Assembly (NCBI GenBank): GCA_947258985.1
Contig: CAMYKI010000003.1
Coordinates: 24,222 to 88,221, forward strand
DNA from: an uncultured Acidimicrobiaceae bacterium
GTDB lineage: Bacteria; Actinomycetota; Acidimicrobiia; Spongiisociales; UBA5794
Direction of reading: 5' to 3'
Length of the DNA: 64,000 nucleotides
In this document: in pieces, positions 1 to 64,000 of the stretch
How the letters are laid out: each line of letters opens with the position of its first letter
Position numbering within the stretch: the stretch's first letter is position 1
The notes under the pieces: generated by a model
Seen by the model: only the letters and a program-made list of their open reading frames with translations
Databases searched by the model: none
Told to the model about the DNA's origin: nothing
Translations under genes and position numbers: made by a program

Positions 1-483
1 CGAATCAGGCACGTCTTGCTCGATCCTGGTGGTTCGGTCGCACCCTGGAGCGAAGCTCTCCTCTTCGCGGCCGCTCGCGCCCAGCTGGCGCATGAACTTG
101 TCGGCCCGGCACTGCGCCGCGGTCGGTGGGTTGTGAGCGATAGGTCGGTCTACTCGTCGCTGGCGTACCAGGGTGGTGGTCGCGGGCTCGGCATGGCTGA
201 AGTGAAGTCTGTCAATGCACCCGGTCTTCGTGAGGTGTGGCCCGAGATGGTGATTCTGCTGCGTTTGGACGCAGCCACGGGTCTGGCCCGCCAGGAGGAC
301 CCGGACCGCATCGGGATCGAAGGTGTGGAGTTCCAGACGAAGGTCGGGCAGGCTTTCGACGAGCTCGCCGATCAGGATCCGGCCCGGTTCGTGGTGGTTG
401 ACGCAGCCGGCGACCTGGAGAGTGTGTGGAAGTCGGTTGTGGCACATGTGGAGGGGCGATGGCCGGTCTCTTCGACGACGTAA
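1..483 (+). CDS. tmk: thymidylate kinase, 5' end outside the window (C-terminal part)
   Basis: Translation contains DRSVYSSLAYQGGGRGL, which matches the conserved DRYxxSSxAYQG region and lid of dTMP kinases. The ORF runs off the left edge. It is followed by holB, as in many bacteria. Confidence 0.75.
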   Translation, partial: RIRHVLLDPGGSVAPWSEALLFAAARAQLAHELVGPALRRGRWVVSDRSVYSSLAYQGGGRGLGMAEVKSVNAPGLREVWPEMVILLRLDAATGLARQEDPDRIGIEGVEFQTKVGQAFDELADQDPARFVVVDAAGDLESVWKSVVAHVEGRWPVSSTT

Positions 484-1520
484 TCGGACATAAGGCTGTT
501 GTCGGAGTACTCGGCCGCGACGTTGCGGAGCCGGCGCACGCCTATCTCCTGGTCGGCCCCCACGGGGTCGGCAAAGCAACAGTCGCCCGCCGTTTCGCCG
601 CCGGCATCATCTGTGGTGAGGACGAGCAATGCCGGAGCCGGGTGTTGCGTGGGCTCCACCCCGATGTGGTGCTCGTCGAGCCGGACGGTCGTTCGGCCAT
701 CACCGTCGAACAGGCACGCAATGCCGTAGCACTGGCCAACCTGGCGCCCGTCGAAGGGGAACGCAAGATCTTCATCCTCGAGGAGGGCGGCGCCATGAAC
801 GACGAGGCGGCCAATGCTCTGCTCAAGACACTCGAAGAGCCGACCGCCTCGACGATCTTTCTAGTCATTGCCGAATCCGAGGACGACCTTCCAGAAACGG
901 TGGCAAGTCGGTGCCGTACGGTGGTGTTCGGTCGGGTTCCCGAGACCGACGTCGCCGCCGGGTTGGTGGAATTCGGTGTCGACGAAGAGAGGGCCGAACA
1001 AGCAGCACGTATTTCCGGGGGCCGACCCGGGCTGGCGATCTCGCTTGCCACCAGGGCAGACGTTGCCGCGTTTCGCAATGTCTGGATGAGCGTGCCGCTT
1101 CGGCTATCGGAGCATCCCGGGGAGGGGTTCCGGCTCACCGACGAGGTCATGGCGGCCGCCGATCCGCTTCTGGTCGCCCTCAAGGAACGCCAGCAAGAGG
1201 AAGCGGCAACACTCGAAGCCGAGGGGGGTCTGAGCAAGGCTGCTGAGCAGCGCCAGGTTCGTGAGCTGAAACGCGCCACGATCGCTCTCCACGTATCAGG
1301 GCTGGAGATCCTGGCCGGCTTCTACCGTGATGTGGCGGCCGCACAACTTGGGGGGGCGGTCCGCAACCCCGACATCCCCATGCCGGCACTCACGAGCGTG
1401 CCGCCCCGCCGAGCGGTACATGACGCAGATCGAGTGATGCAGGCGATCGAGGCCATCGAGGCCAATCAGCGGCCTCAACTCGCGCTGGCCGCACTGTTCG
1501 CAGACATCGGCGGTTCCTGA
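459..1520 (+). CDS. holB: DNA polymerase III subunit delta-prime
   Basis: AYLLVGPHGVGKATVARRFAAGIIC is the Walker-A-like motif of clamp-loader delta-prime, and the gene follows tmk. An ATG at 459 is preceded by GGAGGGG. The ORF track starts at an upstream GTG at 426. Confidence 0.8.
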   Translation: MAGLFDDVIGHKAVVGVLGRDVAEPAHAYLLVGPHGVGKATVARRFAAGIICGEDEQCRSRVLRGLHPDVVLVEPDGRSAITVEQARNAVALANLAPVEGERKIFILEEGGAMNDEAANALLKTLEEPTASTIFLVIAESEDDLPETVASRCRTVVFGRVPETDVAAGLVEFGVDEERAEQAARISGGRPGLAISLATRADVAAFRNVWMSVPLRLSEHPGEGFRLTDEVMAAADPLLVALKERQQEEAATLEAEGGLSKAAEQRQVRELKRATIALHVSGLEILAGFYRDVAAAQLGGAVRNPDIPMPALTSVPPRRAVHDADRVMQAIEAIEANQRPQLALAALFADIGGS

Positions 1521-1521
1521 C

Positions 1522-2178
1522 GTGGTGCGCGATCGACCGGCAGCAAGCGCCGCGCCGCTCGTCCGGGTGCTGCGACGCCCGCTGACATGGCTGAGTCGCA
1601 TCATCCTCGACGGCGAGATCCACGGTCAGGAGCATCTTCCGACATCGGGGCCCTATATCGTCACCGCCAACCATCTTTCTCTGGTCGATCCGTTCGTTGT
1701 AACCCTTGCGATCAAGCAGCTTGTCCAGTTCCTTGCGGTGGACGAGCTCTTCAACGAGTCGAGGTTCCGGGATTCGTTCATGTACTACTTCGGGGCGATA
1801 CCGATATCGCGTCGCCGGCCTCCGCTGGGTGCAATCAAGCGGGCGCTCGAGATCCTCGAATCGGGAGAGATACTGGGGGTCTTTCCTGAGGGAGCCCGGG
1901 TCGAATACTGGGGGGAGCGGCCCATCAAACGCGGCGCCGCCTGGCTGTCTCTTGCCACCAATTCCCCCTTGGTGCCGTGCTCGGTGATCGGAACCGAGGC
2001 GACGCTCAGTCCGCTCAACCCCGGTATCAAGATCCCGTCGATCCGCCTGTCGCTTCATCCACCTCTCCTGCCTGCGTCGTACACGGATAGAGAAGATCCT
2101 CTGGGAGCGATGATGAATGACTGGACGGCCGTTGTGGACGACAGCATCGGCCATTGGCAGCCCGGGTCGGCATCGTGA
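1522..2178 (+). CDS. lysophospholipid (1-acyl-sn-glycerol-3-phosphate) acyltransferase, PlsC family
   Basis: HxxxxD acyltransferase motif (ANHLSLVDP) and the FPEGAR motif typical of the PlsC/LPLAT family. GTG start at 1522, immediately after the holB stop. Confidence 0.7.
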   Translation: MVRDRPAASAAPLVRVLRRPLTWLSRIILDGEIHGQEHLPTSGPYIVTANHLSLVDPFVVTLAIKQLVQFLAVDELFNESRFRDSFMYYFGAIPISRRRPPLGAIKRALEILESGEILGVFPEGARVEYWGERPIKRGAAWLSLATNSPLVPCSVIGTEATLSPLNPGIKIPSIRLSLHPPLLPASYTDREDPLGAMMNDWTAVVDDSIGHWQPGSAS

Positions 2179-3089
2179 GGGTGCTGGTAACCGGATCGAC
2201 CGGCCTGATCGGGTCGGCGCTCTGCGATGCTCTACGTTCACGGTCGGACGAGGTGATTCGTCTCGTCAGACGTCAGCCACTTGCAGCGGACGAGCTGTTT
2301 TGGGACCCGTCAGCCGGTGAACTTGATCAGCAAGCGGTGGAAGGTTTTGACGCCGTTGTTCATCTTGCCGGCGCCGGCGTTGGGGACAAGCGGTGGTCGC
2401 AAGGACGGCGAAAGGTGATCATGAATTCTCGGGTCGAGCCGACCCGGTTGCTCGCCGACCGTCTCGCCAATGCCGTTGACAAGCCTGAGGTGTTCCTTTC
2501 CGCTTCGGCTATCGGCTACTACGGAGACCGGACGGAACCCGTCGACGAGTCGTCGTTGCCGGCCGAACCTCCCGACTTCCTGTCCAGTGTTGTCACGGCA
2601 TGGGAAGGAGAAACCGCCGCAGCCGAGGCTTCCGGTATCCGCGTCGCCCACATGCGCACCGGGATCGTGCTCACCGACAAGGGTGGTGCGCTCGGCAAGT
2701 TGCTTCTCCCGTTCCGGGCCGGGTTCGGCGGCAAGCTGGGTAGCGGCGACACCTGGTGGAGCTGGATCAGCCTCGAGGACGAGATTCGGGCCATTCTGTT
2801 CCTGATCGACAACCCGATTCAAGGTGCCGTCAACCTGACTTCACCCAACCCGGTCACCAATGCCGAGATGACCAAGACCCTCGGTGAAGTGCTCCGGCGA
2901 CCGACGTTCGTTCCCGTACCCCGCATCGCTCTGGAAGCTCTGCTCGGCAAGGACCTTGCCGCCGCGTTGTTGTTCACATCTGCGCAGGTAATGCCCGCAA
3001 AACTCGAGGAAGCCGGCTTTCGATTCACCCACACCGAGATCGAATCGGCTCTCCGTTCCATCCTCCAAACCGATCGCACCGGCAAGTGA
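2175..3089 (+). CDS. NAD-dependent epimerase/dehydratase family protein (TIGR01777/YfcH-like SDR with C-terminal DUF1731)
   Basis: N-terminus VRVLVTGSTGLIGSAL is a Rossmann GxxGxxG. Length and C-terminal region are typical of YfcH-like proteins. The GTG at 2175 overlaps the upstream stop (GTGA). Confidence 0.6.
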   Translation: MRVLVTGSTGLIGSALCDALRSRSDEVIRLVRRQPLAADELFWDPSAGELDQQAVEGFDAVVHLAGAGVGDKRWSQGRRKVIMNSRVEPTRLLADRLANAVDKPEVFLSASAIGYYGDRTEPVDESSLPAEPPDFLSSVVTAWEGETAAAEASGIRVAHMRTGIVLTDKGGALGKLLLPFRAGFGGKLGSGDTWWSWISLEDEIRAILFLIDNPIQGAVNLTSPNPVTNAEMTKTLGEVLRRPTFVPVPRIALEALLGKDLAAALLFTSAQVMPAKLEEAGFRFTHTEIESALRSILQTDRTGK

Positions 3090-3137
3090 ACCCGAGAATG
3101 CGAATCCGGGTTGCTGCGCTACCATTGCGGACCCTTC

Positions 3138-3213
3138 GCCGGGGTAGCTCAGTCGGTAGAGCGACGCACTCGTAATGCGTAGGTCACGGGTTCGATTCCC
3201 GTCTCCGGCTCCA
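3138..3213 (+). tRNA. tRNA-Thr (anticodon CGT)
   Basis: Cloverleaf read by eye. Acceptor GCCGGGG pairs with CTCCGGC with one G-U. D arm GCTC...GAGC. Anticodon stem ACGCA/TGCGT with loop CTCGTAA, giving anticodon CGT. T arm ACGGG-TTCGATT-CCCGT. Discriminator T, then CCA. Confidence 0.85.
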
Positions 3214-3253
3214 CACCCATCAAGACCAAACGCGGACATCCCGAGGAGCGCCG

Positions 3254-3817
3254 ATGGCTGACCAGGCTCACTTCGAACGTGACGCAATGGAATATGCACC
3301 GCAGCTGTATTCCGCGGCGTTGCGGATGACGCGCAACCCCGCTGATGCTGAGGATGTTGTCCAGGAGACATACCTCAAGGCCTACCGGGCATATGCCACG
3401 TTCAAGGAAGGCACCAACCTCAAGGCGTGGCTGTACCGCATACTCACCAATACCTACATCAACCGCTACCGCAAGCAACAACGCCGGCCGTCCGAAGTGG
3501 AACTCGGCGAGTTGCAGGATCTCTATCTCTTCAAGAGATTGGGGGAGGCGTCAGGGGCCGAGCGCAGCACCGAGGAGTCGGTGCTGGAATCGATGGTTGA
3601 TGAAGACATCAAGGCTGCCCTGGAATCACTACCGGAGCGCTTCCGCATGCCGGTGTTGCTGGCAGATGTCGAAGGTTTTTCCTACAAGGAGATCGCTGAG
3701 ATAGTCGACGTTCCCATTGGCACCGTCATGTCCCGGCTGCATCGGGGAAGAAAAGCGCTCCAAAAGAAGTTGTGGTCTTTGGCTGAACAACGCGGACTCA
3801 CGGGACCCACTCAATGA
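3254..3817 (+). CDS. ECF RNA polymerase sigma factor (SigE/SigH/SigR-like)
   Basis: Sigma-70 region 2 ([14 protein letters not shown]...[15 protein letters not shown]) and region 4 ([44 protein letters not shown]). The stop overlaps the next start (ATGA). Confidence 0.8.
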
Positions 3818-4062
3818 ACGCAGGATGCGATCACGCAGTTGACTATCTGTACCAGTACATCGATGAAGAGTTGACCTGGGCGCGTCGAGTCAGGATTCGG
3901 TGGCATCTGCGAAGATGCGGAAAGTGCCTCGATGCATTCGATTTCGAGACCGAGCTCAAAACCCGGATCAGGGATTGCGGTGGGGATGAGCCACCTCAGG
4001 AACTTTTTGACCGACTCCGTGCGTTGATAGAGAAGGAGGCAGCGGAAGGTCAGGATATCTGA
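3814..4062 (+). CDS. anti-sigma factor, ZAS (zinc-binding anti-sigma) family, RsrA/RshA-like
   Basis: 82 aa with C-x23-HLRRCGKC, i.e. the H-x3-C-x2-C ZAS signature. Translationally coupled to the ECF sigma gene. Confidence 0.75.
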
Positions 4063-4115
4063 CTGGCTGCACGGTCGGCCGCGGAAAGGCCGGCTTCACA
4101 AAGGAAACGCACAAA

Positions 4116-4310
4116 ATGGCTGATAGCACACTCAAAGGCAAGAGGATCTTGGGCACGGCGCGTCCGCCCAAGGCAACCAACGAGCAACGGACATGCGCCA
4201 AGGCAGAATGCGAGACGCTTCTGTCCAGATACAACAAGCGTGAGTTCTGTTACGCCCACGCCCCCACGAAGTTCCCCCGCCTGCGCGGCAGGATCATCCC
4301 CGAGACATAA
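4116..4310 (+). CDS. hypothetical small protein with a putative Cys3His zinc-ribbon
   Basis: 64-aa ORF with CAKAEC...FCYAH. AGGAAA lies 8 nt upstream of the ATG. No family recognised. Confidence 0.35.
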   Translation: MADSTLKGKRILGTARPPKATNEQRTCAKAECETLLSRYNKREFCYAHAPTKFPRLRGRIIPET

Positions 4311-4366
4311 CGAACCCAGAGCGCGGTATTTCAACTGCCCAGGCCGACTGACTATCGTCCCGCTGG

Positions 4367-4657
4367 ATGAAGCCATCGATCGCACAAACCGTTCGCGCCC
4401 TGGCCGTTCTACTGCTTTTTGTCCCGGCTCCGCTCGGCGCGCTGGCCACCACACCGGCATCTGCGGATTCCCCGGCAACGACGCTGCTTGCCCAACCGGC
4501 CGTCGAGGTACCGGAAGAGGTAGAAGAGGAAGAAGAACAGCCGTGGACAATGCGATTCCTGGCGCCGGCGACCATCGCTATTGCGGTGATCACGGTCGGT
4601 GCCGCCCTGGCCTATTACGTGGTTCGGATCCGCGGTCGCTACCGCGTCGTCGAGTAA
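4367..4657 (+). CDS. hypothetical exported/membrane-anchored small protein
   Basis: N-terminal signal-like hydrophobic segment, an acidic EEVEEEEEQ stretch, and a C-terminal TM helix followed by an Arg-rich tail (RIRGRYRVVE). Confidence 0.35.
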   Translation: MKPSIAQTVRALAVLLLFVPAPLGALATTPASADSPATTLLAQPAVEVPEEVEEEEEQPWTMRFLAPATIAIAVITVGAALAYYVVRIRGRYRVVE

Positions 4658-4709
4658 CCGGTTCACCCCGGCGACATGGTCGGAGCGAAGACCTAGTACT
4701 TTGCGGTAG

Positions 4710-5741
4710 ATGACGACCGCCAACTGGGACTCCGCCGTCTCCATCGCTCGCCGCCTTGCGGGCAAATACCCGCTGGAAGGTACCTATCACGAAGCGCGTT
4801 TAGCGCGCCAGGTGCCGCTTCTCGTGGAGCGTGCCACGGCTCTCGTCTCCGCAGAAACCGGTCTCGAGGCGCCGGGCGAACCGGACGTTGCCGTGGTCGG
4901 CCGTGCCGAGTGGGTCGCCAACAACATCGCATCATTCTCCGAGTTGATGGCGCCGCTGGAGGATCGGCTCGGCGAGCAGAAAGCGATCGGGCGCGGAGTT
5001 GCCGGGAGGATCATGTCCGCCGAGCTCGGCGCAGTGCTGGGCTTCTTGTCGCGGCGGGTGCTCGGCCAGTACGAACTGGTCCTGCCGACAAGTGACGGAA
5101 GCGACGGCGATACCGTGATGTTCGTTGGGGCCAACATCCTGTCGATGGAGCGCCGTTTTGAATTCCGGCCCGCGGAGTTCCGGTTCTGGGTGGCGTTGCA
5201 TGAATCGACACACCGCATTCAGTTCCAGGGTGTGCCCTGGCTCCGCTCCTACTTTCTGGGCCTGGTCGAGGAACTCGTTCAGGCGACCCGTCCCGAACCC
5301 GGCAGGCTTTCCCGGCTTAGCGAAGAGATGCGGACTGCCTCGGCCGAGGGCCGTCCCATCCTCGATGAAAAGGGCCTATTCGGCCTGTTGGCAACCCCCG
5401 ATCAACGCGAGGTAATCGAGAAGGTGCAGGCTCTCATGTCTCTTCTCGAAGGGCACGGGCATGTGGTGATGGACCGCATCGGGGAGCGGGAGCTGGTCAG
5501 CCAGGCCCGCATGTCACGCATCCTGGCGTCGCGCCGCAACGACCCCCGTACCGCGATGTTCATGCGACTTGTCGGCCTCGAGATGAAGATGCGCCAATAC
5601 GAGCTCGGGGCCAAGTTCATCGAAGGCGTCGAAGAACGCGCCGGCTGGTCTGCGCTGGATGCAGCCTGGCTGCGACCATCCAACCTCCCAACTCTGGCCG
5701 AAATCGAGGATCCCGTCTCATGGCTGTATCGGGTGGGCTGA
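4710..5741 (+). CDS. zinc-dependent metalloprotease, DUF2342/zincin-like hydrolase
   Basis: HExxH motif (VALHESTHRIQF). Size and position upstream of tilS match the conserved actinobacterial DUF2342 protein. Confidence 0.65.
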   Translation: MTTANWDSAVSIARRLAGKYPLEGTYHEARLARQVPLLVERATALVSAETGLEAPGEPDVAVVGRAEWVANNIASFSELMAPLEDRLGEQKAIGRGVAGRIMSAELGAVLGFLSRRVLGQYELVLPTSDGSDGDTVMFVGANILSMERRFEFRPAEFRFWVALHESTHRIQFQGVPWLRSYFLGLVEELVQATRPEPGRLSRLSEEMRTASAEGRPILDEKGLFGLLATPDQREVIEKVQALMSLLEGHGHVVMDRIGERELVSQARMSRILASRRNDPRTAMFMRLVGLEMKMRQYELGAKFIEGVEERAGWSALDAAWLRPSNLPTLAEIEDPVSWLYRVG

Positions 5742-7033
5742 CGGCCCTGGCAGACTCGGTCCTCGACGGGATCGGTGCCATCGAGCACGGCCCTCTCATT
5801 GTTGCCCTCAGCGGCGGTGCAGATTCAGCGGTCGTAGCGTGGGCATGTTCCCAAACCCGCCCCTCCGGGTCTGTCCGTGCGGTCTACGTTGACCACGGCT
5901 GGGAAGCCTCGGGCCTGCTGGAGAATGCGGCTCGAGCTATCGCCGATCATCTCGGCCTCGAGCTCGAAGTGGTCAGGATCGACATTGCCACAGGGCCGTC
6001 ACGAGAAGGCATGGCCCGTGACGCTCGCCTCGAAGCTCTCGCAGATGCGGCAGGCGACGCCTGGGTGGTGACCGGCCATCACGCCGACGATGCTGCCGAG
6101 ACGGTGCTGGTCAACATTTTGCGTGGTGCCGGCGTCACCGGGCTCGCCGGTATTCCCGCCGCGCGCGAGCCGTTCCTGCGGCCGCTTCTGCCCTACCGCC
6201 GCACAGAGTTGCGCGCCCTGGCCGAACACCTCGAACTGCCGTTCATCGATGACCCGTCTAACCAGGACCTGACGCTGCTCCGCAATCGTATCCGCCACGA
6301 GTTGCTGCCCGAGCTGAGCAGGCGTTTCGATCGAGATGTCGGCCCGGTCATGGTGCGGACCGCATCGAACCTGGCCGCCGTTGACGCGCTACTGGAAGAA
6401 ATCACGCCTCTGGTGCGAATCGTTGCGGACGACGGGGCCATCCTGGTGGCGACCGCGCCGTTGACCACGGCACCCCGGGCGTTGGCCGGCCGCCTGGCTC
6501 GGATCGTCCTGCGGCGGGCCAATCCGCCATACGCCGGAACGAATCGTGAAGTCGAAGCAGTACTCGGCGTCGCCGCCGGCGAAATGCCGCGCGCAGATCT
6601 GAGCGCCGGCTTCATTGTTGAGCGGGAAGGCCCCTTTGTGGCGATCTATCAGACAGGCGAGCGTCCGGCGCCGGAGCCGGTCGCCCTCGAGATACCCGGC
6701 GCCTCCAGATTCGGGGCGCATCTGATTGCGGCCAAGCCGGCTTCGGGAGGGAACAAGGGTCACATGTCTCACGATCGGGTGCGGATTGCCGTCCCCGGGG
6801 ACCTTGTCGTTCGGTCGGCGCAACCGGGGGATCGGATCGCGCTAACGAGCGGCACAAAGAAGCTCTCCGACGCGATGCAAGAAGCCGGAATCCCGCTACG
6901 GAAGCGTCTCGCTTGGCCCGTCGTCACGAGCCGTGCGAGAATCGCCTGGGTGGCCGGTGTTCGGGTGGCCTCGTGGGCCAGGGATGACGGACCTGAGAAC
7001 ATGTGGGTTGAGCTCGAAAGGCGAACGGTGTGA
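5720..7033 (+). CDS. tilS: tRNA(Ile)-lysidine synthetase
   Basis: PP-loop SGGADS motif near the N-terminus. Conserved tilS-hpt-ftsH order. Confidence 0.8.
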   Translation: MAVSGGLTALADSVLDGIGAIEHGPLIVALSGGADSAVVAWACSQTRPSGSVRAVYVDHGWEASGLLENAARAIADHLGLELEVVRIDIATGPSREGMARDARLEALADAAGDAWVVTGHHADDAAETVLVNILRGAGVTGLAGIPAAREPFLRPLLPYRRTELRALAEHLELPFIDDPSNQDLTLLRNRIRHELLPELSRRFDRDVGPVMVRTASNLAAVDALLEEITPLVRIVADDGAILVATAPLTTAPRALAGRLARIVLRRANPPYAGTNREVEAVLGVAAGEMPRADLSAGFIVEREGPFVAIYQTGERPAPEPVALEIPGASRFGAHLIAAKPASGGNKGHMSHDRVRIAVPGDLVVRSAQPGDRIALTSGTKKLSDAMQEAGIPLRKRLAWPVVTSRARIAWVAGVRVASWARDDGPENMWVELERRTV

Positions 7034-7599
7034 AGGTAGCAAAAGTCCTCATCTCGGCGGAGGAGATAGACGCGAAGCTTGCGGAGATGGGAGCTGCCAT
7101 TACGCGAGATTACGAAGGCAAGGACCTTCTGATGATCGGCATCCTCAAAGGAGCGTTCGTGGTCCTCGCCGATCTCGCTCGCCATGTCCGGCTGCCGGTG
7201 GAGACGGACTTCATGGCGGTGTCGTCATATCACGGTGGTACTCACAGTTCCGGCGTGGTGCGCATCCTCAAGGACCTCGATCAGGAGATCGAGGGACGGA
7301 ACGTGCTCATCGTCGAAGACATCATCGACACCGGCCATACGCTCAAGTACCTGCTGCGCACGCTTGCGGTGCGCAAGCCCGCCACGTTGTCGCTTGCGTC
7401 GCTTCTCATCAAGGATGATGTCGACCGTCCCCATTTCGATATTCAATACGAGGGCTTCCATATTCCGAACGAGTTCGTGATCGGCTATGGGCTCGACTAC
7501 GACGAGAAATATCGGAACCTGCCGTATATCGGGGTGATGGACACGGACTCAACGACTTCGCCTACCGACGTGCAGGAAGGTTTCAAGCTGGCGGACTGA
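7030..7599 (+). CDS. hpt: hypoxanthine phosphoribosyltransferase
   Basis: PRPP-binding motif VLIVEDIIDTGHTL. Length 189 aa. Overlapping GTGA junction with tilS. Confidence 0.85.
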   Translation: MKVAKVLISAEEIDAKLAEMGAAITRDYEGKDLLMIGILKGAFVVLADLARHVRLPVETDFMAVSSYHGGTHSSGVVRILKDLDQEIEGRNVLIVEDIIDTGHTLKYLLRTLAVRKPATLSLASLLIKDDVDRPHFDIQYEGFHIPNEFVIGYGLDYDEKYRNLPYIGVMDTDSTTSPTDVQEGFKLAD

Positions 7600-7718
7600 C
7601 CCACGCCGCAACGTGGGTTATGCCAATATTGATGGCTAACTAGCGCTGACATTCGCATATTATGGGCGGGCCTTAGGGCCCGCAGCCGCAGGCGGACGCC
7701 CTCGAATCAAGGAGAACA

Positions 7719-9659
7719 GTGAACCGAACCGCCCGAACGATCCTCGTATACATGGTCGTTGCCATCCTCGTGATGATGGCGGTGAACGTGTTTCTCCAGG
7801 GTGCCAACGAGCCCGAGGAGCTCTCGCTCAGCGAATTCCAGACGAAACTCGTCGCAGGCGAAATCGCCAGTATCGAGATGAAGACGCGCTCCGATGAGAT
7901 CCTTGGGACCTTCACAGAAGATGCTGTCGTAGCCGGCGCCAACAATGAATTCCGCACTGTCTACCCGGCCGAGTTCGAGGACGAACTGACCATCCTCATC
8001 GACGAAACGGGTCTCGAGGAGTTCGTGGTCAATGCGGAGAACCCGTCGGCTCTCCAGTGGTTCTTTGGCACGATCTTCCCGTATCTCTTGATATTCGGTG
8101 TGTTCATCTTCTTCCTGTCACAAATGCAGGGTGGCGGCAACCGGGTGATGCAATTCGGCAAGGCCAAGGCCAAGCAGGTCAGCAAGGACGCTCCCAAGGT
8201 GACATTCAAAGATGTCGCCGGGGCCGACGAGGCGGTCGAGGAGTTGGAAGAGATCAAGGACTTCCTGGCGAGTCCCGGCAAGTTTCGGGCCATCGGCGCC
8301 AAGATCCCTCGTGGAGTGCTCCTCTACGGCCCTCCCGGGACCGGCAAGACCCTGTTGGCGCGCGCCGTTGCCGGGGAGGCAGGGGTTCCATTCTTCAGCA
8401 TTTCCGGCTCCGATTTCGTCGAGATGTTCGTCGGTGTCGGAGCGTCCCGGGTCCGAGATCTGTTCGAGCAGGCCAAGCAGAGCGGTCCGGCGATCGTGTT
8501 CATCGACGAGATCGACGCGGTGGGTCGCCATCGCGGAGCCGGTCTCGGCGGAGGACACGACGAGCGAGAGCAGACGCTCAATCAGCTACTCGTCGAATTG
8601 GACGGATTTGATGTCAACACCGGGGTCATTGTGATCGCGGCAACGAACCGGCCGGACATTCTCGATCCGGCGCTGCTCCGACCTGGTCGTTTTGACCGGC
8701 AGGTAGTTGTGGACCGACCAGACTTGAAGGGAAGAGAGGCCATCCTCGAGGTCCATTCGAAGGGCAAGCCGCTCGTCGACGAGATCGATCTCGGGGCTCT
8801 CGCCAGGCAGACACCCGGCTTCACGGGCGCCGACCTGGCCAATCTGATCAACGAAGCGGCTCTTCTGTCTGCACGTCGTGACAAGAAGCTCATCTCGATG
8901 GCCGAGCTCGAAGAAGCCATCGACCGGGTCATCGCAGGTCCGGAGCGGAAGAGTCGCGTCATGTCGGAGGAGGAGCGCAAGCTGACCGCTTATCACGAAG
9001 GCGGCCACGCTCTTGTCGGGTATGCGCTGCCCAACCTCGACCCGATCCATAAGGTGACGATCATCCCCCGCGGCCGGGCCGGTGGCTACACGCTGGCGTT
9101 GCCGGTCGAGGACAAGAGTTACGCCCGCCGGAGCGAGCTCGTTGACCAGCTGGCATATGCCCTGGGCGGACGGACGGCCGAAGAACAGGTCTTTGGTGAT
9201 CCCAGCACGGGAGCCTCAAACGACATAGAGAAGGCGACCGATCTCGCCCGCCAGATGGTCATGGAGTACGGCATGAGCGACCGTCTCGGGCCGCTGCGCT
9301 ACGGCAGGCCCGAATCCCAGGTGTTCCTCGGACGCGATTACACCCGCGGACAGGAGATGTCGGATGATGTTGCATCCGCAATCGACGACGAAATCCGTAT
9401 GTTGATCAACCAGGCTCACGAAGAGGCACGTTCGATTATCACGACCCACCGTGCCGCCCTCGATCGGATCGCCGACGTACTTCTCGACAAGGAGACGGTG
9501 GACGCCGCGGATGTTGCCGAGATCTTCTCCGACGTTCCCAAGTGGGAACACACCGAAGTGGGGGCGTTGCGTATTCGACTCCCCGAGCCTTCCATGGTCG
9601 GCGAAGGTCGGGTGGCGTCTTCGTCGCCTACCGACGACCCGCAACCGCCGCGAGCTTGA
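7719..9659 (+). CDS. ftsH: ATP-dependent zinc metalloprotease FtsH
   Basis: Two N-terminal TM segments, AAA Walker A (GPPGTGKT), SRH region, HEGGH zinc motif. AAGGAGA Shine-Dalgarno upstream of the GTG start. Confidence 0.9.
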
Positions 9660-9725
9660 TGCGGAGGCACAATCAACTGGACGGTACGCGATCGGGTTCT
9701 TTCCACCGCTGATCACACGTTGATC

Positions 9726-10529
9726 ATGGGGGTCGTCAACACCACGCCCGATTCGTTCTCCGACGGTGGTCGGTACACATCCACCAGAGCTGCTCTCGCC
9801 CACGGACTCGCCATGTTGGCGGATGGCGCCGACATCATCGACGTTGGCGGTGAATCGACCAGGCCGGGCGCCGACCCGGTGTCGGCGGAGGAGGAAATCG
9901 ACCGCATTGTCCCCGTCGTGGCGGGACTGGTCGACGTCGGTGCGGTGGTGAGCATTGACACAATGAAGCCGCAGGTCGCTGCGGCAGCCGTCGAAGCGGG
10001 CGCCCACATAGTCAACGACGTCTCTGCCTTGGGCGATCCCGACATGGCCATTGTCTGTGCCGAATCAGATGTTGGGGTGGTGCTCATGCACATGCAGGGG
10101 GAACCCGGGACCATGCAGGACGACCCGAGTTACGAAGACCTTCTCGCAGAGGTTGCCGGCTTCCTGAAACAGCGGGCGACGGCTGCACAAGCGGCCGGAA
10201 TTGGCCGTGATCGCATTTGCGTCGACCCGGGGATCGGTTTTGGCAAGACGTTCGACCACAACATGCAGATGCTGCACAACCTGGACTGGTTGACGGCTTT
10301 GGACTATCCCGTATTGGTTGGAACATCCCGGAAGGGCTTTCTCGGCGGCATACTCGCCGCCGCCGGCATGGAGTCTGCTCCTCACGAGCGAGACCCGGCG
10401 ACAGCGGCTACGGTTGCACTGGCAATCGCCGGGGGCGTGTCGGTTGTACGGGTACACAATGTGAGCCATGCCCTCCAAGCGGCGCGTACCGCCGACGCTA
10501 TCGTGCGGGCTTCGCAGACGGAGGTATAG
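9726..10529 (+). CDS. folP: dihydropteroate synthase
   Basis: MGVVNTTPDSFSDGG N-terminal motif and GADIIDVGGESTRPGA pterin-binding motifs. An internal ATG at 9726 gives the canonical start. The ORF track begins at a TTG at 9720. Confidence 0.9.
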   Translation: MGVVNTTPDSFSDGGRYTSTRAALAHGLAMLADGADIIDVGGESTRPGADPVSAEEEIDRIVPVVAGLVDVGAVVSIDTMKPQVAAAAVEAGAHIVNDVSALGDPDMAIVCAESDVGVVLMHMQGEPGTMQDDPSYEDLLAEVAGFLKQRATAAQAAGIGRDRICVDPGIGFGKTFDHNMQMLHNLDWLTALDYPVLVGTSRKGFLGGILAAAGMESAPHERDPATAATVALAIAGGVSVVRVHNVSHALQAARTADAIVRASQTEV

Positions 10530-10533
10530 ACAA

Positions 10534-11010
10534 GTGGCAGGTCTGGAGCCGAGAGGTTTCAAGTGGGTTATCGCGGGGCGATTGGCCATCTCCGAGAGGA
10601 TCGGGGGCTATGGATTCCAGCACCGCCGGGTGCGCCGCGAGGAGGAGATCATCTGGCTCACCGAACAGGGAGTCAACACGATCTTGTCGCTCATGCCGGG
10701 AAACCAGAATCAGGCCGCATACGAAGGCGCAACTCTCCGCTTCTTCCATTTCCCGATCGAGGATGATTTGGATCCCGAGGATGTCGACAAGATCTTTGGT
10801 GTCCTCGATGACGCTCTCGGCGAATCGGGATCGTCGGTCCTGGTACATCGGGAGTTGATCGGCGATCTGCTCGTCGGCCTCATGGGAGGCTACCTGGTCC
10901 ACTCCGGGCTAGTCAAAGACCCCATCGTTGCCACCTCGGTGATCCAGGAGATCTCCGGTCGGCCGCTCGGCCCCGAGGGGCGGCGGTTCATCCCGACTGT
11001 GACCGGCTGA
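10534..11010 (+). CDS. hypothetical protein occupying the usual folB position (weak phosphatase-like pattern, no catalytic Cys)
   Basis: ORF lies between folP and folK but has no similarity to dihydroneopterin aldolase by eye. The pattern W.TEQGV.TILSL...HFPI.D...VLVHRELIGD loosely resembles a dual-specificity-phosphatase fold without the CX5R cysteine. GTG start at 10534. Confidence 0.4.
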   Translation: MAGLEPRGFKWVIAGRLAISERIGGYGFQHRRVRREEEIIWLTEQGVNTILSLMPGNQNQAAYEGATLRFFHFPIEDDLDPEDVDKIFGVLDDALGESGSSVLVHRELIGDLLVGLMGGYLVHSGLVKDPIVATSVIQEISGRPLGPEGRRFIPTVTG

Positions 11011-11011
11011 A

Positions 11012-11578
11012 ATGGTCCGGGCCGCAATTGGCCTCGGCTCGAACCTCGGCGACCGTCCCCGCCACATTGGGGATGCGGTGGCGGCGCTTGCGGAGGCGGG
11101 TTCATTAGTTCGAGTCTCGTCGCTCTATCAGACGGCCCCGATGGGTGGCCCCAAACAGGGCACCTACCTCAATGCGGTGGTCGTTATCGACACCGACCTC
11201 TCTGCGCAGCAACTGCTCGAACGTTGCCTGGAAGTCGAGCAAGATCAGGGCCGGGAACGTCGGGAACGCTGGGGACCACGCACGCTCGATCTCGATGTTC
11301 TCCTCTACGGGGATGAAACCATCAACGACGTTGAGCTGAGTGTTCCGCACCCGCGGATGACGGAGCGCCGCTTCGTGCTGGAACCGCTACTCGAAGTCTG
11401 GCCGGACGCTGTTCTGCCGGACGGCACTCCCCTCGCCGGCTTCTCCGCCGGAGTCGCAGGCCAGAAGGTGCGAAAACTCGAAGCCGTTGTCCCCGATAGG
11501 AGGACGTCACTGGCTCTAATGCTGCTGGTAGTCGCCGGTGCCCTGGCTATCTGGTGGATAGGGGACTGGCTGCTCTAG
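11012..11578 (+). CDS. folK: 2-amino-4-hydroxy-6-hydroxymethyldihydropteridine diphosphokinase (HPPK)
   Basis: AAIGLGSNLGDR start motif and the conserved ERWGPRTLDLDVLLYG region. Carries an extra C-terminal hydrophobic tail of about 25 aa (LALMLLVVAGALAIWWIGDWLL). Confidence 0.85.
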   Translation: MVRAAIGLGSNLGDRPRHIGDAVAALAEAGSLVRVSSLYQTAPMGGPKQGTYLNAVVVIDTDLSAQQLLERCLEVEQDQGRERRERWGPRTLDLDVLLYGDETINDVELSVPHPRMTERRFVLEPLLEVWPDAVLPDGTPLAGFSAGVAGQKVRKLEAVVPDRRTSLALMLLVVAGALAIWWIGDWLL

Positions 11579-11623
11579 CCAAGGCGTCCTGGAGCACCGG
11601 TCCAGCCGGCGGTATAGCGCCTG

Positions 11624-12862
11624 CTAGATGAGGGTGGTTGGCGGCCGGACCTCTTCACCGTCGATGGTGATGCTCAACTCGTGCCCGGCTCTCCGCAGCG
11701 AGGTTTCCACGGAATCGGGGTCGGGACCGCCGGCGAATACGAAGCCGAGGTAGCGGTCGCCTTCGGGGAGCGTCACAACCCGGCGTCCGGTGGCGACGGT
11801 GATGGTGACGTCATCGACGCCGGGGACCTCCCTGGCCGCTTCGATGCCGGCGACACCGGTGAGCGTTCCGGTCGCCGGAATCGGCAACATGAGTACACCC
11901 GATGACGGTCGCGCCGGTGAACTGTCGGGTGAGCGCAGTCCGAGCGCGCTACGGAGGATGAGCACCTCCAATGACTCGCCGAGGAGACCAAAAGTGAATG
12001 CCCGACCGCATAGACCACCGATGCTGCGGGCCGCGATCTCGATCAGGTGGCACTGCTTTTCGGCATCGATCCGGATCTCAGCGTGAATCGGCCCGGTTAT
12101 GAGACCAAGCTCCTCAACCGCCCGTTCGACGAGCCGGACCGCGGCATCCTGCATCGACGCCTCGTGACGGGAAGGCGTGACAAAGAGGGTCTCCTCGAAG
12201 TAGGGCCCTTCGAGCGGATCGGGCTTGTCGATGACCGCAAGCACTTCGAGACCGGTCGGTCCCAGCAATCCCTCGATGACGATCTCGTCGCCCGGGATGT
12301 ATCGCTCGACGAGCAAGGGGGCGGTGGCGGGCAAGTCGGCGCCTTCGAGAATCGCCCTGATGCGGTTCTCGGCTATCGATGCCTCGCCTGCGTTGTCAGC
12401 CCTGATGACTCCCCGGCTTGCAGACAGGCTCGTTGGCTTGACCACCACCGGGAAGCCGAGTTCTGCAGCGGCCGCGCTGACGGCGCCAGGGGGAGCTGTG
12501 CGAAAGTCCGGCTGCGAGATGCCTTCTGCTGCCAGGATCCTGCGGAGAGCTGCCTTGTCACGGGTGGCCGCTACTGCGCCGACCGGATTGTGCGGCAAAT
12601 CGAGCAGCGCGGCGGCTTCCGCCGCGGTGAGGACTGCCTGGTCGTCGACGCCGATCACGGCATCGATGTCGGGAAGGGCCGCCACGATCTCAGCGGCCGC
12701 CTTGTCGAGATCGTCTAGACAGACTTCCAGCCCGCGGTGCCCGGCCGGGAACTCACCGTCGCCCACCACTGAAGCGTCGATTCGAAGCAGCGCGGCGGCC
12801 TGGAGGAAGTCGGGAGTGCGGTAGCTCGATGGTCCCGCAACTATCGCTACCCGTCTGGTCAA
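11624..12862 (-). CDS. ATP-grasp domain protein (carboxylate-amine/L-amino-acid-ligase-like)
   Basis: Pre-ATP-grasp N-terminal region, then VVVKPTSLSASRGVIRADN and ERYIPGDEIVIEGLL motifs typical of ATP-grasp ligases. Confidence 0.6.
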   Translation of the reverse strand: MTRRVAIVAGPSSYRTPDFLQAAALLRIDASVVGDGEFPAGHRGLEVCLDDLDKAAAEIVAALPDIDAVIGVDDQAVLTAAEAAALLDLPHNPVGAVAATRDKAALRRILAAEGISQPDFRTAPPGAVSAAAAELGFPVVVKPTSLSASRGVIRADNAGEASIAENRIRAILEGADLPATAPLLVERYIPGDEIVIEGLLGPTGLEVLAVIDKPDPLEGPYFEETLFVTPSRHEASMQDAAVRLVERAVEELGLITGPIHAEIRIDAEKQCHLIEIAARSIGGLCGRAFTFGLLGESLEVLILRSALGLRSPDSSPARPSSGVLMLPIPATGTLTGVAGIEAAREVPGVDDVTITVATGRRVVTLPEGDRYLGFVFAGGPDPDSVETSLRRAGHELSITIDGEEVRPPTTLI

Positions 12863-12900
12863 CGTGCCATCCCTCGTGTCGAGTCACCTACGATACGCCG

Positions 12901-13536
12901 ATGTTCAACACCTTCGAGCCGCTGATCGCCATCGACGACAAGGCGAAGGCGACCATCCTCGATGTACTCAGACAGGAGCCGGATGGCGACGCTCTGGGGC
13001 TCGTCGTGAGCATCGCCGGGATCGACGGCACCGCCTTCAAGTACAGCCTGGCCATGGTTCGGCTCGAGGATGCCGCTCCCAGCGACCACCTCGTGCCCGC
13101 CGGTGATCTGACAATCGTTGTCCCGGATGCGGATCTGGAGAATCTGCGAGGGGCCACGATCAAGATGTCGGCGAACCTCCTGCAACCGGGACTTGTGCTC
13201 GACAACCCGAATACCCCCAGTCCGCGCATTCTGGGTGAGGGTGATCCGACGCAGCTGTCCGGCTCGATTGAGGAACGGGCAATCCAGGTCGTAGACACAA
13301 TGATCAACCCCGCAATAGCAGCCCACGGAGGTCGGGCCGAGATTGCCGGTGTCGAGGATGGGACTGCATACGTTCGTCTGGGCGGGGGGTGCCAGGGTTG
13401 CGGGATGGCGTCGGTGACGCTGTCTCAGGGCATAGAGGCAACCCTCATCGAGATGGTGCCCGAACTCAGCAAGGTCATCGATGTAACCGACCACTCTGGC
13501 GGCGACAACCCCTACTACGAGGCTGCGAAGAAGTAG
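12901..13536 (+). CDS. Fe-S cluster biogenesis protein, NfuA-like (degenerate A-type carrier N-domain plus Nfu C-domain)
   Basis: C-terminal Nfu motif GGGCQGCGMASVTL. The N-terminal about 95 aa look like an IscA/HesB fold lacking cysteines. ATG at 12901. Confidence 0.65.
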   Translation: MFNTFEPLIAIDDKAKATILDVLRQEPDGDALGLVVSIAGIDGTAFKYSLAMVRLEDAAPSDHLVPAGDLTIVVPDADLENLRGATIKMSANLLQPGLVLDNPNTPSPRILGEGDPTQLSGSIEERAIQVVDTMINPAIAAHGGRAEIAGVEDGTAYVRLGGGCQGCGMASVTLSQGIEATLIEMVPELSKVIDVTDHSGGDNPYYEAAKK

Positions 13537-13604
13537 TTTCGGCGGCGAGCCGTGTCGGGATTCCCGGTGAACCGTCGTAGTCGGTTCCCCTACACTCGCC
13601 AGCC

Positions 13605-16600
13605 ATGAGCGTGACCTGTTCTTCGTGCGGCACCCCTGGTCTGGATGGGGCCCGGTTCTGCGCGACCTGCGGTGAGTCGCTGTCTGTTCGGTGTCCGCAG
13701 TGTGCGGGGGAGGTCCCTGAAGGCTCACGTTTTTGTCCGACGTGCGGTAGCCAACTCGATGCCGACCGGGAGCAATCAGACGCCTCCCGTGAGGAGCGCA
13801 AGGTTGTCTCGGTGTTGTTTGCCGACCTGGTGGGTTTCACCGCTCACGCCGCTCAGGCCGACCCGGAAGATGTAAGGGTCCGGCTCACGGTGTATCACCG
13901 CAAGATCCGGGAGGATGTGGAGCGTTTCGGGGGCAGGGTCGAGAAGTTGATGGGCGATGGAGCGTTTGCCGTATTTGGTGCTCCGATCGCTCACGAGGAC
14001 GACCCGGAGCGCGCGGTTCGAGCTGCGCTGCGCGTCCAGCGTTCAGTGGAGGATCTCAACGAGGGTGATGCCGAGCTTGCTCTTTCGGTGCGGATCGCAG
14101 TCACCACCGGCGAGGCAATCGTGCAGTTGCAGGACGACGATCCCGATCGCGAAGGGATAGTCGGTGACGTCGTCAACACGGCCTCGCGGCTCGAGGCGGT
14201 TGCCCCTCCGGGGGGAGTCGTCGTCGACGAACGCACCTATCTCGCCACGCGGGATGCCGTCATCTACACCGACCTCGACCCGGTCCGGGTCAAAGGCAAG
14301 GAAGTTCCGCTGGCGATCTGGCAGCCGCAGGAGGCGCGTAGCCGGTACGGAGTTGCGGTGGAGAGACGTCACGTCGCGCCGTTTGTCGGAAGGGACGCGG
14401 AGTTGGGCGTGCTCGTGGACGCCTTCGAGCGCGTAGTGGCCGACAGCACCGTCCAGTTGGTGACGATCGTCGGCGAGCCCGGCGCAGGAAAGAGCCGTCT
14501 CCTTCACGAATTCTTCGATTCCGTCGACGCTCGGCCCGATCTCGTCTGGTGGCGACAGGGCAGATGCCCGGCCTACGGCGAAGGGATCGCCTTCTGGGCG
14601 TTGAGCGAGATTGTGAAATCGCACGCCGGCATTCTCGAGTCTGACACCGCCGACATCGCTGAGAGAAAGCTGCACACTGCACTTCGGTCCCTCCCGATCG
14701 ACCCTGCAAATGCCGACTGGGTAGAGTCTCGGCTCGCTCGGCTTGCCGGCGTCGGCACAAATGAGGGAGAGGTAGATCAGGCAGATCTGTTCTCTGCCTG
14801 GTTGCGGTTCTTCGAGGCCATGGCGGACCGGAATCCGCTCGTCTTGGTGGTCGAGGACCTGCATTGGGCCGACGGGGCCATGCTGGACTTCATTGAACAC
14901 CTCACGGATTGGGCGGTTTCTTCACCGATACTGGTTGTCACGACGACGCGCCCTGAGTTGTTGGCCGGGCGTGACTCCTGGGGCGGGGGACGAAGGAATT
15001 CCAATACGATCGGACTCGCTCCACTCGACGACGCCGCCGCAGCCGGGTTGCTTTCAGCGCTTCTCGACAGCACCGTGCTCGACGCCGAGGTGCTGGACGC
15101 CATTTTGGGCCGAGCCGGCGGTAACCCGCTGTACGTCACCGAGTTTGTCCGGCTCGCCGGGGACATGGACGCTGTAGCCGACGCCTCCAGGATTGCCGCG
15201 ATGCCTTTGCCCGGTTCGGTACAAGCCCTCGTCGCCGGGAGGCTCGATCAGCTCGAAGCCGACGAGAAGGCGGTTCTGCAGGCAGCATCCGTGGTCGGAA
15301 GGGTGTTTTGGGCGGGGGCGTTGAAGTCGCTGCGACCCACGTTGACGACGGACGACGTGTTGCGCGGACTGATCCGCCGTGAGCTGATCCGGCCGGTACG
15401 GGACACGTCAATGCAGGGCCAGCAGGAATACGTGTTCACCCACAGCGTCATCCGCGATGTTGCGTACGGCCAGATTCCACGTGACGAGCGGGCACATCTA
15501 CATGAATCGGTAGCGGGATGGATCGAGGCGGTCAGCGGTACCCAGGGTTCAGATGCCGGCGAATTGCTCGCCTATCACCTTGGTGAAGCGCTGTCGTTGT
15601 CGAGTTCCCCTGCCGAGGACGTGCGGCTGCGCGCCTACCGGGCCCACATGCAGGCCGGGGACCGCGCTCGTGGGCTGAATCCGACGCTCGGTGCCGATTA
15701 CTACCGTAGGGCGGTCGAATACGCCGCTGCCGGACCGGACCGAGCGCATGCGCTGCTCGAATATGGTGACACGATTCGCCTTACCGAGCCGGATCGGGTC
15801 CGGGCGCTGCTCGATGAGGCGCTCACCCTCTTCCGGGAGGCTGGTGACGCCGAGGGCGAAGCACTGACGTTCAGCTTCCTCGCGGGCCTGTTGTGGTGGC
15901 GGGGGGACACTGCGGAGGCGTATGCCCACAGCAAGAGAGCCGTGGAAATCGTCGAAGATCTCCCGGCTTCCACCGCCAAAGCGCGGGTTCTGGTGACCCG
16001 GGCCAGCGGCCTATACCTCCGCGGTGATGCCGCGGCGGCGCTGGAGGTCTCTGCGATCGCCGCCGACGTTGTCGCCGAGGCCGGCTCGGCGGCGGATCAA
16101 GTCCAATTCCTGTACACCCGCGGTGGCGCGCTTGTGGAGCTGGGTGACGAGACGGGCCTCGATGACCTACAGGCCGCGGCGGATATGGCGTTGGATCGGA
16201 ATATGACCCAGCCGGCCGTCACCGCGCTCAACAATCTCGCCACGGTCGCGGCGACTGCCAGGAGCACCGACGAGGCGCTGGCAGCCATCGACAAGGGTAT
16301 CGCCCTCTGCGAGGAACGAGGCGCGGTAGCGGGCACCATTTGGGCGAGTTTCACCAAGTGCGAGATCCTCGTCCCGGCCGGTAGATGGGATGAGGTACTC
16401 GAACTCGCCGACTACGTAGCCGAGCGCGACGCCGCATTGGGCGGCAGCCAGGCCGCAACAGGCGCAGCCTCACTCAAGGCGATCGTGCTGTTCTACCGGG
16501 GCCAACGGGCGGAAGCCCGCCGTCTCCACGCCACCGTGCTCAAATCAGCTCGCGAGATCGGGGATCAACAGGTGCTGTCCCCGGTGCTGGCATTCGAGGC

Positions 16601-17084
16601 GCTCATGGCCGCCGACAGCGGTGAATGCTCCGCGGCAATCGACCTCTGCGAGCAATACCACACAAGCACGGTCGACAACCCGGGCATGCGGTCGTACAAC
16701 CTGGCAGCGGCAACTGAAGCTCTCTGGGCATGTGACGAAAAGAATTTGCTGCTGAGGCTCGCGCAGTCGACCCGCGCCGTCGGTGCGCTCGGCGAGGTTC
16801 AAGTGGCTCGTGCTCGGGGGCATGCGGCCGCGGTAAATGGCGACTGTCGGGCCGCCGCCGACCACTTCGAACAGGCGATCGAGCGGGCCGAAGAAGCCGG
16901 TCGGTACCTCGACGGTACGCTGGCCCGTCTGGAGCGGGCGCGAGCTCTTGATGCCGCGGCCACCAGGTCTGAGATACCCCGCCTCATCGGTGAGGCTCGC
17001 GAGAGAGCCGAGCGGATGGGGGCAGCAAAGCTACTTGACCGGCTCGACGGCTTTAAAGCTACCGGCACGAGTTCCGGAGGATGA
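13605..17084 (+). CDS. multidomain signalling protein: double zinc-ribbon, class III adenylate cyclase domain, AAA/STAND NTPase and TPR-like C-terminus
   Basis: N-terminal CxxC...CxxC twice. Cyclase homology domain with metal-binding Asp (FADLVGFT, KLMGDG), adenine-specifying Lys (VEKLMGDG) and Asp (GIVGDVVNTASRLE), and transition-state Asn/Arg. Walker A GEPGAGKS. Long helical repeat-like C-terminal half. Confidence 0.8.
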   Translation: MSVTCSSCGTPGLDGARFCATCGESLSVRCPQCAGEVPEGSRFCPTCGSQLDADREQSDASREERKVVSVLFADLVGFTAHAAQADPEDVRVRLTVYHRKIREDVERFGGRVEKLMGDGAFAVFGAPIAHEDDPERAVRAALRVQRSVEDLNEGDAELALSVRIAVTTGEAIVQLQDDDPDREGIVGDVVNTASRLEAVAPPGGVVVDERTYLATRDAVIYTDLDPVRVKGKEVPLAIWQPQEARSRYGVAVERRHVAPFVGRDAELGVLVDAFERVVADSTVQLVTIVGEPGAGKSRLLHEFFDSVDARPDLVWWRQGRCPAYGEGIAFWALSEIVKSHAGILESDTADIAERKLHTALRSLPIDPANADWVESRLARLAGVGTNEGEVDQADLFSAWLRFFEAMADRNPLVLVVEDLHWADGAMLDFIEHLTDWAVSSPILVVTTTRPELLAGRDSWGGGRRNSNTIGLAPLDDAAAAGLLSALLDSTVLDAEVLDAILGRAGGNPLYVTEFVRLAGDMDAVADASRIAAMPLPGSVQALVAGRLDQLEADEKAVLQAASVVGRVFWAGALKSLRPTLTTDDVLRGLIRRELIRPVRDTSMQGQQEYVFTHSVIRDVAYGQIPRDERAHLHESVAGWIEAVSGTQGSDAGELLAYHLGEALSLSSSPAEDVRLRAYRAHMQAGDRARGLNPTLGADYYRRAVEYAAAGPDRAHALLEYGDTIRLTEPDRVRALLDEALTLFREAGDAEGEALTFSFLAGLLWWRGDTAEAYAHSKRAVEIVEDLPASTAKARVLVTRASGLYLRGDAAAALEVSAIAADVVAEAGSAADQVQFLYTRGGALVELGDETGLDDLQAAADMALDRNMTQPAVTALNNLATVAATARSTDEALAAIDKGIALCEERGAVAGTIWASFTKCEILVPAGRWDEVLELADYVAERDAALGGSQAATGAASLKAIVLFYRGQRAEARRLHATVLKSAREIGDQQVLSPVLAFEALMAADSGECSAAIDLCEQYHTSTVDNPGMRSYNLAAATEALWACDEKNLLLRLAQSTRAVGALGEVQVARARGHAAAVNGDCRAAADHFEQAIERAEEAGRYLDGTLARLERARALDAAATRSEIPRLIGEARERAERMGAAKLLDRLDGFKATGTSSGG

Positions 17085-17156
17085 CGTCACCAATCTCATC
17101 GCCACGAGCCGCTATCAGAAGCTAGGGTCGAGGCTGAATCCGGAGGAGGAGCACCC

Positions 17157-17576
17157 ATGGACAAGGTCGAATTTCTGAGCAAGACACCGCTCTTTGAGAG
17201 TTGCTCAGCAAAGAGCGTCAAGTCCATTGCCGAGCAGACCAGGGTCAGGAAGTTCAGCGCCGGAGACGAGATCATTGTCGAGGGCAGTCAGAAGACCATG
17301 GGTTTCTACATGATTCTGGACGGTGAAGCGAGGGTGAGTCGGGCGGACCATCACCTCGGTGACTATGGGCCCGGCGACTACTTCGGCGAAATAGCTCTTC
17401 TGCTAGATGACACACCGAGAACCGCAACGGTCACGGCCGTCACGGATCTGAGCGTGCTCGTGTTGACCCGGTGGGATTTCAAGGCACTGATCAAGACCAA
17501 CCCGGAAATCGCGGTCGAGGTGATGGGTGTGCTTGCGCAGCGTCTCGCCGCCACAGATCGAGTTCTCGGCGAATAG
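17157..17576 (+). CDS. stand-alone cyclic-nucleotide-binding (CAP-effector) domain protein, no DNA-binding domain
   Basis: 139 aa. Phosphate-binding cassette FGEIALLLDDTPRTATVTA. GGAGGAG Shine-Dalgarno precedes the ATG. Starts 73 bp after the cyclase gene and ends at the terminator below. Confidence 0.75.
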   Translation: MDKVEFLSKTPLFESCSAKSVKSIAEQTRVRKFSAGDEIIVEGSQKTMGFYMILDGEARVSRADHHLGDYGPGDYFGEIALLLDDTPRTATVTAVTDLSVLVLTRWDFKALIKTNPEIAVEVMGVLAQRLAATDRVLGE

Positions 17577-17599
17577 CCTTTTCGCCTGTCAGACAAGAG

Positions 17600-17625
17600 A
17601 AAACCCCGCCCGGAGGCGGGGTTTT
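17600..17625. terminator. bidirectional rho-independent terminator
   Basis: AAAACCCCGCC-cggag-GGCGGGGTTTT: a 7-bp GC stem flanked by an A-run and a T-run, lying between convergent genes. Confidence 0.6.
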
Positions 17626-17648
17626 CAGTTGGTTGATTCAGGCCGTTA

Positions 17649-17942
17649 CTAGACGGCTACGCGGTCCTTCAGGCCCTTGGCGGGCTTGAACTTCGCATGC
17701 TTCTTCGCTGCGATCTGAATCGTTTCGCCGGTGGCAGGATTGCGACCCTGACGAGCCTTGCTCCGGCTCGTGTAGAACTTGCCAAAACCGCTGATGGCGA
17801 CATCACGGTCGGCGTCGAGCTCGACGGCAATGATGCCGTCGCCCGAATCAGAGCTGAAAATGATGTCGATGACCTCTGCAGCCTTTGCCTGGCTCAGGTC
17901 TGCCTTCTTGGCGAGCTTCTTCGCCATCTCTGTCTTGTTCAT
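17649..17942 (-). CDS. hup: DNA-binding protein HU
   Basis: MNKTEMAKKLAKKADLSQAKAAEVIDIIF...GFGKF...RNPATGETI is a canonical HU/IHF fold sequence. ATG at 17942. Confidence 0.85.
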   Translation of the reverse strand: MNKTEMAKKLAKKADLSQAKAAEVIDIIFSSDSGDGIIAVELDADRDVAISGFGKFYTSRSKARQGRNPATGETIQIAAKKHAKFKPAKGLKDRVAV

Positions 17943-18072
17943 AGTGAACTCCCTATCTTGACGAACCTCGGGATGTGTTTCCCCGCTTTGCAAGCGACCA
18001 AGCTACACCCAAAACCCGCATAAACAGTGGATTTTTTGCGAGAGCGGTGCCGCGGAGCGGATGACCGATCGG

Positions 18073-20028
<1,956 letters not shown>

Positions 20029-20040
<12 letters not shown>

Positions 20041-20104
20041 TGCGATCACCTACGGGTGATGCGATCACCTACGGGTTATGCATTCGCCTACGGGTGATGA
20101 GATC
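20029..20104. repeat. four tandem 19-bp repeats, each with a 15-bp palindrome GGTGATGCGATCACC
   Basis: Units CTACGGGTGATGCGATCAC at 20029, 20048, 20067 (degenerate) and 20086. The array begins inside the last codons of the Lrp gene. Confidence 0.75.
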
Positions 20105-20105
20105 A

Positions 20106-20128
20106 CCTTCGAGTTCGATGAAATCGAA
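20106..20128. promoter_or_regulatory. perfect 23-bp palindrome CGAGTTCGAT-gaa-ATCGAACTCG (hairpin/operator candidate, possible lrp terminator)
   Basis: 10-bp arms are perfectly complementary. Sits immediately after the repeat array and about 110 bp upstream of the next gene. Confidence 0.55.
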
Positions 20129-20236
20129 CTCGGGCCGCCCAAGCGTCTCTCCGTTCTTGCGTGAACCACCCCGGGCATCCCGGCAGGGTCTACGCAAGAA
20201 GCGTGGGGGAGCGGCTTTGGTACGTAAACTCGCCGC

Positions 20237-21067
20237 ATGAGGATCTTGATCGTGGGGCCGGGGCGAGCCGGTATGTCATTGGGAATGGCACTTGTCACGG
20301 CCGGTCACAAAGTCGTCGGTGTTGTGGGGCGAACCACGGAGTCGGCCCAGCACGGTGCGGCACTGGTGGGGACCTCCGCATTCACTCTCGATGACCGACT
20401 GCCCGCTTCCGATCTGCTCGTCATTGCTACTCGTGACAGCCAGATCGGTTCGATTGCTACGACCCTTGCCGACAAGGAGCCTGTCGCCGGCGCCGCAGTG
20501 CACGTATCCGGCTTGACCCCGCTCGACGTCCTCGAGCCGCTGCGGTCCATCGACATCGCAGTCGGGTCGTTCCATCCGCTGCAGACGTTGCCTACCCCCG
20601 AGGCGGGAGCGGCCCGGCTGCGCGGCGCCTATGTCGCCGTCACCGCGGAGCCCCCCCTGCTGCACGTTCTCCAGCAGCTCGCCGAGGACATCGGGGCGAC
20701 GCCGTTTCCTCTAGACGACGACGCAAAACCCCTCTATCACGCTGCAGCAGCTGCTGCCGCAAACTTCCCGCTCGCCGCCTTGTCGATGGCCGAGGATCTG
20801 TTTGCGGAAGCGGGCGTTCCCTGGGAGGCGGCCCGTCCGCTCGTCGAGGCCGTGGTAGCGAACGCGTTCGACCTCGGTCCCCGTGCCGCCCTCACCGGAC
20901 CGGTGGCCCGGGGAGACACAGCTACGGTGGCGGCGCAACTCCGCGCCGTCGAGGTCGAGTACCCGGCATGGCGGGTGGGTTTTGCCCGATTTGTCGAAGT
21001 TCTCGCCGCCCTGACCGGCCGATCCGAGGAGTTCGAATCTGTACTCAATGCCGAGGACGATCGCTGA
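20237..21067 (+). CDS. Rossmann-like NAD(P)-binding protein, DUF2520 family (conserved upstream of panC in actinobacteria)
   Basis: MRILIVGPGRAGMSLGMAL GxGxxG motif. Ala-rich C-terminal domain. Stop overlaps the panC ATG. Confidence 0.55.
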   Translation: MRILIVGPGRAGMSLGMALVTAGHKVVGVVGRTTESAQHGAALVGTSAFTLDDRLPASDLLVIATRDSQIGSIATTLADKEPVAGAAVHVSGLTPLDVLEPLRSIDIAVGSFHPLQTLPTPEAGAARLRGAYVAVTAEPPLLHVLQQLAEDIGATPFPLDDDAKPLYHAAAAAAANFPLAALSMAEDLFAEAGVPWEAARPLVEAVVANAFDLGPRAALTGPVARGDTATVAAQLRAVEVEYPAWRVGFARFVEVLAALTGRSEEFESVLNAEDDR

Positions 21068-21966
21068 TGAGGATCACGAAGACATTCGCCGAGACCAGGA
21101 CGGCCACAGCAGGCCGGGTGGGTCTGGTTCCCACCATGGGCTTCCTCCACGAGGGTCATCTATCGCTCATCGAGGCTGCCCGCGACGGAAGCGACACGGT
21201 CGTGATGTCCCTTTTCGTCAATCCGCTCCAGTTCGACCGCGACTCCGATCTCGCCAAATACCCGAAAGATCTCGAGAGGGATGTCGATCTTGCGGCAGCG
21301 GCCGGTGCTGACATCGTCTTTGCCCCCGAGGCAGACGAGATGTATCCCGGTGAGCAGCTCACCAGGGTGAACGTGAACAGGCTCAGCGACGAGATGGAAG
21401 GACCCAACCGGCCCGGCCACTTCGAGGGAGTCGCCACCGTTGTCGCCAAATTGTTGGCCGGGATCCAGCCCGATCGCTCCTACTTCGGTCGCAAGGACGC
21501 ACAACAGCTGGCAATAGTGCGACGGATGGTGTCCGATCTGTCATTTCCCGGTGAAGTTCTAGGTGTACCCATCGTTCGGGAGGCAGAAGGGCTGGCGTTG
21601 TCGAGCCGCAACATCTTTCTGTCGGTCGAGGAGAGAGCAGCCGCCCTCACCCTCAGCAGAGGGCTCCTTGCTGCCGGAGACCTGGCGGAAGCCGGAGAGC
21701 GTGACGCCGGCCGGCTCATTGCCGCGGTGCTCGTAGAGATCGGAACGGCGCCGGATATCTCGCTTGAATACGTGACCCTAGCGAGCCAAGAATTGGTGCA
21801 ACCGCTCGACGAACTCGATCGTCCTGCTTTCCTCGCAGTGGCGGCATGGTCCGGGGGGACGCGGTTGATCGACAACGTCCACTTTGATGGGGACGAGGCT
21901 GGGTTCGTGGCGGACCGCGGATCGAGGCTCAAAACGAAGAGCATTCTGTACGGAGGAGAAGGTTGA
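21067..21966 (+). CDS. panC: pantoate--beta-alanine ligase
   Basis: VPTMGFLHEGHLSLI HIGH-type motif and the GRKDAQQLAIVRRMV region. ATG at 21067 overlaps the upstream stop. Confidence 0.85.
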   Translation: MRITKTFAETRTATAGRVGLVPTMGFLHEGHLSLIEAARDGSDTVVMSLFVNPLQFDRDSDLAKYPKDLERDVDLAAAAGADIVFAPEADEMYPGEQLTRVNVNRLSDEMEGPNRPGHFEGVATVVAKLLAGIQPDRSYFGRKDAQQLAIVRRMVSDLSFPGEVLGVPIVREAEGLALSSRNIFLSVEERAAALTLSRGLLAAGDLAEAGERDAGRLIAAVLVEIGTAPDISLEYVTLASQELVQPLDELDRPAFLAVAAWSGGTRLIDNVHFDGDEAGFVADRGSRLKTKSILYGGEG

Positions 21967-22733
21967 TGCTGCTGGCAATCGACATCGGCAACACGCAGAC
22001 GGCGGTTGGTCTCCTGGACGGGTCCGACGTGCTGGCTCATTGGCGTCTCACCACCGTGGCCGACCGCACCGAGGATGAGTTGCGGGTTTATCTGACGGGT
22101 CTTCTGGACCTGGAAGGTTACGAACTCGGCGACATCTCCGGTGTTGCGCTCTCCAGCGTGGTCCCGGCCTTGACCGCGGCGTTCCGACACGTCGCGAGGT
22201 TCATCACTGATGGGCAGATCGTGATTGTCGGGCCCGGGGTGAAGACCGGAATGCCGATCCTCATCGACAACCCACGGGAAGTCGGGGCCGACAGGATCGC
22301 CAATGCTGTAGCCGCCAAGGCTCGTCACGGCTCGCCGGTTGTGGTGGTCGACTTCGGCACATCAACAAACTTCGATGTCGTTAGTGGCGGCGGCGAGTAC
22401 CTCGGCGGAGTGATCGCACCGGGTCTGCACATCGCAACCAACGCTCTCATTTCCGGTACCGCTGCATTGCGCAGGGTCGAGTATGTGCCACCACGGTCTC
22501 CGATCGGGAAAGGCACAGTCGAGGCTATTCAGAGTGGAGCCCTCTACGGTCACGCCGGCCTTGTCGATGGGATCATGGAACGGATCGCGGGAGAGTTCGA
22601 CGGGGACGTGACCAGGATCGCCACCGGGGGCCTGGCGCCTACCATCGTTCCTCATTGTTCGAGCGTCTCGAAGATCGACGAATTCCTGACCCTCGAGGGT
22701 CTCCGCACCATCTACGAGTTGAACACCACATGA
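21966..22733 (+). CDS. coaX: type III pantothenate kinase
   Basis: LLAIDIGNTQTAVGL N-terminal motif and the ...DFGTSTNFD region. Confidence 0.85.
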   Translation: MLLAIDIGNTQTAVGLLDGSDVLAHWRLTTVADRTEDELRVYLTGLLDLEGYELGDISGVALSSVVPALTAAFRHVARFITDGQIVIVGPGVKTGMPILIDNPREVGADRIANAVAAKARHGSPVVVVDFGTSTNFDVVSGGGEYLGGVIAPGLHIATNALISGTAALRRVEYVPPRSPIGKGTVEAIQSGALYGHAGLVDGIMERIAGEFDGDVTRIATGGLAPTIVPHCSSVSKIDEFLTLEGLRTIYELNTT

Positions 22734-24241
22734 GCGACGAACCAGAGATCCAAGAGCCGAGTCCCGACGGCGGGCTGGCCGATCACCCTCTCACGGCACA
22801 GCGGCTCGCCAAGCACGAGACGACGCTGGCCGGCGAGGGGTATCCGTACCGCTTCGATCGCACCAAGTACGCCGGGGATTTGCATGAGGCGTACGGGTCG
22901 CTCGAGCCGGGTACGGAAACTGAGGACCGGGCCGCTGTCGCCGGGCGGCTCATGGCGATGCGCCGCATGGGCAAGCTGATCTTTGCCGTGCTCCAGGACA
23001 CCACCGGCCGGATCCAGCTGTTCGTCGATAAGCGCACACTTGGTGACGATGCATTTGCTGCGTTCGATGACTTGGGCATCGGTGACTGGGTTGGTGCCTC
23101 GGGTGTTGTCATCACCACCAAGAAGGGTGAGGTCAGCGTTCGCATCAATGACTTCGAGTTGCTTTCCCGGGCACTGCGTCCGCTGCCGGACAAGTGGCAT
23201 GGGCTCCAGGACACCGAGATGCGGAGCCGGCGGCGCTACGTCGACCTGATGGTCAACGACGATGCCCGCAGGACCGCGATGATGCGAGCCAGGATCGTCA
23301 GCGAGCTACGCCGTCAGTTCGAGGCACGTGGCTACATCGAGGTGGAAACTCCGGTGCTGCTCAACCAGGCCACCGGAGCCCTGGCCAAGCCGTTCCAGAC
23401 TCACCACAACGCACTCGAACAGGACATGTATCTGCGTATCGCCACCGAGCTGTATCTGAAGCGGCTGGTGGTCGGCGGGCTGGAGCGAGTGTTCGAGATC
23501 GGGCGCATCTTCAGAAACGAGGGAGTCGACTCCACGCACAATCCCGAGTTCACGATGCTCGAATCGTATGAGGCGTTCGCCGACTACAACGACATCATGG
23601 ACATGGTCGAGGAGATGATCCGGGCCTGCGCAATCGTGGCGACCGGCTCAACTGAGATCACCTATCAAGACCGCACGCTGGATCTGGGCAAACCCTTCCG
23701 CCGGGTGCGGATGGTTGACCTCGTTGCCCAGGCAACCGGCGAGGAGATGGACTTTGACCGGCCCCTCGACGAAATGCGAGCCCTGGCCGAAAAGCATGGC
23801 ATCGACGTCGATGGCACCTGGGGCCATGGCAAGATCATCGACCAGCTGTTCGAGGAACTCGTCGCAGACGAGATCTGGGAGCCCACGTACGTGCTCGACC
23901 ATCCCAAGGAGATTTCGCCGCTGGCCCGGGAGCATCGTGACGATCCAAATCTCACTGAGCGCTACGAGCTCTTCATCGCCGGCTCCGAGTACGCGAACGC
24001 TTTCTCCGAGTTGAACGACCCGCTCGACCAGCGGCTCCGCTTCGAGCAACAAGCGGCCGCAAGGGCCGAGGGTGATGATGAGGCACACCCCATCGACGAG
24101 GACTACATCCTTGCTCTCGAGTACGGGCTGCCGCCCACCGGCGGGCTTGGTATTGGTGTTGATCGTCTAGTCATGCTGCTCACCGACCAGCACCACATCC
24201 GCGAAGTGATCCTCTTTCCAACCCTGCGGCCGGAGGCCTAG
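22730..24241 (+). CDS. lysS: lysine--tRNA ligase (class II)
   Basis: OB-fold anticodon-binding N-domain, class II motifs (FRNEG, GLGIGVDRLVML). ATG at 22730 overlaps the coaX stop. Confidence 0.9.
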   Translation: MSDEPEIQEPSPDGGLADHPLTAQRLAKHETTLAGEGYPYRFDRTKYAGDLHEAYGSLEPGTETEDRAAVAGRLMAMRRMGKLIFAVLQDTTGRIQLFVDKRTLGDDAFAAFDDLGIGDWVGASGVVITTKKGEVSVRINDFELLSRALRPLPDKWHGLQDTEMRSRRRYVDLMVNDDARRTAMMRARIVSELRRQFEARGYIEVETPVLLNQATGALAKPFQTHHNALEQDMYLRIATELYLKRLVVGGLERVFEIGRIFRNEGVDSTHNPEFTMLESYEAFADYNDIMDMVEEMIRACAIVATGSTEITYQDRTLDLGKPFRRVRMVDLVAQATGEEMDFDRPLDEMRALAEKHGIDVDGTWGHGKIIDQLFEELVADEIWEPTYVLDHPKEISPLAREHRDDPNLTERYELFIAGSEYANAFSELNDPLDQRLRFEQQAAARAEGDDEAHPIDEDYILALEYGLPPTGGLGIGVDRLVMLLTDQHHIREVILFPTLRPEA

Positions 24242-24376
24242 CGGTTCTTGCGTCGCAAAACGGAACATATTCCGGTGAGGGACGCCAAAAGCAAGAAGGT
24301 CCGGTGCGAGGGCCAGGGAGCACGCCAAGGCAAGGAGCCGAAACGGTACCCTGATGGCAGCGCACGAAAGGCTGCC

Positions 24377-26308
24377 ATGACGGTCACTGCCCCATACGGA
24401 TCGTGGGAATCGCCGATAACGATCTCGATGCTCACAGAGGCCGGTGTCGGTCTGGGCGGGGTAACAACCGACGGCGGCGATCTCTACTGGCTGGAAGGCC
24501 GGGCGCTCGAGGGTGGGCGGCAGGCGATCGTGCGCCGTGACGCCCACGGTACCGTTGCCGATGTGACTCCGGAGGGCTTCAATTCTCGCTCCCGGGTGCA
24601 CGAGTACGGTGGCGGTTCCTATGCGGTCCAAGATGGCGTCCTGATCTCCTGCAGCTTCGAAGATCAGCGGGTGTATCGAATCGCAGACGGCGAACCGATG
24701 GCTATCACCCCGGAGCCAAAGATCCCGGCCGGCGACCGTTACGCCGACTTCGTCTTCCACGGGGATCTCGTCATATGCGTACGGGAGCGCCACAAGAAGG
24801 ACGGAGAACCGGTCAACACCCTGGTTGCATTTCCTCTCGACGGTTCCGACAAGCCGCGCACCATCACAAAAGGCCACGACTTCTACTCGTCACCGCGGGT
24901 CAGCCCCGACGGGTCCCGGATAGCCTGGCTGTCGTGGGATCACCCCAACATGCCCTGGGACGGCACCGAGCTGTGGTGTGCGGCTCTGGCTGAGGACGGC
25001 ACCGTCTCGGAACCGGAACTGATTGCCGGCGGAGTCGAAGAATCGATCTTCCAGCCTGAATGGTCACCGGGCGGGGTCCTCCACTTCGTGTCGGACAAGA
25101 CCGGCTGGTGGAATCTGTTCCGGCTTGTCGACGGGCACACGGAAGCACTGCACCTCTTGGACGCCGAAATGGGCGAACCGGCATGGGTCTTTGGCTTGCG
25201 CCGCTATGGATTCCTGCTCGAGGACCGCATCTTCACGATGTACTACGAAGATGGCTTCAGCCGTGTCGCCGTGCTCGAGGATGCCAGTCTGCGTCAGCTG
25301 CACGTGCCTTTCGAACACTTCGGGCATTCCCTGGGCACCTGCGGCGACCAGGTGTTCACGACCGCCGGCGGTGGTTCGAAGCCGATGGCAGTGGTGCGTA
25401 TCGATGTGGATACCGAGGCTGTCAAGGTGGTCAAAGAGAGCTTGCAGATCGAGCTCGATCCGGCGCTGATCAGTCTCCCGGAGGCTGTCGAGTTCGAAAC
25501 CACAGACGGCGCCGTTGCCCACGCCTTCTACTACCCGCCTCGCAATCCCGACTTCATCGCACCTGACGGCGAGAAGCCACCGCTGATCGTTTTCAGTCAC
25601 GGCGGGCCGACCGCCGCAACGTCACCCGAGCTGGACCTCAACTATCAATTCTGGACGTCACGGGGGTTTGCCCTGGTGGATGTCAACTACCGGGGCTCAA
25701 CAGGGTACGGGCGGGAATACCGCAATGCCTTGCGCGGTGAGTGGGGAATCGCCGATCTCGACGACTGTGTGAGTGCCGCTCTGCACCTCGCCGACGACGG
25801 TCACGTCGATCCGGAGCGGATGGCCATTCGTGGTGGCAGCGCCGGCGGCTACACGACCTTGTGCGCCCTTGCGTTCACCGATGTGTTCGCCGCGGGTGCG
25901 TCCTACTTCGGTGTGGGTGACCTGGCCGCACTTGCGACCGACACACATAAGTTCGAGTCGCGGTATCTCGACAGCATGATCGGTCCCTATCCCGAGGCTG
26001 CCGATGTGTATGAGGAGCGCTCGCCGCTGCACAATGTTGACGGCTTCTCTTGCCCGGTCATACTGCTGCAGGGCCTGGACGACCGGGTGGTTCCGCCGCC
26101 ACAGGCGGAGGAAATCGTTGCTGCGCTCGATGCCATGGGGATCCCGCATGCATACGTTGCCTTTGAAGGTGAGGGTCACGGGTTCCGCAAGGCGGAGAAC
26201 ATCGAACGAGCCCGGGAAGCAGAGTTCTTCTTCTACTCCAGTGTGTTCGGATTCGATCCCGCCGACGATCTAGATCCGGTGGAGATCACACACGCCGACG
26301 CCCTCTGA
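24377..26308 (+). CDS. S9 family serine peptidase (prolyl oligopeptidase/acylaminoacyl-peptidase-like)
   Basis: N-terminal beta-propeller-like region. C-terminal alpha/beta hydrolase with the catalytic GGSAGG nucleophile motif and the PPLIVFSHGGP region. Confidence 0.75.
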   Translation: MTVTAPYGSWESPITISMLTEAGVGLGGVTTDGGDLYWLEGRALEGGRQAIVRRDAHGTVADVTPEGFNSRSRVHEYGGGSYAVQDGVLISCSFEDQRVYRIADGEPMAITPEPKIPAGDRYADFVFHGDLVICVRERHKKDGEPVNTLVAFPLDGSDKPRTITKGHDFYSSPRVSPDGSRIAWLSWDHPNMPWDGTELWCAALAEDGTVSEPELIAGGVEESIFQPEWSPGGVLHFVSDKTGWWNLFRLVDGHTEALHLLDAEMGEPAWVFGLRRYGFLLEDRIFTMYYEDGFSRVAVLEDASLRQLHVPFEHFGHSLGTCGDQVFTTAGGGSKPMAVVRIDVDTEAVKVVKESLQIELDPALISLPEAVEFETTDGAVAHAFYYPPRNPDFIAPDGEKPPLIVFSHGGPTAATSPELDLNYQFWTSRGFALVDVNYRGSTGYGREYRNALRGEWGIADLDDCVSAALHLADDGHVDPERMAIRGGSAGGYTTLCALAFTDVFAAGASYFGVGDLAALATDTHKFESRYLDSMIGPYPEAADVYEERSPLHNVDGFSCPVILLQGLDDRVVPPPQAEEIVAALDAMGIPHAYVAFEGEGHGFRKAENIERAREAEFFFYSSVFGFDPADDLDPVEITHADAL

Positions 26309-26369
26309 AGACGGTCCCCGGCCGTCCGTTGGAGCCCACAATGCACCGTTCCTGGTACCTTGATGAGCC

Positions 26370-29300
26370 GTGATATCCACGATCCCAACACGCTTTGCCA
26401 TCGTTGCGCTCGCGGTGGTCCTTCTGACGGCGGCCTGCACATCTGGTACCGGCGACGAGACCACAACCTCGACATCGGCTGAACCGGCGACGACGACGGC
26501 AGCGCCGTCAACTACGACAACCAAGCCTCCGCCGGACCCGAGCGAAGGGCTGTATCTGATGCTGATGTGGCATCAGCATCAGCCGTTGTATCCGGAAAAC
26601 GAGGAGGGCTATGTGACCCGGCCATGGACCCGGGTGCACGCCACAAAGGACTACTACGACATGGCGGCCACGGTCGCCGAGTACCCCGACGTTCACGTCA
26701 CGTTCAACCTCACCCCGGTGTTGCTCGGGCAACTCGAAGCGCTGGCCAACGGCACGAAGGACGTCTATTGGGCTATGACCGAGATCCCGGCCGATGAACT
26801 CACCGAGGAGCAGCGGACCTTCATCATCGACCGCTTCTTCGACACCAACGCACGAATCGTCGCTCGCTTCCCCCGCTATCAGGAGTTGATTGAACGGCGC
26901 GACCGGCCGGAGAGTTTCACCACCGCCGATGTGCGCGATCTGCAGCTTCTGTTCAACCTTGCCTGGACCGACCCCTCGTTCCTCGTTTCCGAGCCGCTGG
27001 CGGGTCTCGTCGCCAAGGAGCGGGATTACACCGAAGAGGACAAGGCGTTGGTTCTCGCGGAGCATGAGCGCATCATTGCCGGGGTCATCCCGATTCACGC
27101 AGAGTTGTGGGACAGCGGTCAGATCGAGGTCGCCACCACGCCGCTCGCTCACCCCATCCTGCCGCTCGTTGCGGACACCCAACTCGCCCTCGTTGGTGAT
27201 CCCACCGGCGTTCAGCCGGAAAATCGGTTCCGACAGCCGCTCGATGCCGTCAATCAGGTTGCCTTCGGGCTCGGCGAAGCGGAGCGACTGTTGGGACGCC
27301 GCCCTGTGGGGATGTGGCCGGGTGAGGGCGCGGTCGCACAGGAAGTCATGGGCATGTTCAGTTCGAACGGTGTGGAGTGGGTTGCAACCGGCGAGGATGT
27401 TCTTGCGAAGACCCTCGACATCGGCAGTTTCAGCAGGGATGCCGACGATCTGGTCGTGGAGGCAGCGTCGCTGTACAAAATCCACGCCGCCGATCTGAGC
27501 CGACAGAGCGATGTCCCGATGTTCTTCCGCGACGTCGTGCTCTCGGACCGCATCGCTTTTGAGTATTCGGGCACCCCGGCCGCAGCCGCGGCGGACGACT
27601 TCATGGATCGGCTTGACGCTATCGACGCTGCTCTCGACGCAGCCGATGTTCCCGGGCCAAAGGTGGTGTCGGTGGTTCTCGACGGCGAGAACGCATGGGA
27701 GCACTACGAGAACGACGGGATCGACTTCCTCAACGCTCTGTACTCCCGTCTGTCCGATTCGGATGTTGTCACCACGGTGACGCCAAGTGAGCTGCTGGCC
27801 ATCTTCCCCGACGCCCCCGAGCCGCTTCCGCAGGTGTTCCCGGCGTCATGGTTTGAGCCCAACTTCGCCAATTGGATCGGCGAAGTGCAGGAGGCCCGAG
27901 CCTGGGACTACCTGTATCGGACTCGAGCCGATTTCGGAAGGGCGGAGCGCAGCGGCCAGGTCGACGCCGAAGCGTTGGCGGAGGCCTACGAGGCGATGCT
28001 ATTCGCCGAGGGATCCGATTGGTTCTGGTGGTATGGAGCTGACGAGGAATCCGGCGACGATGGCTACTTCGATAGCGCCTTCAGGGAGCTTCTCGGCCGG
28101 GTGTACGACGCCATCGGCGAGGACCGGCCCGATTTCACCCGGATACCGATTATTCCCCAGCCCTTCGTCGAACCGGACCGGGCTCTTACGGAACTGACCA
28201 CCATCGAGATCGACAACGATGTGGCTACCCCCGACTGGGAGACGGGAGGCCGCTACGAGCTTGCCGGGGGCGAGTTGGTTGGTTCGATCGACTACGCCTT
28301 CGACAAGAAGAACCTTTTCCTTCGTATTGATTTCGTGGAGGAAGTGCTCGGGCGGGACAATCTGTCGTTCGAGCTGTACCTGGGTTTCCCGGAGGCGGTT
28401 GATAGCTACGGTCTGACCAGCGCCGGTTCGGTGTTGGGCTTCGAGGCGACCCATCTGCTCAAGTGGAGCGGGCGCGATCCGGTCACGCTGGCGGGCCCGC
28501 TGGTGCACACCGCGCGAGGTTCCGAAGAGGACATAACGACCGAAGCGGGCTTCGACGGCGAGAGCATCGAACTCGCCTTGTCCATCGAAGGCCTCCCGGC
28601 GATTGAAGCCGGGGACCGCGTCGGCTTCCGTGTTGTCGAAACCAGTGGTGGGCCCGAAAGTCAGCTGCTTCCGATGGTCGGTCCCGGCTACCTGCAGGTG
28701 CCCGACATCTCAGATCTGGAGCCCCTGTTCGAGCTAGTCGACCCCGCAGGTGACGACTACGGACCCGGCGGGTACGTCTATCCACAGGACGTCCTCTTCG
28801 TTGAAGGTTCCTACGACCTCTCAGAGTTCTCCGTCGGCCTCTCGGGAGAGGACACGGTCGTCTTCACCTTCGATGTGGATGCGCCGATCGCCAACCCGTG
28901 GGGGAGTCCTGCCGGGTACTCGATTCAGACGTTCGACATGTACATCGACACAGATCCGGGTGCCGGTACCGGGGCGCGCTTGCTTCTTCCGGGGCGCAAC
29001 GCCGCGCTCGAGTCGGGTAACGGCTGGGAGTATGCGTTGACGCTCGAAGGCTGGGATCCGGCTTTGTACCTTGCGGATGCCGCCGGGAACACCGAAGAGA
29101 CCAAGCCGACTTTCAAGATGATCACGGATCCGGAAGGTTCCGTCACCGCTCGTCTGCCAATCGAGTTGTTTGGTGGGAGTGACCCGGCGACCTGGGGTTA
29201 TGCGGTCGTCCTGATGTCGCAGGAGGGCTTCCCGTCGTCTGGAGTTCGCCGGGTCCGCGACATCCTCCCCGAGGCCGAGCAGTGGCGCGGCGGCGGCGCG

Positions 29301-29453
29301 CCGGACGACGCCAACCACACCCGCATTTACGACCTTCTCCACCCCGAATCGGGAGTCCAGGAGGAGCTGCTCGGCGGGTATGAGTCGGCGGATTCGCTCG
29401 ACGGTCTCACCCCCGACGACTTCCCGCAAGTCCCGATCATTCAGGCGGAGTAG
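26370..29453 (+). CDS. glycoside hydrolase family 57 protein with lipoprotein signal and large C-terminal extension
   Basis: The lipobox LTAAC comes after a hydrophobic leader. A Thr/Pro-rich linker follows. The GH57 signature MLMWHQHQPLY is present, and about 600 aa of additional domains follow the catalytic core. Confidence 0.7.
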   Translation: MISTIPTRFAIVALAVVLLTAACTSGTGDETTTSTSAEPATTTAAPSTTTTKPPPDPSEGLYLMLMWHQHQPLYPENEEGYVTRPWTRVHATKDYYDMAATVAEYPDVHVTFNLTPVLLGQLEALANGTKDVYWAMTEIPADELTEEQRTFIIDRFFDTNARIVARFPRYQELIERRDRPESFTTADVRDLQLLFNLAWTDPSFLVSEPLAGLVAKERDYTEEDKALVLAEHERIIAGVIPIHAELWDSGQIEVATTPLAHPILPLVADTQLALVGDPTGVQPENRFRQPLDAVNQVAFGLGEAERLLGRRPVGMWPGEGAVAQEVMGMFSSNGVEWVATGEDVLAKTLDIGSFSRDADDLVVEAASLYKIHAADLSRQSDVPMFFRDVVLSDRIAFEYSGTPAAAAADDFMDRLDAIDAALDAADVPGPKVVSVVLDGENAWEHYENDGIDFLNALYSRLSDSDVVTTVTPSELLAIFPDAPEPLPQVFPASWFEPNFANWIGEVQEARAWDYLYRTRADFGRAERSGQVDAEALAEAYEAMLFAEGSDWFWWYGADEESGDDGYFDSAFRELLGRVYDAIGEDRPDFTRIPIIPQPFVEPDRALTELTTIEIDNDVATPDWETGGRYELAGGELVGSIDYAFDKKNLFLRIDFVEEVLGRDNLSFELYLGFPEAVDSYGLTSAGSVLGFEATHLLKWSGRDPVTLAGPLVHTARGSEEDITTEAGFDGESIELALSIEGLPAIEAGDRVGFRVVETSGGPESQLLPMVGPGYLQVPDISDLEPLFELVDPAGDDYGPGGYVYPQDVLFVEGSYDLSEFSVGLSGEDTVVFTFDVDAPIANPWGSPAGYSIQTFDMYIDTDPGAGTGARLLLPGRNAALESGNGWEYALTLEGWDPALYLADAAGNTEETKPTFKMITDPEGSVTARLPIELFGGSDPATWGYAVVLMSQEGFPSSGVRRVRDILPEAEQWRGGGAPDDANHTRIYDLLHPESGVQEELLGGYESADSLDGLTPDDFPQVPIIQAE

Positions 29454-29471
29454 CCCGCCCCGCCGCTTCTA

Positions 29472-29969
29472 TCAGGCCTGGCTGCGCCTCAGTTTGGCCT
29501 TGGTCCTGGTGAAGGTGTTGAACGCGTTGGTGATAGCTCTATCACGTCTGGATCCTTCGGGCGGGAGCAAGCCGATCTGTCGGGCAAACTCCAATCCGTC
29601 GTAGTAGATCGTGTTGTGGACGAGAAGATCAGCCTCGAACTCCATCACGTCGATTCCCCGAATAGACACCCGCCGTCCCGTCGGTGCCATCCCGGCAAAC
29701 GTGCCGCCCGTGAAAGTGCCCTCAATCAGCCATTGTCCGACGGCAGTGCGGTCGTCGACGGGCATGATTCGCTCGATGATGAAGCTCAGGTCGGGAAACG
29801 CGACAAACATCTCGCTGAAGAACTCCTTGACGGCCATCTTGCCCTGGATAGGTCCGAGAACGATGAAATCTTCGACGACGTCCTCGTGGTGGGTGGCGGC
29901 GAGTGCTTCGGGGTCCTTGTTTGCGATTGCGGAGAACGAACGTTCCGTCAAGGTCGCTGAGTCTGCCAT
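29472..29969 (-). CDS. NTF2/SnoaL-like (ester cyclase family) protein
   Basis: 165 aa. Pattern HEDVVEDF...GKMAVKEFF...FPD resembles SnoaL-like polyketide cyclase/NTF2 folds. Confidence 0.5.
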   Translation of the reverse strand: MADSATLTERSFSAIANKDPEALAATHHEDVVEDFIVLGPIQGKMAVKEFFSEMFVAFPDLSFIIERIMPVDDRTAVGQWLIEGTFTGGTFAGMAPTGRRVSIRGIDVMEFEADLLVHNTIYYDGLEFARQIGLLPPEGSRRDRAITNAFNTFTRTKAKLRRSQA

Positions 29970-30033
29970 GCGCTGTCCCTTCGGTCGCTAGGACCAAAAC
30001 TACCCCTCGCGTGATCGGGGTGGAGGTTGGCGG

Positions 30034-31032
30034 CTAGGCCTGGCCGCGGGCGACTTCGACCCTGTCCAGCAGGTAGCGGTCGAGGTTGCGGATGATGGGT
30101 GTGAGATCGTTCTCGGGGATTCGTGCTGCAGCCTTCTCCGACGCCCGCATGCGTTCGGTGGCCTCGTCGAGTACACGGTCGATGTGATCGCCCTCGATTA
30201 CCAGCCCGATGACCCTGTCGATGTCGGCCCGCGAGTAAGGGCCACCGCCGCTGAGGAGGCCGCGGATCTCGCCCCCGGAGGGTCCGTCGGCGGCATAGAG
30301 CAGGGGCAATGTGAAGGTCCCCTCGCCGATGTCGCTGCCGGCCGGTTTGCCGAGCCATTCTTCACTGGCAACAAAATCGAGTACGTCGTCGGCAAGCTGG
30401 AATACCAGGCCCATTTCCCATGCCCAGTCGCTGATCGCCTCCACGGTATCCCGGTCTGCACCGCCCGTGATGGCGCCGAGCCTGGCCGATGTCCGGATGA
30501 GGCTTGCCGTCTTGCCGCCGATGACCTGGTAATACTCATCCGGCCCGTGATCGAGATCGTTGGCTAATTGGAGTTCGAGCACTTGGCCTTCACATAAGGT
30601 CGCATAGGTCCTGGCTATCAGTGCAACAGCCTCGGTACCCAGCGGAGCGGCCACCTCCGACGCCCGTGCCAGGAGGAAATCGCCGGCCAGGATCGCAATC
30701 GTGTTGGTCCAATTCTCATTTACCGATACTGCCCCGCGCCGGGTGTCCGCCTCGTCGATCACGTCGTCGTGATACAGCGACCCGAGGTGGACGAGTTCGA
30801 CGGCAACTCCAGCTTCCACGGGTTCGCCATTGTCCCGATTCCCGAGCTCGGCGGCGACCTGAGCAAGCAGCGGCCGATAGCGCTTGCCGCCGGCGGCCAG
30901 TCCGTGCTGTGCGATCTTGGTCAGGAAGGGGTCTTCGGAGGTCGTCGCCTCGCGCAGGCGCTCCTCGACCGAGGTCATACGACGCCATACCCGATTGATG
31001 GGAACTAGGTCTTGCAGAATGGGGCTATCCAT
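30034..31032 (-). CDS. polyprenyl diphosphate synthase (trans-isoprenyl diphosphate synthase family)
   Basis: First aspartate-rich motif LYHDDVID and second motif FQLADDVLD. ATG at 31032. Confidence 0.8.
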   Translation of the reverse strand: MDSPILQDLVPINRVWRRMTSVEERLREATTSEDPFLTKIAQHGLAAGGKRYRPLLAQVAAELGNRDNGEPVEAGVAVELVHLGSLYHDDVIDEADTRRGAVSVNENWTNTIAILAGDFLLARASEVAAPLGTEAVALIARTYATLCEGQVLELQLANDLDHGPDEYYQVIGGKTASLIRTSARLGAITGGADRDTVEAISDWAWEMGLVFQLADDVLDFVASEEWLGKPAGSDIGEGTFTLPLLYAADGPSGGEIRGLLSGGGPYSRADIDRVIGLVIEGDHIDRVLDEATERMRASEKAAARIPENDLTPIIRNLDRYLLDRVEVARGQA

Positions 31033-31302
31033 GCGAATCGTGATGGTAGTCCAGCGCCAGAGTGCAACTCTCGCCCAGGTCATCCGCTCGTGCGGCGGCA
31101 TCGAACGAGCTTATGAGACTTCCGGACAGCGATCTCGCCGAGTCATGAGTGTCGGAGAAACCGGCAACTTCTGTCGGGACTCGGGATTACGATCGGGCCT
31201 CCAGTTGTTTCACTAATGACAGTGGCGCTGCAGCCGATTAAAAAAAAGTCGGCAGTTGGCACCGGTCGGGACCTACATTCCGGCCAGAGCTATACTCCGC
31301 GT

Positions 31303-31321
31303 GGCGCCGAGAACGAGCGCC
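31303..31321. promoter_or_regulatory. inverted repeat GGCGCC-N7-GGCGCC just downstream of a TATACT -10-like hexamer, upstream of clpC1
   Basis: TATACT at 31291-31296, then GGCGCCGAGAACGAGCGCC. Could be an operator, for example for a ClgR-like regulator. Confidence 0.3.
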
Positions 31322-31338
31322 GAATTTTGAGGTAAAGA

Positions 31339-33849
<2,511 letters not shown>

Positions 33850-33871
33850 CTGCCGCTTCGTCGGCCGCCGG

Positions 33872-34720
33872 TTAGCCGTTGGGCGTGCCCCAGAACTTGA
33901 TCTCAGCTAGCGCCAACTCTTCGAACGCCGGTTGATCACCGATCGCCGATGACGGGAAGTTGCTCAGCACCTCGATGGTGAGCGTCGTTGTGTCGATGCT
34001 GGCGATGTCAATCCGCTGCGGACCTCCGGCGAGATCCTTCAACGTGTTGCGATTCTCCACACCGGGCAGATCGTCGACGGTGATCTTGTAGCCCTGAATC
34101 CGATAGTTCCGCAGGAAGCGATCTTGCTCGGCGATGTTGTAGACCTCGATGTAGCGGATGCTCACCGGTTGGGCGAAACGGAATTCCAGCACAAGTGGCG
34201 ACGTCGCCTGGTTCACCTGCCACTCGGAGTCGAGGTCATCGTCGATGAGGTTGGCTGTACCAAAACCGTCCGACAGTTGTGGCCCGCTGACCTGGGTCGG
34301 GGTGATCTGGGTGGTGTCGGCGATCGTTGTCGTGGTTGTTTCGACGGTCGTTGTGGTCTCTGCGGCTTCGTCGCCGCCACGGAAGACGTTCACGAGAAGG
34401 GCGACGAGAGCCACGATGAGCACGGCCGCGGCGAGGACGCTCAGAGCCCTTCCTCCCGGCGTTGAACGCACCATTGGCGCCGGTGCTACGGGCAGCGGTT
34501 CCTTCGTGAGGCGGGCCCCGCACTGTTCGCAATGCCGGTTGTAGGAGGGGTTGTACGCACCGCACGAGGGACAGGGAACCTGTTCGACAGGAGCTGCTGG
34601 AGGTTCCTCCGCTTCCGCCTCGGGGGCGGGTGGGGGCGGCTCGGTTCCCGGTGGCGGCGGTCCGTCCTCGAGTTCGAACGGCTCGAACAGATCGTCAAAT
34701 GGGTCCTTGTCTTTCGCCAC
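33872..34720 (-). CDS. membrane protein with N-terminal zinc-ribbon, single TM and C-terminal discoidin (F5/8 type C)-like domain
   Basis: CPSCGAYNPSYNRHCEQCG zinc ribbon, a Pro-rich acidic N-terminus, a TM helix (LSVLAAAVLIVALVALLV), a Thr-rich linker, and a C-terminal roughly 150-aa galactose-binding-like domain. GTG at 34720 with GGAGAC Shine-Dalgarno. The ORF track extends further to an unlikely upstream ATG. Confidence 0.55.
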   Translation of the reverse strand: MAKDKDPFDDLFEPFELEDGPPPPGTEPPPPAPEAEAEEPPAAPVEQVPCPSCGAYNPSYNRHCEQCGARLTKEPLPVAPAPMVRSTPGGRALSVLAAAVLIVALVALLVNVFRGGDEAAETTTTVETTTTTIADTTQITPTQVSGPQLSDGFGTANLIDDDLDSEWQVNQATSPLVLEFRFAQPVSIRYIEVYNIAEQDRFLRNYRIQGYKITVDDLPGVENRNTLKDLAGGPQRIDIASIDTTTLTIEVLSNFPSSAIGDQPAFEELALAEIKFWGTPNG

Positions 34721-34939
34721 GTCAGGTCTCCGTCGTTCAGTCCGCCCAAGGGCTATTGTGCCACGGATGGTTGTGATTAGCGCGTTACGTGAGACTGAAG
34801 CCTGGTCGGCGGCAAGTGTGGTGCTCGGATTGCTGCTGCTTGCGCTCCTCATAGGGTTCATCGTGGTGCGAGTGCGTCGCTTCCTCCGGGACCCCTGAGC
34901 CCTTCAGAATCTGTCGTACCCGGGCCATAGGCTGCCGGC

Positions 34940-36283
34940 ATGACAAGCACATCTTTCCAACGCCGACGCAACGCAGCGACGGCTTCCTTCATTTGCTCGA
35001 CCTGCGGATTCACGAGCGGCCGGTGGATGGGTTTCTGCCCCCAATGCAGATCGGTGGAGTCGCTCGATGCCTCTCGGTCAGGACCCGGGCCCAACGGGAA
35101 TGTCTCCCGATTGCTCAGCGAGGTGTCCCTTTCGGATCAAGCGCGACGACCGACCGACGTTGCCGAGTTTGATCGAGTGGTAGGTGGCGGTCTCGTCGGT
35201 GGCTCGGTCGTCCTGGTCGGAGGTGAGCCGGGTGTAGGGAAGTCAACCCTGCTGCTGCAACTGGCAGACGGTCTCGCCGCCAGAGAATCTGTGTTGCTGG
35301 CATCGGCGGAAGAATCTGCGGTCCAGGTTGCCCTGCGATCGGAGAGGCTTGGACTTTCTTCCGAGGGAGTGCACATCCTCTCAGAGGGCAGCGTCGAAAG
35401 CCTGCTCAGTCACGCGGACCAACTCAACCCGGCGCTGCTGGTGGTTGATTCCATACAGACGGTGACGACCGAAGACACCGACGGAAACGCCGGCGGGTTG
35501 GCGCAGGTGCGCGAGTCGGCAGCCAGGTTCATCGAGTACGCCAAACGAACCGGGACCGCAGTAATCCTCGTGGGCCATGTCACCAAGGACGGCTCCATCG
35601 CCGGTCCGAAGATTCTCGAGCACATGGTGGATGTCGTCCTCTATCTCGAAGGTGAGGCCGACGGCGGGCTGCGGGTGCTGCGCTCCCTGAAGAACCGATA
35701 CGGGTCGATCAACCAGGTCGGCGTCTTCACGATGGGCGAGAAGGGACTCGACGAGGTACCCGACCCGTCGGGGATTCTGGTGTCGTCGCACCGGCCGGGT
35801 GCATCGGGCACGGTCCTGTTCCCTGTGGTGGAGGGAAGGAGACCCATGCTGTGCGAAGTGCAGGCACTCGTCGTTCCTTCCTCACTGCCGCAGCCGCGCC
35901 GGAGCGTCAAGGGGTTTGATGCGGCTCGCCTCCACCAGCTGCTGGCGGTCCTGGAACGCCACGCCGGTGTGGCGCTGGGCAAGATGGATGTCCACGTGAA
36001 CGTCGTCGGAGGCATCCGATTGCGTGATCCGGCCGTCGATCTACCGGTTGCTCTCGCCATAGTCTCGTCCGTCGCGGACCAGCCGCTGCCGCTCACAGTG
36101 GCTTGGGGAGAAGTCGGATTGACCGGGGAGATTCGGAGGGCCCCCCATGGGAAGCGTCGCCGGGCGGAGGCCGATCGATTCGACCCGGAGTTGCTGATAC
36201 GGCCGGGGACGGGCGGGGTCGGCACTCTCGTTGAGGCTCTAGGTGCGGCCGGTATGCCCGCGTCGAGGCCCAGCCGGCAGTGA
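34940..36283 (+). CDS. radA: DNA repair protein RadA (Sms)
   Basis: N-terminal C4 zinc finger (CSTCGFTSGRWMGFCPQC), RecA-like Walker A GEPGVGKST, KNRYG motif, Lon-like C-domain. Confidence 0.9.
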   Translation: MTSTSFQRRRNAATASFICSTCGFTSGRWMGFCPQCRSVESLDASRSGPGPNGNVSRLLSEVSLSDQARRPTDVAEFDRVVGGGLVGGSVVLVGGEPGVGKSTLLLQLADGLAARESVLLASAEESAVQVALRSERLGLSSEGVHILSEGSVESLLSHADQLNPALLVVDSIQTVTTEDTDGNAGGLAQVRESAARFIEYAKRTGTAVILVGHVTKDGSIAGPKILEHMVDVVLYLEGEADGGLRVLRSLKNRYGSINQVGVFTMGEKGLDEVPDPSGILVSSHRPGASGTVLFPVVEGRRPMLCEVQALVVPSSLPQPRRSVKGFDAARLHQLLAVLERHAGVALGKMDVHVNVVGGIRLRDPAVDLPVALAIVSSVADQPLPLTVAWGEVGLTGEIRRAPHGKRRRAEADRFDPELLIRPGTGGVGTLVEALGAAGMPASRPSRQ

Positions 36284-36343
36284 GATTCCGCCGAGGAGTC
36301 AAGTGACACCGCACAGAGGAAGGGATCGGCTAGCCTCGCTTTG

Positions 36344-37384
36344 ATGGTTTCTCGACCTCTCGACTCCTATGACGTACTCAGGCGGTTTGCGCCGGGAACA
36401 CCCCTGCGCATCGCCGTCGAGCTGATTCACGGGCAGGGCACGGGTGCGTTGATCGTGATCGGGTCTGGTTCAATGCTCGATGCGCTGTGCAGCGGCGGGT
36501 TCTCCCTTCACGAGACCACCTTCACTGCACAACGCCTTGCCGAGTTGTCGAAGATGGATGGCGGCATTGTGGTTGACGACGAGCGTGCGTTGATCACACG
36601 GGCCAATGTCCACTTCATCCCCGATCCAACGATCGAGACCAACGAGACCGGAACCCGATTTCGCACCGCGGAGAGAATGGCTCTTCAGACGGGTAATGAT
36701 GTCCTGGCTGTCAGCGAAGAGAGCTGGCGGACCGCTGTGGTGTACCGCAACGGCCAACGTTATGAGTTGGCTCGACCGAGTGACCTGTTGGCGAGCGCCA
36801 ACAACTCCCTCAACTCACTCGAGCGTCTCCGTCGCCGCTTGCAGAGTGCCGAAGATCGTCTCACCAGGGCTGAGGTCGACGATGTGGTTTCAAGTCGTGA
36901 GGTCCTGCTCGTATTGGCACGCGCCACTCTCGTCACACGCATGTTTGCCGAGATCGAGCGGACCCTCGTGGCGCTCGGCGGCGAAGCCAATTTGATCACC
37001 ATCCAGGCAACCGACCTCATCGAGGGTGTTGATGATCTGGCGGAGAATGTGTTCGCCGACTATCGCAAGCGCAGAGGTAAGAAGTCCGTGTTCGATCGGC
37101 TCAGCGCTGTACCCACAGAAGAACTGCACGATCTTTCGGAGCTGGCCCAGATCCTGGGGTTCCCGGACGATGAAGGAATGGAGCCCCGTGGCATCCGGCT
37201 GTTGGCTCGTGTGCCCAGGCTGCCGGACTCTGTGCGCCGCAGCCTGGTCAACCACTTCCGCGGTTTCCAACGTCTACTCCATGCGAGCGTCGCCGATCTG
37301 GAGAAGGTCGAAGGCGTCGGACGTGCTCGGGCTCATCAATTGCGCCGCTTCTTCGATCGAACCATCGAAATGGGCGACGGCTAA
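36344..37384 (+). CDS. disA: DNA integrity scanning protein DisA (diadenylate cyclase)
   Basis: DAC domain with DGG (MDGGIVVD) and RHR-like ([12 protein letters not shown]) motifs. C-terminal HhH region. Conserved radA-disA pairing. Confidence 0.85.
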
Positions 37385-37474
37385 CAGGACGGCTAGTCGG
37401 GTATTCGCGCCCCGCCTACCCAATACAGATCCCCGGACAGTTACAATGCGCGCTCCAAGCAACCCGGACTGAGT

Positions 37475-38206
37475 GTGACGAACAAGAAGACCACAGCGAA
37501 GACCGCCACGAAGAAGGCACCGGCCAAAAAGGCACCGGCCAAGAAGGCTGCGGCCAAAAAGGCTCCGGCCAAGAAGGCTGCGGCCAAAAAGACTGCGGCG
37601 GCGAAGAAGGCTCCGGCCAAGAAGGCTCCGGCCAAAAAGACTGCGGCGGCGAAGAAGGCTCCGGCAGCCAAGGCTGCACCCCGCCGAGCCAAAAAGGTGC
37701 AGAGCCCGTTTTCGGTTGGCGACTACGTCGTCTATCCGCATCACGGAGCCGCAACAATTATCAAGCGCGAGCGGATCGACTTCGACGGCGAGCGGCAAGA
37801 GTATTTCGTACTCGAGATTGCCACCGATCAGCTCACTGTGCGGGTCCCGGTCGGCAAGGCCGTTGATCTCGGCGTACGTCCGGTGATTTCGCAAAACAAG
37901 GCCCGGCAGGTGTTCCGAACGTTCAAAGAAGAGCCTCAGGAAGCCGGCAAGAACTGGAGCCGCTGGTACAAGCTCCTCACCGAGAAGATCAACAGTGGCG
38001 ACATCTTCCAGGTAGCCGAAGTGGTTCGCGACCTCACCTATGCGCAGCAGGTGAAGGGGATCTCACCGGCGCTGAAGAGGATGTTGGCCAAGGCTCGGCT
38101 AATCATCATCTCAGAACTCCGTTTCGCGCTTAACCTGGACGAAGAGGAAGCGGTGAAGAGACTCGATAGGGCTCTTCCCAAAGTCGAAATGCCGGAGGAA
38201 GTGTGA
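37475..38206 (+). CDS. carD: CarD/CdnL family RNA-polymerase-binding regulator with N-terminal Lys/Ala-rich histone-H1-like extension
   Basis: The C-terminal roughly 160 aa are a CarD_CdnL_TRCF domain ([27 protein letters not shown]...). The N-terminal about 80 aa are [10 protein letters not shown] repeats. GTG start. Confidence 0.8.
37500..37690. repeat. tandem 15/45-bp repeats encoding the (P/A)AKKA motif inside carD
   Basis: Repeated gccaagaaggctccggccaaaaag(g/a)ctgcggc units are visible in the DNA. Likely to vary in length. Confidence 0.6.
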
Positions 38207-38847
38207 GCGTTCCCCCAGATGCCGCGGTATGGGGAATCGTTGTAGCCGGCGGCACCGGCCGTCGGTTCGGTAGACCCAAACACTCGATGGAACTCGGTGG
38301 ACGGCCGCTCTGGGCATGGGGACGTGACATGCTCGTCGATGCGGGCGTCAGCCATGTCGTTGTCGTGGGACCGGTGCCCGGTGGTGTCCCCGGCGGGAAC
38401 CGGCGACGCGACTCGGTTCTGGCAGGACTCTCCGAAGTTCCGGAAGAGGTCGACTATGTCGTCGTCCATGATGCGGCCCGACCCCTTGCCAAGAAAGAGA
38501 TGGTCGCCGCCCTCATCGAAACGCTTCTCACGCGGGACGTCGACGGCGTGGTCCCCGCAGTTCCGGTGCGGGACACACTCAAAGAAGTTGACGACAAGGA
38601 CGTGGTTTCCCAAACGCTGCCTCGAGATCATTGCGTTGCGGTACAGACACCCCAGGGGTTCGCCACGAAGGCACTTCGGGCAGCGCACGCCGCCATGGAA
38701 GGCAGCTATACCGACGATGCGGGCATGATCGAGGACAACGGTGGTCGGGTAGTGGTAATCCCCGGCGATCCCCGCAACCTGAAAGTGACGTTCCCCGAAG
38801 ACCTCGCCGTAGTCCGGGCGCTGGTGGCGGCCGAGGCCGCCCAGTGA
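38203..38847 (+). CDS. ispD: 2-C-methyl-D-erythritol 4-phosphate cytidylyltransferase
   Basis: GIVVAGGTGRRFG nucleotide-binding motif, the VVVHDAARP motif. GTG start. Follows carD as in mycobacteria. Confidence 0.85.
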   Translation: MSVPPDAAVWGIVVAGGTGRRFGRPKHSMELGGRPLWAWGRDMLVDAGVSHVVVVGPVPGGVPGGNRRRDSVLAGLSEVPEEVDYVVVHDAARPLAKKEMVAALIETLLTRDVDGVVPAVPVRDTLKEVDDKDVVSQTLPRDHCVAVQTPQGFATKALRAAHAAMEGSYTDDAGMIEDNGGRVVVIPGDPRNLKVTFPEDLAVVRALVAAEAAQ

Positions 38848-39311
38848 GGATCGGCTGGGGTTTTGACGCCCACCGCATAGGGCCGGACGGCCCGATGATG
38901 ATCGGCGGCGTAGTTGTGGCCGAAGACCGCGGCCTTGTGGGCACTTCAGACGCCGACGTGCTACTCCACGCAGTTGCCGACGCCATTCTGGGGGCTGCCG
39001 CTCTGGGTGATCTCGGCACCCACTTCCCATCGAGCGACGAGAAGTGGGCGAACGCGGACTCGGGCGAATTGCTGGCGCACGTCGTCGAGTTGGCCCGCGG
39101 ATCGGGTCTTCTCGTTGACAGCGTCGATGCGACTGTCATCGCGGAGAAAGTACGCATCGGGCCGCACCGGGAGTCCATCCGGACCCGGCTTGCTGAACTG
39201 CTCGACGTGCTGGTCGACCGGGTATCGGTCAAAGCCACGAGCACCGACGGGATGGGTTACATCGGGAACGACGAAGGAATCGCCGCCGTCGCGGTTGTTG
39301 TCCTCAACTGA
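38844..39311 (+). CDS. ispF: 2-C-methyl-D-erythritol 2,4-cyclodiphosphate synthase
   Basis: VRIGWGFDAHR...GHSDADVLLHA... are canonical IspF motifs. The GTG at 38844 overlaps the ispD stop. The ORF track's longer upstream extension is rejected. Confidence 0.85.
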   Translation: MRIGWGFDAHRIGPDGPMMIGGVVVAEDRGLVGTSDADVLLHAVADAILGAAALGDLGTHFPSSDEKWANADSGELLAHVVELARGSGLLVDSVDATVIAEKVRIGPHRESIRTRLAELLDVLVDRVSVKATSTDGMGYIGNDEGIAAVAVVVLN

Positions 39312-39376
39312 GTCGCTCTTGTCTCCAGTGTCCGCGTCGACTGGCCCCAACGTGTGATCTGCAACACTGACGCTCC

Positions 39377-39985
39377 ATGTCAGATCAGAAGCAGCGCTTA
39401 GAGGCACGGGCCATGCGGCTCGAGTACACAACGATTGCGTGGAACGCCGTCGAGATGATCATCTCGATCGGCCTTGGTATTGCCGCTCGATCGCTGGCAT
39501 TGGTGGCTTTTGGCCTCGATACCATGATCGAGTTGTTCGCTTCGGGAGTCGTCGTTTGGCATCTGCGCCACCCGGGTCGTGACAGCGACCACGTAACGGC
39601 CAGGGCTCTGCGACTGGTTGCGGTGGCATTTGCGGTGCTTGCCGTGGTTGTCGGCACCGGAGCCATCTGGGCTCTTGCCACCAGCTCCGCCCCGGACGAG
39701 TCCCCCTGGGGCATCGCATATCTGGCCGTCACGGTGGCGGTGATGCTCTCCCTTGGCCTGGCCAAGAGGGCGACCGGCAAGAAACTCGACAGTGAGCCTC
39801 TCACTGCAGAGGCGCGCATGTCGGTCCTCGATGCTGCCCTTGCGCTGGGTGTGTTGATTGGCCTGGGTGCGAATGTGTTGTTCGGATGGTGGTGGGCCGA
39901 TCCAGTGGCAGCACTGCTTGTTGCCGTTGCTGCGCTCAACGAAGCTCGAGAGAACCTGGAGGAGGCTCGAGAACTGGCGGAGTGA
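39377..39985 (+). CDS. cation-diffusion-facilitator-like membrane protein (TM domain only, no cytoplasmic C-terminal domain)
   Basis: About 5-6 predicted TM helices with the pattern IAWNAVEMIISIGLG...ALVAFGLDTMIE reminiscent of the CDF TMD. Only 202 aa. Confidence 0.45.
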   Translation: MSDQKQRLEARAMRLEYTTIAWNAVEMIISIGLGIAARSLALVAFGLDTMIELFASGVVVWHLRHPGRDSDHVTARALRLVAVAFAVLAVVVGTGAIWALATSSAPDESPWGIAYLAVTVAVMLSLGLAKRATGKKLDSEPLTAEARMSVLDAALALGVLIGLGANVLFGWWWADPVAALLVAVAALNEARENLEEARELAE

Positions 39986-40080
39986 CCGTACGGCTTCACC
40001 GGCTAGCGCGCGGATATTCCCCGCTAAACCTATCGCGCTCAACTGTCGATTTAGGATCTGATCGCCATCGAGGAGTCCGC

Positions 40081-41469
40081 ATGCGTTCCAAGATCCTTCG
40101 TACATTGACCGTCGGCCTGGCCATGTCTCTAGTCATGGGGGTAGCCCTGGCTGCGCTTCCACCGGGAGGGACCTTTACCGACGACAACGGCAACGTCCAT
40201 GAAGGCAACATCGAGGCAATCGCCGCTGAAGGCATCACCCGGGGCTGCAACCCACCCGTCAACGACAACTATTGCCCGTCGACCTCGGTCACTCGCGGTC
40301 AGATGGCCGCTTTTCTCACCAGGGCCCTCGGCCTTTCGACGCCCACCGCAGACTTCTTCACCGACGACGACGGCACGACCTTCGAAGCGGACATCAATGC
40401 CGTGGCCGCCGCCGGTATCACCAGGGGCTGCAATCCACCCGACAACGACGAGTTCTGCCCGAGCCAGGCAGTAACCCGGGAGCAGATGGCGGCTTTCTTG
40501 CGCCGTGCGTTCAACTATCCGGCCACCGCCACCGACTACTTCACCGACGATGGCCTCTCCGTGTTTCAGACAGACATCAACGCCATTGCCGCCGCCGGCA
40601 TCACGATGGGATGCAACCCGCCTGCCAATGACAGTTACTGTCCGACTGCCGTCGTGAAGCGCGATCAGATGGCGTCGTTCTTCGCGCGGGCGCTGGACCT
40701 CGAGCCGATTACGCCACCAACGCCGACCACCATCGCCCCCGGCGACAGCATCATCATCGATCACACCACAGCCGACATCGATGCCATTCCGCAGACGTGG
40801 CTCAACGCCGCTGCAGCCAACGTGATCTGGGCATACGGGTCGACGTCTCACGGGACTCAACTGTGGGCCGGTGCCGAGGATCTCGACAACTGGCTTTCCT
40901 TGCCCTTCGAGAAGCAATACCGGACCGTACCGACCCAGACGAGCCCTGCGCAGCTGCGCATGGGTTACGACAGCGGCTGGTCCTGGAGTGCATCGGTCTA
41001 TCTCTCCCGGGCCCGGTCAATCCTGGCCGACGTGCCCCAAGCGACCGCCTTCTCCTGGTCGTGGTGCGGTGAGATGTCCTCGGCCGGCACCGATGTCGAT
41101 GCATACCTGAGCGCAATGACGACGCTGGAGGCCGAATACCCGAACGTGACATTCGTTTACATGACAGGCCATCTCGACGGCGGGGGAGCGGCCCTGGAGG
41201 CAAACAACGACAAGGTACGTCAGCACGTGCTCGACAACGGCGGGGTGCTATTCGACTTCGCCGACATCGAGCAGTACGACCCCAACGGCGTCGAGTACCC
41301 GACCGCCTCGGATGCCTGCGAGTGGTGCAGCACGTGGTGCGCAGCTCATCCAGGCGACTGTGCGGATCTTGGTGGAAGCTGTGCCCACAGCCACCCCTTC
41401 AACTGCCGTCGCAAGGGGATGGCGTTCTGGTGGTTGTCGGCCCGTCTCGCCGGCTGGTCCGGGAGTTAG
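40081..41469 (+). CDS. secreted protein with three tandem SLH-like repeats (each with a conserved Cys pair) and an uncharacterised Cys-rich C-terminal domain
   Basis: Signal peptide MRSKILRTLTVGLAMSLVMGVALAA. Three repeats of about 52 aa, pattern F(T/F)DD.G..HE..I.A.AA.GIT.GCNPP.ND.(Y/F)CP...VTR.QMAAFL.RA(L/F). A roughly 270-aa C-terminal domain ends CEWCSTWCAAHPGDCADLGGSCAHSHPFNC. The real ATG is at 40081. The ORF track's upstream extension is rejected. Confidence 0.55.
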   Translation: MRSKILRTLTVGLAMSLVMGVALAALPPGGTFTDDNGNVHEGNIEAIAAEGITRGCNPPVNDNYCPSTSVTRGQMAAFLTRALGLSTPTADFFTDDDGTTFEADINAVAAAGITRGCNPPDNDEFCPSQAVTREQMAAFLRRAFNYPATATDYFTDDGLSVFQTDINAIAAAGITMGCNPPANDSYCPTAVVKRDQMASFFARALDLEPITPPTPTTIAPGDSIIIDHTTADIDAIPQTWLNAAAANVIWAYGSTSHGTQLWAGAEDLDNWLSLPFEKQYRTVPTQTSPAQLRMGYDSGWSWSASVYLSRARSILADVPQATAFSWSWCGEMSSAGTDVDAYLSAMTTLEAEYPNVTFVYMTGHLDGGGAALEANNDKVRQHVLDNGGVLFDFADIEQYDPNGVEYPTASDACEWCSTWCAAHPGDCADLGGSCAHSHPFNCRRKGMAFWWLSARLAGWSGS

Positions 41470-41520
41470 GCGGACATTCGTCGCGCCCCGGGCCGCGGCG
41501 TCGTGTTGATTCTGGCCGAC

Positions 41521-42270
41521 TCATATGGGTGAGTGCCCCGAACTGCGCCTTCTGCCGGCGAGTCGCAGCGTTGCCGCCGGGTCGTTGGAGATGAGCGCAT
41601 CGACACCTGCGGTCGCCAGAATCGCTATCTGATCGGGGTCGTCGGCCGTCCACACGGCCATCTTCAACCCGGCATCGTGGGTAGCGGTAACGAGACGTAT
41701 TGCATCCGCGGCCGCATCTCCCACCCACGGAGCGATCCACTTGTGCCCGGCATCGGCAATGCCCAGAAGTCCGCCGAGGATGTCAAAGCCGACCGGAGTG
41801 AGTTGCCCGGTTGTGATGGTCGCATCAGCTTCTCGCACCGCGGCGACCGTGTCGGGATTGAAGGAAGTGACTATGACCCGCCCATGGATGTCATGGCGCG
41901 CTACCCAATGAGCAACGGCCGCAGCCATTTTGTGGTCCGGATCGAAATCAGGCTCGGTCGGCGAGTTCTTGATCTCGACGTTGACCGTCAGGTCGACGAG
42001 GACCTCGAGCGCCTCGTCGAGCGTTGGGATCTCTGGATGGGTGGCCCGCAATGTGGCGAAGTCGTGATGCACCAACGGGCCCATCTCTCCAACGGTTGGG
42101 TCGTGGTGGAGCACGATGAAACCGTCGGCGGTGAAACGCACGTCTAGCTCGACCCCGTCTGCGCCATGCGCAACGGCCAGCTCGAATGCTTCGATGGTGT
42201 TGTCGCCAGCATGGGCGGAGGCGCCACGATGGCCGAGGACCAGCGGCCGCGGGTCCTGTCCGGGAGTGAT
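41521..42270 (-). CDS. glycerophosphodiester phosphodiesterase
   Basis: GDPD motifs LVLGHRGAS and GVELDVRFTADGFIVLHHD. A GTG at 42270 with AAAGG Shine-Dalgarno gives a typical 249-aa protein. The longer ORF would overlap the divergent cysS start. Confidence 0.7.
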   Translation of the reverse strand: MTPGQDPRPLVLGHRGASAHAGDNTIEAFELAVAHGADGVELDVRFTADGFIVLHHDPTVGEMGPLVHHDFATLRATHPEIPTLDEALEVLVDLTVNVEIKNSPTEPDFDPDHKMAAAVAHWVARHDIHGRVIVTSFNPDTVAAVREADATITTGQLTPVGFDILGGLLGIADAGHKWIAPWVGDAAADAIRLVTATHDAGLKMAVWTADDPDQIAILATAGVDALISNDPAATLRLAGRRRSSGHSPI

Positions 42271-42352
42271 CACTCGCTGCCTTTCTATATGGGTGCCCAA
42301 CGCTAGTGGCTGGTCGACCAGTCGGCTCTCGGCGCTGATACCATCCCTTCCC

Positions 42353-43756
42353 ATGCGCATCTTCAACACCCTCGGACGGACATTGCAGGACTTCGAACCG
42401 CGTGATGCGGGCAAGGTCTCGATGTACGTCTGTGGGGCCACCGTCCAGTCGAAACCGCACGTCGGCCACGGCCGGTATGCCGTGGTGTTCGACGTTGTCC
42501 GCCGCTACTTCGAATGGCTCGGCTACGAGGTCACCTATGTGCGCAACATCACCGACGTCGACGACAAGATCATCAATGCAGCAAACGAGATGGGCATCTC
42601 CACCAACGAGGTAGTCGAGTTGGCCGACTCGGCCTTCCGTTCGGCCTATGAGGCCCTGCGGGTGGCTCCGCCGGACATCGAGCCGCGAGCGACCGAGCAC
42701 ATCTCCGAGATGATCGCAATGATCGAGGCTCTGATCGAAAGGGACCACGCCTACGAGGCGGACGGCGACGTCTACTTCGTCGTTCGCAGCTTTCCTCAGT
42801 ACGGCAGGCTGTCGGGCCGAAACATCGACGAACTTCGAAGCGGCGAACGCATCGAACCCGGCGAGCACAAGCGGGATCCGCTCGACTTCGCCGTCTGGAA
42901 GGCTGCCAAGCCGGGGGAGCCGAGTTGGCCATCCCCGTGGGGGCCCGGTCGTCCGGGCTGGCACATCGAGTGTTCGGCAATGGCACAGAAGTACCTGGGG
43001 GATGGCTTCGATATCCACGGCGGTGGCAACGATCTGGTCTTCCCCCACCACGAGAACGAGATCGCCCAAGCTGAGGCCGCCGGTCACGTCCCCTTCGTCA
43101 ACTATTGGATGCACAACGGTTTGCTCAACCTGTCCGGCGAGAAGATGTCCAAGTCGACCGGCCACGTCGTGGACCTCGTCGAGGGCATCGACAAGTACAC
43201 GCCGGGCGCCGTCAGGCTGTTCTACTTGCGAACCCACTACCGCAAACCGCTCGAGTTCAGCGAGGAGTCCCTCGTCGATGCCCGGGCGTCGCTCGACAGG
43301 ATGTGGGCGTTCCGGCGCCGTGTCTCGGGACCGGTGGAAGACGCACCTCTTGCGGCAGCGATTGAGGCATTCCAGGGAGCGATGAACAATGACCTCGACA
43401 ACGCGGGGGCGCTTGCCGTGTTGTTCGACGTCATCAGAGATGGGAATCGGCGGCTCGACGCCGGCGAGGAAGCCGGACCCTGGATTGCTGCCTACGACGA
43501 GATCATCGGAGTGCTCGGATTGGCCGAGCCGGGGGCAGCGCTTGATGACGTTGCCGACAACGTGGCCGCGCTCGCTGCAGAGCTGGGAGCCACAGATGTG
43601 GCCGGGGAAGATGCGATCGATGCTCTGATCGAGTTGCGTGCCGCCGCTCGTGCAGACAAGGAATGGGCCAAAGCAGACCAGATCCGCGACGGGCTGGCCG
43701 AACTCGGCATCGTCCTGGAGGACACGCCCCATGGCGTCCGCTGGCATCGGGGATAG
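42353..43756 (+). CDS. cysS: cysteine--tRNA ligase
   Basis: HIGH motif (PHVGHGR) and KMSKS motif. Class I catalytic core. Confidence 0.9.
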
Positions 43757-44507
43757 CCTCGAAGGCTTCCACGCGGTCCGGGCGGCGGTCGACGCGGGAC
43801 GCGTTACCGAAATCCTGGTTGAGCATTCGCGAGCGAAGCGGGACGACTACCGCGCTTTGCTCGAGGATGCGGCCGGGCGGGGAGCGCGGATCGACCGGGT
43901 CGACGATGTACGCGATCATGCGCGGTCGGGAGCACCGCAAGGCATCGTCGCCAAAGCGCGTCCCATTCCCTACTCGTCTCTCGATGCCGCCATCGCAGTC
44001 ACTGATCCCGCTGCGCTGCTCGTACTCGATCACCTCGAGGACCCGAGGAATGTGGGAGCTATCGCCCGGTCGATGGTGGCTGCCGGGGTTAAGGCGCTCG
44101 TGATTCCGGAGCGCCGATCTGCCCCGCTCGGACCGACCGCCTTCAAGGCAGCGGTCGGCGCTTTCGAGAAGCTGACGGTGGTACAGACGAAGTCCACCGC
44201 GGATGCGATGCGCCGGTTGCGCAAGGCGGGGGTATGGCTGGTCGGTCTCGATGCCGGCGGGAATCGTTCGCTGTTTGGTTGTGATCTGTTGGACCAACCC
44301 GTCGCCATCGTCGTTGGGGCAGAGGGCAAAGGACTATCACATCTGGCGTCGGAACTGCTCGACGTGACGGTCACGATCCCGATTGACCCGGAAGTCGAAA
44401 GCCTCAACGCATCGGTGGCGGCGTCCCTGGCATTGTTCGAAATCAGCCGCCAACGTGGCGCTACACTCGGCGCGCCTCTGCCCGACGGCAGAGACCCGCT
44501 GGCGTAG
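43731..44507 (+). CDS. rlmB: 23S rRNA (guanosine-2'-O)-methyltransferase, RlmB/TrmH (SpoU) family
   Basis: SpoU_sub_bind N-domain plus SPOUT motifs (LVLDHLEDPRNVGAIARS, IVVGAEGKGLS, IPIDPEVESLNASVAASLALFE). Start overlaps the cysS 3' end. Confidence 0.8.
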   Translation: MASAGIGDSLEGFHAVRAAVDAGRVTEILVEHSRAKRDDYRALLEDAAGRGARIDRVDDVRDHARSGAPQGIVAKARPIPYSSLDAAIAVTDPAALLVLDHLEDPRNVGAIARSMVAAGVKALVIPERRSAPLGPTAFKAAVGAFEKLTVVQTKSTADAMRRLRKAGVWLVGLDAGGNRSLFGCDLLDQPVAIVVGAEGKGLSHLASELLDVTVTIPIDPEVESLNASVAASLALFEISRQRGATLGAPLPDGRDPLA

Positions 44508-44574
44508 CTCAGTCCGGCAGAGCAGCTGATTTGTAATCAGCAGGTCATGGGTTCGAATCCCTTCGCCAGCTCCA
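44498..44574 (+). tRNA. tRNA-Thr (anticodon TGT)
   Basis: Acceptor GCTGGCG/CGCCAGC. D arm GCTC...GAGC. Anticodon stem GCTGA/TCAGC with loop TTTGTAA. T loop TTCGAAT. Discriminator T, then CCA. The 5' end overlaps the rlmB stop by 10 nt. Confidence 0.8.
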
Positions 44575-44601
44575 CTCACATCGTGGGTGTATCCGTTCGT
44601 C

Positions 44602-44817
44602 TTCTCTGCCGATGAGACGATGGACATCGGCCAGGACACCGCCTCGCCGGTTGTCGACGACTACGGCTAGGGGCCGGACAACGTGTTCACCGGCAGGATC
44701 CATTGGGTGCAGATCGACGTCGAGGATGACGACGTCAGCCACACCGAGGATCCCGAACGGACATACCAACGCATCATGGCGCGGCAACCCATCAGCGGGC
44801 TGCGGGCAAGCGCGGAC
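44602..44817 (+). pseudogene. remnant of the C-terminal about 70 codons of an arylsulfatase-family gene, interrupted by an in-frame TAG
   Basis: Same-frame translation FSADETMDIGQDTASPVVDDYG*GPDNVFTGRIHWVQIDVEDDDVSHTEDPERTYQRIMARQ. From memory this fits the conserved C-terminus of actinobacterial sulfatases (...GxDxGSPVxDDY...FTGxIxxVxIDV...). It has no start, begins directly after the tRNA, and carries an internal stop at 44668-44670. Confidence 0.4.
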
Positions 44818-44862
44818 CCGCCGCGTTGACCTGAGGGAGCTCGCCGCATCGCGCTAGTCGGT

Positions 44863-45264
44863 TTACGGTGCGAAGGAATCCTGTGCCGGGCTGGGCCGGT
44901 CGGGTTGCCACGGCCACCTTTCTTCCACATCGAGCACCAATGTCCAGCTCAAGAAGGTGCGGATGAGCACCAGGAGACCCAGTACGACGGCGTTCTCGAT
45001 GGTGGCTTCGAAGGTCACCGTCTTGATGATGTCTGCCGCGATGAGCAGATCGAGTCCGACCAGAAGCCCGCGAGCCATGTAGCGCTTGAACGTTTCGAAG
45101 GCGTCGTCCCATGTGCTCTGGAACCGACGCGAGGTGCCGCCCACCAGCGAAGCCACTACCGCAATCGAGATGATAACAATCGCGACCAACTCGATCCCTT
45201 CGGCAAATCGACGGGCGATCTCGAAGTCACCGATCGTGAGGCCCTCTTCAACAGCTAGCAGCAT
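44863..45264 (-). CDS. DUF1622 family membrane protein
   Basis: 133 aa with three TM segments. Sequence pattern typical of the small DUF1622 membrane proteins. Confidence 0.45.
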   Translation of the reverse strand: MLLAVEEGLTIGDFEIARRFAEGIELVAIVIISIAVVASLVGGTSRRFQSTWDDAFETFKRYMARGLLVGLDLLIAADIIKTVTFEATIENAVVLGLLVLIRTFLSWTLVLDVEERWPWQPDRPSPAQDSFAP

Positions 45265-45394
45265 CTTTCCGGCCTACGCCGACCCCAGCGCGAGCAACGG
45301 CATTGTCGTCCGATCTCGGGCTACGACCGGGCGGTGTTTGGAACCGCACACACCGCAGCCCCTCGGCGGCCGAGTGGACCGGCGCAGCGGACCG

Positions 45395-46660
45395 TTATGC
45401 CTCGCTAGCGGTGAGCCGCTCGGGCTCCGGAGGGTTCTCCGCCGGAGATGGCAGGGTTGGCCGATCCGGAAATGGGTCGCGGTCGATGAGCTTGGCGTAC
45501 AGATAGCTGAAGATGTCTCGCAGAGTGGCGATGATCGGTACGGCAAGCAGCGAACCGAGGAGGCCACCGATGGCAAACCCGGCGATCAAGCCGAGCATGA
45601 TCACGGCAGGGGGCAGCCGTACCGCGGTACCCATCACCCGCGGAGCGATCAGGTTGGCCTGGAGCTGGACGACGACCAGGTAGATGATCGCTACCAGCAC
45701 GGCGAACGCCAGGTTCGACATCTCAAACCGGGTGGTCCCGTTGACGAGGGCCGCGAGCACCCCCGGTATCGCGGCAAGGATCGGTCCGAATGTTGGAACC
45801 ATGTTCAACACTGCCATCACGACACCCATCACGAATGCGCCCGGCATGCCGACCATCCACAGGACGAGCCAGACCATCGTGCCGGTGATAGCGGAGTTGA
45901 CGAGCTGGCCGTATAGGTAGCCCTTCCACACCGTGGTCAGCTTCTTTGACATAAAGAGGGCGTCCCCCTCATACCCTGGTGGGACGGTTCGAAGGATGGC
46001 GGCGTGATACTTGGCCGAGTCAGCGTTGAGGTACATCGCCACAATTAGCGTCACCAACCCGGACATGACGATCGCAACCACGACCCCGACCGCGGCCCTC
46101 AAGGTGGCGAGTGCGCCTCCGACCAGGGCCATGATCTGATCTGTGGTGACCTGGACCCCTGACGACTCCTCGATCTCCTCGGTATCCAGGTTCTCCTGCA
46201 ATGAGTCGACCAGTTCGCTGAGATCCAGGTCCACGCCGAGGAACGTCACCCGGCGAAGGTCCTCGGCGTTCTCTCTTGCCCATTCCGCAATAGCCACGAT
46301 CGCTCCGACCGGGTCGAGTTGCCGGATCGATTCGATGATCGCCCCCGCCATCAACACCCCGAAAACCAGCGTGCCTACCAGCACCAGGAAATAGGCGATC
46401 AGGAGGGCCAACCCCCGTGGCGCCTTGAGGCGGACGTGGATGATGCGGATCAGAGGAGCGATCAGGAAAGCCACGAACCCGGCGAGGGCAGCCGTCACGA
46501 ACACCGCCCGGGCCATGTAGGCAATAAGCAGCAACGACACGCCGATTCCGGCAGCCACGGTCAACTTGGCGGCGTTGCTCCACGGTGGCGACGGTTCTGC
46601 CTCGGCCTCGAGGATCTCTCGGGACGTTGGCGGAGCCTTAGGTTCTTGGGTGGCGGCCAT
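45395..46660 (-). CDS. AI-2E family transporter (UPF0118/PerM-like)
   Basis: 8 TM topology, conserved C-terminal region G..LGL.G.LLAVP. ATG at 46660 chosen as start. Confidence 0.7.
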   Translation of the reverse strand: MAATQEPKAPPTSREILEAEAEPSPPWSNAAKLTVAAGIGVSLLLIAYMARAVFVTAALAGFVAFLIAPLIRIIHVRLKAPRGLALLIAYFLVLVGTLVFGVLMAGAIIESIRQLDPVGAIVAIAEWARENAEDLRRVTFLGVDLDLSELVDSLQENLDTEEIEESSGVQVTTDQIMALVGGALATLRAAVGVVVAIVMSGLVTLIVAMYLNADSAKYHAAILRTVPPGYEGDALFMSKKLTTVWKGYLYGQLVNSAITGTMVWLVLWMVGMPGAFVMGVVMAVLNMVPTFGPILAAIPGVLAALVNGTTRFEMSNLAFAVLVAIIYLVVVQLQANLIAPRVMGTAVRLPPAVIMLGLIAGFAIGGLLGSLLAVPIIATLRDIFSYLYAKLIDRDPFPDRPTLPSPAENPPEPERLTASEA

Positions 46661-46807
46661 GTTTGGCGAGTGTAAGGACCAACACGCCAACCCCACGGGA
46701 TTGTCGGCGCCGGGCCAAGCAGCAAGTCACGAGTGTGCGAGTAGCGAGGTTGGGAAAGGGTGGGGCCTTCCCGACTAGGAGGTGTCGGGAGGATCCGGGC
46801 CATCCGC

Positions 46808-47956
46808 TCAAACCCGCTGTCGGCGGCCAGCACGGTCGAGTCGCTTCGCAAAGCTATCGAGGCGATCATGCAATCGATCAGCCCGCCGGGAGTGAAGCCT
46901 GCGGACCGACACGGTGACTTCTGTGTTGGGGTCCCCAGCGATGCGCCATCCGTCCTCATGGACCAGCCGGTGGTGGAACGGGCACAGGGAGATCAGGTTG
47001 TCGAGATCTGTGGGACCACCGTGCGCCCAGTGGATGAGATGGTGGAAGTGGACCCATCGGGTGTGGCCGCAGCCCGGGTAGCGACACCCTTGATCGCGCT
47101 TGCGCAGAAGCCGGGCCAGCCATGGAGGGATGGTCCGAGTTGTGCGGCCGACGCCGAGGATGCTGTGTTCGCCGTCCTCGACACTGACCTGGAGACGAGC
47201 GTCGCAGACCAATCGGCGGGCCGTTTCCGCAAGCAATGGCGTGCCATCCTCGTAGGACGCTTCGCCTTCGTCGTCGGTAAGCACCGAGAGCGGTATGTGA
47301 ACGACGGCAGTGGCCCGATCTGGGTCACGATCGGCGCCCCGATGCTGCGATGCCAGCATGAGCAGTGCATCGAGGCAGCGGGCCTCGAACGATTCGTAGG
47401 TTCCTCCCGGCTGGGCTGGGGCTTGCGAGGCGAGCCGGGTGATCGTCTTTACGAATTCGACACCGTCGCTTGCGACCATCTTGCCGTTGAGCCATAAGAC
47501 CGGGCGGTTCTCATCGAATGACCAGCTGAACTCGCGTGTGCGCTGCACCTGCTGCACATCGTCGAGCGTGGCCTCGCGGGCTCGCTTGGCGAGGGCAGTG
47601 ACGCTCAATGAGGGTGCCTCGGCGGCAAGGTCATCGTCGGTGTCCGGGGTCGCGAACCTGGTGACATTGCGAAGCTGATCCCACGACATTCTCCCCGCCG
47701 CATACGCCGCCCTAATCGCCGGCAACTGCCGAATCTCGCGGGCAATCCGCACCCAATCATTGGCGGTACGTCGGGACAAGCGGTAGCGGGCAACGAGCCA
47801 ACCGGCCATCGATGAGGCGCCGTCGAATGTCCACGCCTCCTCACGGTCCATCCTGGCAACGTCATCAAGCAACTCCAGATGTGCAGCGCACCTGATCGTG
47901 TGCCACCTGTCCATTGCGGTGTATCGATCTGTGTCATGCAGGGGGGCGGTCCCCAT
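46808..47956 (-). CDS. DUF222 domain / HNH endonuclease protein (REP13E12-type)
   Basis: DUF222 core, then an HNH motif (CRYPGCGHTRWVHFHHLIHWAHGGPTDLDNLISLCPFHHRLVHEDGW). Start set to the ATG at 47956 to avoid overlap with the divergent gene at 48100. Confidence 0.75.
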   Translation of the reverse strand: MGTAPLHDTDRYTAMDRWHTIRCAAHLELLDDVARMDREEAWTFDGASSMAGWLVARYRLSRRTANDWVRIAREIRQLPAIRAAYAAGRMSWDQLRNVTRFATPDTDDDLAAEAPSLSVTALAKRAREATLDDVQQVQRTREFSWSFDENRPVLWLNGKMVASDGVEFVKTITRLASQAPAQPGGTYESFEARCLDALLMLASQHRGADRDPDRATAVVHIPLSVLTDDEGEASYEDGTPLLAETARRLVCDARLQVSVEDGEHSILGVGRTTRTIPPWLARLLRKRDQGCRYPGCGHTRWVHFHHLIHWAHGGPTDLDNLISLCPFHHRLVHEDGWRIAGDPNTEVTVSVRRLHSRRADRLHDRLDSFAKRLDRAGRRQRV

Positions 47957-48099
47957 GGCGGTCTCCGGGTGATTGCGTCGGTGGGGAAGTATCAACAACG
48001 TATCAACTGGGTGTGACACATTTGCCTCGGGCGGACACGGCGGGTCATGAGCTTCGCAACTCGGCGGCCGTGTCTTCCCGCTAGATTTGCTGATGAGCA

Positions 48100-48918
48100 A
48101 TGGATACTGACGCTACCTCCATCGACGACAGAGGCGCCGAGCCGCATCTCGCCGTGTTCTTCGACCTCGACCGGACGATCATCGAGGGGTCGTCGATATC
48201 CCAGTTCGGAATGGCGGCATGGCGAGCGGGCCTGATCGATCCGAAAAAGATGGGCATGCATTTGATCCGAGGGTTGCTTTTTGACTGGATCGGCGAATCA
48301 GAAGGCGTTGCCGATGAGACCCTCCCCAAGATCCTAAAGACGATAAAGGGCAAGAAGCAGTCCGAGATGATGGAGCTACGGGGCCCGCTTGTGGAACGGA
48401 TGTTCGCTGAGGCAAGACCGGAGACTCTGCGACTACTGGGGCTTCACGCCAAAATGGGACGGGATTGCTATGTCGTTTCGGCCTCGGCCATCGAGATAGT
48501 CGGCGAGCTGGCGGAGAGGCTCGGCTTCGCCGGGGCGATCGCGACCGAGGCTGAGGTCATCGATGGTGTGTACACCGGGCGGCTGGTGCAGCCGTTCCGG
48601 CACGGCGAGGAAAAGGCGCGCGCCATCGCCAGGCTGGCCGAGGAGAAGGACTACGACCTCAGTCTCTCATTCGCATATGGAGACTCATTCCACGATCTCC
48701 CGATGCTGGAACTGGTTGGGATACCCATCGCCGTCAATCCCGACGCCAAGCTCGCCGACGTTGCGTATGAGCGTGGCTGGCCGGTTGTACAGTTTGCGAA
48801 GCCGCATCACGTGATGCTCCGCCGCCTGAAGACGGGAGCTGCGCTTGGTGCTGCCTTTGCGGCGGGTGCCGTGAGCATGAGGATGTTGCGGAGGGGCGCC
48901 GGTCGCTACACCTCGTGA
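48100..48918 (+). CDS. HAD superfamily hydrolase, subfamily IB (phosphoserine-phosphatase-like)
   Basis: DxD motif FFDLDRTIIEGSS, the SASAIEIV motif II region, and the K...GDSFHDLPML motif III/IV. Confidence 0.7.
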   Translation: MDTDATSIDDRGAEPHLAVFFDLDRTIIEGSSISQFGMAAWRAGLIDPKKMGMHLIRGLLFDWIGESEGVADETLPKILKTIKGKKQSEMMELRGPLVERMFAEARPETLRLLGLHAKMGRDCYVVSASAIEIVGELAERLGFAGAIATEAEVIDGVYTGRLVQPFRHGEEKARAIARLAEEKDYDLSLSFAYGDSFHDLPMLELVGIPIAVNPDAKLADVAYERGWPVVQFAKPHHVMLRRLKTGAALGAAFAAGAVSMRMLRRGAGRYTS

Positions 48919-48934
48919 CCCGTTGCCCGAGTCG

Positions 48935-50140
48935 CTAGAGCGCTCCGACAGCGAGCGCCTGGTCCAGATCGGCGATCAGGTCTGCGACATCCTCGATTCC
49001 GACGGAATACCTAATCAGGCTCTCGGGGATGCCCATCGCCGCCCTCTCTTGTGCAGTCATTTCGACGTGACTTGTGGTGGCGGGAGGACCCGCGACGGTC
49101 TCGACCGCACCGAGGTTCGCCGCCAGGTGTGCCAACTGGAGCCGGGGCAGCACCGTCTTGACCGCATCCAGTCCACCCCGGATCGAGAAGGACAGCACCC
49201 CGCCGAATCCCGTCATCTGACGAGCGGCAACGTCGTGATGCGGATGCGATTTCAGTCCGGGGTAGAACACCGCCTCGATCGCGGGGTGTGTCTCCAGGTG
49301 TTTGGCGATCGCGAGGGCGTTTGAGTTCTGGCGTTCCACCCTCAGGTGGAGTGTTTTAACCGAGCGTTGCAGCAGGTACGCCGCAAACGGTCCCAGCGTT
49401 GCGCCGTTGATCTCGCGGTAGTGATAGATGCGCTCGATGAGGTCGGCATTCCCGCAGACGATGCCGCCCAGTGCATCGGCGTGACCACCGAGGAACTTGG
49501 TCGCCGAGTGCACAACGAGATCCGCTCCGAGGGCAAGGGGCCGCTGGTTGATCGGTGTGGCAAATGTGTTGTCGACCACCACGGTGGCGCCAACCGCGTG
49601 CCCGGCGGCGGCGAGCCGCTCCAAGTCGAGGATCTTCAGTGTTGGATTGGTCGGTGTCTCGAGATAAAGGACCTTGCAGCCCTCTGCCACTGCTGCCTCG
49701 ATGGCTTCGTGGTCATCGGTGGATATCAGTTCCACGATGACGCCGTCGCGGGGGAGGAACTCGAGAAACAACTTCGTGGTGCCGCCGTAGGTGTCGGTCA
49801 CGGACACAACCCGATCACCCGGGGCGAGCAGCGTCCGCAACGTGCCGGAGATGGCGGCCATCCCCGTGGCAAACGCAGTGGCGGCCTCGGCTCGCTCCAG
49901 GGCGGCGATGCGGCGCTCGAAGACATCCACAGTCGGGTTGGTGTTGCGGCTGTAGATGTGGCCCTCTTCCTTTCCGAGGGCAACCGCCATCCACTCGTCC
50001 ACATCCTGATAGCCAAAGCTGACTGTCTGCGCTATCGGGACCTGTGTCGACCGCTCCCAGAAGGGGTGTTCCTCACCGGCCCAAACCGACTTCGTCCCGT
50101 CACCGTGTGCCACCGGAGTCCTTCCTTTCGACGTTGCCAC
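48935..50140 (-). CDS. PLP-dependent Cys/Met metabolism enzyme (cystathionine gamma-synthase / O-acylhomoserine sulfhydrylase family)
   Basis: Pyridoxal-lysine motif SATKFLGGH. About 400 aa with the overall pattern of the MetB/MetC/MetZ fold. Confidence 0.75.
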   Translation of the reverse strand: MATSKGRTPVAHGDGTKSVWAGEEHPFWERSTQVPIAQTVSFGYQDVDEWMAVALGKEEGHIYSRNTNPTVDVFERRIAALERAEAATAFATGMAAISGTLRTLLAPGDRVVSVTDTYGGTTKLFLEFLPRDGVIVELISTDDHEAIEAAVAEGCKVLYLETPTNPTLKILDLERLAAAGHAVGATVVVDNTFATPINQRPLALGADLVVHSATKFLGGHADALGGIVCGNADLIERIYHYREINGATLGPFAAYLLQRSVKTLHLRVERQNSNALAIAKHLETHPAIEAVFYPGLKSHPHHDVAARQMTGFGGVLSFSIRGGLDAVKTVLPRLQLAHLAANLGAVETVAGPPATTSHVEMTAQERAAMGIPESLIRYSVGIEDVADLIADLDQALAVGAL

Positions 50141-50168
50141 CGTACTCGACGGTACTCTTGCCGAGCAG

Positions 50169-51419
50169 ATGAACCCCTCGATTAGTCACGAGAAGATCAC
50201 CCAGCGCGCCCTGGACCTCATCGCCACGCCGTCGGTCACCGGTGACGAGCAGGCGGCGATCGATCTGGTGGCGAGTTGGCTGGAGCCGATCGCCGACGAG
50301 GTTGATCAATGGGTTACCCCGATGGCGGAACTGGAGCGTGACCCGGCGTACCCGGGGCGTGAGGTGGAGCGGGACATCGTTCCGGTTGTTGCCGCCCGGA
50401 TCGTCGGGAACCGTCCCGGCCCCACTCTTGTACTCACCGGCCACGTCGATGTAGTGCCGATCGGAGACCGGGGGCTCTGGACACGCGATCCCAGCGGCGA
50501 GGTCGATGGTGACGTGCTGTACGGGCGCGGGGCAGCCGACATGAAAGCCGGTCTCGTCGCGGCAGTCGAAGCGTTCAGCGTGCTCGCCGCGGAGCGCAGC
50601 TTTGCGGGTGAGGTCCGCTTCGTGGCGGTGCCCGGCGAGGAGGACGGCGGTACCGGCACGCTGGCCGCCATCCGGCGCGGCTGGACGGGCGACATGGTGA
50701 TCCTCACCGAGCCGACGGCCGACAGCGAGGGTCTGCGCATCGTGGTCGCTCACGGCGGCGCACTCACCTTCTCGATCGACGTATCGGGCCGCGCTGCCCA
50801 TGGTGCAACCCGGCTGCTCGGCGAATCGGCCCTCGACCACTTCTGGAAGGTGCACCGGGCGCTGCGTGATCAAGAGGCGGAACTCAACGCGGCCGAGACC
50901 GATCCGATCATGACTGCGCTTGGCTTGCCGTACCCGACGACGATTGGGATCGTGCACGGTGGCGAGTGGGCGTCCAATGTCATGGAACGACTGACCGCCG
51001 AGATCCGGGTCGGGGTCACCATTCACGAAACCATCGCTGAGGCGGAGGCGCGGTTCGAGCGAACGCTGCGTGCCGCGCTCGCCGGCGACCCGTGGCTCGA
51101 CGAACACCCCACAAAGATCACTCGCGCCGGGGCGGCGTTCGGATCGTCTCGAATTGATTTGCGGCATCCGCTGGTGGCTTCAGTCCGGGAGGCTGCAGCC
51201 ACCGTGGTCGGGGGGACACCCCCGACCGTCGGTGCGCCCTACGGATGCGATATGGCGCTGTGGGTGAGAGAGGCCGGAGCCGCCACCCTCGTGTTCGGGC
51301 CCGGCGATGTCGGCCACGCCCATGCCGTCGATGAGCACGTGAGCCTGCAGCAGGTAGCGGACGTCGCTGAGGTATTGGTGGCGACTGCGAGGCGCTTGCT
51401 GGGCGGTTCCGCGGCATAG
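50169..51419 (+). CDS. M20 family metallopeptidase (ArgE/DapE/succinyl-diaminopimelate desuccinylase-like)
   Basis: Metal-binding motifs LTGHVDVVP, GRGAADMKAG and the GEEDGGTG region. Confidence 0.7.
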   Translation: MNPSISHEKITQRALDLIATPSVTGDEQAAIDLVASWLEPIADEVDQWVTPMAELERDPAYPGREVERDIVPVVAARIVGNRPGPTLVLTGHVDVVPIGDRGLWTRDPSGEVDGDVLYGRGAADMKAGLVAAVEAFSVLAAERSFAGEVRFVAVPGEEDGGTGTLAAIRRGWTGDMVILTEPTADSEGLRIVVAHGGALTFSIDVSGRAAHGATRLLGESALDHFWKVHRALRDQEAELNAAETDPIMTALGLPYPTTIGIVHGGEWASNVMERLTAEIRVGVTIHETIAEAEARFERTLRAALAGDPWLDEHPTKITRAGAAFGSSRIDLRHPLVASVREAAATVVGGTPPTVGAPYGCDMALWVREAGAATLVFGPGDVGHAHAVDEHVSLQQVADVAEVLVATARRLLGGSAA

Positions 51420-51579
51420 CGTCGCGCCGGTAGGTGTCCTCTGGCCTGCCAGTCGTTCGTTAACGGGCTACCCACACACCCGTGCCGACCACCGGCCTCC
51501 GGACGCCCAAAGAGCTGAAACCGAGAACCACATTTCGGGCCGTTCCGTATTGGGGGGCACAGAGACGGAGGAGATAGAG

Positions 51580-51973
51580 GTGCGACGCATAGGGATCATG
51601 GTTGCGGTCTTCGCATTGCTGGTAGCCGCCTGCGGCACGAGCGACGCAGACGAGACAACCGCCACAAGTCAAGAGGCAGCGATAACCACGACCCAGGCGC
51701 CGGAGACCACTGCCGCGCCTGCCACAACTACGACAGAGGCCGTGGCTGCGGTGGCCGCCGCCGTCGCGCTATTTGTGGCTCTTCGAACACCTTCGCCCGA
51801 TTGGGTGGTTGCCATGCCCGGTACCGACCTGGCTCCCGTGGCGACATCGACGGTGGAGGGTTGGAACACTGATACCGGTACCCGCATGCTGCTGACGGTC
51901 GATGGGTCACACTCGAGCGCCTCGACGAGGACGAGAGTCCCTCGGGCGAAACGGTGCTTGACACGGGCGCGTA
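51580..51973 (+). pseudogene. possible lipoprotein gene with a frameshift (boundaries uncertain)
   Basis: The GTG at 51580 is preceded by GGAGGAG and encodes VRRIGIMVAVFALLVAACG (lipobox), then a Thr/Ala-rich linker. Downstream coding-like sequence continues in the +1 frame (..RWVTLERLDEDESPSGETVLDTGA*). In the original frame the ORF runs, through implausible Arg-rich sequence, into the DUF2892 gene. Confidence 0.3.
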
Positions 51974-52059
51974 GGCGACTCGTCGCCCCGTTTGTATCCA
52001 AATCCGAGGCTTGTTCGTCTTTATCACGTAAGTACAAGCACTCTGAGAAGGAGTCATCC

Positions 52060-52275
52060 ATGTCATTCATGAACGAAGCAAGCTGGGACCGGATCGCCCG
52101 TGTGGTTCTCGGTGTCGTCCTCATCTTCCTCGGGTTCTCGGGAACCGTCGAGGGTGGATTCGGAACTTTCCTCGGAATCCTTGGGTTCGTGCCCCTCGTC
52201 ACCGGATTGGCTGGTTGGTGCCCGCTCTATGCGATCTTCAAGTTCCGTACCAACCGCGAAACCGCTGAGATCTAG
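52060..52275 (+). CDS. DUF2892 (YgaP-like) small inner-membrane protein
   Basis: A GAAGGAG Shine-Dalgarno lies 7 nt upstream of the ATG. 71 aa with two TM helices and the conserved GW.PL motif (LAGWCPLYAIF). Confidence 0.65.
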   Translation: MSFMNEASWDRIARVVLGVVLIFLGFSGTVEGGFGTFLGILGFVPLVTGLAGWCPLYAIFKFRTNRETAEI

Positions 52276-52284
52276 GGTCCGGCG

Positions 52285-52740
52285 ATGTCGCATCTTGCCG
52301 ACTACACCCGGCCAACGCTGATCGAGATCATGGCTCCGCACTGTGTCGAGTGTCGGGCGATGCAGCCCGACCTCGACGCAGCGGCCGAGCAGCACGCAGA
52401 ATCGGTAGATCTGGTGGTGCTCGACGCAACCAAGGAGATGGACCGGGTAGCTTCGCTGCAGGTACTCGGCACACCTACGCTGATCGCCGTGAATGATGGT
52501 GTCGAGATTGCTCGGTTCGTCGGGCGGAGGTCGCGTTCGGAGCTCTCCGAGCTCTTTGTTGCGGTCGCCGCCGGAGCGGCGGATACCGTCCCGGCTTCCG
52601 GCCGGGGGGATCGGACGGTTTGGGCGATCGGCGGGGTATTGCTCGCCGCTGCCGGGCTACTCAGCGGACCGTCCTGGATTCTCGTCGCACTCGGGGCCGG
52701 TCTTGCCGGGTTTGCGGTGCTGCGGTCGGTGGCGGGCTGA
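52285..52740 (+). CDS. thioredoxin-like protein with C-terminal membrane anchor
   Basis: CxxC active site (APHCVECRAM) in a thioredoxin-fold-like N-domain. A Gly/Ala-rich TM segment sits at the C-terminus. Confidence 0.6.
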   Translation: MSHLADYTRPTLIEIMAPHCVECRAMQPDLDAAAEQHAESVDLVVLDATKEMDRVASLQVLGTPTLIAVNDGVEIARFVGRRSRSELSELFVAVAAGAADTVPASGRGDRTVWAIGGVLLAAAGLLSGPSWILVALGAGLAGFAVLRSVAG

Positions 52741-53480
52741 TGTTCAACACCGCGGATCTAGGTGATCATCTCGATGATCTCTACCGTTTTGCTCTGGCAA
52801 TTACCCGCAACCCCGACCAGGCGGGCGACCTCGTCCATGACACGGTCGTACGGGCTATTGAGCGACGGGATCAGTATCGCGACGACGGGTCCCTCGGAGC
52901 CTGGCTGCGACGCATTCTCCACAACCTCGCGATCGATCGGGCGCGCCGCTCCTCACGTGAGGTCGTCGTGGAGGAAGTCGAGGAGAAGTGGCAAGCCGAC
53001 GAGTACACAGTCGATCCGGCGATTGTTGCCGAGCGCGCCCAGACCAGAGAAGAGTTGGAGGACGCTCTGGTTCGTCTCCCCTTCGCCTACAGAACCGCGG
53101 TCGTTCTCCACGACGTCGAGGAATGGAAGGTGCGCGAGATAGCTGAGGTGCAAGGGATCTCATTGCCCGCGGCAAAGCAGCGCTTGCGGCGAGGCCGCAT
53201 GATGCTGGTAGCCGCGCTCGCCGAGGGCCACGAACGGCGCATGATGCTCAAGGAGGTACCGATGCGGTGCTGGGACGCTCGAAAACATGTATCCGACTAT
53301 CTCGACGGCGCGCTCGCACAAGACACTGCGTTCATGGTGGAGAGCCACCTCGAAGCTTGTCCCACCTGCCCCCCGCTGTATGCCGCACTTGTCGACGCCC
53401 ATAGTGGTCTGGTGGCTCACCGCGACCCCGACTCGGTGATTCCCCCCGATGTGCGCACAAGAATCCTGGCGCTTCGCTGA
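52740..53480 (+). CDS. ECF sigma factor fused in frame to a C-terminal ZAS anti-sigma domain
   Basis: Sigma region 2 (DLVHDTVVRAIER...WLRRILHNLAIDR) and region 4 (TAVVLHDVEEWKVREIAEVQGISLPAAKQRLRRGR) are followed, without a stop, by MRCWDARKH...HLEACPTCPP (C-x26-H-x3-C-x2-C). AAGGAGG plus an ATG at 53262 sit exactly at the start of the ZAS part. The ATG at 52740 overlaps the upstream stop. Confidence 0.7.
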   Translation: MFNTADLGDHLDDLYRFALAITRNPDQAGDLVHDTVVRAIERRDQYRDDGSLGAWLRRILHNLAIDRARRSSREVVVEEVEEKWQADEYTVDPAIVAERAQTREELEDALVRLPFAYRTAVVLHDVEEWKVREIAEVQGISLPAAKQRLRRGRMMLVAALAEGHERRMMLKEVPMRCWDARKHVSDYLDGALAQDTAFMVESHLEACPTCPPLYAALVDAHSGLVAHRDPDSVIPPDVRTRILALR

Positions 53481-53651
53481 GGCGCTCGGGTTCCCTCCGC
53501 AACCGGGTCAGGCGCCATGAATTCAGCCGAGCGTCGTCTTCCCTGTTGCGGTGGCGGCAACGCCGAAAGGCCGGGAGCAACCTCCCCGGCGGGCGTCACG
53601 GATGTGCCAGATCTCCGCAAGAATGTGTGGGCAAGGAGACAGGGAGGCATT

Positions 53652-54554
53652 GTGGCAACTGATTGGACGTTCAACGGGACCTGGCCGTACGAACCGAAAT
53701 GGTTTGACAGCAGCGATGGCCGGATGCACTACGTCGACGAGGGGCCCCGGGACGGCAAGGTCGTTGTGATGGCGCATGGCAACCCCACCTGGGGCTACCT
53801 ATATCGCAACTTCATCGGCGCTCTCGCCGATGCCGGGTATCGGGCGATTGTCCCCGATCACCTTGGCTTCGGTCGATCCGACAAGCCAGATCAGCCGGAG
53901 CTGTACACGATCCAGCGCCACAGCGAACGTTTCGAGGCATTGCTGGAGTCGTTGGATCTCCACGACGCAACCGTTGTGTGCCAGGACTGGGGTGGGCCGA
54001 TCAGCCTCTACTGGGCGACCCGGCATCCGGAACGAGTGCGGTCGCTGTTCATCCTCAATACCTTTGCGCATCGGCCGCCGACGGACGTGAAGCTTCCGCT
54101 GCCGATCAAGATGTTCCAGACCAAAGGCGTCGGCGAGACGCTGGTGAAGCGATTGCACCTTTTCGTGCGCGGTTTCCTCTTCAAGGCCGGGGTGGTCCAC
54201 AAGGATCGGTTCACCGCCGATGTCAAACGAGCGTATCTGGCACCCCATCCCACATACGCCAGCCGCACTCCAATTCTCGTGTTTCCCCGGGAGATCCCGG
54301 CGGGACCGGAGGGCGAAGTCTCCGATCTCAACGCTGAGATCGAAGCCGGTCTCGAGGAGCACTTCAGGAGCAAGCCGGTGAAGATCATGTGGGCCATGAA
54401 GGACATCGCCTTCACCCCCGAGATGGTCGATCAGCTCTGGTTGAAGACCTTCCCCGATGCCGAGGTGGAGCGTATCCCCGACGCCGGCCACTATCTCCAG
54501 GAGGACGCCCACGAGCGCATCGGACCCGCCCTGGTGAACTTCCTCGGTACCTAG
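53652..54554 (+). CDS. alpha/beta hydrolase, haloalkane-dehalogenase-like
   Basis: MHYVDEGPRDGKVVVMAHGNPTWGYLYR is the HGNP(T/S) motif. The nucleophile elbow has Asp (VVCQDWGG). The GTG at 53652 is preceded by GGGAGG. Confidence 0.7.
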   Translation: MATDWTFNGTWPYEPKWFDSSDGRMHYVDEGPRDGKVVVMAHGNPTWGYLYRNFIGALADAGYRAIVPDHLGFGRSDKPDQPELYTIQRHSERFEALLESLDLHDATVVCQDWGGPISLYWATRHPERVRSLFILNTFAHRPPTDVKLPLPIKMFQTKGVGETLVKRLHLFVRGFLFKAGVVHKDRFTADVKRAYLAPHPTYASRTPILVFPREIPAGPEGEVSDLNAEIEAGLEEHFRSKPVKIMWAMKDIAFTPEMVDQLWLKTFPDAEVERIPDAGHYLQEDAHERIGPALVNFLGT

Positions 54555-54566
54555 ACCCCTTTCGGT

Positions 54567-54608
54567 CTGGCGTACGTGAGCGCTGTATACAGCGCTCACG
54601 TACGCCAG
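54567..54608. terminator. perfect 42-bp palindrome (21-bp arms) between convergent genes
   Basis: CTGGCGTACGTGAGCGCTGTA|TACAGCGCTCACGTACGCCAG. The reverse complement of the first arm equals the second arm exactly. Confidence 0.6.
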
Positions 54609-54613
54609 ACGCG

Positions 54614-55108
54614 CTAGAGCACCAGCTCTAGGTTCAGGACCTCGGCTGCGACCTGGGTTTCGCTTGCTCCGGTGACTGTGAATCCGAGTGAGCGATAGAA
54701 CCGCAGGGCTGATTCGTTGTCCGTCTCGGTGCTCACCATCATCCGCCTGAACCCGATGCGGCGCGCCGACTCGATGGCTGCCTCGACCAGGGGCGTACCG
54801 ATGCCCATACCAACCTTCGACTGGAGGACAACCACGCCGGACAGTTCCACGGTCTCAGCGGTGAGGCGGCGGGAGGAAGAGAAGCCAACCATCGTCCCGT
54901 CCCGTCGTGCCAGGAACATGCGGCGATCGGGGCCACCGACGCGAGCCTTTATTGCATCGGGAGCGCTGATCTCGGCTATCAAGGCGTCATTAGCACCGGA
55001 GAAACCCGGGGCGCCGGGCCCGGCTTGACGCCACGCCTCGTTGATCAACGCGGAGACGTCGGCAACATGATCGATCGTGGCTTCTACAACCTCAATGGCA
55101 TCCTGCAT
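54614..55108 (-). CDS. GNAT family N-acetyltransferase
   Basis: Acetyl-CoA binding motif A region (VLQSKVGMGIGTPLVEAAIESARRIG) in a roughly 165-aa protein. ATG at 55108. The long upstream extension in the ORF track is rejected. Confidence 0.65.
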   Translation of the reverse strand: MQDAIEVVEATIDHVADVSALINEAWRQAGPGAPGFSGANDALIAEISAPDAIKARVGGPDRRMFLARRDGTMVGFSSSRRLTAETVELSGVVVLQSKVGMGIGTPLVEAAIESARRIGFRRMMVSTETDNESALRFYRSLGFTVTGASETQVAAEVLNLELVL

Positions 55109-55186
55109 GAATACCTCCCCGACACTCTCCACACTACAGACCGCGAAATCCGCGTTTCTGTCGGGGGTCACCGATAACGTGACGGC

Positions 55187-55435
55187 ATGTTGGCGCAGCG
55201 AGACATCAAGGTCCTCGAGTTCGAGAGTGCGTGGTGGCACTATCCCGAGCCGAAGGACCGCGCCATCCGCGAATACCTGGGCATGAGCGCTACCCGCTAC
55301 TACCAGGCGTTGCGCCGACTCATCGACGACGAGACGGCCGCTTGCGAATACCCGCTTGTGATCCGCAGGTTGCGGCGAATGCGCACCGAGCGGCGAGAAG
55401 CATTGGCGCGTCGGCTCGATTCCACGGTCGGCTGA
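55187..55435 (+). CDS. DUF3263 domain protein
   Basis: 82 aa with the conserved LEFE..WW......K...IRE..GMSATRYYQ.L..LID motif typical of DUF3263. Confidence 0.6.
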   Translation: MLAQRDIKVLEFESAWWHYPEPKDRAIREYLGMSATRYYQALRRLIDDETAACEYPLVIRRLRRMRTERREALARRLDSTVG

Positions 55436-56700
55436 TGGCGGAGACCACCCCGGCCGCTCCTGTCGAAGAAGCCCAGGAGTCCGAACCGCAACGGGACCTG
55501 AGCGCGCTGATATCGCGGATCGGGATTGCGGCATGGAGCATCGTCGGTGTCGCAGTTCTCGTCTGGGTGATCCTCCAGGTTCTTGTGCGCATCGACGTGT
55601 TGCTCGCCCCTGTCGTGTTTGCGGTAGCAACCATCTATGTGCTCAACCCGGTGGTCAACTGGTTTTCGGCTCGCCATATCCCTCGAGTGATAGCGGCGTT
55701 TCTTGCGTTCATGTTGCTGCTCGGCGTGCTGGTGCTCTTCGGGTTTGCCGTTGCTCCGGCGGTGACGTCGCAGGCTTCCGAACTGGCCAGCAGGTTCCCG
55801 GAGATCTACGCAGATTCCACCGCCGAGATAGAAGACCTGGTCGCCAACCTAGGGTTCGAGGGTGTTGATCTGTGGTCCTATGAACGTTTCCAGGAGTTCC
55901 TGCGTGATCCGGATGCTCAAGACCAGATTCTCTCAGTGGTTTGGGATCGTCTCGGCGAAGTGACAACCGGTTTGCTTGAAGCGTTCCTGGTGTTCTTCCT
56001 CGCCCCCGTTGTTGCTTTCTATATCCTCATCGATCTTCCCCGCGTCCGCCGCGAGGCTATCGGACTAATTCCGAGGCGACACCAGGATGAGGTACTCCAC
56101 GTTTCGCGTCGGTTGGGCGGTGCGATTGGCGGTTTTATACGGGGCCAGGTGGCGGTTGCCGTGATCGTCGGCATCATGACCAGTGTCGGGTTCCGCATAA
56201 TCGGGCTCGAGTTCTGGCTGATCATCGGGATGATCGCCGGATTCCTCAACATCATTCCGTTCGTCGGTCCGTGGGTCGGAGGTTTCCTCGGTGTGTTGGT
56301 CGGTTTCGTCACCGCCGACGTGTCGACGGCCTTGTGGGCGGGAGTTGTGGCGCTCGTAGTGCAGCAGTTGGACAACCACCTGATCAGCCCAAATGTGTTG
56401 CGGGCTACGGTGAGCCTGCACCCTGCCGTCATCATTCTGGTGCTGGTGCTCGGTGGCGGCATCGGTGGGATCTGGGGTGTTCTCCTCGCCGTCCCGGTCA
56501 CTGCCATCCTCAAGATCCTCATCGGTCATCTGTGGCGAACACGGGTACTCGGCCAGTCGTGGGAAGATGCTCTGGAGGCAATGATCGAGTCATCTCAACC
56601 ACCGGAAACACTGTATGAGGCGATCCGCGAGTCGCTCGACGACGAGCACGCCGCTAACGAGGCCGAGGTCGATGCCGACGGTGGCATCACCGACGAATAG
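55434..56700 (+). CDS. AI-2E family transporter (second copy)
   Basis: Multi-TM protein with the same family pattern as the gene at 45395-46660. The ATG overlaps the DUF3263 stop (ATGA). Confidence 0.7.
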
Positions 56701-56714
56701 CGGGAGCCATAACC

Positions 56715-57674
56715 GTGCTTGATCTGATCCTGGGCGCAGCGCTGGTCATCCTGGCCATCTACGGGTGGACGCAGGGCTTGGTGCGTGCGGTGATCAGCCT
56801 GGCGGTGCTCGTCGTGGGGACGGTCGTCTCATTTCGGTTCTCGGGACCGTTGGGTGAATTGCTGGCCGACATGTCCGGAACATCGCCGGATGCTGCTCGC
56901 ATGGTTGCGGGCCTGGGCGTATTCATGATGATCACCATCGCTGCGGCGATTCTGAGCAGGATGTTGCACCTCGGGATACGATTTCTACCGGGGGTCTCGA
57001 CACTCAATCGAGCCGCGGGGGCAGCGTTGACACTCATCACGGCGGCTCTGGTGATCACCCTCTTGCTATCACTGGTGGCGGTCGCGCCTCTCCCCGAGGC
57101 GGTCGCTGATGAAATCGAGGAGTCCGTCGTCGCCGAAACACTCACCGAACCCGACGGGTTCCCCCAACATGTGCTCGGGCTGATGTCGGGGGACAGAGTG
57201 GTCGAATTGAATCTTCGGATAAGGGAGCTGACGGGAGACCGCAGCGCCGTCGCCTCAGCAACAGTCCCGCTTGCAGTGCCGCCCGCGGCCGCGGTCGATC
57301 TGAACCGATTGTCTGCTGCGGAAGAAGAAGTGTTCGAGCTGCTCAACGAGGAACGGGTGGCCCAGGATGCCGCACCGGTGGCTCGGTCGAGCGGGTTGGA
57401 TCAGGTTGCATTCGATCTGGCAATGCAGGGATACGGCAGCGGTACGATCCTTCTTGATGACGAAACCGAGTTGCGGGACCGGCTCAACCGAGCCGGAATC
57501 CCAACAACCGCTAGGGCCGAGATCGCAGTCCTGACCGCTTCGCCCGATGCGGGACATGCCGCGCTGGTAGAGCGAGTACCGAGCACCCTGGGCAGCAGCG
57601 AATTCACCAAAGTCGGTGTCGTGGTCCTGGAGGGGCCCACCGGCCTCCTCATCGTCGAAATCCTGGTGGGCTGA
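56715..57674 (+). CDS. CvpA-like membrane protein fused to a C-terminal CAP/SCP (PR-1-like) domain
   Basis: N-terminal 4-TM region with the CvpA pattern (MLDLILGAALVILAIYGWTQGLVR...). C-terminal region (EEVFELLNEERVAQDAAP...LDDETELRDRL) resembles a CAP-superfamily domain. Confidence 0.5.
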   Translation: MLDLILGAALVILAIYGWTQGLVRAVISLAVLVVGTVVSFRFSGPLGELLADMSGTSPDAARMVAGLGVFMMITIAAAILSRMLHLGIRFLPGVSTLNRAAGAALTLITAALVITLLLSLVAVAPLPEAVADEIEESVVAETLTEPDGFPQHVLGLMSGDRVVELNLRIRELTGDRSAVASATVPLAVPPAAAVDLNRLSAAEEEVFELLNEERVAQDAAPVARSSGLDQVAFDLAMQGYGSGTILLDDETELRDRLNRAGIPTTARAEIAVLTASPDAGHAALVERVPSTLGSSEFTKVGVVVLEGPTGLLIVEILVG

Positions 57675-57781
57675 ACCCGGAATTCATTCCTCCGCGTGAG
57701 CGGCCAATCATCCGACTGGACGACGCATCCGACGCCCGCAGAGCCTATGTTTACGTTGGCTGCTACGGAGGAGGCGGGAAG

Positions 57782-58717
57782 TTGAACGTGCTCGAGTGTG
57801 AGGGCCTGGTCAAAGCCTTCGATGATTTGGTTGCCGTCGATGATGTGGGCTTCCACATCGCCGCCGGAGAGACCTACGGCCTGCTTGGCCCCAACGGTGC
57901 AGGCAAGACGACGAGCATTTCGATGATCGCCGGCATTCTCGAATCCGATTCCGGAAGTGTGACCGTCGGCGGCACCGAGATCACCACACGTACCACCGAG
58001 GGTAAGCGCCAGATCGGCTACGTTCCCCAGGACATCGCCATCTACCCGGATCTCTCTGCCCGGGAGAACCTGCGCTTCTTCGGCAAGCTGTACGGGATTC
58101 CCAAGGCCCGTCTTGACGAGCGCATCGACGAGGTGCTCGCTGTGATCGGTTTGACAGATCGTGGTGACGACCGCACCGAGGAGTACAGCGGCGGCATGAG
58201 GCGGCGGCTCAATATCGGTATCGGCCTCCTCCACGAACCGATGCTCCTCATCCTCGACGAGCCGACCGTTGGAGTAGACCCGCAGAGCCGGAACTCCATC
58301 CTCGAAGGTGTCGAGGAACTTGGACGAACCGGCACCGCTGTGCTCTACACGACCCACTACATGGAGGAAGCCGAGCGTCTGTGTGACCGGGTGGCGATCA
58401 TCGACGGGGGGAAGATCCGTGCCGAAGGGACTCGTCGCGAACTCGTCGAGCTCGTCGGCCAGCTCGACACCATCAATCTCGGTGTGGTCGGATCCGCTCG
58501 CCGCCTCGCTGAGGCGCTGGCATCTGTGACCGAGCTGGAGAGCGTCATTGCGACTGAAGGATCCGTCGAGATCCTCGTCGAGGGTGCCAGTGGCCTGCTA
58601 CCGCGCGTTCTGGAAATCGCGCAGCAGTCAGATGTTGGTGTTTCCGGCGTGGAGGTCATCGAGCCGAATCTGGAATCTGTCTTTCTGCACCTCACCGGGA
58701 AGGCACTGCGCGACTGA
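57782..58717 (+). CDS. ABC transporter ATP-binding protein (ABC-2/DrrA-like)
   Basis: Walker A GPNGAGKTT, signature YSGGMRRRL, Walker B LLILDEPT. Confidence 0.8.
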   Translation: MNVLECEGLVKAFDDLVAVDDVGFHIAAGETYGLLGPNGAGKTTSISMIAGILESDSGSVTVGGTEITTRTTEGKRQIGYVPQDIAIYPDLSARENLRFFGKLYGIPKARLDERIDEVLAVIGLTDRGDDRTEEYSGGMRRRLNIGIGLLHEPMLLILDEPTVGVDPQSRNSILEGVEELGRTGTAVLYTTHYMEEAERLCDRVAIIDGGKIRAEGTRRELVELVGQLDTINLGVVGSARRLAEALASVTELESVIATEGSVEILVEGASGLLPRVLEIAQQSDVGVSGVEVIEPNLESVFLHLTGKALRD

Positions 58718-59886
58718 TGCGAGCTGCTTTCGTAATCGCTGGCAAAGATCTCTCCCAGAGGATCCGCGACCGGTCGGCCATTTTGCTCGGCCTGGTCGCG
58801 CCACTCGGTCTGGCGTTCATCTTTTCCGCCATCATCCCGGACACGACCGCCTCATTCGACGTGAGTCTGGCCTACGTCGATCAAGACGGGGGAGAGATCA
58901 GCAGCGGATTCATAAGCGGCGTGCTCCCGGACATCGAAGCCGACGAATTGGCGACCGTGGAGCCCTACACGGACCTCGACACGGCAATGGTCGATGTGGA
59001 ATCTGGAACGACCCACGCTCTGTACGTTTTCCCCGATGGGTTCACCGATGGCGTTCTTGCGGGGGACGGTGGGTCCGTGCGCCTGGTCGGCAACGTCGAT
59101 CACTCCATCTCCACCCAGATCGCGGACGCAATCCTCAGCGGGTATCTCGCCGAGATCGACGCGGTTGGGATTTCGGTGGACGCCGCGATGCGCAGCGGCG
59201 CCCAGGACCCGACTGCGCTAGTGGCGGCGGCGGCGCAGAGCCCCGATGCGGTGGTACTGGTTGATACCGAAGCGGCCAGTCGGGAACTGGACGCAACAAC
59301 CTTCTTCTCTGCAGGCATGGCGGTGTTCTTTCTCTTCTTCACGGTGCAATTTGGGGTCTCTTCGCTGCTCGAGGAGCGGTTCTACGGCACCCTGCCCCGA
59401 CTCCTGGGCGCTCCGATAAGCCGATGGAGCATCCTCGGCGGCAAGGCAACGTCGAGTTTCATTCTCGGTCTCACCTCCATGGTCGTTCTTGCCGTCGCCA
59501 CGACCCTCCTCATCGGTGCTGAGTGGGGCAACCCCGCCGGCGTAGCGATCCTCATGATTTCGGGTGTGCTTGCAGCAATTGGCATCATGGCGGTCGTCGC
59601 CGTGGTGTCGAAGACACCCGAGCAGGCCGCCAACTGGCAGTCGATCGTGGCTGTCTTGCTCGGTCTGCTCGGCGGTACCTTCTTTCCTCTCAGTCAAGCC
59701 CCTCCCGCCCTGGCCTTCTTTTCCAAGCTGACGCCACATGCCTGGTTCCTTCAGGGCCTCGGTGACTTGTCGGCCGGTGATGGGCTGTCGGTTGTGGTCA
59801 TACCGGCACTGGCCATGCTCACGTTCTTCGTCGTGACCGTCGCGATCGCGGTGCTGGCGGGCCGGGGGAGGGTGTTGGCACCATGA
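58717..59886 (+). CDS. ABC-2 family transporter permease
   Basis: Six-TM ABC-2 permease pattern with a large first extracytoplasmic loop. Translationally coupled (ATGA). Confidence 0.7.
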   Translation: MRAAFVIAGKDLSQRIRDRSAILLGLVAPLGLAFIFSAIIPDTTASFDVSLAYVDQDGGEISSGFISGVLPDIEADELATVEPYTDLDTAMVDVESGTTHALYVFPDGFTDGVLAGDGGSVRLVGNVDHSISTQIADAILSGYLAEIDAVGISVDAAMRSGAQDPTALVAAAAQSPDAVVLVDTEAASRELDATTFFSAGMAVFFLFFTVQFGVSSLLEERFYGTLPRLLGAPISRWSILGGKATSSFILGLTSMVVLAVATTLLIGAEWGNPAGVAILMISGVLAAIGIMAVVAVVSKTPEQAANWQSIVAVLLGLLGGTFFPLSQAPPALAFFSKLTPHAWFLQGLGDLSAGDGLSVVVIPALAMLTFFVVTVAIAVLAGRGRVLAP

Positions 59887-61043
59887 AGGCCCTCGCCATT
59901 ACCTGGGTCAACGTGAAGCGTCTCGTGCGTGATCCGTCGACGATCTTCTTTGTGTTCATCTTCCCGATGCTGCTCATCCTCGTGCTCGGCGCCTCTTTTG
60001 GTGGAGGCTTCCAGCCTCAGGTGGCCGTCCTCGATGAAGGGGGCGGGCCGTTTGCTCAGGAATTGGTTGATGAGATGGCAGGCAGCGAGGACTTCGACAC
60101 GATCAGTTACGACGATCGGGGCGCACTGCTAGAAGACGTTGAACGAGGCGTCGCCAATATGGGAGTGGTGGTGCCGGCCGATTACGACGAGCGTCTGCAA
60201 TCCGGAGCGGTCGCCCAGGTCGAATTTGTGGGACGACTCGATCAGAGCGTTGTCCAATATCGCGCGACCATCGAGGCGATCGTGGCGGATCAGAGCGCCG
60301 TTTTCCGTGCGGCTCGTCTCGTAGAGGCGCAGGGTCTTGCAGGCTTCGACGATGCGGTGGCATCAGCGCAACTCGCGACGACCAGCACAGCCAGAACGGT
60401 CGTGGTCCGAGAGTCCACCGGCGAGTCGGTCTTCGGTGAGGACTTGGGTCAATTCGATCTCGGGGCCCCCGCGAATCTGATTCTGTTTGTCTTCCTCACT
60501 TCGTTGGCCGGGTCGGCGGCGTTGATCAACACCCGTCGCCTTGGAGTGTCCCGCCGCATGGTTTCGACCCCGACATCGATCGGCCAGATCCTGCTGGGCG
60601 AGACGGGGGGCCGGTTCTCCATCGCAATGATCCAGGGGCTCTTCATCATGGTGGGCGCGGCCGTGGCTTTCCAAGTGCGTTGGGGGAATCTGGCCGCCTC
60701 TTCTGTTCTCTTGATTCTCTTGGCGCTCGTCGGCGCGGGAGCTGGGATGTTGATGGGCGCCATTTTCGACAACGATGAGCAGGCGGGCTCGATGGGCGTG
60801 TTCATTGGTCTCGGTCTGGCAGCGCTTGGTGGTTGCATGGTGCCGCTCGAGATCTTCCCGGACACGATGGTCAAGATTGCACACATCACTCCGCATGCTT
60901 GGGCGCTCGATGGGTTTGCCGAGCTGATCCGTCGGGGCGGCACCATCGGCGACATCCTTGTCGAGATCGTGGTGCTGGCAGCGTTTGGGGTCGCTCTGCT
61001 GACGTTGGGAACATGGAGGCTGCGGGCCAAGCTGACCCACTGA
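59883..61043 (+). CDS. ABC-2 family transporter permease (second)
   Basis: Same architecture as the preceding permease. Overlapping start. Confidence 0.7.
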   Translation: MKALAITWVNVKRLVRDPSTIFFVFIFPMLLILVLGASFGGGFQPQVAVLDEGGGPFAQELVDEMAGSEDFDTISYDDRGALLEDVERGVANMGVVVPADYDERLQSGAVAQVEFVGRLDQSVVQYRATIEAIVADQSAVFRAARLVEAQGLAGFDDAVASAQLATTSTARTVVVRESTGESVFGEDLGQFDLGAPANLILFVFLTSLAGSAALINTRRLGVSRRMVSTPTSIGQILLGETGGRFSIAMIQGLFIMVGAAVAFQVRWGNLAASSVLLILLALVGAGAGMLMGAIFDNDEQAGSMGVFIGLGLAALGGCMVPLEIFPDTMVKIAHITPHAWALDGFAELIRRGGTIGDILVEIVVLAAFGVALLTLGTWRLRAKLTH

Positions 61044-61080
61044 GTGCGACGATGGCGACTTGTCAGTCGATGTCGACTCG

Positions 61081-61854
61081 TCAGTCGATGTCGAAGAAGG
61101 GCGATTCCTGATCGTCGGCAGGGGGTTCGGTGGTGACTCCAGCCGATGGGACCGGCGGTGGCTCGGGGGCGGATCTTCGCGCCGACTCCGATTGCTTGTC
61201 GCGGCGGATTGCGGCGATCCAAACCACGAGAGCGAATCCGACCGAGACGAGCAGCAGCACGACCAACCGCCACGGGAAGGGTGAAGAGGGATACTCGGTG
61301 TTGGCGAACATATACAGGCTCTGGTCTAGCGGCACCGTCCACAGGAGCCGGCCGTCTTCGAGTACCTGGTCGGCGTTGTGATCTACCGACTCACCGGGGA
61401 GGGAGACGGTGACGGAAGTGGTCAGCGATTCCCCATCGATGGCTGCAGGATCTACGGGGAATTGCGACGGGTCGATTTCTCCGGTGATGTCGAGCGTGGC
61501 CTCAAATGCCGATCCGGCGTCCGTGACTTCCAAGGAGAAGTCGGTGAAGTTGCCGGCGGCCGCGCTTGGGATCTCAGAGGTCTCCGCAAAGGCCACCGTC
61601 GTCGTGTAGATGGTGAGATCGCCCTGGGTGCGGGTGGAGCGTTCCCCGTCGATCCCGAGGTCGAGCGAGGGCAGCACTTCCTCGCTCGGCCCGAAGAACT
61701 GCGTGATCAACTGATCGAGCTCGTCGTCAACGCCAACCTCAACCGACAAGTCGCCACTGCCATCCTCGATGACGTTCAGGAAGAGCTGAACGTCGGCGCG
61801 GCAGCCCGATGCCAGGACGGCAAGCAGTGCGACGAGAAGCGAAAGACGTTTCAT
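61081..61854 (-). CDS. LppM-like lipoprotein with C-terminal TM anchor
   Basis: Signal plus lipobox LASGC. A C-terminal TM (WRLVVLLLVSVGFALVVWIAAI) is followed by a Pro-rich acidic tail. The pattern resembles mycobacterial LppM-family proteins. Confidence 0.5.
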   Translation of the reverse strand: MKRLSLLVALLAVLASGCRADVQLFLNVIEDGSGDLSVEVGVDDELDQLITQFFGPSEEVLPSLDLGIDGERSTRTQGDLTIYTTTVAFAETSEIPSAAAGNFTDFSLEVTDAGSAFEATLDITGEIDPSQFPVDPAAIDGESLTTSVTVSLPGESVDHNADQVLEDGRLLWTVPLDQSLYMFANTEYPSSPFPWRLVVLLLVSVGFALVVWIAAIRRDKQSESARRSAPEPPPVPSAGVTTEPPADDQESPFFDID

Positions 61855-61903
61855 GGATGGTCGCTGACTCTACCAACGGTGCCGGGGCACGTATCCTGAG
61901 CGC

Positions 61904-62683
61904 ATGAACGCCGAGCCTGCCTCGATCGCGGCACAGCTGCACACGGCCATCATCGCCGCCTTCCCGTCCTATGTCCGCGAGAGGCTGCAGCGTTTGGGCG
62001 TCGCTCAGGACGGTGCTCTGGCTGATGCGCTGGCGACGGCGACGAGCCGGCTCGACGCCGAGCTTACCGAAGTCGACGGGGCATCTCTCAGAGAATCGCC
62101 GCTCGAGATCGTGCGCATCGCCACAGAGCCCTTGACCGCCGTCCTCCGGGAGCGGGGGGTTCCTCCCGTGTCGCGAGATGAGCGATCGGCGGAGCTCCAT
62201 CCGGACGACGTCTACGACCTCTATCCGGCGACATCCCGCGATCTGGGCGAGGACGTGTGGCGAATCCACATGCAATGGGGCATCGAGCGGGCACGTCTGG
62301 TCGCAGGTGTTGTCCCGGCATCGCCCGGAAGTGGAGAACCGGTCGCCGTTCCGGCGGCGGCGCTTTTCGGGTTGCCCGAGCCGCTGCGCTCGCAGGTCGC
62401 CGATGCACTGCTCGCCAGGGGCTACCGCCCGCTGCTGTGGCGTAATCCTGCCGCCCTCGAGGCCGGTCTGGCGGGGATGCCCCGTCTTGTGATCGTCGAC
62501 CTCAACCACCCGGGGGCCGACGCTGCGATCCGGCGGTCCGCCGATACGGCCCGGGTTGTCGCCATCGGCAAGGGGATCGATGACTTCGTCGAGGCAGCAA
62601 CGTTGGCTATCGGGGCTGAGGAGGTCGTCGATTCAGACCGGATCCTCGACCGGCTCGGAGCGCTCCTCCCGCGTCTCGTCTGA
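61904..62683 (+). CDS. hypothetical protein
   Basis: 259-aa acidic ORF with coding-like composition and no recognisable motifs. Its 3' end overlaps the convergent EamA gene by about 50 bp. Confidence 0.4.
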   Translation: MNAEPASIAAQLHTAIIAAFPSYVRERLQRLGVAQDGALADALATATSRLDAELTEVDGASLRESPLEIVRIATEPLTAVLRERGVPPVSRDERSAELHPDDVYDLYPATSRDLGEDVWRIHMQWGIERARLVAGVVPASPGSGEPVAVPAAALFGLPEPLRSQVADALLARGYRPLLWRNPAALEAGLAGMPRLVIVDLNHPGADAAIRRSADTARVVAIGKGIDDFVEAATLAIGAEEVVDSDRILDRLGALLPRLV

Positions 62684-63565
62684 CGCCGGGTCTGGCTTGC
62701 TGAGGCTGAAAAGGACAAGGCCGACCATCACGAGAGCCACTCCGATCAACTGCCCGACTCCGAGCGCCTCGTCGAAGATGAGCCAGGCCCACAACATTGC
62801 CAGCATCGGCTGCCCGAGGATGAGGATTGAGGTGTCGAGCGCTGGGAGATGGGGCATGGCCCTTGCGATAATCGGCCATCCAATAACCTGCGCCACCAGT
62901 GCGAGCAGGAACATCCAGCCGTGCACCGGCCACTCGAAGCTGAGATCGAATTCCGACTCGAAGCTCAGACCGAGGACAAGGGCTACCACGGCGGCACCAA
63001 TCACAGAGTCGAGGACCGGGCCTGTTGAAGGAGTCTTGTGGAGACGTCCTGATTCGCGCAGGAGGAGGATGTACAGCGCATAGAGCAAGGCCGCTGCCAG
63101 CGCCCTCAAGCTTCCGGCGCCGGGGTCTTCCCCGTAGGCATCCCCGCTGCCGACCCCCGAGATCAGGAAGATCCCGAGGAAGATGATCGGGAGCAGCGCC
63201 ATGGCTCGTCGTCCCGGCTTCTCTCCAAATGCCGCCCAGGCGATCAGGGCAACAAAAATCACCTGAACGTTTGCGATGAGGGTTGCCAGACCGGCACCGA
63301 TCTGACGTATGGATGCGTGCCAGAAGAAGAGGTCAAAGGTAAGGAACGCTCCAGCGGCGACTGCGAGGAGGCGGCTCTTGCGGGGACGCTCGTCGCGGTG
63401 GCGCACCCTCCAATACATCAGAGCAAGGAAAGGGAGGGCATAGAACGATCGGAAGAAGGCGATCGTCAGGTCGCTGGCGTCGGCGGAGGCCCGAATCAGG
63501 ATCGGGGAGAACGAGATCACGAAAATCCCGCCGGCCGCCATCAGCCTGTACCTTGTTACCGACAT
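62633..63565 (-). CDS. EamA/DMT superfamily transporter
   Basis: Ten TM helices in two EamA repeats. Confidence 0.7.
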   Translation of the reverse strand: MSVTRYRLMAAGGIFVISFSPILIRASADASDLTIAFFRSFYALPFLALMYWRVRHRDERPRKSRLLAVAAGAFLTFDLFFWHASIRQIGAGLATLIANVQVIFVALIAWAAFGEKPGRRAMALLPIIFLGIFLISGVGSGDAYGEDPGAGSLRALAAALLYALYILLLRESGRLHKTPSTGPVLDSVIGAAVVALVLGLSFESEFDLSFEWPVHGWMFLLALVAQVIGWPIIARAMPHLPALDTSILILGQPMLAMLWAWLIFDEALGVGQLIGVALVMVGLVLFSLSKPDPASDETREERSEPVEDPV

Positions 63566-63574
63566 CGGGCGAGG

Positions 63575-63961
63575 TTAGCCCTGCACCGGCAGGTGTCCTT
63601 CCAGTTGCAGGGGTAGCCCCTTGCCGATCAGGCTGTCCCTTTCCTTCGTGTACTCGCCTCTGCTGAGCATCACGTGGTGGACACCCGGCCCGCGGGTTTT
63701 GAGGAATTCGGCCAGTGGGCTGGTGGTGTCTAGTGGTTCGATCAGTTCGATTTCGACGTCCCCGCAGAAGGTCGACACCACCTTGGCGCGCAGTTCCCTC
63801 TGCTGGCCCTGGCCGTCGAAGGCCTTGATTCCAGCCTCCTCATCGACCATGTCGATCTGCCAGCCATCGATGCCGAGCAGAGTCCGATAGTGCTCGGCTG
63901 TTGCCTCGGCGTCGGCGACGACGATCCCGATCTGAACGACGGCGGTTGGTTCTGTGCTCAT
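63575..63961 (-). CDS. VOC (glyoxalase/bleomycin-resistance/dioxygenase) family protein
   Basis: 128 aa. The pattern GIDGWQ...H.........E.IEP resembles the small VOC fold. Confidence 0.55.
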   Translation of the reverse strand: MSTEPTAVVQIGIVVADAEATAEHYRTLLGIDGWQIDMVDEEAGIKAFDGQGQQRELRAKVVSTFCGDVEIELIEPLDTTSPLAEFLKTRGPGVHHVMLSRGEYTKERDSLIGKGLPLQLEGHLPVQG

Positions 63962-64000
63962 TCCTGGAACCTCACATCAATCAGCTCGACGGGCAAGCCC

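What the first reader, a model, noticed from the sequence alone, without database searches (positions are those of the whole stretch)
9659..11010. Folate operon lacks folE and folB in their syntenic positions; an unrelated ORF occupies the folB slot
In the ftsH-folE-folP-folB-folK arrangement typical of actinobacteria, folE is absent between ftsH and folP. In place of folB there is a 158-aa ORF with no resemblance to dihydroneopterin aldolase; it has a weak phosphatase-like pattern without a catalytic Cys. folB and folE may be encoded elsewhere, or this ORF may be a non-orthologous replacement or a regulatory pseudo-phosphatase acting on pterin phosphates. The 7,8-dihydroneopterin triphosphate dephosphorylation step is still poorly assigned in many bacteria.
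Basis: partly seen in the sequence, partly recalled or inferred. Interest (0 to 1): 0.5.

Follow-up and report, generated by a model that had tools for sequence, protein, structure and literature searches.

The report
Cysteine-less phosphatase-like gene in folate operon
The small gene between folP and folK does not replace the missing folate enzyme FolB: it is an uncharacterised, strongly conserved, catalytically disabled phosphatase look-alike that sits inside the folate operon across the bacterial class Acidimicrobiia, usually next to a normal FolB.

Summary
The window reads tilS-hpt-ftsH-folP-X-folK. There are only 60 nt between ftsH and folP, a 158-aa ORF X (10534-11010) lies between folP and folK, and no folE, folB, FolE2, PTPS or transaldolase-type substitute occurs anywhere in the 64 kb.

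The proposed FolB replacement is not supported. In 47 of 84 related Acidimicrobiia loci, X lies between folP and a normal folB. Most of these loci read folE-folP-X-folB-folK, often with 4-nt overlaps.

The window's lineage has secondarily lost folE and folB from the operon. I could not test whether they lie elsewhere in the genome.

My best guess is a phospho-ligand-binding accessory protein of the pterin branch. A folate-independent housekeeping role is nearly as likely, because Ilumatobacteraceae keep X beside tilS with no fol genes nearby.

The parts
7719..9659 (+). ftsH, the upstream anchor of the conserved actinobacterial tilS-hpt-ftsH-fol supercluster
   Evidence: TIGR01241 859 bits. Pfam FtsH_ext, AAA, AAA_lid_3 and Peptidase_M41.
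9660..9719 (.). 60-nt ftsH-folP spacer, at the position where relatives carry folE (about 190-225 codons)
   Evidence: Sequence. folE sits at this position in 42 of 81 relatives found through X and in L084-L086.
9720..10529 (+). folP (dihydropteroate synthase). The likely start is the ATG at 9726, which gives 267 aa.
   Evidence: PF00809 E 1.7e-84. TIGR01496 318 bits, cutoff 162.6. Called as 267 aa on identical Logan contigs.
10520..10524 (+). GGAGG ribosome-binding site for X, inside the 3' end of folP and 9 nt upstream of the GTG start
   Evidence: Read directly from the sequence.
10534..11010 (+). X: a 158-aa Cys-less dual-specificity-phosphatase-fold protein (pseudophosphatase) from an Acidimicrobiia-specific family
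   Evidence: - The start matches the N-terminus of the homologues (MAGLEPRGF).
- AlphaFold2 model: pLDDT 89, pTM 0.85.
- Foldseek E 1.3e-8 to 2img (DUSP23).
- hhalign 95.6% to DUSP23.
- hmmsearch E 1.3e-13 to PDB 25xa.
- dN 0.08 to the nearest relatives.
10594..10647 (+). Codons 21-38 of X (ERIGGYGFQHRRVRREEE): the family's most conserved motif. It includes a 6-10-residue insertion relative to canonical DSPs.
   Evidence: E21, R22, G24, G25, H30, R31, R34, R35, E37 and E38 are invariant in 81 sequences. The insertion is seen in the alignments to DUSP23 and to 25xa.
10840..10878 (+). Codons 103-115 of X (LVHRELIGDLLVG): a degenerate P-loop. H105 is kept, Arg106 replaces the catalytic Cys and Leu112 replaces the catalytic Arg.
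   Evidence: Alignments. Positions 106 and 112 vary across the family.
11012..11578 (+). folK (HPPK) with a C-terminal hydrophobic tail. Its ATG lies 1 nt after the X stop codon.
   Evidence: PF01288 E 1.5e-41. TIGR01498 144.5 bits, cutoff 54.1. Sequence.

Best explanation
SHOWN.
- X (10534-11010) is a real, strongly constrained gene. It belongs to a family that in this survey came only from Acidimicrobiia-type loci.
- It is a homologue of small DUSP23/VHZ-type dual-specificity phosphatases.
- It has lost the catalytic Cys (Arg106 here, variable in the family), the P-loop Arg and the general-acid Asp.
- It has gained an invariant Arg/His-rich insertion (H30, R31, R34, R35) between strand 2 and helix 1.
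- In most relatives it lies between folP and folB. It is co-directional with both, and in some loci all junctions overlap by 4 nt.
- It therefore does not replace FolB. The folP-X-folK arrangement in the window is what remains after folE and folB were removed from an ancestral ftsH-folE-folP-X-folB-folK operon.

INFERRED (mechanism).
- The invariant polar residues (R7, E21, R22, H30, R31, R34, R35, E37, E38, N59, Y63, H105, near-invariant D111, R150) fall mostly in the loops that frame the active-site face of DSPs. This placement comes from the sequence alignment to DUSP23, not from measured distances.
- I therefore think X uses a remodelled anion pocket to bind a phosphorylated ligand without Cys-based hydrolysis.
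- I think it acts as an accessory or regulatory partner of the pterin branch (FolP, FolB, FolK, or their phosphorylated pterin intermediates).
- folE and folB of this lineage are most likely encoded elsewhere or functionally substituted, because folP and folK remain under purifying selection.
For: Identity and fold:
- hhalign 95.6%, E 1e-8 to DUSP23, with H105=H94, R106=C95 and L112=R101.
- E 1.3e-13 to the bona fide DSP 25xa, which has HCRAGYGRTG.

Family size and distribution:
- 1156 hits, 3960 hits and 378 clusters at 50% identity.
- At least 574 loci in GTDB species representatives. The best 80 are all Acidimicrobiia-type loci.

Genomic context:
- In 70 of the 81 loci found through X, folP lies just upstream. 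In 44 of them folB lies just downstream.
- Three operons sampled from the FolE side all contain X. In L086 all four junctions overlap by 4 nt.
- In the window the gaps are 4 nt and 1 nt, and no terminator lies between the genes.

Selective constraint:
- dN is 0.08 for X, against 0.24 for FolP and 0.17 for FolK.
- For folP and folK, dN/dS is about 0.08-0.22. dS is saturated, so these ratios are rough.

The same 27 residues are invariant in all three genomic contexts.

L025 and L026 keep folB but lack folE in the operon. folE can therefore leave the operon while its product is still needed.
Against: - No biochemical or binding evidence exists, and I could not measure residue clustering on the model.
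- X is retained beside tilS in 10 of 81 loci, and after ftsH in one more (mostly Ilumatobacteraceae), with no fol gene within the locus (up to 10 kb on each side).
- The genome paper for the cultured Ilumatobacter coccineum reports the folate pathway as 'missing or incomplete' (PMC3910706). This suggests X has a role that does not require folate synthesis.
- The tilS-hpt-ftsH-fol cluster mixes functionally unrelated housekeeping genes, so position alone is weak evidence of pathway membership.
- Whether window-type genomes have folE or folB elsewhere was not testable. A search for their FolE by contig-length matching was uninformative.
Confidence: 0.45

Rival explanations
1. X is a class-specific housekeeping pseudophosphatase whose job has nothing to do with folate. 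It might bind a phosphoprotein, a nucleotide or an RNA 5' end, or act with TilS, Hpt or FtsH. It merely sits in the conserved tilS-hpt-ftsH-fol supercluster.
For: - 11 of 81 loci keep X (after tilS in 10, after ftsH in 1) with no fol gene in the locus. The genes downstream of X there are unrelated: scramblase/DUF2510, epimerase, M23 peptidase.
- X in those lineages is highly conserved and abundant (3960 hits, top 120 at 75-96% identity) and keeps all the invariant residues.
- The folate pathway of I. coccineum is reported as missing or incomplete (PMC3910706).
- X is retained in the window clade despite the loss of folE and folB.
- Its conservation is closer to FtsH/Hpt than to FolP/FolK.
- Structural neighbours include RNA 5'-phosphatases and the capping-enzyme triphosphatase (TMq 0.70-0.72).
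Against: - X is inserted inside the fol block, between folP and folB, not beside tilS, hpt or ftsH, in 70 of the 81 loci found through X and in all three FolE-sampled loci.
- The 4-nt overlaps with folP and folB point to coupled translation with fol enzymes.
- It is not shown that the Ilumatobacteraceae MAGs carrying X lack folK and folP elsewhere.
Confidence: 0.33
2. X is a Cys-independent phosphohydrolase that removes phosphate(s) from 7,8-dihydroneopterin triphosphate or monophosphate. That would make it a non-Nudix analogue of FolQ/NudB and fill the poorly assigned dephosphorylation step.
For: - The operon slot lies between folE/folP and folB, which is where a DHNTP-to-DHN enzyme would make sense.
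- The DHNTP pyrophosphatase gene was unidentified in most bacteria as of 2007, and unrelated phosphohydrolases (FolQ, HD-type FolQ2) are known to sit in fol clusters (PMC1971073).
- X has an invariant Arg/His cluster plus invariant Glu and near-invariant Asp residues.
- The fold is shared with triphosphate-processing DSP enzymes.
Against: - All known enzymes of this fold need the HCX5R cysteine and arginine. Both positions are variable in X, and no other Cys is conserved.
- X is retained where folE and folB are absent from the operon (the window clade) and where no fol genes are nearby.
Confidence: 0.13
3. One reading: X is a non-orthologous replacement of dihydroneopterin aldolase (FolB) in this genome.
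For: X occupies the position immediately upstream of folK, where folB lies in other actinobacteria. No folB is found in the window.
Against: - X coexists with a canonical FolB in 44 of the 81 loci found through X and in all 3 of the FolE-sampled loci.
- The conserved residues are the same with and without folB.
- X has a DSP fold, not a T-fold.
- folE is missing as well, which X cannot explain.
Confidence: 0.02
4. X is a chance ORF in GC-rich DNA, or a very divergent FolB.
For: The GC-rich sequence produces many spurious long ORFs in this region.
Against: - More than 1000 homologues, with 80% mean column identity among 27 sampled members.
- dN/dS of about 0.05-0.2.
- A confident fold prediction.
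- No FolB profile hit at E<=1.
Confidence: 0.01

Closest known systems
DUSP23/VHZ-type small dual-specificity phosphatases (PDB 2img, 4erc) and the bacterial 'dual specificity protein phosphatase family protein' PDB 25xa
   Same: - Detectable sequence homology (hhalign 95.6%; hmmsearch E 1.3e-13).
- Shared N-terminal (P)xxFxWV...LA motif, the PGG motif, the His before the P-loop, and the C-terminal RP motif.
   Different: - The catalytic Cys, the P-loop Arg and the general-acid Asp are all absent or unconserved.
- A 6-10-residue invariant insertion (..HRRVRR..) is not present in the active enzymes.
- The gene is embedded in a folate operon.
[not shown]
   Same: A DSP fold that has lost the nucleophilic cysteine, so it is expected to bind rather than hydrolyse (the STYX properties come from general knowledge).
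   Different: - STYX keeps the P-loop arginine and binds phosphoproteins in eukaryotic signalling.
- X has lost the arginine too, has a new basic insertion, is bacterial and lies in a metabolic operon.
- No ligand is known for X.
FolQ/NudB (Nudix) and FolQ2 (HD-type) DHNTP pyrophosphatase genes found in fol clusters
   Same: A small accessory gene with a phosphatase-like fold inside a folate biosynthesis cluster (PMC1971073).
   Different: - The fold is unrelated.
- X has no Nudix box or HD motif and no Nudix/HD Pfam hit.
- X lacks the nucleophile of its own superfamily.
- No activity has been shown.
FolB (dihydroneopterin aldolase) and its known substitutes PTPS-III and the transaldolase-like FolB2
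   Same: Only the position immediately upstream of folK in this window.
   Different: - No sequence or fold similarity.
- X coexists with FolB in relatives.

Membership tests
Dihydroneopterin aldolase FolB (PF02152) | Match to the FolB/DHNA profile | tested here: not met
   No PF02152 hit for X even at E<=1, and no NCBIfam hit. True FolB genes in relatives are readily detected by tblastn (E 1e-12 to 1e-33).
Dihydroneopterin aldolase FolB (PF02152) | T-fold (tunnelling-fold) architecture | tested here: not met
   [not shown]
Dihydroneopterin aldolase FolB (PF02152) | Mutually exclusive distribution with FolB, as expected of a replacement | tested here: not met
   X and FolB are adjacent in 44 of the 81 loci found through X, and in L084-L086.
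Cys-based dual-specificity / protein-tyrosine phosphatase superfamily (active enzymes) | DSP fold and detectable homology | tested here: met
   [not shown]
Cys-based dual-specificity / protein-tyrosine phosphatase superfamily (active enzymes) | HCX5R(S/T) signature: nucleophilic Cys and phosphate-binding Arg | tested here: not met
   The window has H105-R106-E-L-I-G-D-L112. The Cys position is R, Q, G or another residue, and the Arg position is L, T or R, both variable across 81 sequences.
Cys-based dual-specificity / protein-tyrosine phosphatase superfamily (active enzymes) | General-acid Asp in the loop before helix 2 | tested here: not met
   D77 aligns with DUSP23 D65, but this column is not conserved in the family: the commonest residue there is Pro in loci that have both folE and folB, and Gly in the other two groups.
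Pseudophosphatases (DSP fold without catalytic residues) | Phosphatase fold combined with loss of essential catalytic residues, under purifying selection | tested here: met
   dN 0.08 against dS>1.
Pseudophosphatases (DSP fold without catalytic residues) | No hydrolytic activity; binds a phospho-ligand or a partner protein | not testable with these tools
   This needs enzyme assays and binding assays.
FolQ/NudB DHNTP pyrophosphatase (Nudix) | Nudix fold and Nudix box | tested here: not met
   No NUDIX Pfam hit, and the fold is DSP.
Folate (pterin-branch) operon member | Co-directional with fol genes, tightly spaced or overlapping, with conserved order across the clade | tested here: met
   - The window has gaps of 4 nt and 1 nt.
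- folP lies upstream in 70 of the 81 loci found through X.
- 4-nt overlaps are seen in L084 and L086.
Folate (pterin-branch) operon member | Presence depends on the folate genes (phylogenetic co-occurrence) | tested here: inconclusive
   11 of the 81 loci found through X have X without fol genes in the locus. Whole-genome content could not be examined. The I. coccineum folate pathway is reported as missing or incomplete.

The most novel reading that the evidence does not exclude
X is the founding member of a Cys-independent, Arg-rich branch of the DSP fold that acts on phosphorylated pterins. Two versions are possible. X could be the missing dihydroneopterin-triphosphate/monophosphate phosphohydrolase of Acidimicrobiia. 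Alternatively, X could be an obligatory pterin-phosphate-binding subunit that lets a folP-X-folK module run without FolE and FolB, for example by re-using hydroxymethyl-dihydropterin from folate breakdown or from the environment.
Probability: 0.15. Interest if true: 0.75.

Novelty: new variant of a known kind. Interest (0 to 1): 0.45.

Why it matters
- The dephosphorylation of dihydroneopterin triphosphate is still unassigned in most bacteria. Accessory genes inside fol operons have led to such missing enzymes before (FolQ, FolE2, PTPS-III).
- This work documents an unnamed gene that is abundant in the environment (thousands of sequences in soil, freshwater and marine Acidimicrobiia) and is in several loci translationally coupled to folP and folB. 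It is a clean candidate for experimental follow-up.
- It would also be a bacterial metabolic-operon example of a pseudophosphatase, a class known mostly from eukaryotic signalling.
- Removing the mistaken 'FolB replacement' reading prevents a wrong annotation.
- A separate question becomes testable: how a whole clade keeps folP and folK under selection when folE and folB have left the operon.

Tried and rejected
1. The locus search with the very diverse alignment A2 failed, because it had no conserved stretch to search with. It was repeated with the 9-sequence alignment A3.
2. I tried to locate FolE in window-type genomes by matching 'longest_contig' lengths (109564, 4156462, 2840933, 3254181, 3740380 and others) among FolE homologues. 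None of the top 120 matched, so this was uninformative, not negative.
3. The 109.5-kb NCBI contig that holds the window could not be retrieved. Only 2.7-4.7-kb Logan contigs were returned.
4. Apparent fusions of X with FolP, FolB or FolK (P0211, P0239, P0242, P0244, P0260) turned out to be frameshifted read-through translations of GC-rich operons. They are not real fusions, and they only confirm the gene order.
5. The sequence hits to designed 'Pizza' propeller proteins are repeat artefacts: six 4-bit stretches of 25 residues each.
6. The AlphaFold-database fold library was unavailable.
7. The promoter and terminator scan gave no more hits than shuffled sequence.
8. Occasional Lys/Ala-rich or acidic C-terminal tails on some X homologues (P0139, P0141, L048) are sporadic and are not a family feature.
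9. I looked for a sequence shift in X that coincides with the loss of folE and folB. The invariant core is identical in all contexts, and L086 combines a window-like X with folE and folB.
Full report
**1. What is in the sequence**

Gene order on the + strand is Zincin_2 (4710-5741), tilS (5720-7033), hpt (7030-7599), ftsH (7719-9659), folP (9720/9726-10529), ORF X (10534-11010) and folK (11012-11578).
- folP and folK are full-strength matches to the NCBIfam equivalog models: TIGR01496 at 318 bits (cutoff 163) and TIGR01498 at 144 bits (cutoff 54).
- Only 60-66 nt separate the ftsH stop from the folP start, so there is no room for folE.
- X starts with GTG 4 nt after the folP stop. A GGAGG lies 9 nt upstream of that GTG. 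The folK ATG lies 1 nt after the X stop.
- No terminator-like or promoter-like site separates these genes beyond what shuffled sequence gives.
- X gives no FolB hit at E<=1. Its only hits are sub-threshold phosphatase-domain hits (PTP-SAK, E 0.005). It has no NCBIfam hit.
- tblastn with FolB, FolE, QueD, FolA and NudB queries finds nothing in the 64 kb.
- Pfam annotation of nearly every ORF in the window finds no GTP cyclohydrolase I or IB, PTPS, transaldolase, FolC or DHFR.

The rest of the window is the familiar actinobacterial neighbourhood: tmk, holB, panC, coaX, lysS, clpC, radA, disA, carD, ispD and cysS.

**2. X is a real, strongly constrained gene**

- The homology search returns 1156 proteins. 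The top 120 are 69-100% identical and nearly all 157 aa long, starting MAGLEPRGF. This fixes the GTG at 10534 as the start.
- Every source that names any of them calls it a hypothetical protein.
- A profile search of the 50%-identity library finds 378 clusters.
- A second search seeded with a distant subfamily finds 3960 proteins.
- Against the two closest relatives, dN is 0.08 for X, 0.24 for FolP, 0.17 for FolK and 0.05 for FtsH. dS is saturated at >1.

X therefore evolves 2-3 times more slowly than the two enzymes that flank it.

**3. What X is**

- The AlphaFold2 model is confident: pLDDT 89.2, pTM 0.85.
- Homology is also visible in sequence. hhalign of the family profile against human DUSP23 gives 95.6% probability, E 1e-8. 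hmmsearch of the profile against PDB sequences gives E 1.3e-13 to 25xa, a bona fide DSP with HCRAGYGRTG.
- In these alignments H105 matches the His of the HCX5R motif. The catalytic Cys is replaced by R106, the catalytic Arg by L112, and the general-acid Asp corresponds to D77.
- Across 81 family members these three positions are variable.

What is invariant instead, across all 81 sequences, is G3, P6, R7, F9, W11, L17, A18, E21, R22, G24, G25, H30, R31, R34, R35, E37, E38, W41, N59, Y63, H105, G115, G119, Y120, A133, P147 and R150. D111 is near-invariant. The block E21-E38 contains a 6-10-residue insertion relative to 25xa and DUSP23.

By the sequence alignment to DUSP23, most of these residues fall in the loops that frame the DSP active-site face: the strand 2-helix 1 loop, the strand 3-strand 4 connection and the P-loop. 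I could not measure distances on the model, so this clustering is inferred.

X is therefore a pseudophosphatase by sequence criteria, with a remodelled basic pocket.

**4. Context in relatives: the decisive evidence**

A scan of GTDB species representatives found at least 574 loci encoding X. The best 80 are all Acidimicrobiia-type loci. A few titles name other phyla, but those loci carry the same tilS-hpt-ftsH or fol neighbourhood.

I mapped FolE, FolP, FolB, FolK, FtsH, Hpt and TilS on these loci plus one more, 81 in all. Apart from two loci cut by a contig end, they divide as follows:
- 42 have folE and folB, most reading (tilS-hpt-ftsH)-folE-folP-X-folB-folK.
- 2 (L025, L026) read ftsH-folP-X-folB-folK, with no folE.
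- 24 read folP-X-folK without folE or folB. This is the window's arrangement. It includes all loci whose X is at least 59% identical to the window's.
- 11 (mostly Ilumatobacteraceae) have X directly after tilS (10 loci) or after ftsH (1 locus), with no fol gene in the locus (up to 10 kb on each side). The genes downstream of X there are unrelated.

Three operons sampled independently from the FolE side all read folE-folP-X-folB-folK. In L086 every junction is a 4-nt overlap. L086 also carries a window-like X (56% identical, with the window-like ERIGG...HRRVRREEE form of the motif) next to folE and folB.

From general knowledge, other actinobacteria such as M. tuberculosis (Rv3610c-Rv3606c) have ftsH-folE-folP-folB-folK without X. 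The simplest history is that X was inserted between folP and folB in an early Acidimicrobiia ancestor, and that folE and folB were later removed from the operon in the window's lineage.

**5.

X is not a replacement for FolB.
- It normally sits next to a canonical FolB.
- Its conserved residues do not change when FolB is absent.
- It has the wrong fold.
- It cannot explain the simultaneous absence of folE.

The description of X as a pseudo-phosphatase is upheld.

**6. How X most likely works**

- Shown: the fold, the loss of the canonical catalytic residues, the invariant basic insertion, operon membership and strong constraint.
- Inferred: X binds an anionic, probably phosphorylated, ligand or partner through the remodelled pocket, without Cys chemistry.
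- Because X lies inside the fol block in 73 of 84 loci, and in some is translationally coupled to folP and folB, my best guess is an accessory or regulatory role in the pterin branch. That would mean binding a phosphorylated pterin intermediate, or binding FolP, FolB or FolK (about 0.4-0.45).

The main rival (about 0.33) is a folate-independent housekeeping role.
- X persists with an intact invariant core next to tilS where no fol genes are nearby.
- It persists in the window clade despite the loss of folE and folB.
- The genome paper for the cultured Ilumatobacter coccineum reports the folate pathway as missing or incomplete (PMC3910706). I could not show that this strain carries X.

A Cys-independent DHNTP/DHNMP phosphohydrolase would be the most exciting reading (about 0.13). 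It fits the long-standing gap described in PMC1971073. However, it has no precedent in this fold, and the same distribution data weaken it.

**7. The missing folE and folB**

- folP and folK in the window clade are intact and under purifying selection, so hydroxymethyl-dihydropterin must come from somewhere.
- L025 and L026 show that folE can leave the operon while folB, which depends on its product, stays. Absence from the operon is therefore not absence from the genome.
The contig-length fingerprint attempt was uninformative. This remains the key open computation.

**8. Novelty and score**

- The DSP superfamily and the pseudophosphatase concept are known.
- A class-wide bacterial pseudophosphatase with a new invariant insertion, embedded in the folate operon, has no Pfam or NCBIfam model. 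Three full-text searches aimed at such a protein found no description of it.
- I rate it a new variant of a known kind, with interest 0.45. It is a solid lead for folate-pathway and pseudoenzyme specialists. The specific claim that motivated the finding is refuted, and the function remains inferential.

Noticed in passing
window 11012-11578 (folK), residues ~160-188; L086 7235-8188: The window's FolK ends in a hydrophobic, transmembrane-like tail (RRTSLALMLLVVAGALAIWWIGDWLL). In relative L086, FolK is a 317-aa fusion to a PEMT/ICMT-like membrane methyltransferase domain (PF04191, E 8.5e-8). This suggests membrane-anchored HPPK in this class.
   Followed up: partly
window 11624-20040: An 8.4-kb block separates folK from panC. 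In relatives (L001, L084-L086) folK is followed almost directly by a DUF2520 gene and panC. The block holds an ATP-grasp L-amino-acid-ligase-like gene (- strand), an NfuA-like Fe-S protein, a 1159-aa zinc-ribbon/adenylate-cyclase/AAA_16/TPR protein, a cNMP-binding protein, HU, a beta-eliminating lyase and an AsnC regulator.
   Followed up: partly
L044, L057, L059, L061, L064, L067, L068, L074, L075, L078, L079: In mostly Ilumatobacteraceae-type genomes the tilS-hpt-ftsH-fol supercluster is broken up. X stays directly downstream of tilS, or of ftsH in L061. hpt and all fol genes are gone from the locus, and so is ftsH except in L061. The genes downstream of X are a scramblase/DUF2510 gene, an epimerase and an M23 peptidase.
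   Followed up: partly
L025, L026: An intermediate operon state, ftsH-folP-X-folB-folK: folB is kept and folE is absent from the operon.
   Followed up: no
P0244, P0260, P0211, P0239, P0242 (protein database entries): Long 'fusion proteins' combining FolP, X, FolB or HPPK fragments are out-of-frame read-through translations of GC-rich operons. They are gene-calling or assembly artefacts, not true multidomain proteins. Several long-read MAG loci (L029, L040, L047, L071, L073, L080) also show split tblastn hits typical of frameshift errors.
   Followed up: partly
L016, L022, L048 (record titles): Contigs labelled Acidobacteria, Kiloniellales and Burkholderiales carry the typical Acidimicrobiia gene order: tilS-hpt-ftsH-folP-X-folK in L016 and L022, and tilS-hpt-folP-X with a distant folK and no ftsH in L048. 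Binning contamination is the likely cause.
   Followed up: no
L048 10001-11317; P0139, P0141, P0135: A few X homologues carry long low-complexity C-terminal tails that are Lys/Ala/Glu-rich or histone-H1-like (PF07382, sub-threshold). Most X proteins have no tail.
   Followed up: partly
window 52620-53480: A single 286-aa ORF combines ECF sigma regions 2 and 4 with a zf-HC2 anti-sigma zinc finger. It is either a sigma/anti-sigma fusion or two genes merged by my ORF call. A separate sigma plus zf-HC2 pair lies at 3254-4062.
   Followed up: no
window 46808-48100 (- strand): A DUF222/HNH endonuclease gene. In my experience this type is often mobile in actinobacterial genomes. It lies next to a HAD hydrolase and a Cys/Met PLP enzyme.
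   Followed up: no
window 37475-38206: CarD carries an N-terminal Lys/Ala-rich extension resembling histone H1/HC2 (PF07382, E 1.9e-7, below the cutoff).
   Followed up: no

Follow-up and report, generated by a model that had tools for sequence, protein, structure and literature searches.

STAND NTPases are ligand-controlled proteins for which nucleotide-dependent oligomerisation is expected (Leipe et al. 2004; Danot et al. 2009). In M. tuberculosis, Rv0386, Rv1358 and Rv2488c each join a class IIIc cyclase domain to a STAND ATPase of the LAL/MalT type, a TPR region and a LuxR HTH; the function of the ATPase is unstudied in these proteins, and a Gln/Asn specificity pair has been ascribed to Rv2488c (bioRxiv 10.1101/2024.03.06.583649). 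Small cAMP binders that lack an output domain are also described, namely Rv1636 and MSMEG_3811 (both universal stress proteins), for which control of the free cAMP pool has been proposed (PMC11107214). YhfI and Apyc1 are cNMP phosphodiesterases, the former with a preference for cAMP/cGMP (PMC9117128). Here we analyse a locus within a 64-kb stretch of DNA (the window), in which a gene for a cyclase-STAND-TPR protein is followed by a gene for a lone cyclic-nucleotide-binding (CNB) domain.

The gene pair and its core-genome setting

The two-gene module proposed by a sequence-only reading of this DNA is real: both ORFs were recovered at the coordinates it gave, each opening with an ATG (Table 1), and the gap between them is 72 nt where 73 bp had been counted. 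The pair is a core-genome locus of an Acidimicrobiia-type actinobacterium and does not sit in a defence island. Its neighbours encode FtsH, FolP, FolK, NifU, HU, PanC, CoaX, LysS, ClpC and RadA, the G+C content around it is uniform, and no mobile-element or defence genes were found flanking it. Orthologues of the pair are as conserved as FolK and occur 1:1 across relatives, the closest of which are syntenic for the whole region from ftsH to lysS. Neither a CRP-type gene, a second CNB gene nor an MBL-fold phosphodiesterase-like gene (relatives of Apyc1/YhfI) was found within the 64-kb window.

The CNB gene carries signals of its own, including the strong Shine-Dalgarno sequence that had been claimed for it. 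The motif further upstream occupies the same position in the window and in three relatives, while the remainder of the spacer is not conserved. A sigma-70 consensus scan returned no match at this motif, and its conservation suggests that the CNB gene probably has its own promoter. A candidate for the terminator expected to close the gene was also found: a hairpin with A and T runs on its flanks, which separates the CNB gene from the HU gene that converges on it from the minus strand (17649-17993).

Table 1. Positions of the genes, protein domains and signals of the locus, counted from the first letter of the window
Feature	Position (nt)	Strand	Basis
STAND cyclase gene, 1159 aa	13605..17084	+	ORF, translation, Pfam/NCBIfam matches, AF2 model
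Double zinc ribbon, aa 5-48; four CxxC pairs C5/C8, C19/C22, C30/C33, C44/C47	13617..13748	+	PF12773, 2.8e-10
Class III cyclase homology domain, aa 64-233; D74, K114, D118, G184, N191, R195	13794..14303	+	PF00211, PDB alignments, Foldseek
STAND module, AAA_16 aa 259-445 plus helical/winged-helix region to ~aa 600	14379..15404	+	PF13191, 3.9e-23
C-terminal TPR-like helical-repeat superhelix, aa 608-1156, presumed sensor	15426..17072	+	TPR_12, TPR_10 matches
GCTAG(G/T)GTCGA motif, -10-like TANNNT, ~30 nt upstream of CNB start codon	17121..17131	+	conserved in relatives
Shine-Dalgarno GGAGGAGGAG, 5 nt ahead of CNB ATG	17142..17151	+	direct reading of sequence
CNB gene, 139 aa, single cyclic-nucleotide-binding domain	17157..17576	+	PF00027 only domain
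GC-rich hairpin between A and T runs; 4-nt loop, 12-bp stem with 8 G-C pairs	17599..17626	.	terminator scan + sequence

Architecture and active site of the cyclase protein

The Guanylate_cyc, AAA_16, TPR and cNMP_binding profiles were all matched in the two proteins. In the 1159-aa protein, Pfam matches above the gathering score (DZR 5-48, Guanylate_cyc 64-233, AAA_16 259-445 and TPR_12) reproduce the proposed order of zinc ribbon, cyclase, STAND ATPase and helical repeats, an architecture shared by more than 7,900 homologues; the AF2 model has a mean pLDDT of 84. Among orthologues, the zinc ribbon shows the lowest conservation of all parts (38-49% identity). Because it is missing from some CNB-partnered cyclases (L175, L010), pairing does not appear to need it. 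The profile searches, PADLOC among them, also recorded a weak Avs1b match.

The STAND module contains a Walker A motif, GEPGAGKS (290-297), and a Walker B motif, LVVED (414-418), and GxxGxGK[ST] and ED are invariant in an alignment of 121 homologues, in line with the ATPase that had been read from the sequence. When the whole model was compared by Foldseek, the Pyrococcus STAND-TPR protein 6MFV ranked first (775 columns, E 1.9e-12). With a P-loop, Walker A and B motifs, a modelled helical/winged-helix module and a putative repeat sensor, the protein is classed as a STAND NTPase of the MalT/AAA_16 type. The C-terminal repeats, likewise anticipated, are modelled entirely as helical hairpins, for the most part at a pLDDT above 90. 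This region diverges faster than the catalytic part, at 48-75% versus 82-87% identity among orthologues. Helical repeats extend up to residue 1156, and no C-terminal HTH of the GerE/LuxR type was matched by Pfam in this protein.

Profile, fold and catalytic residues agree in assigning the second domain to the class III nucleotidyl cyclases. It scores 64.4 bits against PF00211 (cutoff 21.9), matches Cya2 in a phmmer search of the PDB (1e-22) and, as modelled, aligns to solved class III cyclases with a TMt of 0.86-0.92. The two metal aspartates (D74 and D118) and the transition-state pair (N191 and R195), all of which had been called present, align with those of solved cyclases and are invariant or nearly so among the 121 homologues. 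Two partnered cyclases (L010 and L014a) carry Ala at the transition-state Asn position and a third (L080) carries His, so a catalytic partner may not always be needed.

The specificity positions departed from the sequence-only reading, which had proposed an adenine-specifying Lys/Asp pair. The lysine stood, as adenine-type K114 is kept in 115 of the 121 homologues; the aspartate did not. Three PDB alignments agree that the second position is Gly184, which makes the pair Lys114/Gly184 in place of the Lys plus Asp (or Thr) of adenylate-specific class III cyclases. The counterpart of Gly184 is a Gly in Cya2, a Thr in CyaB and, in the converted-specificity rhodopsin cyclase 5OYH, an engineered Asp, and across the family the position is G, R, T, S or A, with Asp in 0/121 homologues. 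Since the Lys/Asp pair is absent, a finding that the earlier reading had itself named as counting against its claim, we weaken 'adenine-specific' to 'probably ATP'. ATP nevertheless remains likely as the substrate, since adenylate cyclase activity has been shown for Cya2 E488K, where Lys is likewise combined with Gly (PMC5995499; alignment to 6FHT). The window cyclase probably uses ATP, possibly with relaxed specificity.

The CNB-only protein and its genomic partners

The 139-aa protein matches cNMP_binding (31-115) and no other Pfam domain (PF00027, 2.8e-19, 69.3 bits against a cutoff of 27.5). Its phosphate-binding cassette, YFGEIALLLDDTPRTATV (aa 76-92, nt 17382-17432), is intact: across 52 family members G77, E78, R88 and A90 do not vary, and T89 is conserved. 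It is a CNB-domain protein as claimed, and the cassette predicts that it binds a cyclic nucleotide. The same alignment shows invariant W106, R129 and L130, the last two within the C-helix (aa 116-138). The family comprises 644 clusters, nearly all of 138-139 aa, and among orthologues the protein is as conserved as a housekeeping protein (73-81%). The AF2 model (pLDDT 87) resembles the CRP/GlxR N-domain plus C-helix (TM 0.82-0.85; M. tuberculosis CRP, 0.85). The view that this is not a CRP-type regulator was borne out, as the protein ends at aa 139 directly after the C-helix, no HTH was matched by Pfam, and the NCBIfam CRP score is 45.5 bits against a cutoff of 266.

We then considered how far the two genes belong together. 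They might be adjacent only through inherited core-region order, as the synteny of the closest relatives would allow, and most paralogous cyclases do lack a CNB partner, including one that is 62% identical (L146). From the cyclase side, a CNB-only neighbour was seen in 0/79 homologous metagenome loci (39-62% identity, ~60 with enough flank), so CNB pairing is limited to a subset of cyclases. Rosetta-stone fusions joining this CNB to a cyclase-STAND or MBL protein were looked for and not found. Against mere inheritance of order, the pair recurs in three independent arrangements spread over unrelated neighbourhoods and lineages. The cyclase precedes the CNB gene in the window and five other loci, and the pair is kept there despite loss of upstream genes or insertion of a downstream gene. 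In five loci the order is inverted and the surroundings differ, with EamA and ilvD alongside, and the genes lie tail to tail with gaps of 1-16 bp in three Thermoleophilia-type MAGs. A cyclase gene lies within 300 bp of the CNB gene in 6/80 species-representative loci, compared with a single cyclase gene in the more distant flank (894 kb), a rough odds ratio of 35 (p = 7e-5). Through its phosphodiesterase-like gene neighbours, the CNB family is also tied to another enzyme of the pathway. Together these data disfavour inherited gene order without a functional relationship, which we regard as the least probable of the readings considered here; co-occurrence in relatives, which the sequence-only reading had proposed as a check, extends beyond synteny, and the two genes are likely functionally linked.

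In sister lineages the most frequent neighbours of the CNB family are MBL-fold relatives of Apyc1/YhfI, which by sequence are probably cNMP phosphodiesterases. A PF12706/PF23023 gene follows the CNB gene in 14 loci, usually after 7-48 nt (350 nt in one, L015), and a divergent YhfI-like gene adjoins it in 16 Gaiellaceae-type loci. In a further locus (L020), CNB, Fer2-cyclase and MBL genes form a tight row with a 4-nt gap and then a 4-nt overlap. This adjacency to phosphodiesterase-like genes points to a role for the family in cNMP turnover.

These neighbours also bear on whether the CNB protein is an independent cAMP effector. In that case it would dimerise through its C-helix and, in the cAMP-bound form, bind an unlinked target, with the cyclase a mere signal source that receives no feedback. 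The structural likeness to the CRP/GlxR N-domain and C-helix, the invariance of R129 and L130, the apparent promoter and Shine-Dalgarno sequence of the CNB gene, and a TrkA_N/RCK protein encoded directly upstream of it in three loci are all consistent with such a role. The target might, for example, be a channel or a transcription factor, or a CRP-family protein with which it would form a heterodimer as the subunit that does not bind DNA. The arrangements share no conserved candidate target, however, the only recurrent neighbours being cyclases and MBL-fold phosphodiesterase-like genes, and the window offers no CRP-type gene or second CNB. We consider an independent effector unlikely.

Proposed role and comparison with known systems

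We propose that the pair forms a cAMP module with a housekeeping role, whose small binder influences cAMP turnover in trans, either as a feedback subunit or as a sponge, and give this reading a probability of roughly 0.5. Action in trans is suggested because the binder has no output domain and its family is found repeatedly beside cyclases and MBL genes. If the protein works as other STAND proteins do, binding of a ligand or partner to the TPR region would release autoinhibition, after which exchange of ADP for ATP would let the protein oligomerise. Oligomerisation would bring two cyclase domains together as the obligatory dimer, in which the active sites are formed, and the cAMP made there would be bound by the CNB protein through its cassette. 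We tentatively favour a CNB protein that serves as a detachable regulatory subunit and reports cAMP to the neighbouring enzyme; the cyclase would be under negative feedback at this locus, and the phosphodiesterase would be activated in sister lineages. That it does so by docking, in its cAMP-bound form, as an allosteric subunit on the STAND cyclase or the MBL enzyme is possible but more speculative. A close alternative to the feedback subunit, only somewhat less favoured, is that the binder sets the free cAMP pool as a sponge. If docking is correct, bacteria would have a trans-acting, PKA-R-like principle for cAMP homeostasis, and the CNB protein would be the first protein known to regulate a STAND-gated cyclase.

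The two-gene logic of a class III-like cyclase with a CNB-containing protein is shared with the Pycsar and Pucsar systems, and a defence role was therefore weighed. An NLR-like STAND cyclase would sense an invader through its TPR region and make a cNMP alarm, with the CNB protein as threshold sponge or as adaptor for a remote effector. PADLOC gave domain-level matches to PycC (8e-16) and to the CNB part of PycTIR (1e-16), whose CNB domain (8JSK) also matches the binder well in structure by Foldseek. The weak Avs1b match, the fast-evolving TPR region and the tandem arrays of paralogous cyclase-STAND genes at seven loci fit as well, and STAND-fused cyclases have been predicted to form an immune clade, with purine cNMPs able to signal defence (preprint 10.64898/2026.08.12.744502). 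A cGMP-based Pucsar system has been reported, so the argument that a purine-specific cyclase speaks against defence is invalid on its own. The denial of a cyclase-plus-killer pair nevertheless holds. TIR, TM, nuclease or other killing domains are absent from the binder and nearby genes, and the PADLOC matches to effector models cover positions ~30-145 of ~300, only the CNB part, whereas Pycsar and Pucsar fuse the CNB to TIR or TM. The locus is a conserved, syntenic region with 1:1 orthologues and a binder conserved like a housekeeping protein, in contrast to a variable or defence-island context. The NTPase matches AAA_16/MalT and 6MFV, while NACHT and AP-ATPase, the STAND types of the preprint, are unmatched. 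A defence role is accordingly quite improbable; relative to Pycsar and Pucsar, the window pair has no effector domain, and its cyclase has a STAND-TPR region and a purine-type Lys.

Several known systems resemble parts of the proposed module. Apyc1/YhfI class II (MBL-fold) phosphodiesterases are linked to it through the CNB family and not through the window locus. Rv1636 and MSMEG_3811 provide a functional analogy for the sponge version, although their USP fold is unrelated to CNB and their gene does not lie beside a cyclase or PDE. The CRP/GlxR N-domain, the S. coelicolor fragment 2PQQ and the MloK1 CNBD share the fold, long C-helix and canonical phosphate-binding cassette. Such solved single-domain CNB structures are fragments of larger proteins, unlike the window protein, which naturally stops after the C-helix without HTH, channel or kinase-binding segment. 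The MalT-type STAND-TPR proteins (P. horikoshii PH0952, PDB 6MFV; E. coli MalT) share the NOD plus TPR architecture and Walker A/B motifs at only 13% sequence identity, and the window protein carries a nucleotide cyclase where they carry a DNA-binding domain. Rv0386, Rv1358 and Rv2488c share the N-terminal class III cyclase with a P-loop STAND ATPase and TPR repeats after it, and Rv0386 is similar in size (1085 versus 1159 aa). The specificity pair is Lys/Gly in the window cyclase and reportedly Gln/Asn in Rv0386 (Castro et al. 2005). These LAL regulators end in a LuxR HTH that the window protein lacks, whereas the latter adds an N-terminal double zinc ribbon and a CNB-only gene partner.

Two genes and the signals around them

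We located and translated both open reading frames proposed by the sequence-only reading (table below). Pfam places the predicted zinc ribbon, cyclase, STAND and TPR parts in the 1159-aa protein (the cyclase), and cNMP_binding is the sole Pfam domain of the 139-aa protein (the CNB binder), in agreement with its description as a CNB-only protein without an HTH. Neither protein matched NCBIfam at the curated threshold; the best partial match of the cyclase was to the cyclase-ATPase part of the 'TOMM system kinase/cyclase fusion protein' family, and the CRP score of the CNB binder was far under the cutoff. Current annotation calls the cyclase 'AAA family ATPase' and the CNB binder 'Crp/Fnr family transcriptional regulator', and the latter name is wrong.

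Coordinates of features in the window, with identity between the window and three orthologous loci; Pfam domains all scored above curated thresholds, and FolK, FtsH and HU serve as comparison
Feature	Window position	Strand	Residues	Identity
TACACT hexamer	13591-13596
Cyclase gene, 1159 aa	13605-17084	+
DZR (zinc ribbon)			5-48	38-49%
Guanylate_cyc (cyclase domain)			64-233	82-87%
AAA_16 (NTPase)			259-445	67-81%
Walker A, GEPGAGKS			290-297
Walker B, LVVED			414-418
TPR_12 (TPR region)				about 53-72%
Helical-hairpin superhelix (model)			608-1156
CNB binder gene, 139 aa	17157-17576	+		73-81%
cNMP_binding			31-115
Terminator hairpin	17599-17626
HU and beta-eliminating lyase region	17649-19542	-
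329-aa ORF	33872-34861	-
FolK				72-77%
FtsH and HU				92-93%

The two genes lie 72 nt apart rather than the 73 bp first counted. The strong Shine-Dalgarno sequence claimed for the CNB gene is present (GGAGGAGGAG, 5 nt ahead of the second ATG), as is the terminator, a 12-bp hairpin with 8 G-C pairs before the convergent HU gene. A promoter scan with the sigma-70 consensus gave 0 matches in 13300-17800. Alignment of the spacer from four orthologous loci revealed a conserved GCTAG(G/T)GTCGA block about 30 nt 5' of the CNB start codon, a TANNNT-type -10-like element that is visible only through this alignment and not through the consensus scan; the rest of the spacer varies and is 80 nt longer in one locus (L013). 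TANNNT-like hexamers lie at a similar distance in other CNB family members too, though they are frequent by chance. These features hint that the CNB binder may have its own promoter, in which case its production could exceed that of the 1159-aa enzyme. Given that a terminator scan found none between the two genes, read-through is also possible. The cyclase gene itself has no recognisable Shine-Dalgarno sequence (13580-13607), and the TANNNT-like TACACT hexamer ends 8 nt ahead of its ATG, so its mRNA may be leaderless or nearly so.

Catalytic and NTPase parts of the cyclase

Solved class III cyclases, namely Cya2 (2W01), 6FHT, 5OYH and P. aeruginosa CyaB, served as alignment references for the cyclase domain. 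The metal Asp pair and transition-state Asn/Arg claimed earlier are in place as D74/D118 and N191/R195, and are near-universal in 121 homologues (118, 119, 121 and 120 sequences, respectively). The claimed adenine-specifying Lys/Asp pair held only for the Lys. K114 occupies the first specifying position, matched to the Glu of the guanylate cyclase Cya2 and to the Lys of its E488K adenylate-cyclase variant (6FHT); this position is Lys in 115 homologues and Glu in 4. At the second position three PDB alignments agree on Gly184, which stands opposite the Gly of Cya2, the Thr of CyaB and the engineered Asp of the specificity-converted rhodopsin cyclase 5OYH. Homologues carry G (82), R (13), T (12), S (10) or A (4) here and D in none, so the pair as such is absent, which formally counts against the earlier claim. 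We also considered the nearly invariant E183 as an 'Asp-like' specificity residue and rejected it, as each of the three alignments puts it one position ahead of the specifying site.

Lys is the chief determinant of adenine specificity. The Cya2 E488K variant, in which Lys accompanies the original Gly, 'exhibits AC activity' (PMC5995499). Given these two points, we expect the substrate to be ATP, possibly with relaxed specificity. A Foldseek search with the AF2 model superposed the domain on Cya2, CyaB, Rv1900c and Ma1120 with TM 0.86-0.92.

The Walker A and B motifs are invariant in the cyclase family. The AlphaFold2 model, built on 48 homologues (mean pLDDT 84), has an alpha/beta NTPase core and a helical region as well as an unbroken helical-hairpin superhelix, and for the model as a whole Foldseek ranks the Pyrococcus STAND-TPR protein 6MFV first (775 columns, E 1.9e-12). 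In STAND proteins a sensor arm keeps the molecule inactive, and oligomerisation follows once ligand has bound and nucleotide has been exchanged; a class III cyclase works only when dimerised, its active sites being formed where the two subunits meet. This makes oligomerisation a natural on-switch of the cyclase. By family resemblance, the sensor arm would hold the cyclase off until ligand binds and nucleotide is swapped, whereupon oligomerisation would pair the cyclase domains into active dimers.

A zinc-ribbon HMM built from the cyclase N-terminus weakly matched (4e-6) the 329-aa ORF, which lies between clpC and radA-like genes and has no Pfam match at E <= 1e-5.

The CNB binder family and its neighbours

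The CNB binder belongs to a family of 644 clusters. In an alignment of 52 members the phosphate-binding cassette, earlier described as intact, has invariant G77, E78, R88 and A90; W106 and the C-helix residues R129 and L130 are also invariant. The AF2 model (pLDDT 87) comprises an eight-stranded barrel, N-terminal helices and a 23-residue C-helix. Its best structural matches are the cAMP-binding domain and C-helix of M. tuberculosis CRP and C. glutamicum GlxR (TM 0.82-0.85); the CNB domains of PKA, PKG, MloK1 and PycTIR also match, and by sequence profile PKG/PKA-type domains are nearest. With its intact cassette and canonical modelled fold, the binder looks like a fully competent cyclic-nucleotide receptor that ends where others start an output domain. 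The R-T-A motif occurs in both cAMP- and cGMP-selective CNB domains and so gives no preference between the two. A truncated CRP pseudogene was rejected as an origin, since almost all family members are 138-139 aa long and the terminator directly follows the gene.

The nearest multidomain relatives are proteins of at least 417 aa that join PPDK_N (PEP-utilising, ATP-grasp-like) to a C-terminal CNB (L041, L046-L049, L073, L092), in Verrucomicrobiota, NC10, Binatia and others. Elsewhere, the gene for a 550-580-aa MFS transporter with a C-terminal CNB directly precedes a second CNB-only gene, the two being a few kb away from the first one (L034:11014-13169, L038, L065, L090). Longer CNB relatives in the genome scan were of these two kinds, and we found no CNB fusion to cyclase-STAND among the best 120 cyclase homologues or to MBL (metallo-beta-lactamase-fold) hydrolases among the best 120 MBL homologues.

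Co-occurrence in relatives, the check proposed with the original claim, came out positively: the pair recurs in several arrangements and lineages. Five loci (L001, L002, L013, L175, L176) share the window's order, cyclase, CNB, HU(-), beta-eliminating lyase(-), within a long syntenic block. In such close relatives the block could by itself be inherited order, with no functional link between the genes; however, the pair is kept in L001 although the upstream ATP-grasp and NifU genes are absent, and in L175 despite a polysaccharide-lyase gene inserted downstream. A second lineage, whose CNB has 66-69% identity, shows the inverted order in an unrelated neighbourhood: L010-12 have Rdx, EamA, CNB and a 1092-aa cyclase-AAA_16-TPR; L014 has CNB, a 1099-aa cyclase-STAND and a 1162-aa DZR-cyclase-STAND; L177 has CNB, a 150-aa ORF and DZR-cyclase-STAND. 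The Thermoleophilia-type MAGs L052, L080 and L086 carry the CNB-only gene tail-to-tail, 1-16 bp from a DZR-cyclase-STAND-TPR gene. We consider it highly improbable that the two genes lack a functional link.

The 150-aa ORF, which is conserved but matches nothing in Pfam, is found alongside the CNB and cyclase-STAND genes of the second, CNB-first lineage (L010:11765-12217, L014:13845-14306, L177:6677-7129, L178:1109-1561) and is absent from the window. Some partnered cyclase-STAND proteins have lost the transition-state Asn, with Ala in L010 (8485-11763) and L014a (10452-13751) and His in L080 (10409-13687), and keep the metal Asp residues, Lys and Arg. These may be catalytically weak or purely regulatory paralogues, so the binder's partner may sometimes be of that sort. 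These losses, like the lack of fusion proteins, are an awkward fit for a binder that acts on cAMP turnover.

Scanning one genome per species with the CNB profile gave 80 loci, which we annotated with custom-built HMMs. A cyclase gene lay within 300 bp of the CNB gene at 6 of the 80, a close homologue of the Apyc1-like MBL at 7 (plus L015 at 350 bp) and a more distant MBL protein at 16. Control flank more than 1.5 kb away (894 kb) held one cyclase gene and zero close MBL homologues; for cyclase adjacency, a rough gene-level Fisher test gave an odds ratio of about 35 (p = 7e-5). From the cyclase side, none of 79 metagenomic homologues (39-62% identity; about 60 with enough flank) had a CNB-only neighbour, and many are arrayed in tandem with paralogues. 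On a 722-kb contig, a paralogue of 47% identity had no CNB partner, and the ORF following the 62%-identical cyclase of L146, on a frameshifted contig, is not a CNB. The cyclase family is thus large and mostly unpartnered, and the binder family small and often partnered with cNMP enzymes. Head-to-tail tandem pairs of DZR-cyclase-STAND-TPR paralogues (L108, L112, L123, L128, L129, L161, L171) point to lineage-specific expansion of the cyclase family.

The MBL partners recur in two settings. In a sister clade of the binder (45-54% identity; L004-9, L015-19, L022, L023, L025; e.g. L007:8001-9236) the next gene downstream encodes a 256-272-aa MBL-fold protein, usually 7-48 nt away (350 nt in L015), with no cyclase nearby. 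Precomputed annotation assigns this MBL family PF12706 and PF23023 (Anti-Pycsar Apyc1); our own Pfam scan gave only Lactamase_B_2 and Lactamase_B. At many Gaiellaceae/Thermoleophilia loci (L029-L033, L037, L042, L044, L050, L051, L053, L057, L070, L072, L077, L083, L088) a 250-aa MBL gene is divergent from a 136-aa CNB-only gene; its product matches YhfI-type structures of B. subtilis/B. anthracis (6KNS, 6e-22; 1ZKP, 2e-21) and Apyc1 (7U2R, 3e-5). Both Apyc1 and YhfI are phosphodiesterases of class II, with an MBL fold, that act on cyclic mononucleotides, YhfI with a preference for cAMP/cGMP (PMC9117128).

In one Actinomycetota MAG (L020:884-3058) a CNB-only gene is separated by 4 nt from the gene for a 303-aa class III cyclase fused to a 2Fe-2S ferredoxin, which in turn overlaps the gene for an Apyc1-like MBL by 4 nt, uniting receptor, synthase and probable phosphodiesterase in one operon. 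This arrangement is the strongest hint that the binder belongs to the machinery setting cNMP levels. That it is instead an independent effector with an unlinked target, the neighbouring cyclase being merely the signal source, we consider unlikely. The 64-kb window itself contains no MBL phosphodiesterase and no second CNB or CRP, even at E up to 10.

At another locus (L156:10499-14241) an MBL hydrolase, a 336-aa C-terminal-CNB protein and a response-regulator-fused class III cyclase lie downstream of a cyclase-STAND gene. The tryptophanase-like beta-eliminating lyase (PF01212) is found about 0.5-2 kb from the CNB-only gene in both the window clade and the phosphodiesterase-linked clade L004-6 (L004:4644-6020), and may be a remnant of older synteny.

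Possible feedback, buffering or defence roles, and known systems

PADLOC returned domain-level matches only: the cyclase domain matched PycC, and PycTIR models were matched in their CNB part. A recent preprint (10.64898/2026.08.12.744502) places cyclases that carry a NACHT or AP-ATPase STAND module in a predicted immune clade and shows that cGMP can serve as a defence signal. The earlier argument that a purine-specific cyclase is not a defence enzyme therefore no longer counts. A defence role nevertheless appears quite improbable, given that the binder lacks an effector domain and that the pair is conserved as orthologues at a core-genome location, among ftsH, folP, folK, panC, coaX, lysS, clpC and radA, in a window of even G+C content.

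The usual bacterial cAMP receptors have a CNB domain fused to an output (HTH, acetyltransferase, channel or TIR). A conserved sensor-only family differs from these, and its repeated position beside enzymes that make and probably break the messenger suggests a control layer over the messenger pool, by feedback or buffering, in poorly studied Actinomycetota (Acidimicrobiia, Thermoleophilia). From its gene neighbourhoods, the CNB binder would act on cAMP turnover. We favour a detachable regulatory subunit giving feedback (probability about 0.35) over a cAMP sponge of the Rv1636 kind (PMC11107214), a tentative second choice. Literature searches on stand-alone CNB proteins linked to cyclases and on STAND cyclases turned up no account of this pair, nor of an output-less CNB family recurrently paired with cNMP-making and -degrading enzymes; coverage of the searchable literature is incomplete, and this is not proof of novelty. 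We regard the finding as sound and testable, with standard components and a mechanism that is proposed only; should the pair prove ordinary, the practical gain is better annotation.

The cyclase architecture is very common, with more than 7,900 matching database clusters, many of them annotated as 'AAA family ATPase' or 'class 3 adenylate cyclase/TPR repeat protein'; the source names point to Acidimicrobiia. The closest described architecture is that of M. tuberculosis Rv0386/Rv1358/Rv2488c. Those proteins have a LuxR-type HTH, whereas the window cyclase has none at its C-terminal end and carries an extra zinc ribbon. It is thus a new member of a well-populated, partly characterised Rv0386-like kind, and the locus is a convenient two-protein model in which to study control of a dimer-dependent cyclase by a STAND switch, a question that the Rv0386-type enzymes pose as well.

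Follow-up and report, generated by a model that had tools for sequence, protein, structure and literature searches.

An array of palindromes across the stop codon of an Acidimicrobiia lrp gene is probably a cluster of REP/BIME-like units from a dispersed two-hairpin family

The gene for an Lrp/AsnC-family regulator (lrp) in the window, which denotes here the whole 64-kb stretch of DNA that was analyzed (G+C 62.8%), ends within an array of short, regularly spaced palindromes. The locus raises the question of whether these palindromes are binding sites for the regulator encoded next to them, an element acting on the lrp transcript, a trace of recombination, or members of a repeat family found elsewhere. 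The lrp gene is divergent from a lyase gene. Downstream of lrp, after 196 bp, follow a DUF2520/Rossmann gene (20237-21067), panC, a type III pantothenate kinase gene and a longer ORF.

18073-19455, minus strand: beta-eliminating lyase (tryptophanase/tyrosine phenol-lyase type), divergent from lrp
19567..20040, plus strand: lrp, Lrp/AsnC-family regulator (Pfam HTH_AsnC-type 3.6e-17, AsnC_trans_reg 5.6e-16)

Analysis of the lrp 3' end by Tandem Repeats Finder revealed a repeat at 20031-20108 with a period of 19, 4.1 copies, 84% matches, a score of 121 and the consensus CTACGGGTGATGCGATCAC. The four 19-bp tandem units occupy 20031-20106 (starts at 20031, 20050, 20069 and 20088) and abut head-to-tail. 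A 15-bp palindrome, GGTGAT-NNN-ATCACC (palindrome or hairpin A), is intact at 20036-20050, 20055-20069 and 20093-20107, and adjacent A palindromes are 4 nt apart. A longer palindrome (hairpin B) follows the last unit.

20031..20049, plus strand: repeat unit 1 (CTACGGGTGATGCGATCAC), with hairpin A1, GGTGAT-GCG-ATCACC, at 20036-20050 (RNA hairpin of -7.6 kcal/mol)
20050..20068, plus strand: repeat unit 2, identical to unit 1, with hairpin A2 at 20055-20069
20069..20087, plus strand: repeat unit 3, a decayed copy (CTACGGGTTATGCATTCGC) changed at 4/19 positions, hairpin lost
20088..20106, plus strand: repeat unit 4, one loop base changed (GCG to GAG), with hairpin A4 at 20093-20107
20110..20132, plus strand: hairpin B (CGAGTTCGAT-GAA-ATCGAACTCG), a 23-bp palindrome with perfect 10-bp arms

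The first-pass annotation of this DNA had described four 19-bp-spaced units with a degenerate third, which Tandem Repeats Finder and the mismatch counts confirmed, and perfect 10-bp arms around GAA just after the array, which were found as described. Its placement of this second palindrome at 20106-20128 had to be corrected to 20110-20132, because the earlier end at 20128 cuts the palindrome 4 nt short. Within the window, the 19-mer gave 3 matches with at most 3 mismatches (0.01 expected) and GGTGATNNNATCACC gave 4 matches with at most 1 mismatch (0.19 expected), 3 of them in the array. A chance origin of the array is excluded because the observed matches lie far above these expected counts. 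The fourth match to GGTGATNNNATCACC, which carries one mismatch, lies inside lysS.

Folding predictions distinguished the intact units from the decayed one. Hairpin A is predicted to have a stem of 6-7 bp and a loop of 3 nt, and the fold of unit 3 reached only -1.9 kcal/mol (z -0.05) as compared to -7.6 and -7.4 kcal/mol in intact units. Hairpin B, with a stem of 10-11 bp, folded at -14.4 kcal/mol (z -5.1). The RNA of 20028-20136 folded at -51.4 kcal/mol (z -5.8), and the prediction would accommodate either separate hairpins or one nested superstructure. Pattern searches found no other A or B module within the 64-kb window. A palindrome with a 12-bp stem at 26556-26582 resembles an A-type relative but encodes LMLMWHQHQP within a long ORF, and was dismissed from the family as a coding coincidence.

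The array begins inside the gene. The lrp sequence ends with GAC TAC GGG TGA, these final codons and the stop form the start of repeat unit 1, and the stop codon (20038-20040) is located within the 5' arm of the first A palindrome. The 19-bp unit holds the true gene end (C TAC GGG TGA) as well as the remainder of hairpin A. In an alignment of 36 Lrp homologues (74-92% identical overall), the homologues near the window mostly end with RLPDY(G), several of them exactly with PDYG, and PDYG followed by a stop is also encoded at orthologous loci free of any repeat, for example L121 and L122. The start of the array in the last lrp codons, as noted in the first-pass annotation, was thus upheld, but the C-terminus is not a product of the repeat as had been proposed there, since PDYG is common to repeat-less orthologues. 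On this alignment, the C-terminus RLPDYG is ancestral and the gene end was copied into the repeat unit rather than derived from it, with unit 1 as the putative ancestral copy composed of the real gene end and hairpin A. As PDYG is ancestral, the array would have arisen by slippage duplication of the gene end together with hairpin A.

In order to locate further copies, the B core GAGTTCGATNNNATCGAACTC was scanned in one genome per species from 185,579 species. The scan yielded 115 stretches, as compared to a naive expectation of ~9 (18 specified bases, 596 Gb). About half of these were singletons in unrelated phyla. Multiple loci were found in the Acidimicrobiia MAG MO_197.B6 (17 B-core loci), in CBDUNF01 (15), MO_207.B6 (9) and MO_035.B13 (7), and ~13 loci in other Acidimicrobiia-type MAGs, in which the composite of A and B is present too. 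In the related Acidimicrobiia MAGs, the B core GAGTTCGAT-NNN-ATCGAACTC occupies dozens of unrelated intergenic sites. The lrp orthologues of the MAGs with B copies are 94-95.5% identical to that of the window in protein and the surrounding region is ~80-84% identical in DNA, and these MAGs therefore represent related species, not the same organism. Dispersal is established in these relatives; of the window's own genome, the analysis covered the 64 kb, which contain a single site. Many dispersed copies had been named in the first-pass annotation as the outcome that would favor a REP-like element, one of its alternatives, and copies beside dozens of unrelated genes in related genomes now support this proposal. 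Over 333 kb of metagenome contigs anchored on lrp, the composite model matched nowhere but at the lrp 3' end, which indicates few copies in many relatives and an expansion in a few. The seemingly unusual persistence of the lrp site could hint at a local function. No B-core match was detected in viral contigs, and Rfam, searched at gathering and at permissive thresholds, returned nothing meaningful at the array.

Comparison of the copies defined the anatomy of the family. Of the 79 B copies from the MAGs, 63 have a perfect palindrome (5 bp or longer, 3-nt loop) at most 26 nt away on one side. Orienting the copies by this palindrome and B brought them into register as GG(C/G)(T/C)GAT-GMR-ATC..CC-TTG-B, and 46 distinct copies aligned ungapped with the consensus GGCTGAT-GAA-ATCAGC-TTG-GAGTTCGAT-GCA-ATCGAACTC-C. 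The family unit consists of hairpin A (15-17 bp, variable stem, apex GAT-NNN-ATC), a linker of 2-4 nt, usually TTG or TTC, and hairpin B (21-25 bp, GAGTTCGAT-NNN-ATCGAACTC), which is the best conserved module of the family; the A-B composite spans ~42 nt. Unit 4 and hairpin B of the window constitute one canonical composite, and the covariance model R1 scored 65.7 bits (E 1.4e-15) on 20092-20133, the window sequence being among its 46 training rows. With filters off, the R1 composite gave no further match below E ~0.08 in the 64-kb window.

The stems of the copies covary. Hairpin A occurs with the stem variants GCTGAT, GGTGAT, GGCGAT, GCCGAT and GCTGCT, the 3' arm always matching, and double (compensatory) changes were observed at 6/6 A-stem pairs. 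The percentage of paired positions in A is biased because A copies were chosen for palindromy, which leaves the diversity of pair types unaffected. The pair flanking B, which lies outside this ascertainment, was unpaired in 9 copies and otherwise GC (25), CG (8) or UA (4). L001 and L136 carry B stems of a variant type (GAGTTGGAT/ATCCAACTC). Palindromy is thus maintained by compensatory stem variation.

The copies show a clear preference for gene 3' ends. According to gene calls from a crude GC-frame heuristic, which overlooks some genes and called at least one falsely (in the window), 5/62 sites were located in predicted coding sequence in comparison to 72% of random positions, and 27/62 (44%) lay at most 10 nt from a predicted gene 3' end in comparison to 3.3% of random positions. 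Orientation relative to the adjacent gene followed no rule (9 co-oriented, 13 anti-oriented). Tandem amplification was found in L076, where five copies recur at 63 or 48 bp, and in L089, where four are spaced at 102 bp, as well as in L014, L031, L057, L064 and L106, and doublets of A were seen in L020 and L076. Of all A-only arrays in the 1.2 Mb sampled, the four-unit array of the window is the longest. Another site with a conserved position lies after a tiny gene for a basic protein (...RKRQKANRHKKK*) in four MAGs (L116, L086, L020 and L079); this protein, ending with RKRQKANRHKKK, presumably resembles the mycobacterial ribosomal protein bS22. Beyond A-B, on the side away from the tiny gene, a GC-rich hairpin is present in L116, L086 and L079, and in L116 and L086 this hairpin together with a T-run forms a canonical terminator.

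At the lrp stop codon itself, the A-B composite was found with 1-4 copies of A in several species (at least 11 assemblies), in genomes whose DNA is only ~80-84% identical to the window. The single-copy arrangement GACTACGGGTGATGAAATCACC-TTCGAGTTCGAT stands at the lrp end in L003-L005 and L109. Single-copy relatives read GA[CTACGGGTGATGAAATCAC]CTTCGAGTTCGAT, of which the bracketed 19 nt are present four times in the window. The arrangements after the lrp stop are as follows (A and B, intact modules; a and b, degenerate ones).

Window: A-A-a-A-B
L003-L005: A-B, followed in L005 by a second, degenerate a-b
L109: A-B, then two other hairpins
L087: A-B, with A of the GCTGAT type
L123: a-B
L069: A-b-A-B
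L066, L001: longer mosaics
L136: covarying A''-B'', two copies
L128: degenerate remnant
L131: contig end inside A

Downstream of lrp in L121, L122, L124-L127, L129 and L130, A and B modules are absent. Among these repeat-less loci, L122, L121 and L129 encode Lrp proteins with 98%, 94% and 92% identity, respectively. L129 shares the synteny of the window (lrp, then DUF2520), and the four A units plus B are a clean indel in comparison to it.

The rest of the spacer between lrp and the DUF2520 gene contains two further features.

20154..20200, plus strand: palindromic module I1 (TTCTTGCGT...ACGCAAGAA), imperfect 22-nt arms, -27.8 kcal/mol, z -4.75
20225..20230, plus strand: -10-like hexamer TAAACT, read from the sequence, 6 nt ahead of the start codon (ATG, 20237) of the DUF2520-panC-coaX operon

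The outer arms of I1, TTCTTGCGT/ACGCAAGAA, recur with a different interior in L129 at the orthologous position and in L051, L064 and L044 at unrelated loci, a distribution that marks I1 as another dispersed module in the same clade. The orthologous ATG is preceded by TAAACT, TAGACT or TACACT, at 6 nt in L129 and L136 and at 15-16 nt in L001 and L002. A scan for the sigma-70 consensus did not flag TAAACT at 20225-20230. The hexamer is probably a leaderless promoter of the DUF2520-panC-coaX operon, and this putative promoter would therefore delimit the lrp 3' region on its downstream side. As I1 fills most of what the A/B array leaves of the lrp-panC spacer, this spacer consists almost wholly of dispersed palindromic modules followed by the putative promoter.

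The repeat anatomy, the dispersal in relatives, the extragenic and 3'-end placement, the compensatory variation of the stems and the different copy numbers at orthologous loci were all observed directly. Taken together with these observations, 20031-20132 is in good probability a cluster of REP/BIME-like palindromic units that belong to a dispersed two-hairpin family of an Acidimicrobiia clade. According to the scenario that we propose, an ancestor of several species carried one A-B composite on the lrp stop, the TGA being part of the 5' arm of A. On the lineage leading to the window, a 19-bp segment comprising the last 7 coding nt, the stop and the rest of A would then have been duplicated in tandem to four copies, probably by replication slippage at the hairpin via the 2-nt CT common to CTACGG and CTTCGAG; CT at the unit start and after the last unit is the footprint that such slippage would be expected to leave. 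One unit would have decayed later. The lrp 3' UTR transcript is predicted to form three small hairpins and one strong hairpin, followed by I1, and the A-B cluster probably acts as a 3'-UTR structure. By analogy with enterobacterial REPs, the hairpins may shield the 3' end of the lrp mRNA from exonucleases and/or reduce read-through into the separately promoted DUF2520-panC-coaX operon. The extra A copies are probably neutral.

The regulatory reading favored at first sight, in which the four dyads are an Lrp/AsnC operator for autoregulation or for control of DUF2520-panC, was suggested by the dyad symmetry and regular spacing beside lrp, by the position of the array ~95-195 bp upstream of the putative -10 of the panC operon and by the recurrence of the A-B composite at lrp in several species. 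However, dozens of unrelated genes have the same modules beside them, no module is present in the lrp-lyase divergent promoter, which is the expected place for autoregulation, and the sites are absent at the closest Lrp orthologues (L122, 98%; L121, 94%; L129, 92%). Moreover, in L001 and L002 the panC promoter lies two genes away from lrp and has neither A nor B, and at most orthologous sites A stands alone instead of in an array. The centers of known Lrp/FFRP sites are A/T-rich, unlike GAT-GCG-ATC. Considering the copies at unrelated genes, their absence from the promoter and from the closest relatives as well as the 3' location, an operator array for the adjacent Lrp, as put forward in the first-pass annotation, is scarcely credible. 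A recombination or integration scar, either an att-/attC-like site or a deletion footprint at the edge of a variable block, would agree with the presence of DUF5671 and a small gene after lrp in L001 and L002, both absent in the window, with other genes after lrp in L121, L122 and L124-L127, with the clean indel of the A-B block against syntenic L129 and with short contigs that end inside the repeats (L003, L131). Against this stand the variability downstream of lrp both with and without the modules, the clusters elsewhere, which have 48-102-bp spacing and no genes between copies, unlike cassette arrays, and the lack of attC-type R/L boxes in the consensus, of an integrase or transposase noted at the site and of any viral-contig match. 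We consider a scar very unlikely. The earlier suggestion that the array marks the boundary of an accessory block is correct in so far as the downstream gene content differs among relatives, but it differs regardless of the repeats.

The remaining alternative is an element specific to the lrp locus, namely a terminator without a U-tract or an mRNA-stability/translation-termination element under selection, with the other copies being instances of a common terminator design. The element is kept on the lrp stop across species only ~80% identical in DNA, its stem changes are compensatory (GGTGAT/ATCACC, GCTGAT/ATCAGC, GCTCAT/ATGAGC), the predicted structure is strong, and the lrp site is the sole one in the 333 kb of lrp-anchored contigs. 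Liang, Rudd and Deutscher are said to have found in 2015 that E. coli REPs at most ~15 nt from a stop codon lower expression via ribosome stalling. On the other hand, a scan for terminators at 20000-20240 found none, hairpin B is followed by GGGCCGCC, and as no T-run follows any hairpin of the window, the array is not a canonical terminator. In L116 and L086, the composite after the tiny basic-protein gene is succeeded by a canonical terminator, and A-B is therefore not itself the terminator there. Furthermore, the composite occurs in both orientations relative to genes, it is missing in several close relatives, and near-identical 21-nt B cores are found at many unrelated loci, unlike independently arisen terminators. 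A purely locus-specific element is thus regarded as unlikely, and it overlaps the function suggested for a REP-like cluster rather than excluding such a cluster.

Classical REP families are recognized by a tag, a conserved unpaired GTAG or CGTC at one hairpin end, and by a cognate single-copy RAYT/TnpAREP (HUH-Y1) gene that REPs usually flank. Column frequencies in the alignment of 46-63 oriented copies revealed no GTAG or CGTC pattern; in these copies GG precedes A, TTG or TTC links A to B, and B is followed by CA or GG. CTAC, which precedes each A of the window (GTAG after A on the other strand), was considered as a REP tag and rejected, because it stands on the wrong side with respect to canonical 5'-GTAG REPs and because it stems from the conserved Asp-Tyr codon pair of lrp and does not occur in other family copies. 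A regular-expression search (HUH...Y[VI]xxNP, motifs as tabulated in PMC6006769) of the window and 200 loci (1.22 Mb), a crude test on a small sampled fraction of the MAGs, found no RAYT-like ORF. In the literature, no paper was found that joins REPs with Acidimicrobiia, or REP/RAYT with Actinobacteria, and the term Actinobacteria is absent from two papers on REP/TnpAREP (PMC3733652, PMC6006769). The two-hairpin family thus appears undescribed, though of a well-known kind. A bolder proposal, which we think quite improbable as a whole, is that A-B constitutes a tag-less REP-like system, the GAT-NNN-ATC apex of which would be recognized by a non-RAYT factor such as a ssDNA nuclease/transposase or an RNA-binding/processing protein; the copy at the lrp stop might then be kept for tuning translation termination or mRNA decay, and 1-4 A hairpins might act as a heritable expression dial.

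These results remove a tempting regulatory reading, that of an operator array beside lrp, and document a small mosaic family of palindromic repeats in Acidimicrobiia, a mostly uncultured actinobacterial class of marine and sediment habitats. In practice, A-B repeats break short-read assemblies, several contigs ending within them, and are easily misread as operators or CRISPR-like arrays. The repeats also mark 3' UTRs and may serve as strain-typing loci. As the evidence stands, the element is ordinary in kind; if a mobilizing enzyme or an RNA-level role were found, REP biology would extend past the GTAG/RAYT paradigm.

Comparison with known systems sets the array apart from several of them. It is not a CRISPR array, as its units abut at a 19-bp period and have no spacers. 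The MITE-like element proposed as an option in the first-pass annotation was discarded, since the modules are simple hairpins with a 3-nt loop that lack terminal inverted repeats and target duplications, and the alignments show neither common termini nor flanking direct duplications. A DNA-uptake sequence is disfavored because the A stems vary freely. With intrinsic terminators, the array has in common stable stem-loops right after a stop codon and between two co-directional units, but it differs by the missing U-tract and by A-B stems that are repeated across the genome. Like Lrp/AsnC (FFRP) operators, it offers dyad-symmetric 15-bp sites in a regular array by an lrp-family gene; unlike them, it lies 3' of the gene, has a G/C-rich center, is not lrp-specific and usually occurs as a single copy. 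The resemblance to VNTR or slipped-strand loci is closer and includes short head-to-tail units, an intergenic/3' position, a copy number of A that varies between orthologous loci (1, 2 or 4) and identical neighboring copies beside a decayed one, whereas the unit of the window, unlike that of a VNTR, is a module of a dispersed palindromic family and not locus-specific. Mycobacterial MIRU-type intergenic repeats are slippage-generated tandem loci as well, with units longer than 19 bp.

REPs are 20-40-bp palindromes found for the most part on the downstream side of ORFs, where the neighboring genes are unidirectional or convergent; some of them provide stop codons, and their clusters reiterate in tandem with flanking DNA (PMC3733652). 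The class takes in the PU mosaics (BIMEs) of enterobacteria as well as REPs and REPINs of Pseudomonas. Superfamilies tagged by GTAG and CGTC have been defined among them (Di Nocera et al. 2013, PMC3733652). The A-B family deviates from the tagged REPs, as the foot of its hairpin carries neither GTAG nor CGTC as a conserved unpaired tag, and from the REPIN, an inverted doublet, as two different hairpins, A then B, follow each other with the GAT-NNN-ATC apex in common. Hairpin A, at only 15-17 bp, is below the usual size of typical REPs, and the host belongs to the Acidimicrobiia (Actinomycetota); Actinobacteria go unmentioned in PMC3733652 and PMC6006769. Nevertheless, the A-B family shares with REP/BIME elements the short stem-loop palindromes in many dispersed extragenic copies (here in relatives), the preference for the 3' side of ORFs, where the stop codon is occasionally overlapped or provided, the occurrence of several related variants of the stem per family, the use of either orientation, mosaic clusters with tandem reiteration that carries flanking DNA along (in the window, L076, L089, L001, L066 and L069), and the persistence at orthologous sites across species.

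The spacer between lrp, which encodes an Lrp/AsnC-family regulator, and the DUF2520-panC-coaX operon contains an inverted repeat (I1) in addition to the composite of A (15-17-bp) and B (21-25-bp) hairpins. I1 and the other sequence features of the window considered here were as follows.

17599-17626: perfect 12-bp-stem hairpin, GAAAACCCCGCC-CGGA-GGCGGGGTTTTC
20154-20200: I1, imperfect inverted repeat with 22-nt arms, TTCTTGCGT...ACGCAAGAA; extended arms at about 20146-20210
20225-20239: TAAACT, 6 nt 5' of the DUF2520-panC-coaX ATG
37509-37665: tandem repeat detected by Tandem Repeats Finder (periods 15, 30 and 48 bp; as many as 9.7 copies; consensus AAGAAGGCTCCGGCCAAG)
54565-54610: perfect 46-bp palindrome with 21-bp arms and a TATA loop, GTCTGGCGTACGTGAGCGCTG-TATA-CAGCGCTCACGTACGCCAGAC

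I1 is located after the A-B block and before the DUF2520-panC start. Its outer arms recur with different, internally paired interiors at the orthologous site of L129 (L numbers denote loci from related Acidimicrobiia genomes, MAGs or lrp-anchored metagenome contigs) and, again enclosing other internally paired interiors, at the unrelated loci L051 (5944-5989), L064 (3180-3225) and L044 (about 2853). I1 is a second dispersed palindromic module, in which the arms are conserved and the centre is variable. Further recurrent modules were found alongside A-B in MAGs (L045, 7889-7925; L104, about 2085-2143; L015, 1614-1650; L002, 4481-4560; and L106). One of these is a G-rich hairpin, GGGGGGAAAGTACCGCCGG...CCGG(G/T)GGTAGGGGGG, positioned 5' of A units of the GGCGAT type, and another is a GTCAGTCCCC head positioned 5' of A units of the GGCTGAT type. 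In L002 such accompanying modules are present 3' of lrp without A or B. The repeat family is a mosaic of more modules than just A and B.

Gene content after lrp also varied. In L001 (1362-3822) and L002 (4481-6904), two additional minus-strand genes, one for a DUF5671 protein (about 570-600 aa) and the other for a product of about 150 aa, separate lrp from DUF2520, whereas both are missing from this interval in the window (20041-20236) as well as in L129, L109 and L136. Other close relatives carry still different genes 3' of lrp. The junction 3' of lrp is a hot spot for rearrangement. At the operon start, TAAACT looks like a leaderless-mRNA promoter; TAAACT, TAGACT or TACACT also precedes the orthologous ATG, by 6 nt in L129 and L136 and by 15-16 nt in L001 and L002.

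The hairpin at 17599-17626, between a plus-strand cNMP-binding-domain gene and a minus-strand HU-like gene, looks like a bidirectional intrinsic terminator because A and T runs flank it on both sides, which indicates that canonical terminators are present in this genome. The 46-bp palindrome lies exactly between convergent ORFs (plus-strand end 54554, minus-strand end 54614), shares no sequence relationship with A or B and is not followed by a T-run. A palindrome at 26556-26582 with a perfect 12-bp stem, CTGATGCTGATG-TGG-CATCAGCATCAG, lies within a 1027-aa ORF, where it encodes ...LMLMWHQHQP..., and is a coding coincidence rather than a family member. The tandem repeat, if coding, would yield a Lys/Ala/Pro-rich repetitive stretch.

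In four different MAGs (L116, 637-690; L086; L020; L079) an A-B composite directly follows a very small basic ORF that ends in ...MSKHKYRKRQKANRHKKK. Past this composite, L116, L086 and L079 have a GC-rich hairpin, which in the first two carries the T-run of a canonical terminator. The 3' side of this ORF is a second orthologous site at which the A-B element persists across species. The ORF itself presumably resembles the actinobacterial ribosomal protein bS22.

Follow-up and report, generated by a model that had tools for sequence, protein, structure and literature searches.

The window, that is, the whole analysed stretch of 64,000 nucleotides, contains a complete carD gene between disA and ispD (Table 1). 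CarD is an RNA polymerase (RNAP)-binding factor that stabilises the open promoter complex. The conserved gene order radA-disA-carD-ispD-ispF marks the housekeeping carD locus and recurs in the related loci L003, L004 and L006–L009. The carD stop codon and the ispD start codon overlap in GTGA (38203–38206), and ispD and ispF are likewise joined by a stop/start codon overlap. Counted from the start of an unusual N-terminal tail, carD is separated from disA by 56–90 bp. The best explanation is that an uncultured Acidimicrobiia bacterium encodes its housekeeping CarD/CdnL here. Relatives of the encoded protein are 219–376 residues long. In the literature, CdnL is described as a protein of 160–200 residues without an appended DNA-binding domain; the protein from the window departs from this description.

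Table 1. Features of the carD locus. Positions refer to the window.
Feature	Position	Strand	Remarks
radA-like gene	34940–36283		upstream of disA
disA	36341–37384	+	upstream neighbour of carD; Pfam DAC and DisA-linker
Putative −10-like hexamer TACAAT	37442–37447	+	27 nt before the start, within conserved block AGTTACAATGCGCG
Weak Shine-Dalgarno-like stretch GGACTGAG	37466–37473	+	upstream of GTG 37475
carD, complete gene	37475–38206	+	GTG start, 243 codons and TGA
GTG start codon of full-length tailed CarD	37475–37477	+	first start codon of the open reading frame
N-terminal tail coding region, residues 1–77	37475–37705	+	rich in K/A/P/T; predicted disordered
Tandem repeat array encoding (P/A)AKKA units	37509–37665	+	TRF
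In-frame internal GTG (V75)	37697–37699	+	rival start, giving a canonical CarD of 169 aa
CarD_TRCF_RID (PF02559), Tudor-like, residues 79–137	37709–37885	+	49.2 bits, cut-off 23
CarD_C helical domain (PF21095), residues 145–231	37907–38167	+	91.9 bits, cut-off 23.1
W161, TGG codon	37955–37957	+	equals the 'wedge' tryptophan W85 of Mtb CarD; gap-free alignment to 4ilu/4kbm
ispD	38203–38847	+	downstream of carD; Pfam IspD
ispF	38844–39311	+	GTG start, downstream of ispD; Pfam YgbB

The predicted CarD/CdnL core is complete. It comprises the RID, the domain interacting with the RNAP beta1-lobe, and the C-terminal helical domain, which contacts promoter DNA. Both domain models scored above their cut-offs, and the CarD/CdnL identity proposed in the first-pass annotation stands. 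The protein ends 12 residues past the CarD_C domain. The core shares 48% identical amino acids with the CarD of Mycobacterium tuberculosis (Mtb) and of Streptomyces. The match to Mtb CarD is ungapped (phmmer, E = 8e-37) and places F79 on Mtb F3. This leaves an extension of 76–77 residues before the core, close to the 'about 80' residues of the first reading. An AlphaFold2 model of the core has a pLDDT of about 90 or higher, with strands at residues 84–125 (pLDDT about 90). It superposes on CarD in RNAP open complexes with a TM score of 0.87 and an rmsd of 2.3 Å (8hvr_H) and a TM score of 0.86 and an rmsd of 2.2 Å (6edt_M); these Foldseek superpositions span 155–157 columns at 48% identity.

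Amino acids with known roles in CarD are largely conserved. W161, R163, K166 and K201 are invariant in all 35 aligned homologs. K201 corresponds to the DNA-binding Mtb K125, and the wedge function has been described for Mtb W85 and Tth W86 (PMC10232725, PMC4593161). R123, the equivalent of Mtb R47, which is an RID residue for beta1-lobe binding like Mtb R25, is present in 28 of the 35 homologs. One difference is located at the position of the RNAP-contacting Mtb R25, which is I101 here; an R or K occupies the adjacent position 100. The two-domain core is shared with mycobacterial and Streptomyces CarD and with Myxococcus CdnL (4KBM, 6EDT, 8HVR, 2LWJ), as is the housekeeping location beside ispD-ispF and disA. 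The wedge tryptophan and the basic patch of mycobacterial and Streptomyces CarD are kept in W161, R163, K166 and K201. Unlike these proteins, the CarD of the window carries a polycationic N-terminal extension of 77 residues, which in relatives reaches up to 210 residues.

The tail contains 26 lysines, 2 arginines, 30 alanines, 7 prolines and 7 threonines and no aspartate or glutamate. This yields a net charge of +28 and a pI of 12. Twelve KK doublets are separated by three to four A, P or T residues, and lysine and alanine account for 34% and 39% of the residues, respectively. AlphaFold2 modelled residues 1–75 as coil with a pLDDT of about 50. Lysine repeats have been defined as at least five repeats of one to three K/R with two to nine neutral residues between them, with K making up 10% or more and A 27% or more of the composition (Strzalka et al. 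2017; PMC5714199). The tail falls within this operational definition. A six-frame search of the whole 64-kb window revealed no second K/A/P-rich stretch. The orthologous tail recurs in thousands of relatives, and a chance feature is therefore rejected.

The DNA coding for the tail is a tandem repeat. TRF reported a period of 15 bp with 9.7 copies (78% matches), of 30 bp with 5.0 copies (83% matches) and of 48 bp with 3.3 copies (88% matches), the last corresponding to a unit of 16 amino acids. A repeat search found nine register-shifted copies over 37475–37669 at a spacing of 15 or 18 bp. The first-pass annotation had described near-identical repeats of 15 and 45 bp. The tandem-repeat coding and the 15-bp period were recovered; the longer unit has 48 bp instead of 45 bp, and the copies are 67–88% alike, with a near-exact match only between two copies of the 48-bp unit.

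A resemblance to histone-H1-like and HupB tails had also been noted. Curated family models scored below their cut-offs: the Hc2 family PF07382 with 31.8 bits against 40 (E = 1.9e-7), the H1-like Burkholderia model NF038053 with 29.4 bits against 80 (E = 8.4e-7) and the H1-like NF038052 with 22.1 bits against 135. By these scores, the likeness to the tails of H1, Hc2 and HupB is one of composition, and a family membership is not supported.

Comparison with homologs argues strongly for translation of the tail from GTG 37475 and not from the internal GTG 37697, which lies four codons before F79. An N-terminal tail of 53–210 amino acids (median 96) is encoded in frame in 117 of the 119 top homologs. 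A second Acidimicrobiia subclade has a tail in 115 of 119 proteins, with a median of 140 amino acids. The tails of this subclade are less repetitive (25% K, 26% A, 14% P and 4% D+E) and share an MA[QST]KK start. In 19 homologs, the 20 residues preceding the core include no M, V, L or I, and 13 of these have none in the entire tail. Most of the 120 top homologs have the N-terminal peptide [MV][TAP]xKKT. The residues (S/V/Y)PF are conserved upstream of the first core valine, which indicates that coding continues upstream of the core. A downstream start had been named in the first-pass annotation as the finding that could overturn its reading; the in-frame tails, the 19 homologs lacking a start there, the conserved N-terminal peptide and a conserved −10-like box upstream lead to its rejection. 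That very close relatives conserve the frame says little by itself, because a 15-bp unit keeps the frame without selection. The open frame was rejected as evidence for the tail, since the repeat has no internal stop in any of its three forward frames. Codon usage in the tail fits the genome: AAG provides 81% of the lysine codons in the tail and 84% of those in long genes, with GC3 values of 0.74 and 0.75, respectively. Programmed frameshifting at five CC-AAA-AAG sites was also considered and dropped; the other frames have no conserved product. Protein P0058 appears to result from a frameshift or an error of assembly.

Initiation signals were less informative. L003 and L004 likewise begin the tail with GTG, and the near-identical relative L005 has CTG at this codon. 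The anti-SD duplex at the tail start has −3.2 kcal/mol, compared with a median of −3.8 kcal/mol for ATG/GTG starts in the window, and pairing at the internal GTG is weaker, with −2.2 kcal/mol. A clearer GAGG(A), with −5.6 to −5.9 kcal/mol, occurs in the relatives L001, L006, L008 and L009. These energies were set aside as support because they do not tell the two candidate starts apart.

The DNA directly upstream of the tail contains a conserved block. The window, L003, L004 and L005 share AGTTACAATGCGCG letter for letter, with divergent DNA on its flanks. L001 and L006–L009 also have a TAnnnT hexamer, located 26–30 nt before the start of the tail. The block with TACAAT is probably the carD promoter, with a leader of about 20 nt. 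A sigma-70 consensus scan of 37300–37760 revealed no full −35/−10 pair, so the promoter function is suggested by conservation only. An Rfam scan of the window found two tRNAs elsewhere and gave no match in the tail or leader; thus, no known RNA element explains this region.

The tail length varies between close relatives. Members of the same protein clusters of at least 90% identity, with cores of 165–166 amino acids, were compared. Tails of 148/183/183/208/208, of 72/72/72/77/77/77/89 and of 161/171 amino acids were found on cores of constant length. The cores are identical within the clusters, and the tail differences are mostly multiples of five amino acids. The length variability predicted in the first-pass annotation was thus observed. 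Encoded by 15-bp-based tandem repeats, the tail can change its length in frame. Slippage or recombination in the repeats would produce such changes, and the tail length, and plausibly the DNA affinity, may drift quickly between close relatives.

Among the matches listed in a contig search, two loci represent a tailed Acidimicrobiia MAG (L001) and a tail-less one (L002). A second homolog search for cultured species with the tail returned MAG names only. Other housekeeping CarD clusters (P0133, P0153, P0166 and P0167) bear K/A/P tails C-terminally, which suggests that the function does not depend on the position of the tail, as expected of a tether. An actinobacterial CdnL of 301 amino acids is listed by Garcia-Moreno 2010 (Table 1).

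Taken as a whole, the observations are probably best explained by a translated, disordered, polycationic tail that would give the housekeeping CarD added DNA binding. The tail most likely contributes binding that is electrostatic and non-specific. A net charge of +28, the absence of acidic residues and the predicted coil make DNA binding plausible. Lysine repeats are over-represented in actinobacterial DNA-binding proteins, including TopA, HupS, Ku, FtsK and HrdB, and in TopA they make the complex of enzyme and DNA more stable (PMC5714199). On its own, the C-terminal domain of CarD touches DNA over a modest 380 Å2 (PMC4593161). The tail may concentrate CarD on the nucleoid and provide extra contacts with the duplex DNA flanking the promoter. 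Occupancy and open-complex stability would be raised beyond the small contact made by the C-terminal domain alone, with a possible effect on transcription. Tethering of CarD to the nucleoid or to promoters, as proposed in the first reading, would agree with this mechanism; nothing supports the preference for AT-rich promoters that was proposed along with it.

A more far-reaching version appears improbable. The only housekeeping CarD of the clade would be a nucleoid-associated protein, pre-loaded by its H1-like tail independently of RNAP. It would act as a chromatin-like, possibly condensate-forming tuner of promoter opening on a global scale, and the rapidly mutating repeat number would be a heritable setting for the open complex. 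If true, a contingency locus within an essential transcription factor would set the genome-wide open-complex stability.

A translated tail may have its main role elsewhere. It may bind RNA or polyphosphate, function as an entropic spacer or solubility bristle, control turnover or be a near-neutral, low-complexity expansion tolerated in GC-rich genomes. This is rather unlikely. The composition alone leaves the polyanion partner unspecified, and polycationic tails can bind RNA or polyphosphate. The H1-like AlgP has been linked to polyphosphate granule spacing in Pseudomonas (PMC9239181). Length and sequence of the tail are also loosely constrained, with 53 to 210 amino acids. Against this stands the retention of the tail in two deep Acidimicrobiia subclades, where acidic residues are nearly absent from it and its N-terminal peptide is conserved, which argues for selection. 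The carrier of the tail acts on promoter DNA, and the experimental precedents, TopA, HupB, Ku and myxobacterial CarD, are all about DNA binding.

The locus may also express two products, the tailed protein of 243 amino acids from GTG 37475 and a tail-less protein of 169 amino acids from GTG 37697, whose ratio would set the share of DNA-tethered CarD. The in-frame GTG exactly at the core boundary, which the window shares with many close relatives (KKV[QE]SPF), fits such an arrangement, as do the weak SDs at both starts that give no clear preference. The internal start is not conserved, though: many close relatives have an isoleucine there, and the 19 homologs described above offer no candidate. 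The internal GTG also has no SD or other initiation signal, and no data require a second product. Dual initiation is therefore unlikely.

It is very improbable that the repeat is an untranslated leader or otherwise non-coding, with CarD made only from GTG 37697 and the long ORF a stop-free artefact of GC-rich DNA. In favour of this reading, the internal GTG lies where a canonical CarD would begin, gene callers chose the short start in L004 and L005 (P0112) and called spurious antisense ORFs over the repeat, the tail start has a weak SD, L005 has a CTG at this codon and the remaining forward frames are equally free of stops. Against it, a leader would widen the disA-carD gap to 250–700 bp, has no Rfam match and is at odds with the 19 homologs lacking a start codon near the core, the conserved (S/V/Y)PF, the in-frame tails of both subclades (including non-repetitive ones that 1–2-bp indels would break), the conservation of the N-terminal peptide and of the −10-like box that immediately precedes the tail, the gene-like codon bias and the even weaker SD of the internal GTG.

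The preferred reading, a DNA-binding tail on the housekeeping CarD, combines two known modules. Basic disordered CarD tails are known from myxobacteria, where they are C-terminal, and lysine repeats are known from actinobacterial DNA-binding proteins. New is their arrangement, with an H1-like tail at the N-terminus of a housekeeping CarD. Like the protein of the window, myxobacterial CarD consists of a CdnL-like RNAP-binding module and a disordered basic region, which binds DNA there. A histone-H1-like domain is reportedly functionally equivalent to the HMGA-like domain of Myxococcus xanthus CarD. In the myxobacterial protein, the basic domain follows an acidic segment at the C-terminus; the tail of the window is N-terminal and has no acidic segment. 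M. xanthus CarD uses AT-hooks, whereas the tail has neither an RGRP motif nor D/E. Myxobacterial CarD works with CarG at ECF-sigma promoters beside a separate essential CdnL. In the window, the tail is part of the CarD of the housekeeping locus itself, and the synteny is not that of myxobacterial carD. The core of M. xanthus CarD (2lt1) is not specifically related, with E = 2e-4 in comparison to 1e-36 for Mtb CarD.

The actinobacterial lysine repeats of TopA, HupB/HupS, Ku, FtsK and HrdB are of the same K/A/P-rich, degenerate, H1-like kind and belong to DNA-transaction proteins of GC-rich Actinobacteria (PMC5714199, PMC7398561). Those of TopA, HupB/HupS and Ku are C-terminal and the repeats of the window are N-terminal; the position opposite to that in HupB and to the HMGA domain of myxobacterial CarD had already been recognised in the first-pass annotation. 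These C-terminal cases are from Streptomyces or Mycobacterium, whereas the tail belongs to Acidimicrobiia. CarD is not mentioned in the text of PMC5714199 and PMC7398561. Bacterial H1-like proteins, that is, chlamydial Hc2, the Burkholderia/Bordetella proteins and AlgP, have AKKA/PAKKA tandem repeats encoded by repetitive DNA, as found here. They are stand-alone nucleoid proteins, whereas the tail of the window is attached to an RNAP-binding factor. In the available literature on CarD/CdnL in combination with Acidimicrobiia, N-terminal extension, lysine-rich or PAKKA, no description of an N-terminally tailed CarD was found. The survey by Bae et al. 2015 (PMC4593161) restricted CarD homologs to 120–200 residues, and tailed proteins would have been missed by earlier surveys due to this length limit.

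An abundant, mostly uncultured actinobacterial group at class level has a putative DNA-binding, H1-like tail on its housekeeping CarD, and other lineages did likewise at the C-terminus. To our knowledge, CarD/CdnL is regarded as reaching promoters only via RNAP and as touching DNA very little by itself, and the specialised myxobacterial CarD is the single exception we know of. The tails in Acidimicrobiia together with the C-terminal tails elsewhere represent a recurrent natural experiment on extra non-specific DNA affinity and open-complex stabilisation. With 53–210 residues on a near-constant core, they are ready constructs for studying how tethering affects the balance between activation and repression by CarD. 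For annotation, gene callers may drop the tail of CarD or add antisense ORFs across it; in the present data, the tail was sometimes omitted, or spurious antisense ORFs were called over the repeat.

The window gene carries a lysine-rich N-terminal tail (residues 1-77) in front of a CarD core. Pfam assigns CarD_TRCF_RID to residues 79-137 (49.2 bits, cut-off 23) and CarD_C to residues 145-231 (91.9 bits, cut-off 23.1). The 77 tail residues include 26 Lys, 2 Arg, 30 Ala, 7 Pro and 7 Thr and no acidic residue, giving a net charge of +28 (pI 12) versus +1 for the core. Tandem Repeats Finder (TRF) detected an array with periods of 15 bp (9.7 copies, 78% matches), 30 bp (83%) and 48 bp (3.3 copies, 88%); a repeat search placed array copies between 37475 and 37669, at spacings of 15 or 18 bp. 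Domains, composition and array bear out the CarD with an N-terminal repeat tail described in the first-pass annotation, except for two details. Of its 15- and 45-bp periods the shorter stands and the longer is 48 bp, and the copies, described as near-identical, are indeed in tandem but only 67-88% alike. No frame of the 64-kb window has a further K/A/P-rich stretch.

Coordinates of the carD locus, its repeat DNA and related features
Feature	Position	Strand	Remark
carD ORF	37475-38206	+	GTG start, 243 codons
radA-like gene	34940-36283		upstream of disA in the carD locus
disA	36341-37384		directly upstream neighbour of carD
ispD	38203-38847		downstream of carD
ispF	38844-39311		downstream of ispD
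carD/ispD overlap	38203-38206		GTGA, 4 nt
ispD/ispF overlap	38844-38847		GTGA, 4 nt
TRF tandem array	37509-37665
CC-AAA-AAG runs	37524-37535, 37553-37564, 37583-37594, 37631-37642, 37689-37699		five A's each
Antisense ORFs, window	37274-37894, 37416-37757, 37441-37692	-	stop-free over repeat
Antisense ORFs, relatives	L003 2985-3389, L004 2490-2996, L005 1007-1501	-	over repeat
Tail start codons, relatives	L004 2641-2643 (GTG), L005 1158-1160 (CTG)
carD of P0133	L010 2501-3247		housekeeping-type locus, disA ... carD ... ispD-ispF
carD of P0153	L011 2501-3202		housekeeping-type locus, carD-ispDF
ORF, 329 aa	33872-34861	-	upstream of radA-like gene
tRNA genes	3138-3210, 44498-44571	+

The core matches the CarD of M. 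tuberculosis (Mtb; phmmer against PDB, E = 8e-37), gap-free from F79, the equivalent of Mtb F3. In an AlphaFold2 model with 35 homologs as input, residues 78-235 reached a pLDDT of about 90 or more, and residues 1-75 were a featureless coil (pLDDT about 50). The core model overlays CarD within RNAP open complexes (8hvr_H, TM 0.87; 6edt_M, TM 0.86) with an rmsd of 2.2-2.3 Å and 48% identity. W161 and K201 occupy the positions of the Mtb W85 'wedge' tryptophan and the DNA-contact residue K125 (PMC10232725, PMC4593161). Both are invariant in 35/35 homologs, as are R163 and K166. I101 aligns with Mtb R25, an RNAP contact, and the neighbouring position 100 is basic. The protein is a CarD/CdnL family member by all sequence and fold criteria tested. 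It is encoded in the housekeeping carD locus: the order radA-disA-carD-ispD-ispF is common to every related locus fetched. The stop/start overlaps suggest that carD and the two isoprenoid genes form one operon and are translationally coupled. Judged by the names of its homologs and related loci, the organism belongs to the uncultured Acidimicrobiia.

Initiation at the in-frame GTG at 37697 (V75) would yield a CarD of canonical form, 169 aa long. The equivalent short start was picked by gene callers in two relatives (protein P0112 in loci L004 and L005), where the tail lies in frame upstream. The open frame itself carries no weight for translation, since none of the repeat's three forward frames contains an internal stop. 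That very close relatives share the frame says little, as units of 15 bp keep it automatically. More telling are the best 119 homologs with a recognisable core start. A tail of 53-210 residues (median 96) is present in 117 of them. In nineteen, the 20 residues before the core include no M, V, L or I and leave no ATG, GTG, TTG, CTG or ATH start; in 13, the whole tail lacks all four amino acids. The conserved (S/V/Y)PF residues just before the first core valine indicate that coding runs on upstream of the core. The first tail residues, [MV][TAP]xKKT, are conserved in most of 120 homologs. A second, more distant Acidimicrobiia subclade (query P0125) has tails in 115/119 proteins, with a median of 140 aa, a related start peptide MA[QST]KK and a composition of 25% K, 26% A, 14% P and 4% D+E. 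These tails are far less repetitive, and single-base indels would disrupt their frame if they were non-coding.

The DNA around the tail start was also compared. Upstream of it, the window and the related loci L003, L004 and L005 share the block AGTTACAATGCGCG without change, amid flanking DNA that differs. L001 and L006-L009 likewise have a TAnnnT hexamer 26-30 nt upstream of the tail start, and the gap from disA to the tail start is just 56-90 bp. Tail codon usage follows the genome: AAG makes up 81% of Lys codons (84% in long genes), and GC3 is 0.74 versus 0.75. Two points speak against the tail start. One is its weak Shine-Dalgarno pairing (-3.2 kcal/mol, not stronger than at the median ATG/GTG in the window), although pairing is even weaker at the internal GTG (-2.2 kcal/mol) and fails to separate the two starts. 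The other is the CTG found at this position in L005. Comparison of homologs thus favours the tail start over the start downstream of the repeats that had been considered in the first-pass annotation, and the tail is very probably translated. An extra short isoform may exist in the window organism, yet is not a conserved feature. The otherwise near-identical L004 and L005 differ in the start codon of the tail, which is in frame in both; the CTG of L005 could be a sequencing error, a weak start, or a variant relying on another start.

The predicted fast change in copy number is visible among close relatives. Within 90%-identity clusters, the core is constant at 165-166 aa and tail lengths are mostly separated by multiples of 5 residues. 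One cluster has tails of 148 aa, 183 aa (two members) and 208 aa (two), a second has tails of 72 aa (three members), 77 aa (three) and 89 aa, and a third has tails of 161 aa and 171 aa. In relatives with cores at least 96% identical to the window core, tail length ranges from 77 to 135 residues. Lys-Lys doublets in the window tail are encoded by AAG-AAG or AAA-AAG, never by AAA-AAA or AAG-AAA. This codon choice creates five runs of five A's, which are potential slippage sites. No conserved product was seen in an alternative frame of the tail repeats.

With the core alone as query against 1.84 billion cluster representatives, N-terminal K/A/P-rich tails were found only in the closest clusters (P0004, P0121, P0122, P0125, P0127 and, weakly, P0129). 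Some Acidimicrobiia-like CarDs with 49-67% identity (P0123, P0124 and locus L002) have no N-terminal tail. Four other clusters (P0133, P0153, P0166, P0167), with cores 40-52% identical to the window core, have C-terminal K/A/P-rich tails of 61-138 aa (K 21-38%). Basic tails thus joined housekeeping CarD on more than one occasion and at either end. Members of the P0153 cluster are distinguished by a 20-aa repeat block.

The core should function like the CarD of mycobacteria and Thermus. With the RID docked on the RNAP beta1-lobe, the C-terminal domain would stabilise the open complex, its tryptophan wedge and basic residues lying where the upstream duplex gives way to the single strands of the bubble. 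The DNA interface of CarD is small, about 380 Å2 (PMC4593161). The tail is a polycation of the 'lysine repeat' type and predicted to be disordered. Such repeats are over-represented in the actinobacterial DNA-binding proteins TopA, HupS, Ku, FtsK and HrdB and stabilise the enzyme-DNA complex of TopA (PMC5714199, PMC7398561). The basic disordered domain appended to M. xanthus CarD enables the protein to bind DNA and probably accounts for its localisation to the nucleoid; it is required for maximal activity and can be swapped with other basic disordered domains (PMC4374960). By analogy, it is proposed, as somewhat more likely than not, that the tail supplies non-specific DNA affinity. This would enrich CarD locally on the nucleoid and provide further contacts with promoter-flanking duplex DNA. 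Equivalent C-terminal tails in other lineages make a tether whose position does not matter likelier than a geometry-specific contact. The main alternatives are that the polycation binds another polyanion, RNA or polyphosphate, or that it is a largely neutral low-complexity expansion. A preference for AT-rich DNA is unsupported here; the first-pass annotation had named AT-rich promoters as one possible site of tethering.

A myxobacterial-type CarD was rejected because the protein has its basic region at the opposite end, lacks an acidic segment and an AT-hook, and has a core much nearer to actinobacterial CarD. Membership of curated H1-like families was rejected, as all scores lay under the cut-offs. 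By the operational definition in use for Actinobacteria, the tail counts as a set of lysine repeats. Databases label tailed homologs 'CarD family transcriptional regulator' and one 'histone H1-like repetitive region-containing protein'. Stand-alone CdnL is described with 160-200 residues and no DNA-binding domain. The phylogenetic survey of Bae et al. (2015) was limited to CarD homologs of 120-200 residues, and tailed CarDs would fall outside it. The literature searched contained no description of an N-terminally tailed CarD. The architecture is real and widespread and seems to be undescribed; both modules, and the notion of joining them, are already known. For CarD specialists it is useful and mildly surprising, not startling.

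The long antisense ORFs over the repeat have no Pfam match. Public assemblies call them as genes of 134-168 aa, sometimes replacing the tail; they are an annotation artefact caused by the repeats. In the homolog P0058 (289 aa), an N-terminal part QEGGGQEACGQEG... represents the AKKA repeat in another frame, followed by AAKKAPAKK... before the core, which suggests either two frameshifts that compensate each other or an assembly error inside the repeat. P0055 (371 aa) has tandem CarD cores at about 1-165 and 208-368 with a basic linker, and P0121 (641 aa) has two cores in tandem (two matched stretches) behind a 477-residue K/A/P-rich N-terminal region. Both could be real duplications or fusions, or assembly artefacts. 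Apart from the two tRNA genes, nothing in the window matches Rfam at gathering score. The 329-aa ORF ahead of the radA-like gene matches the APC10/DOC domain marginally (PF03256, 23.3 bits, cut-off 21); this domain is unusual in bacteria.
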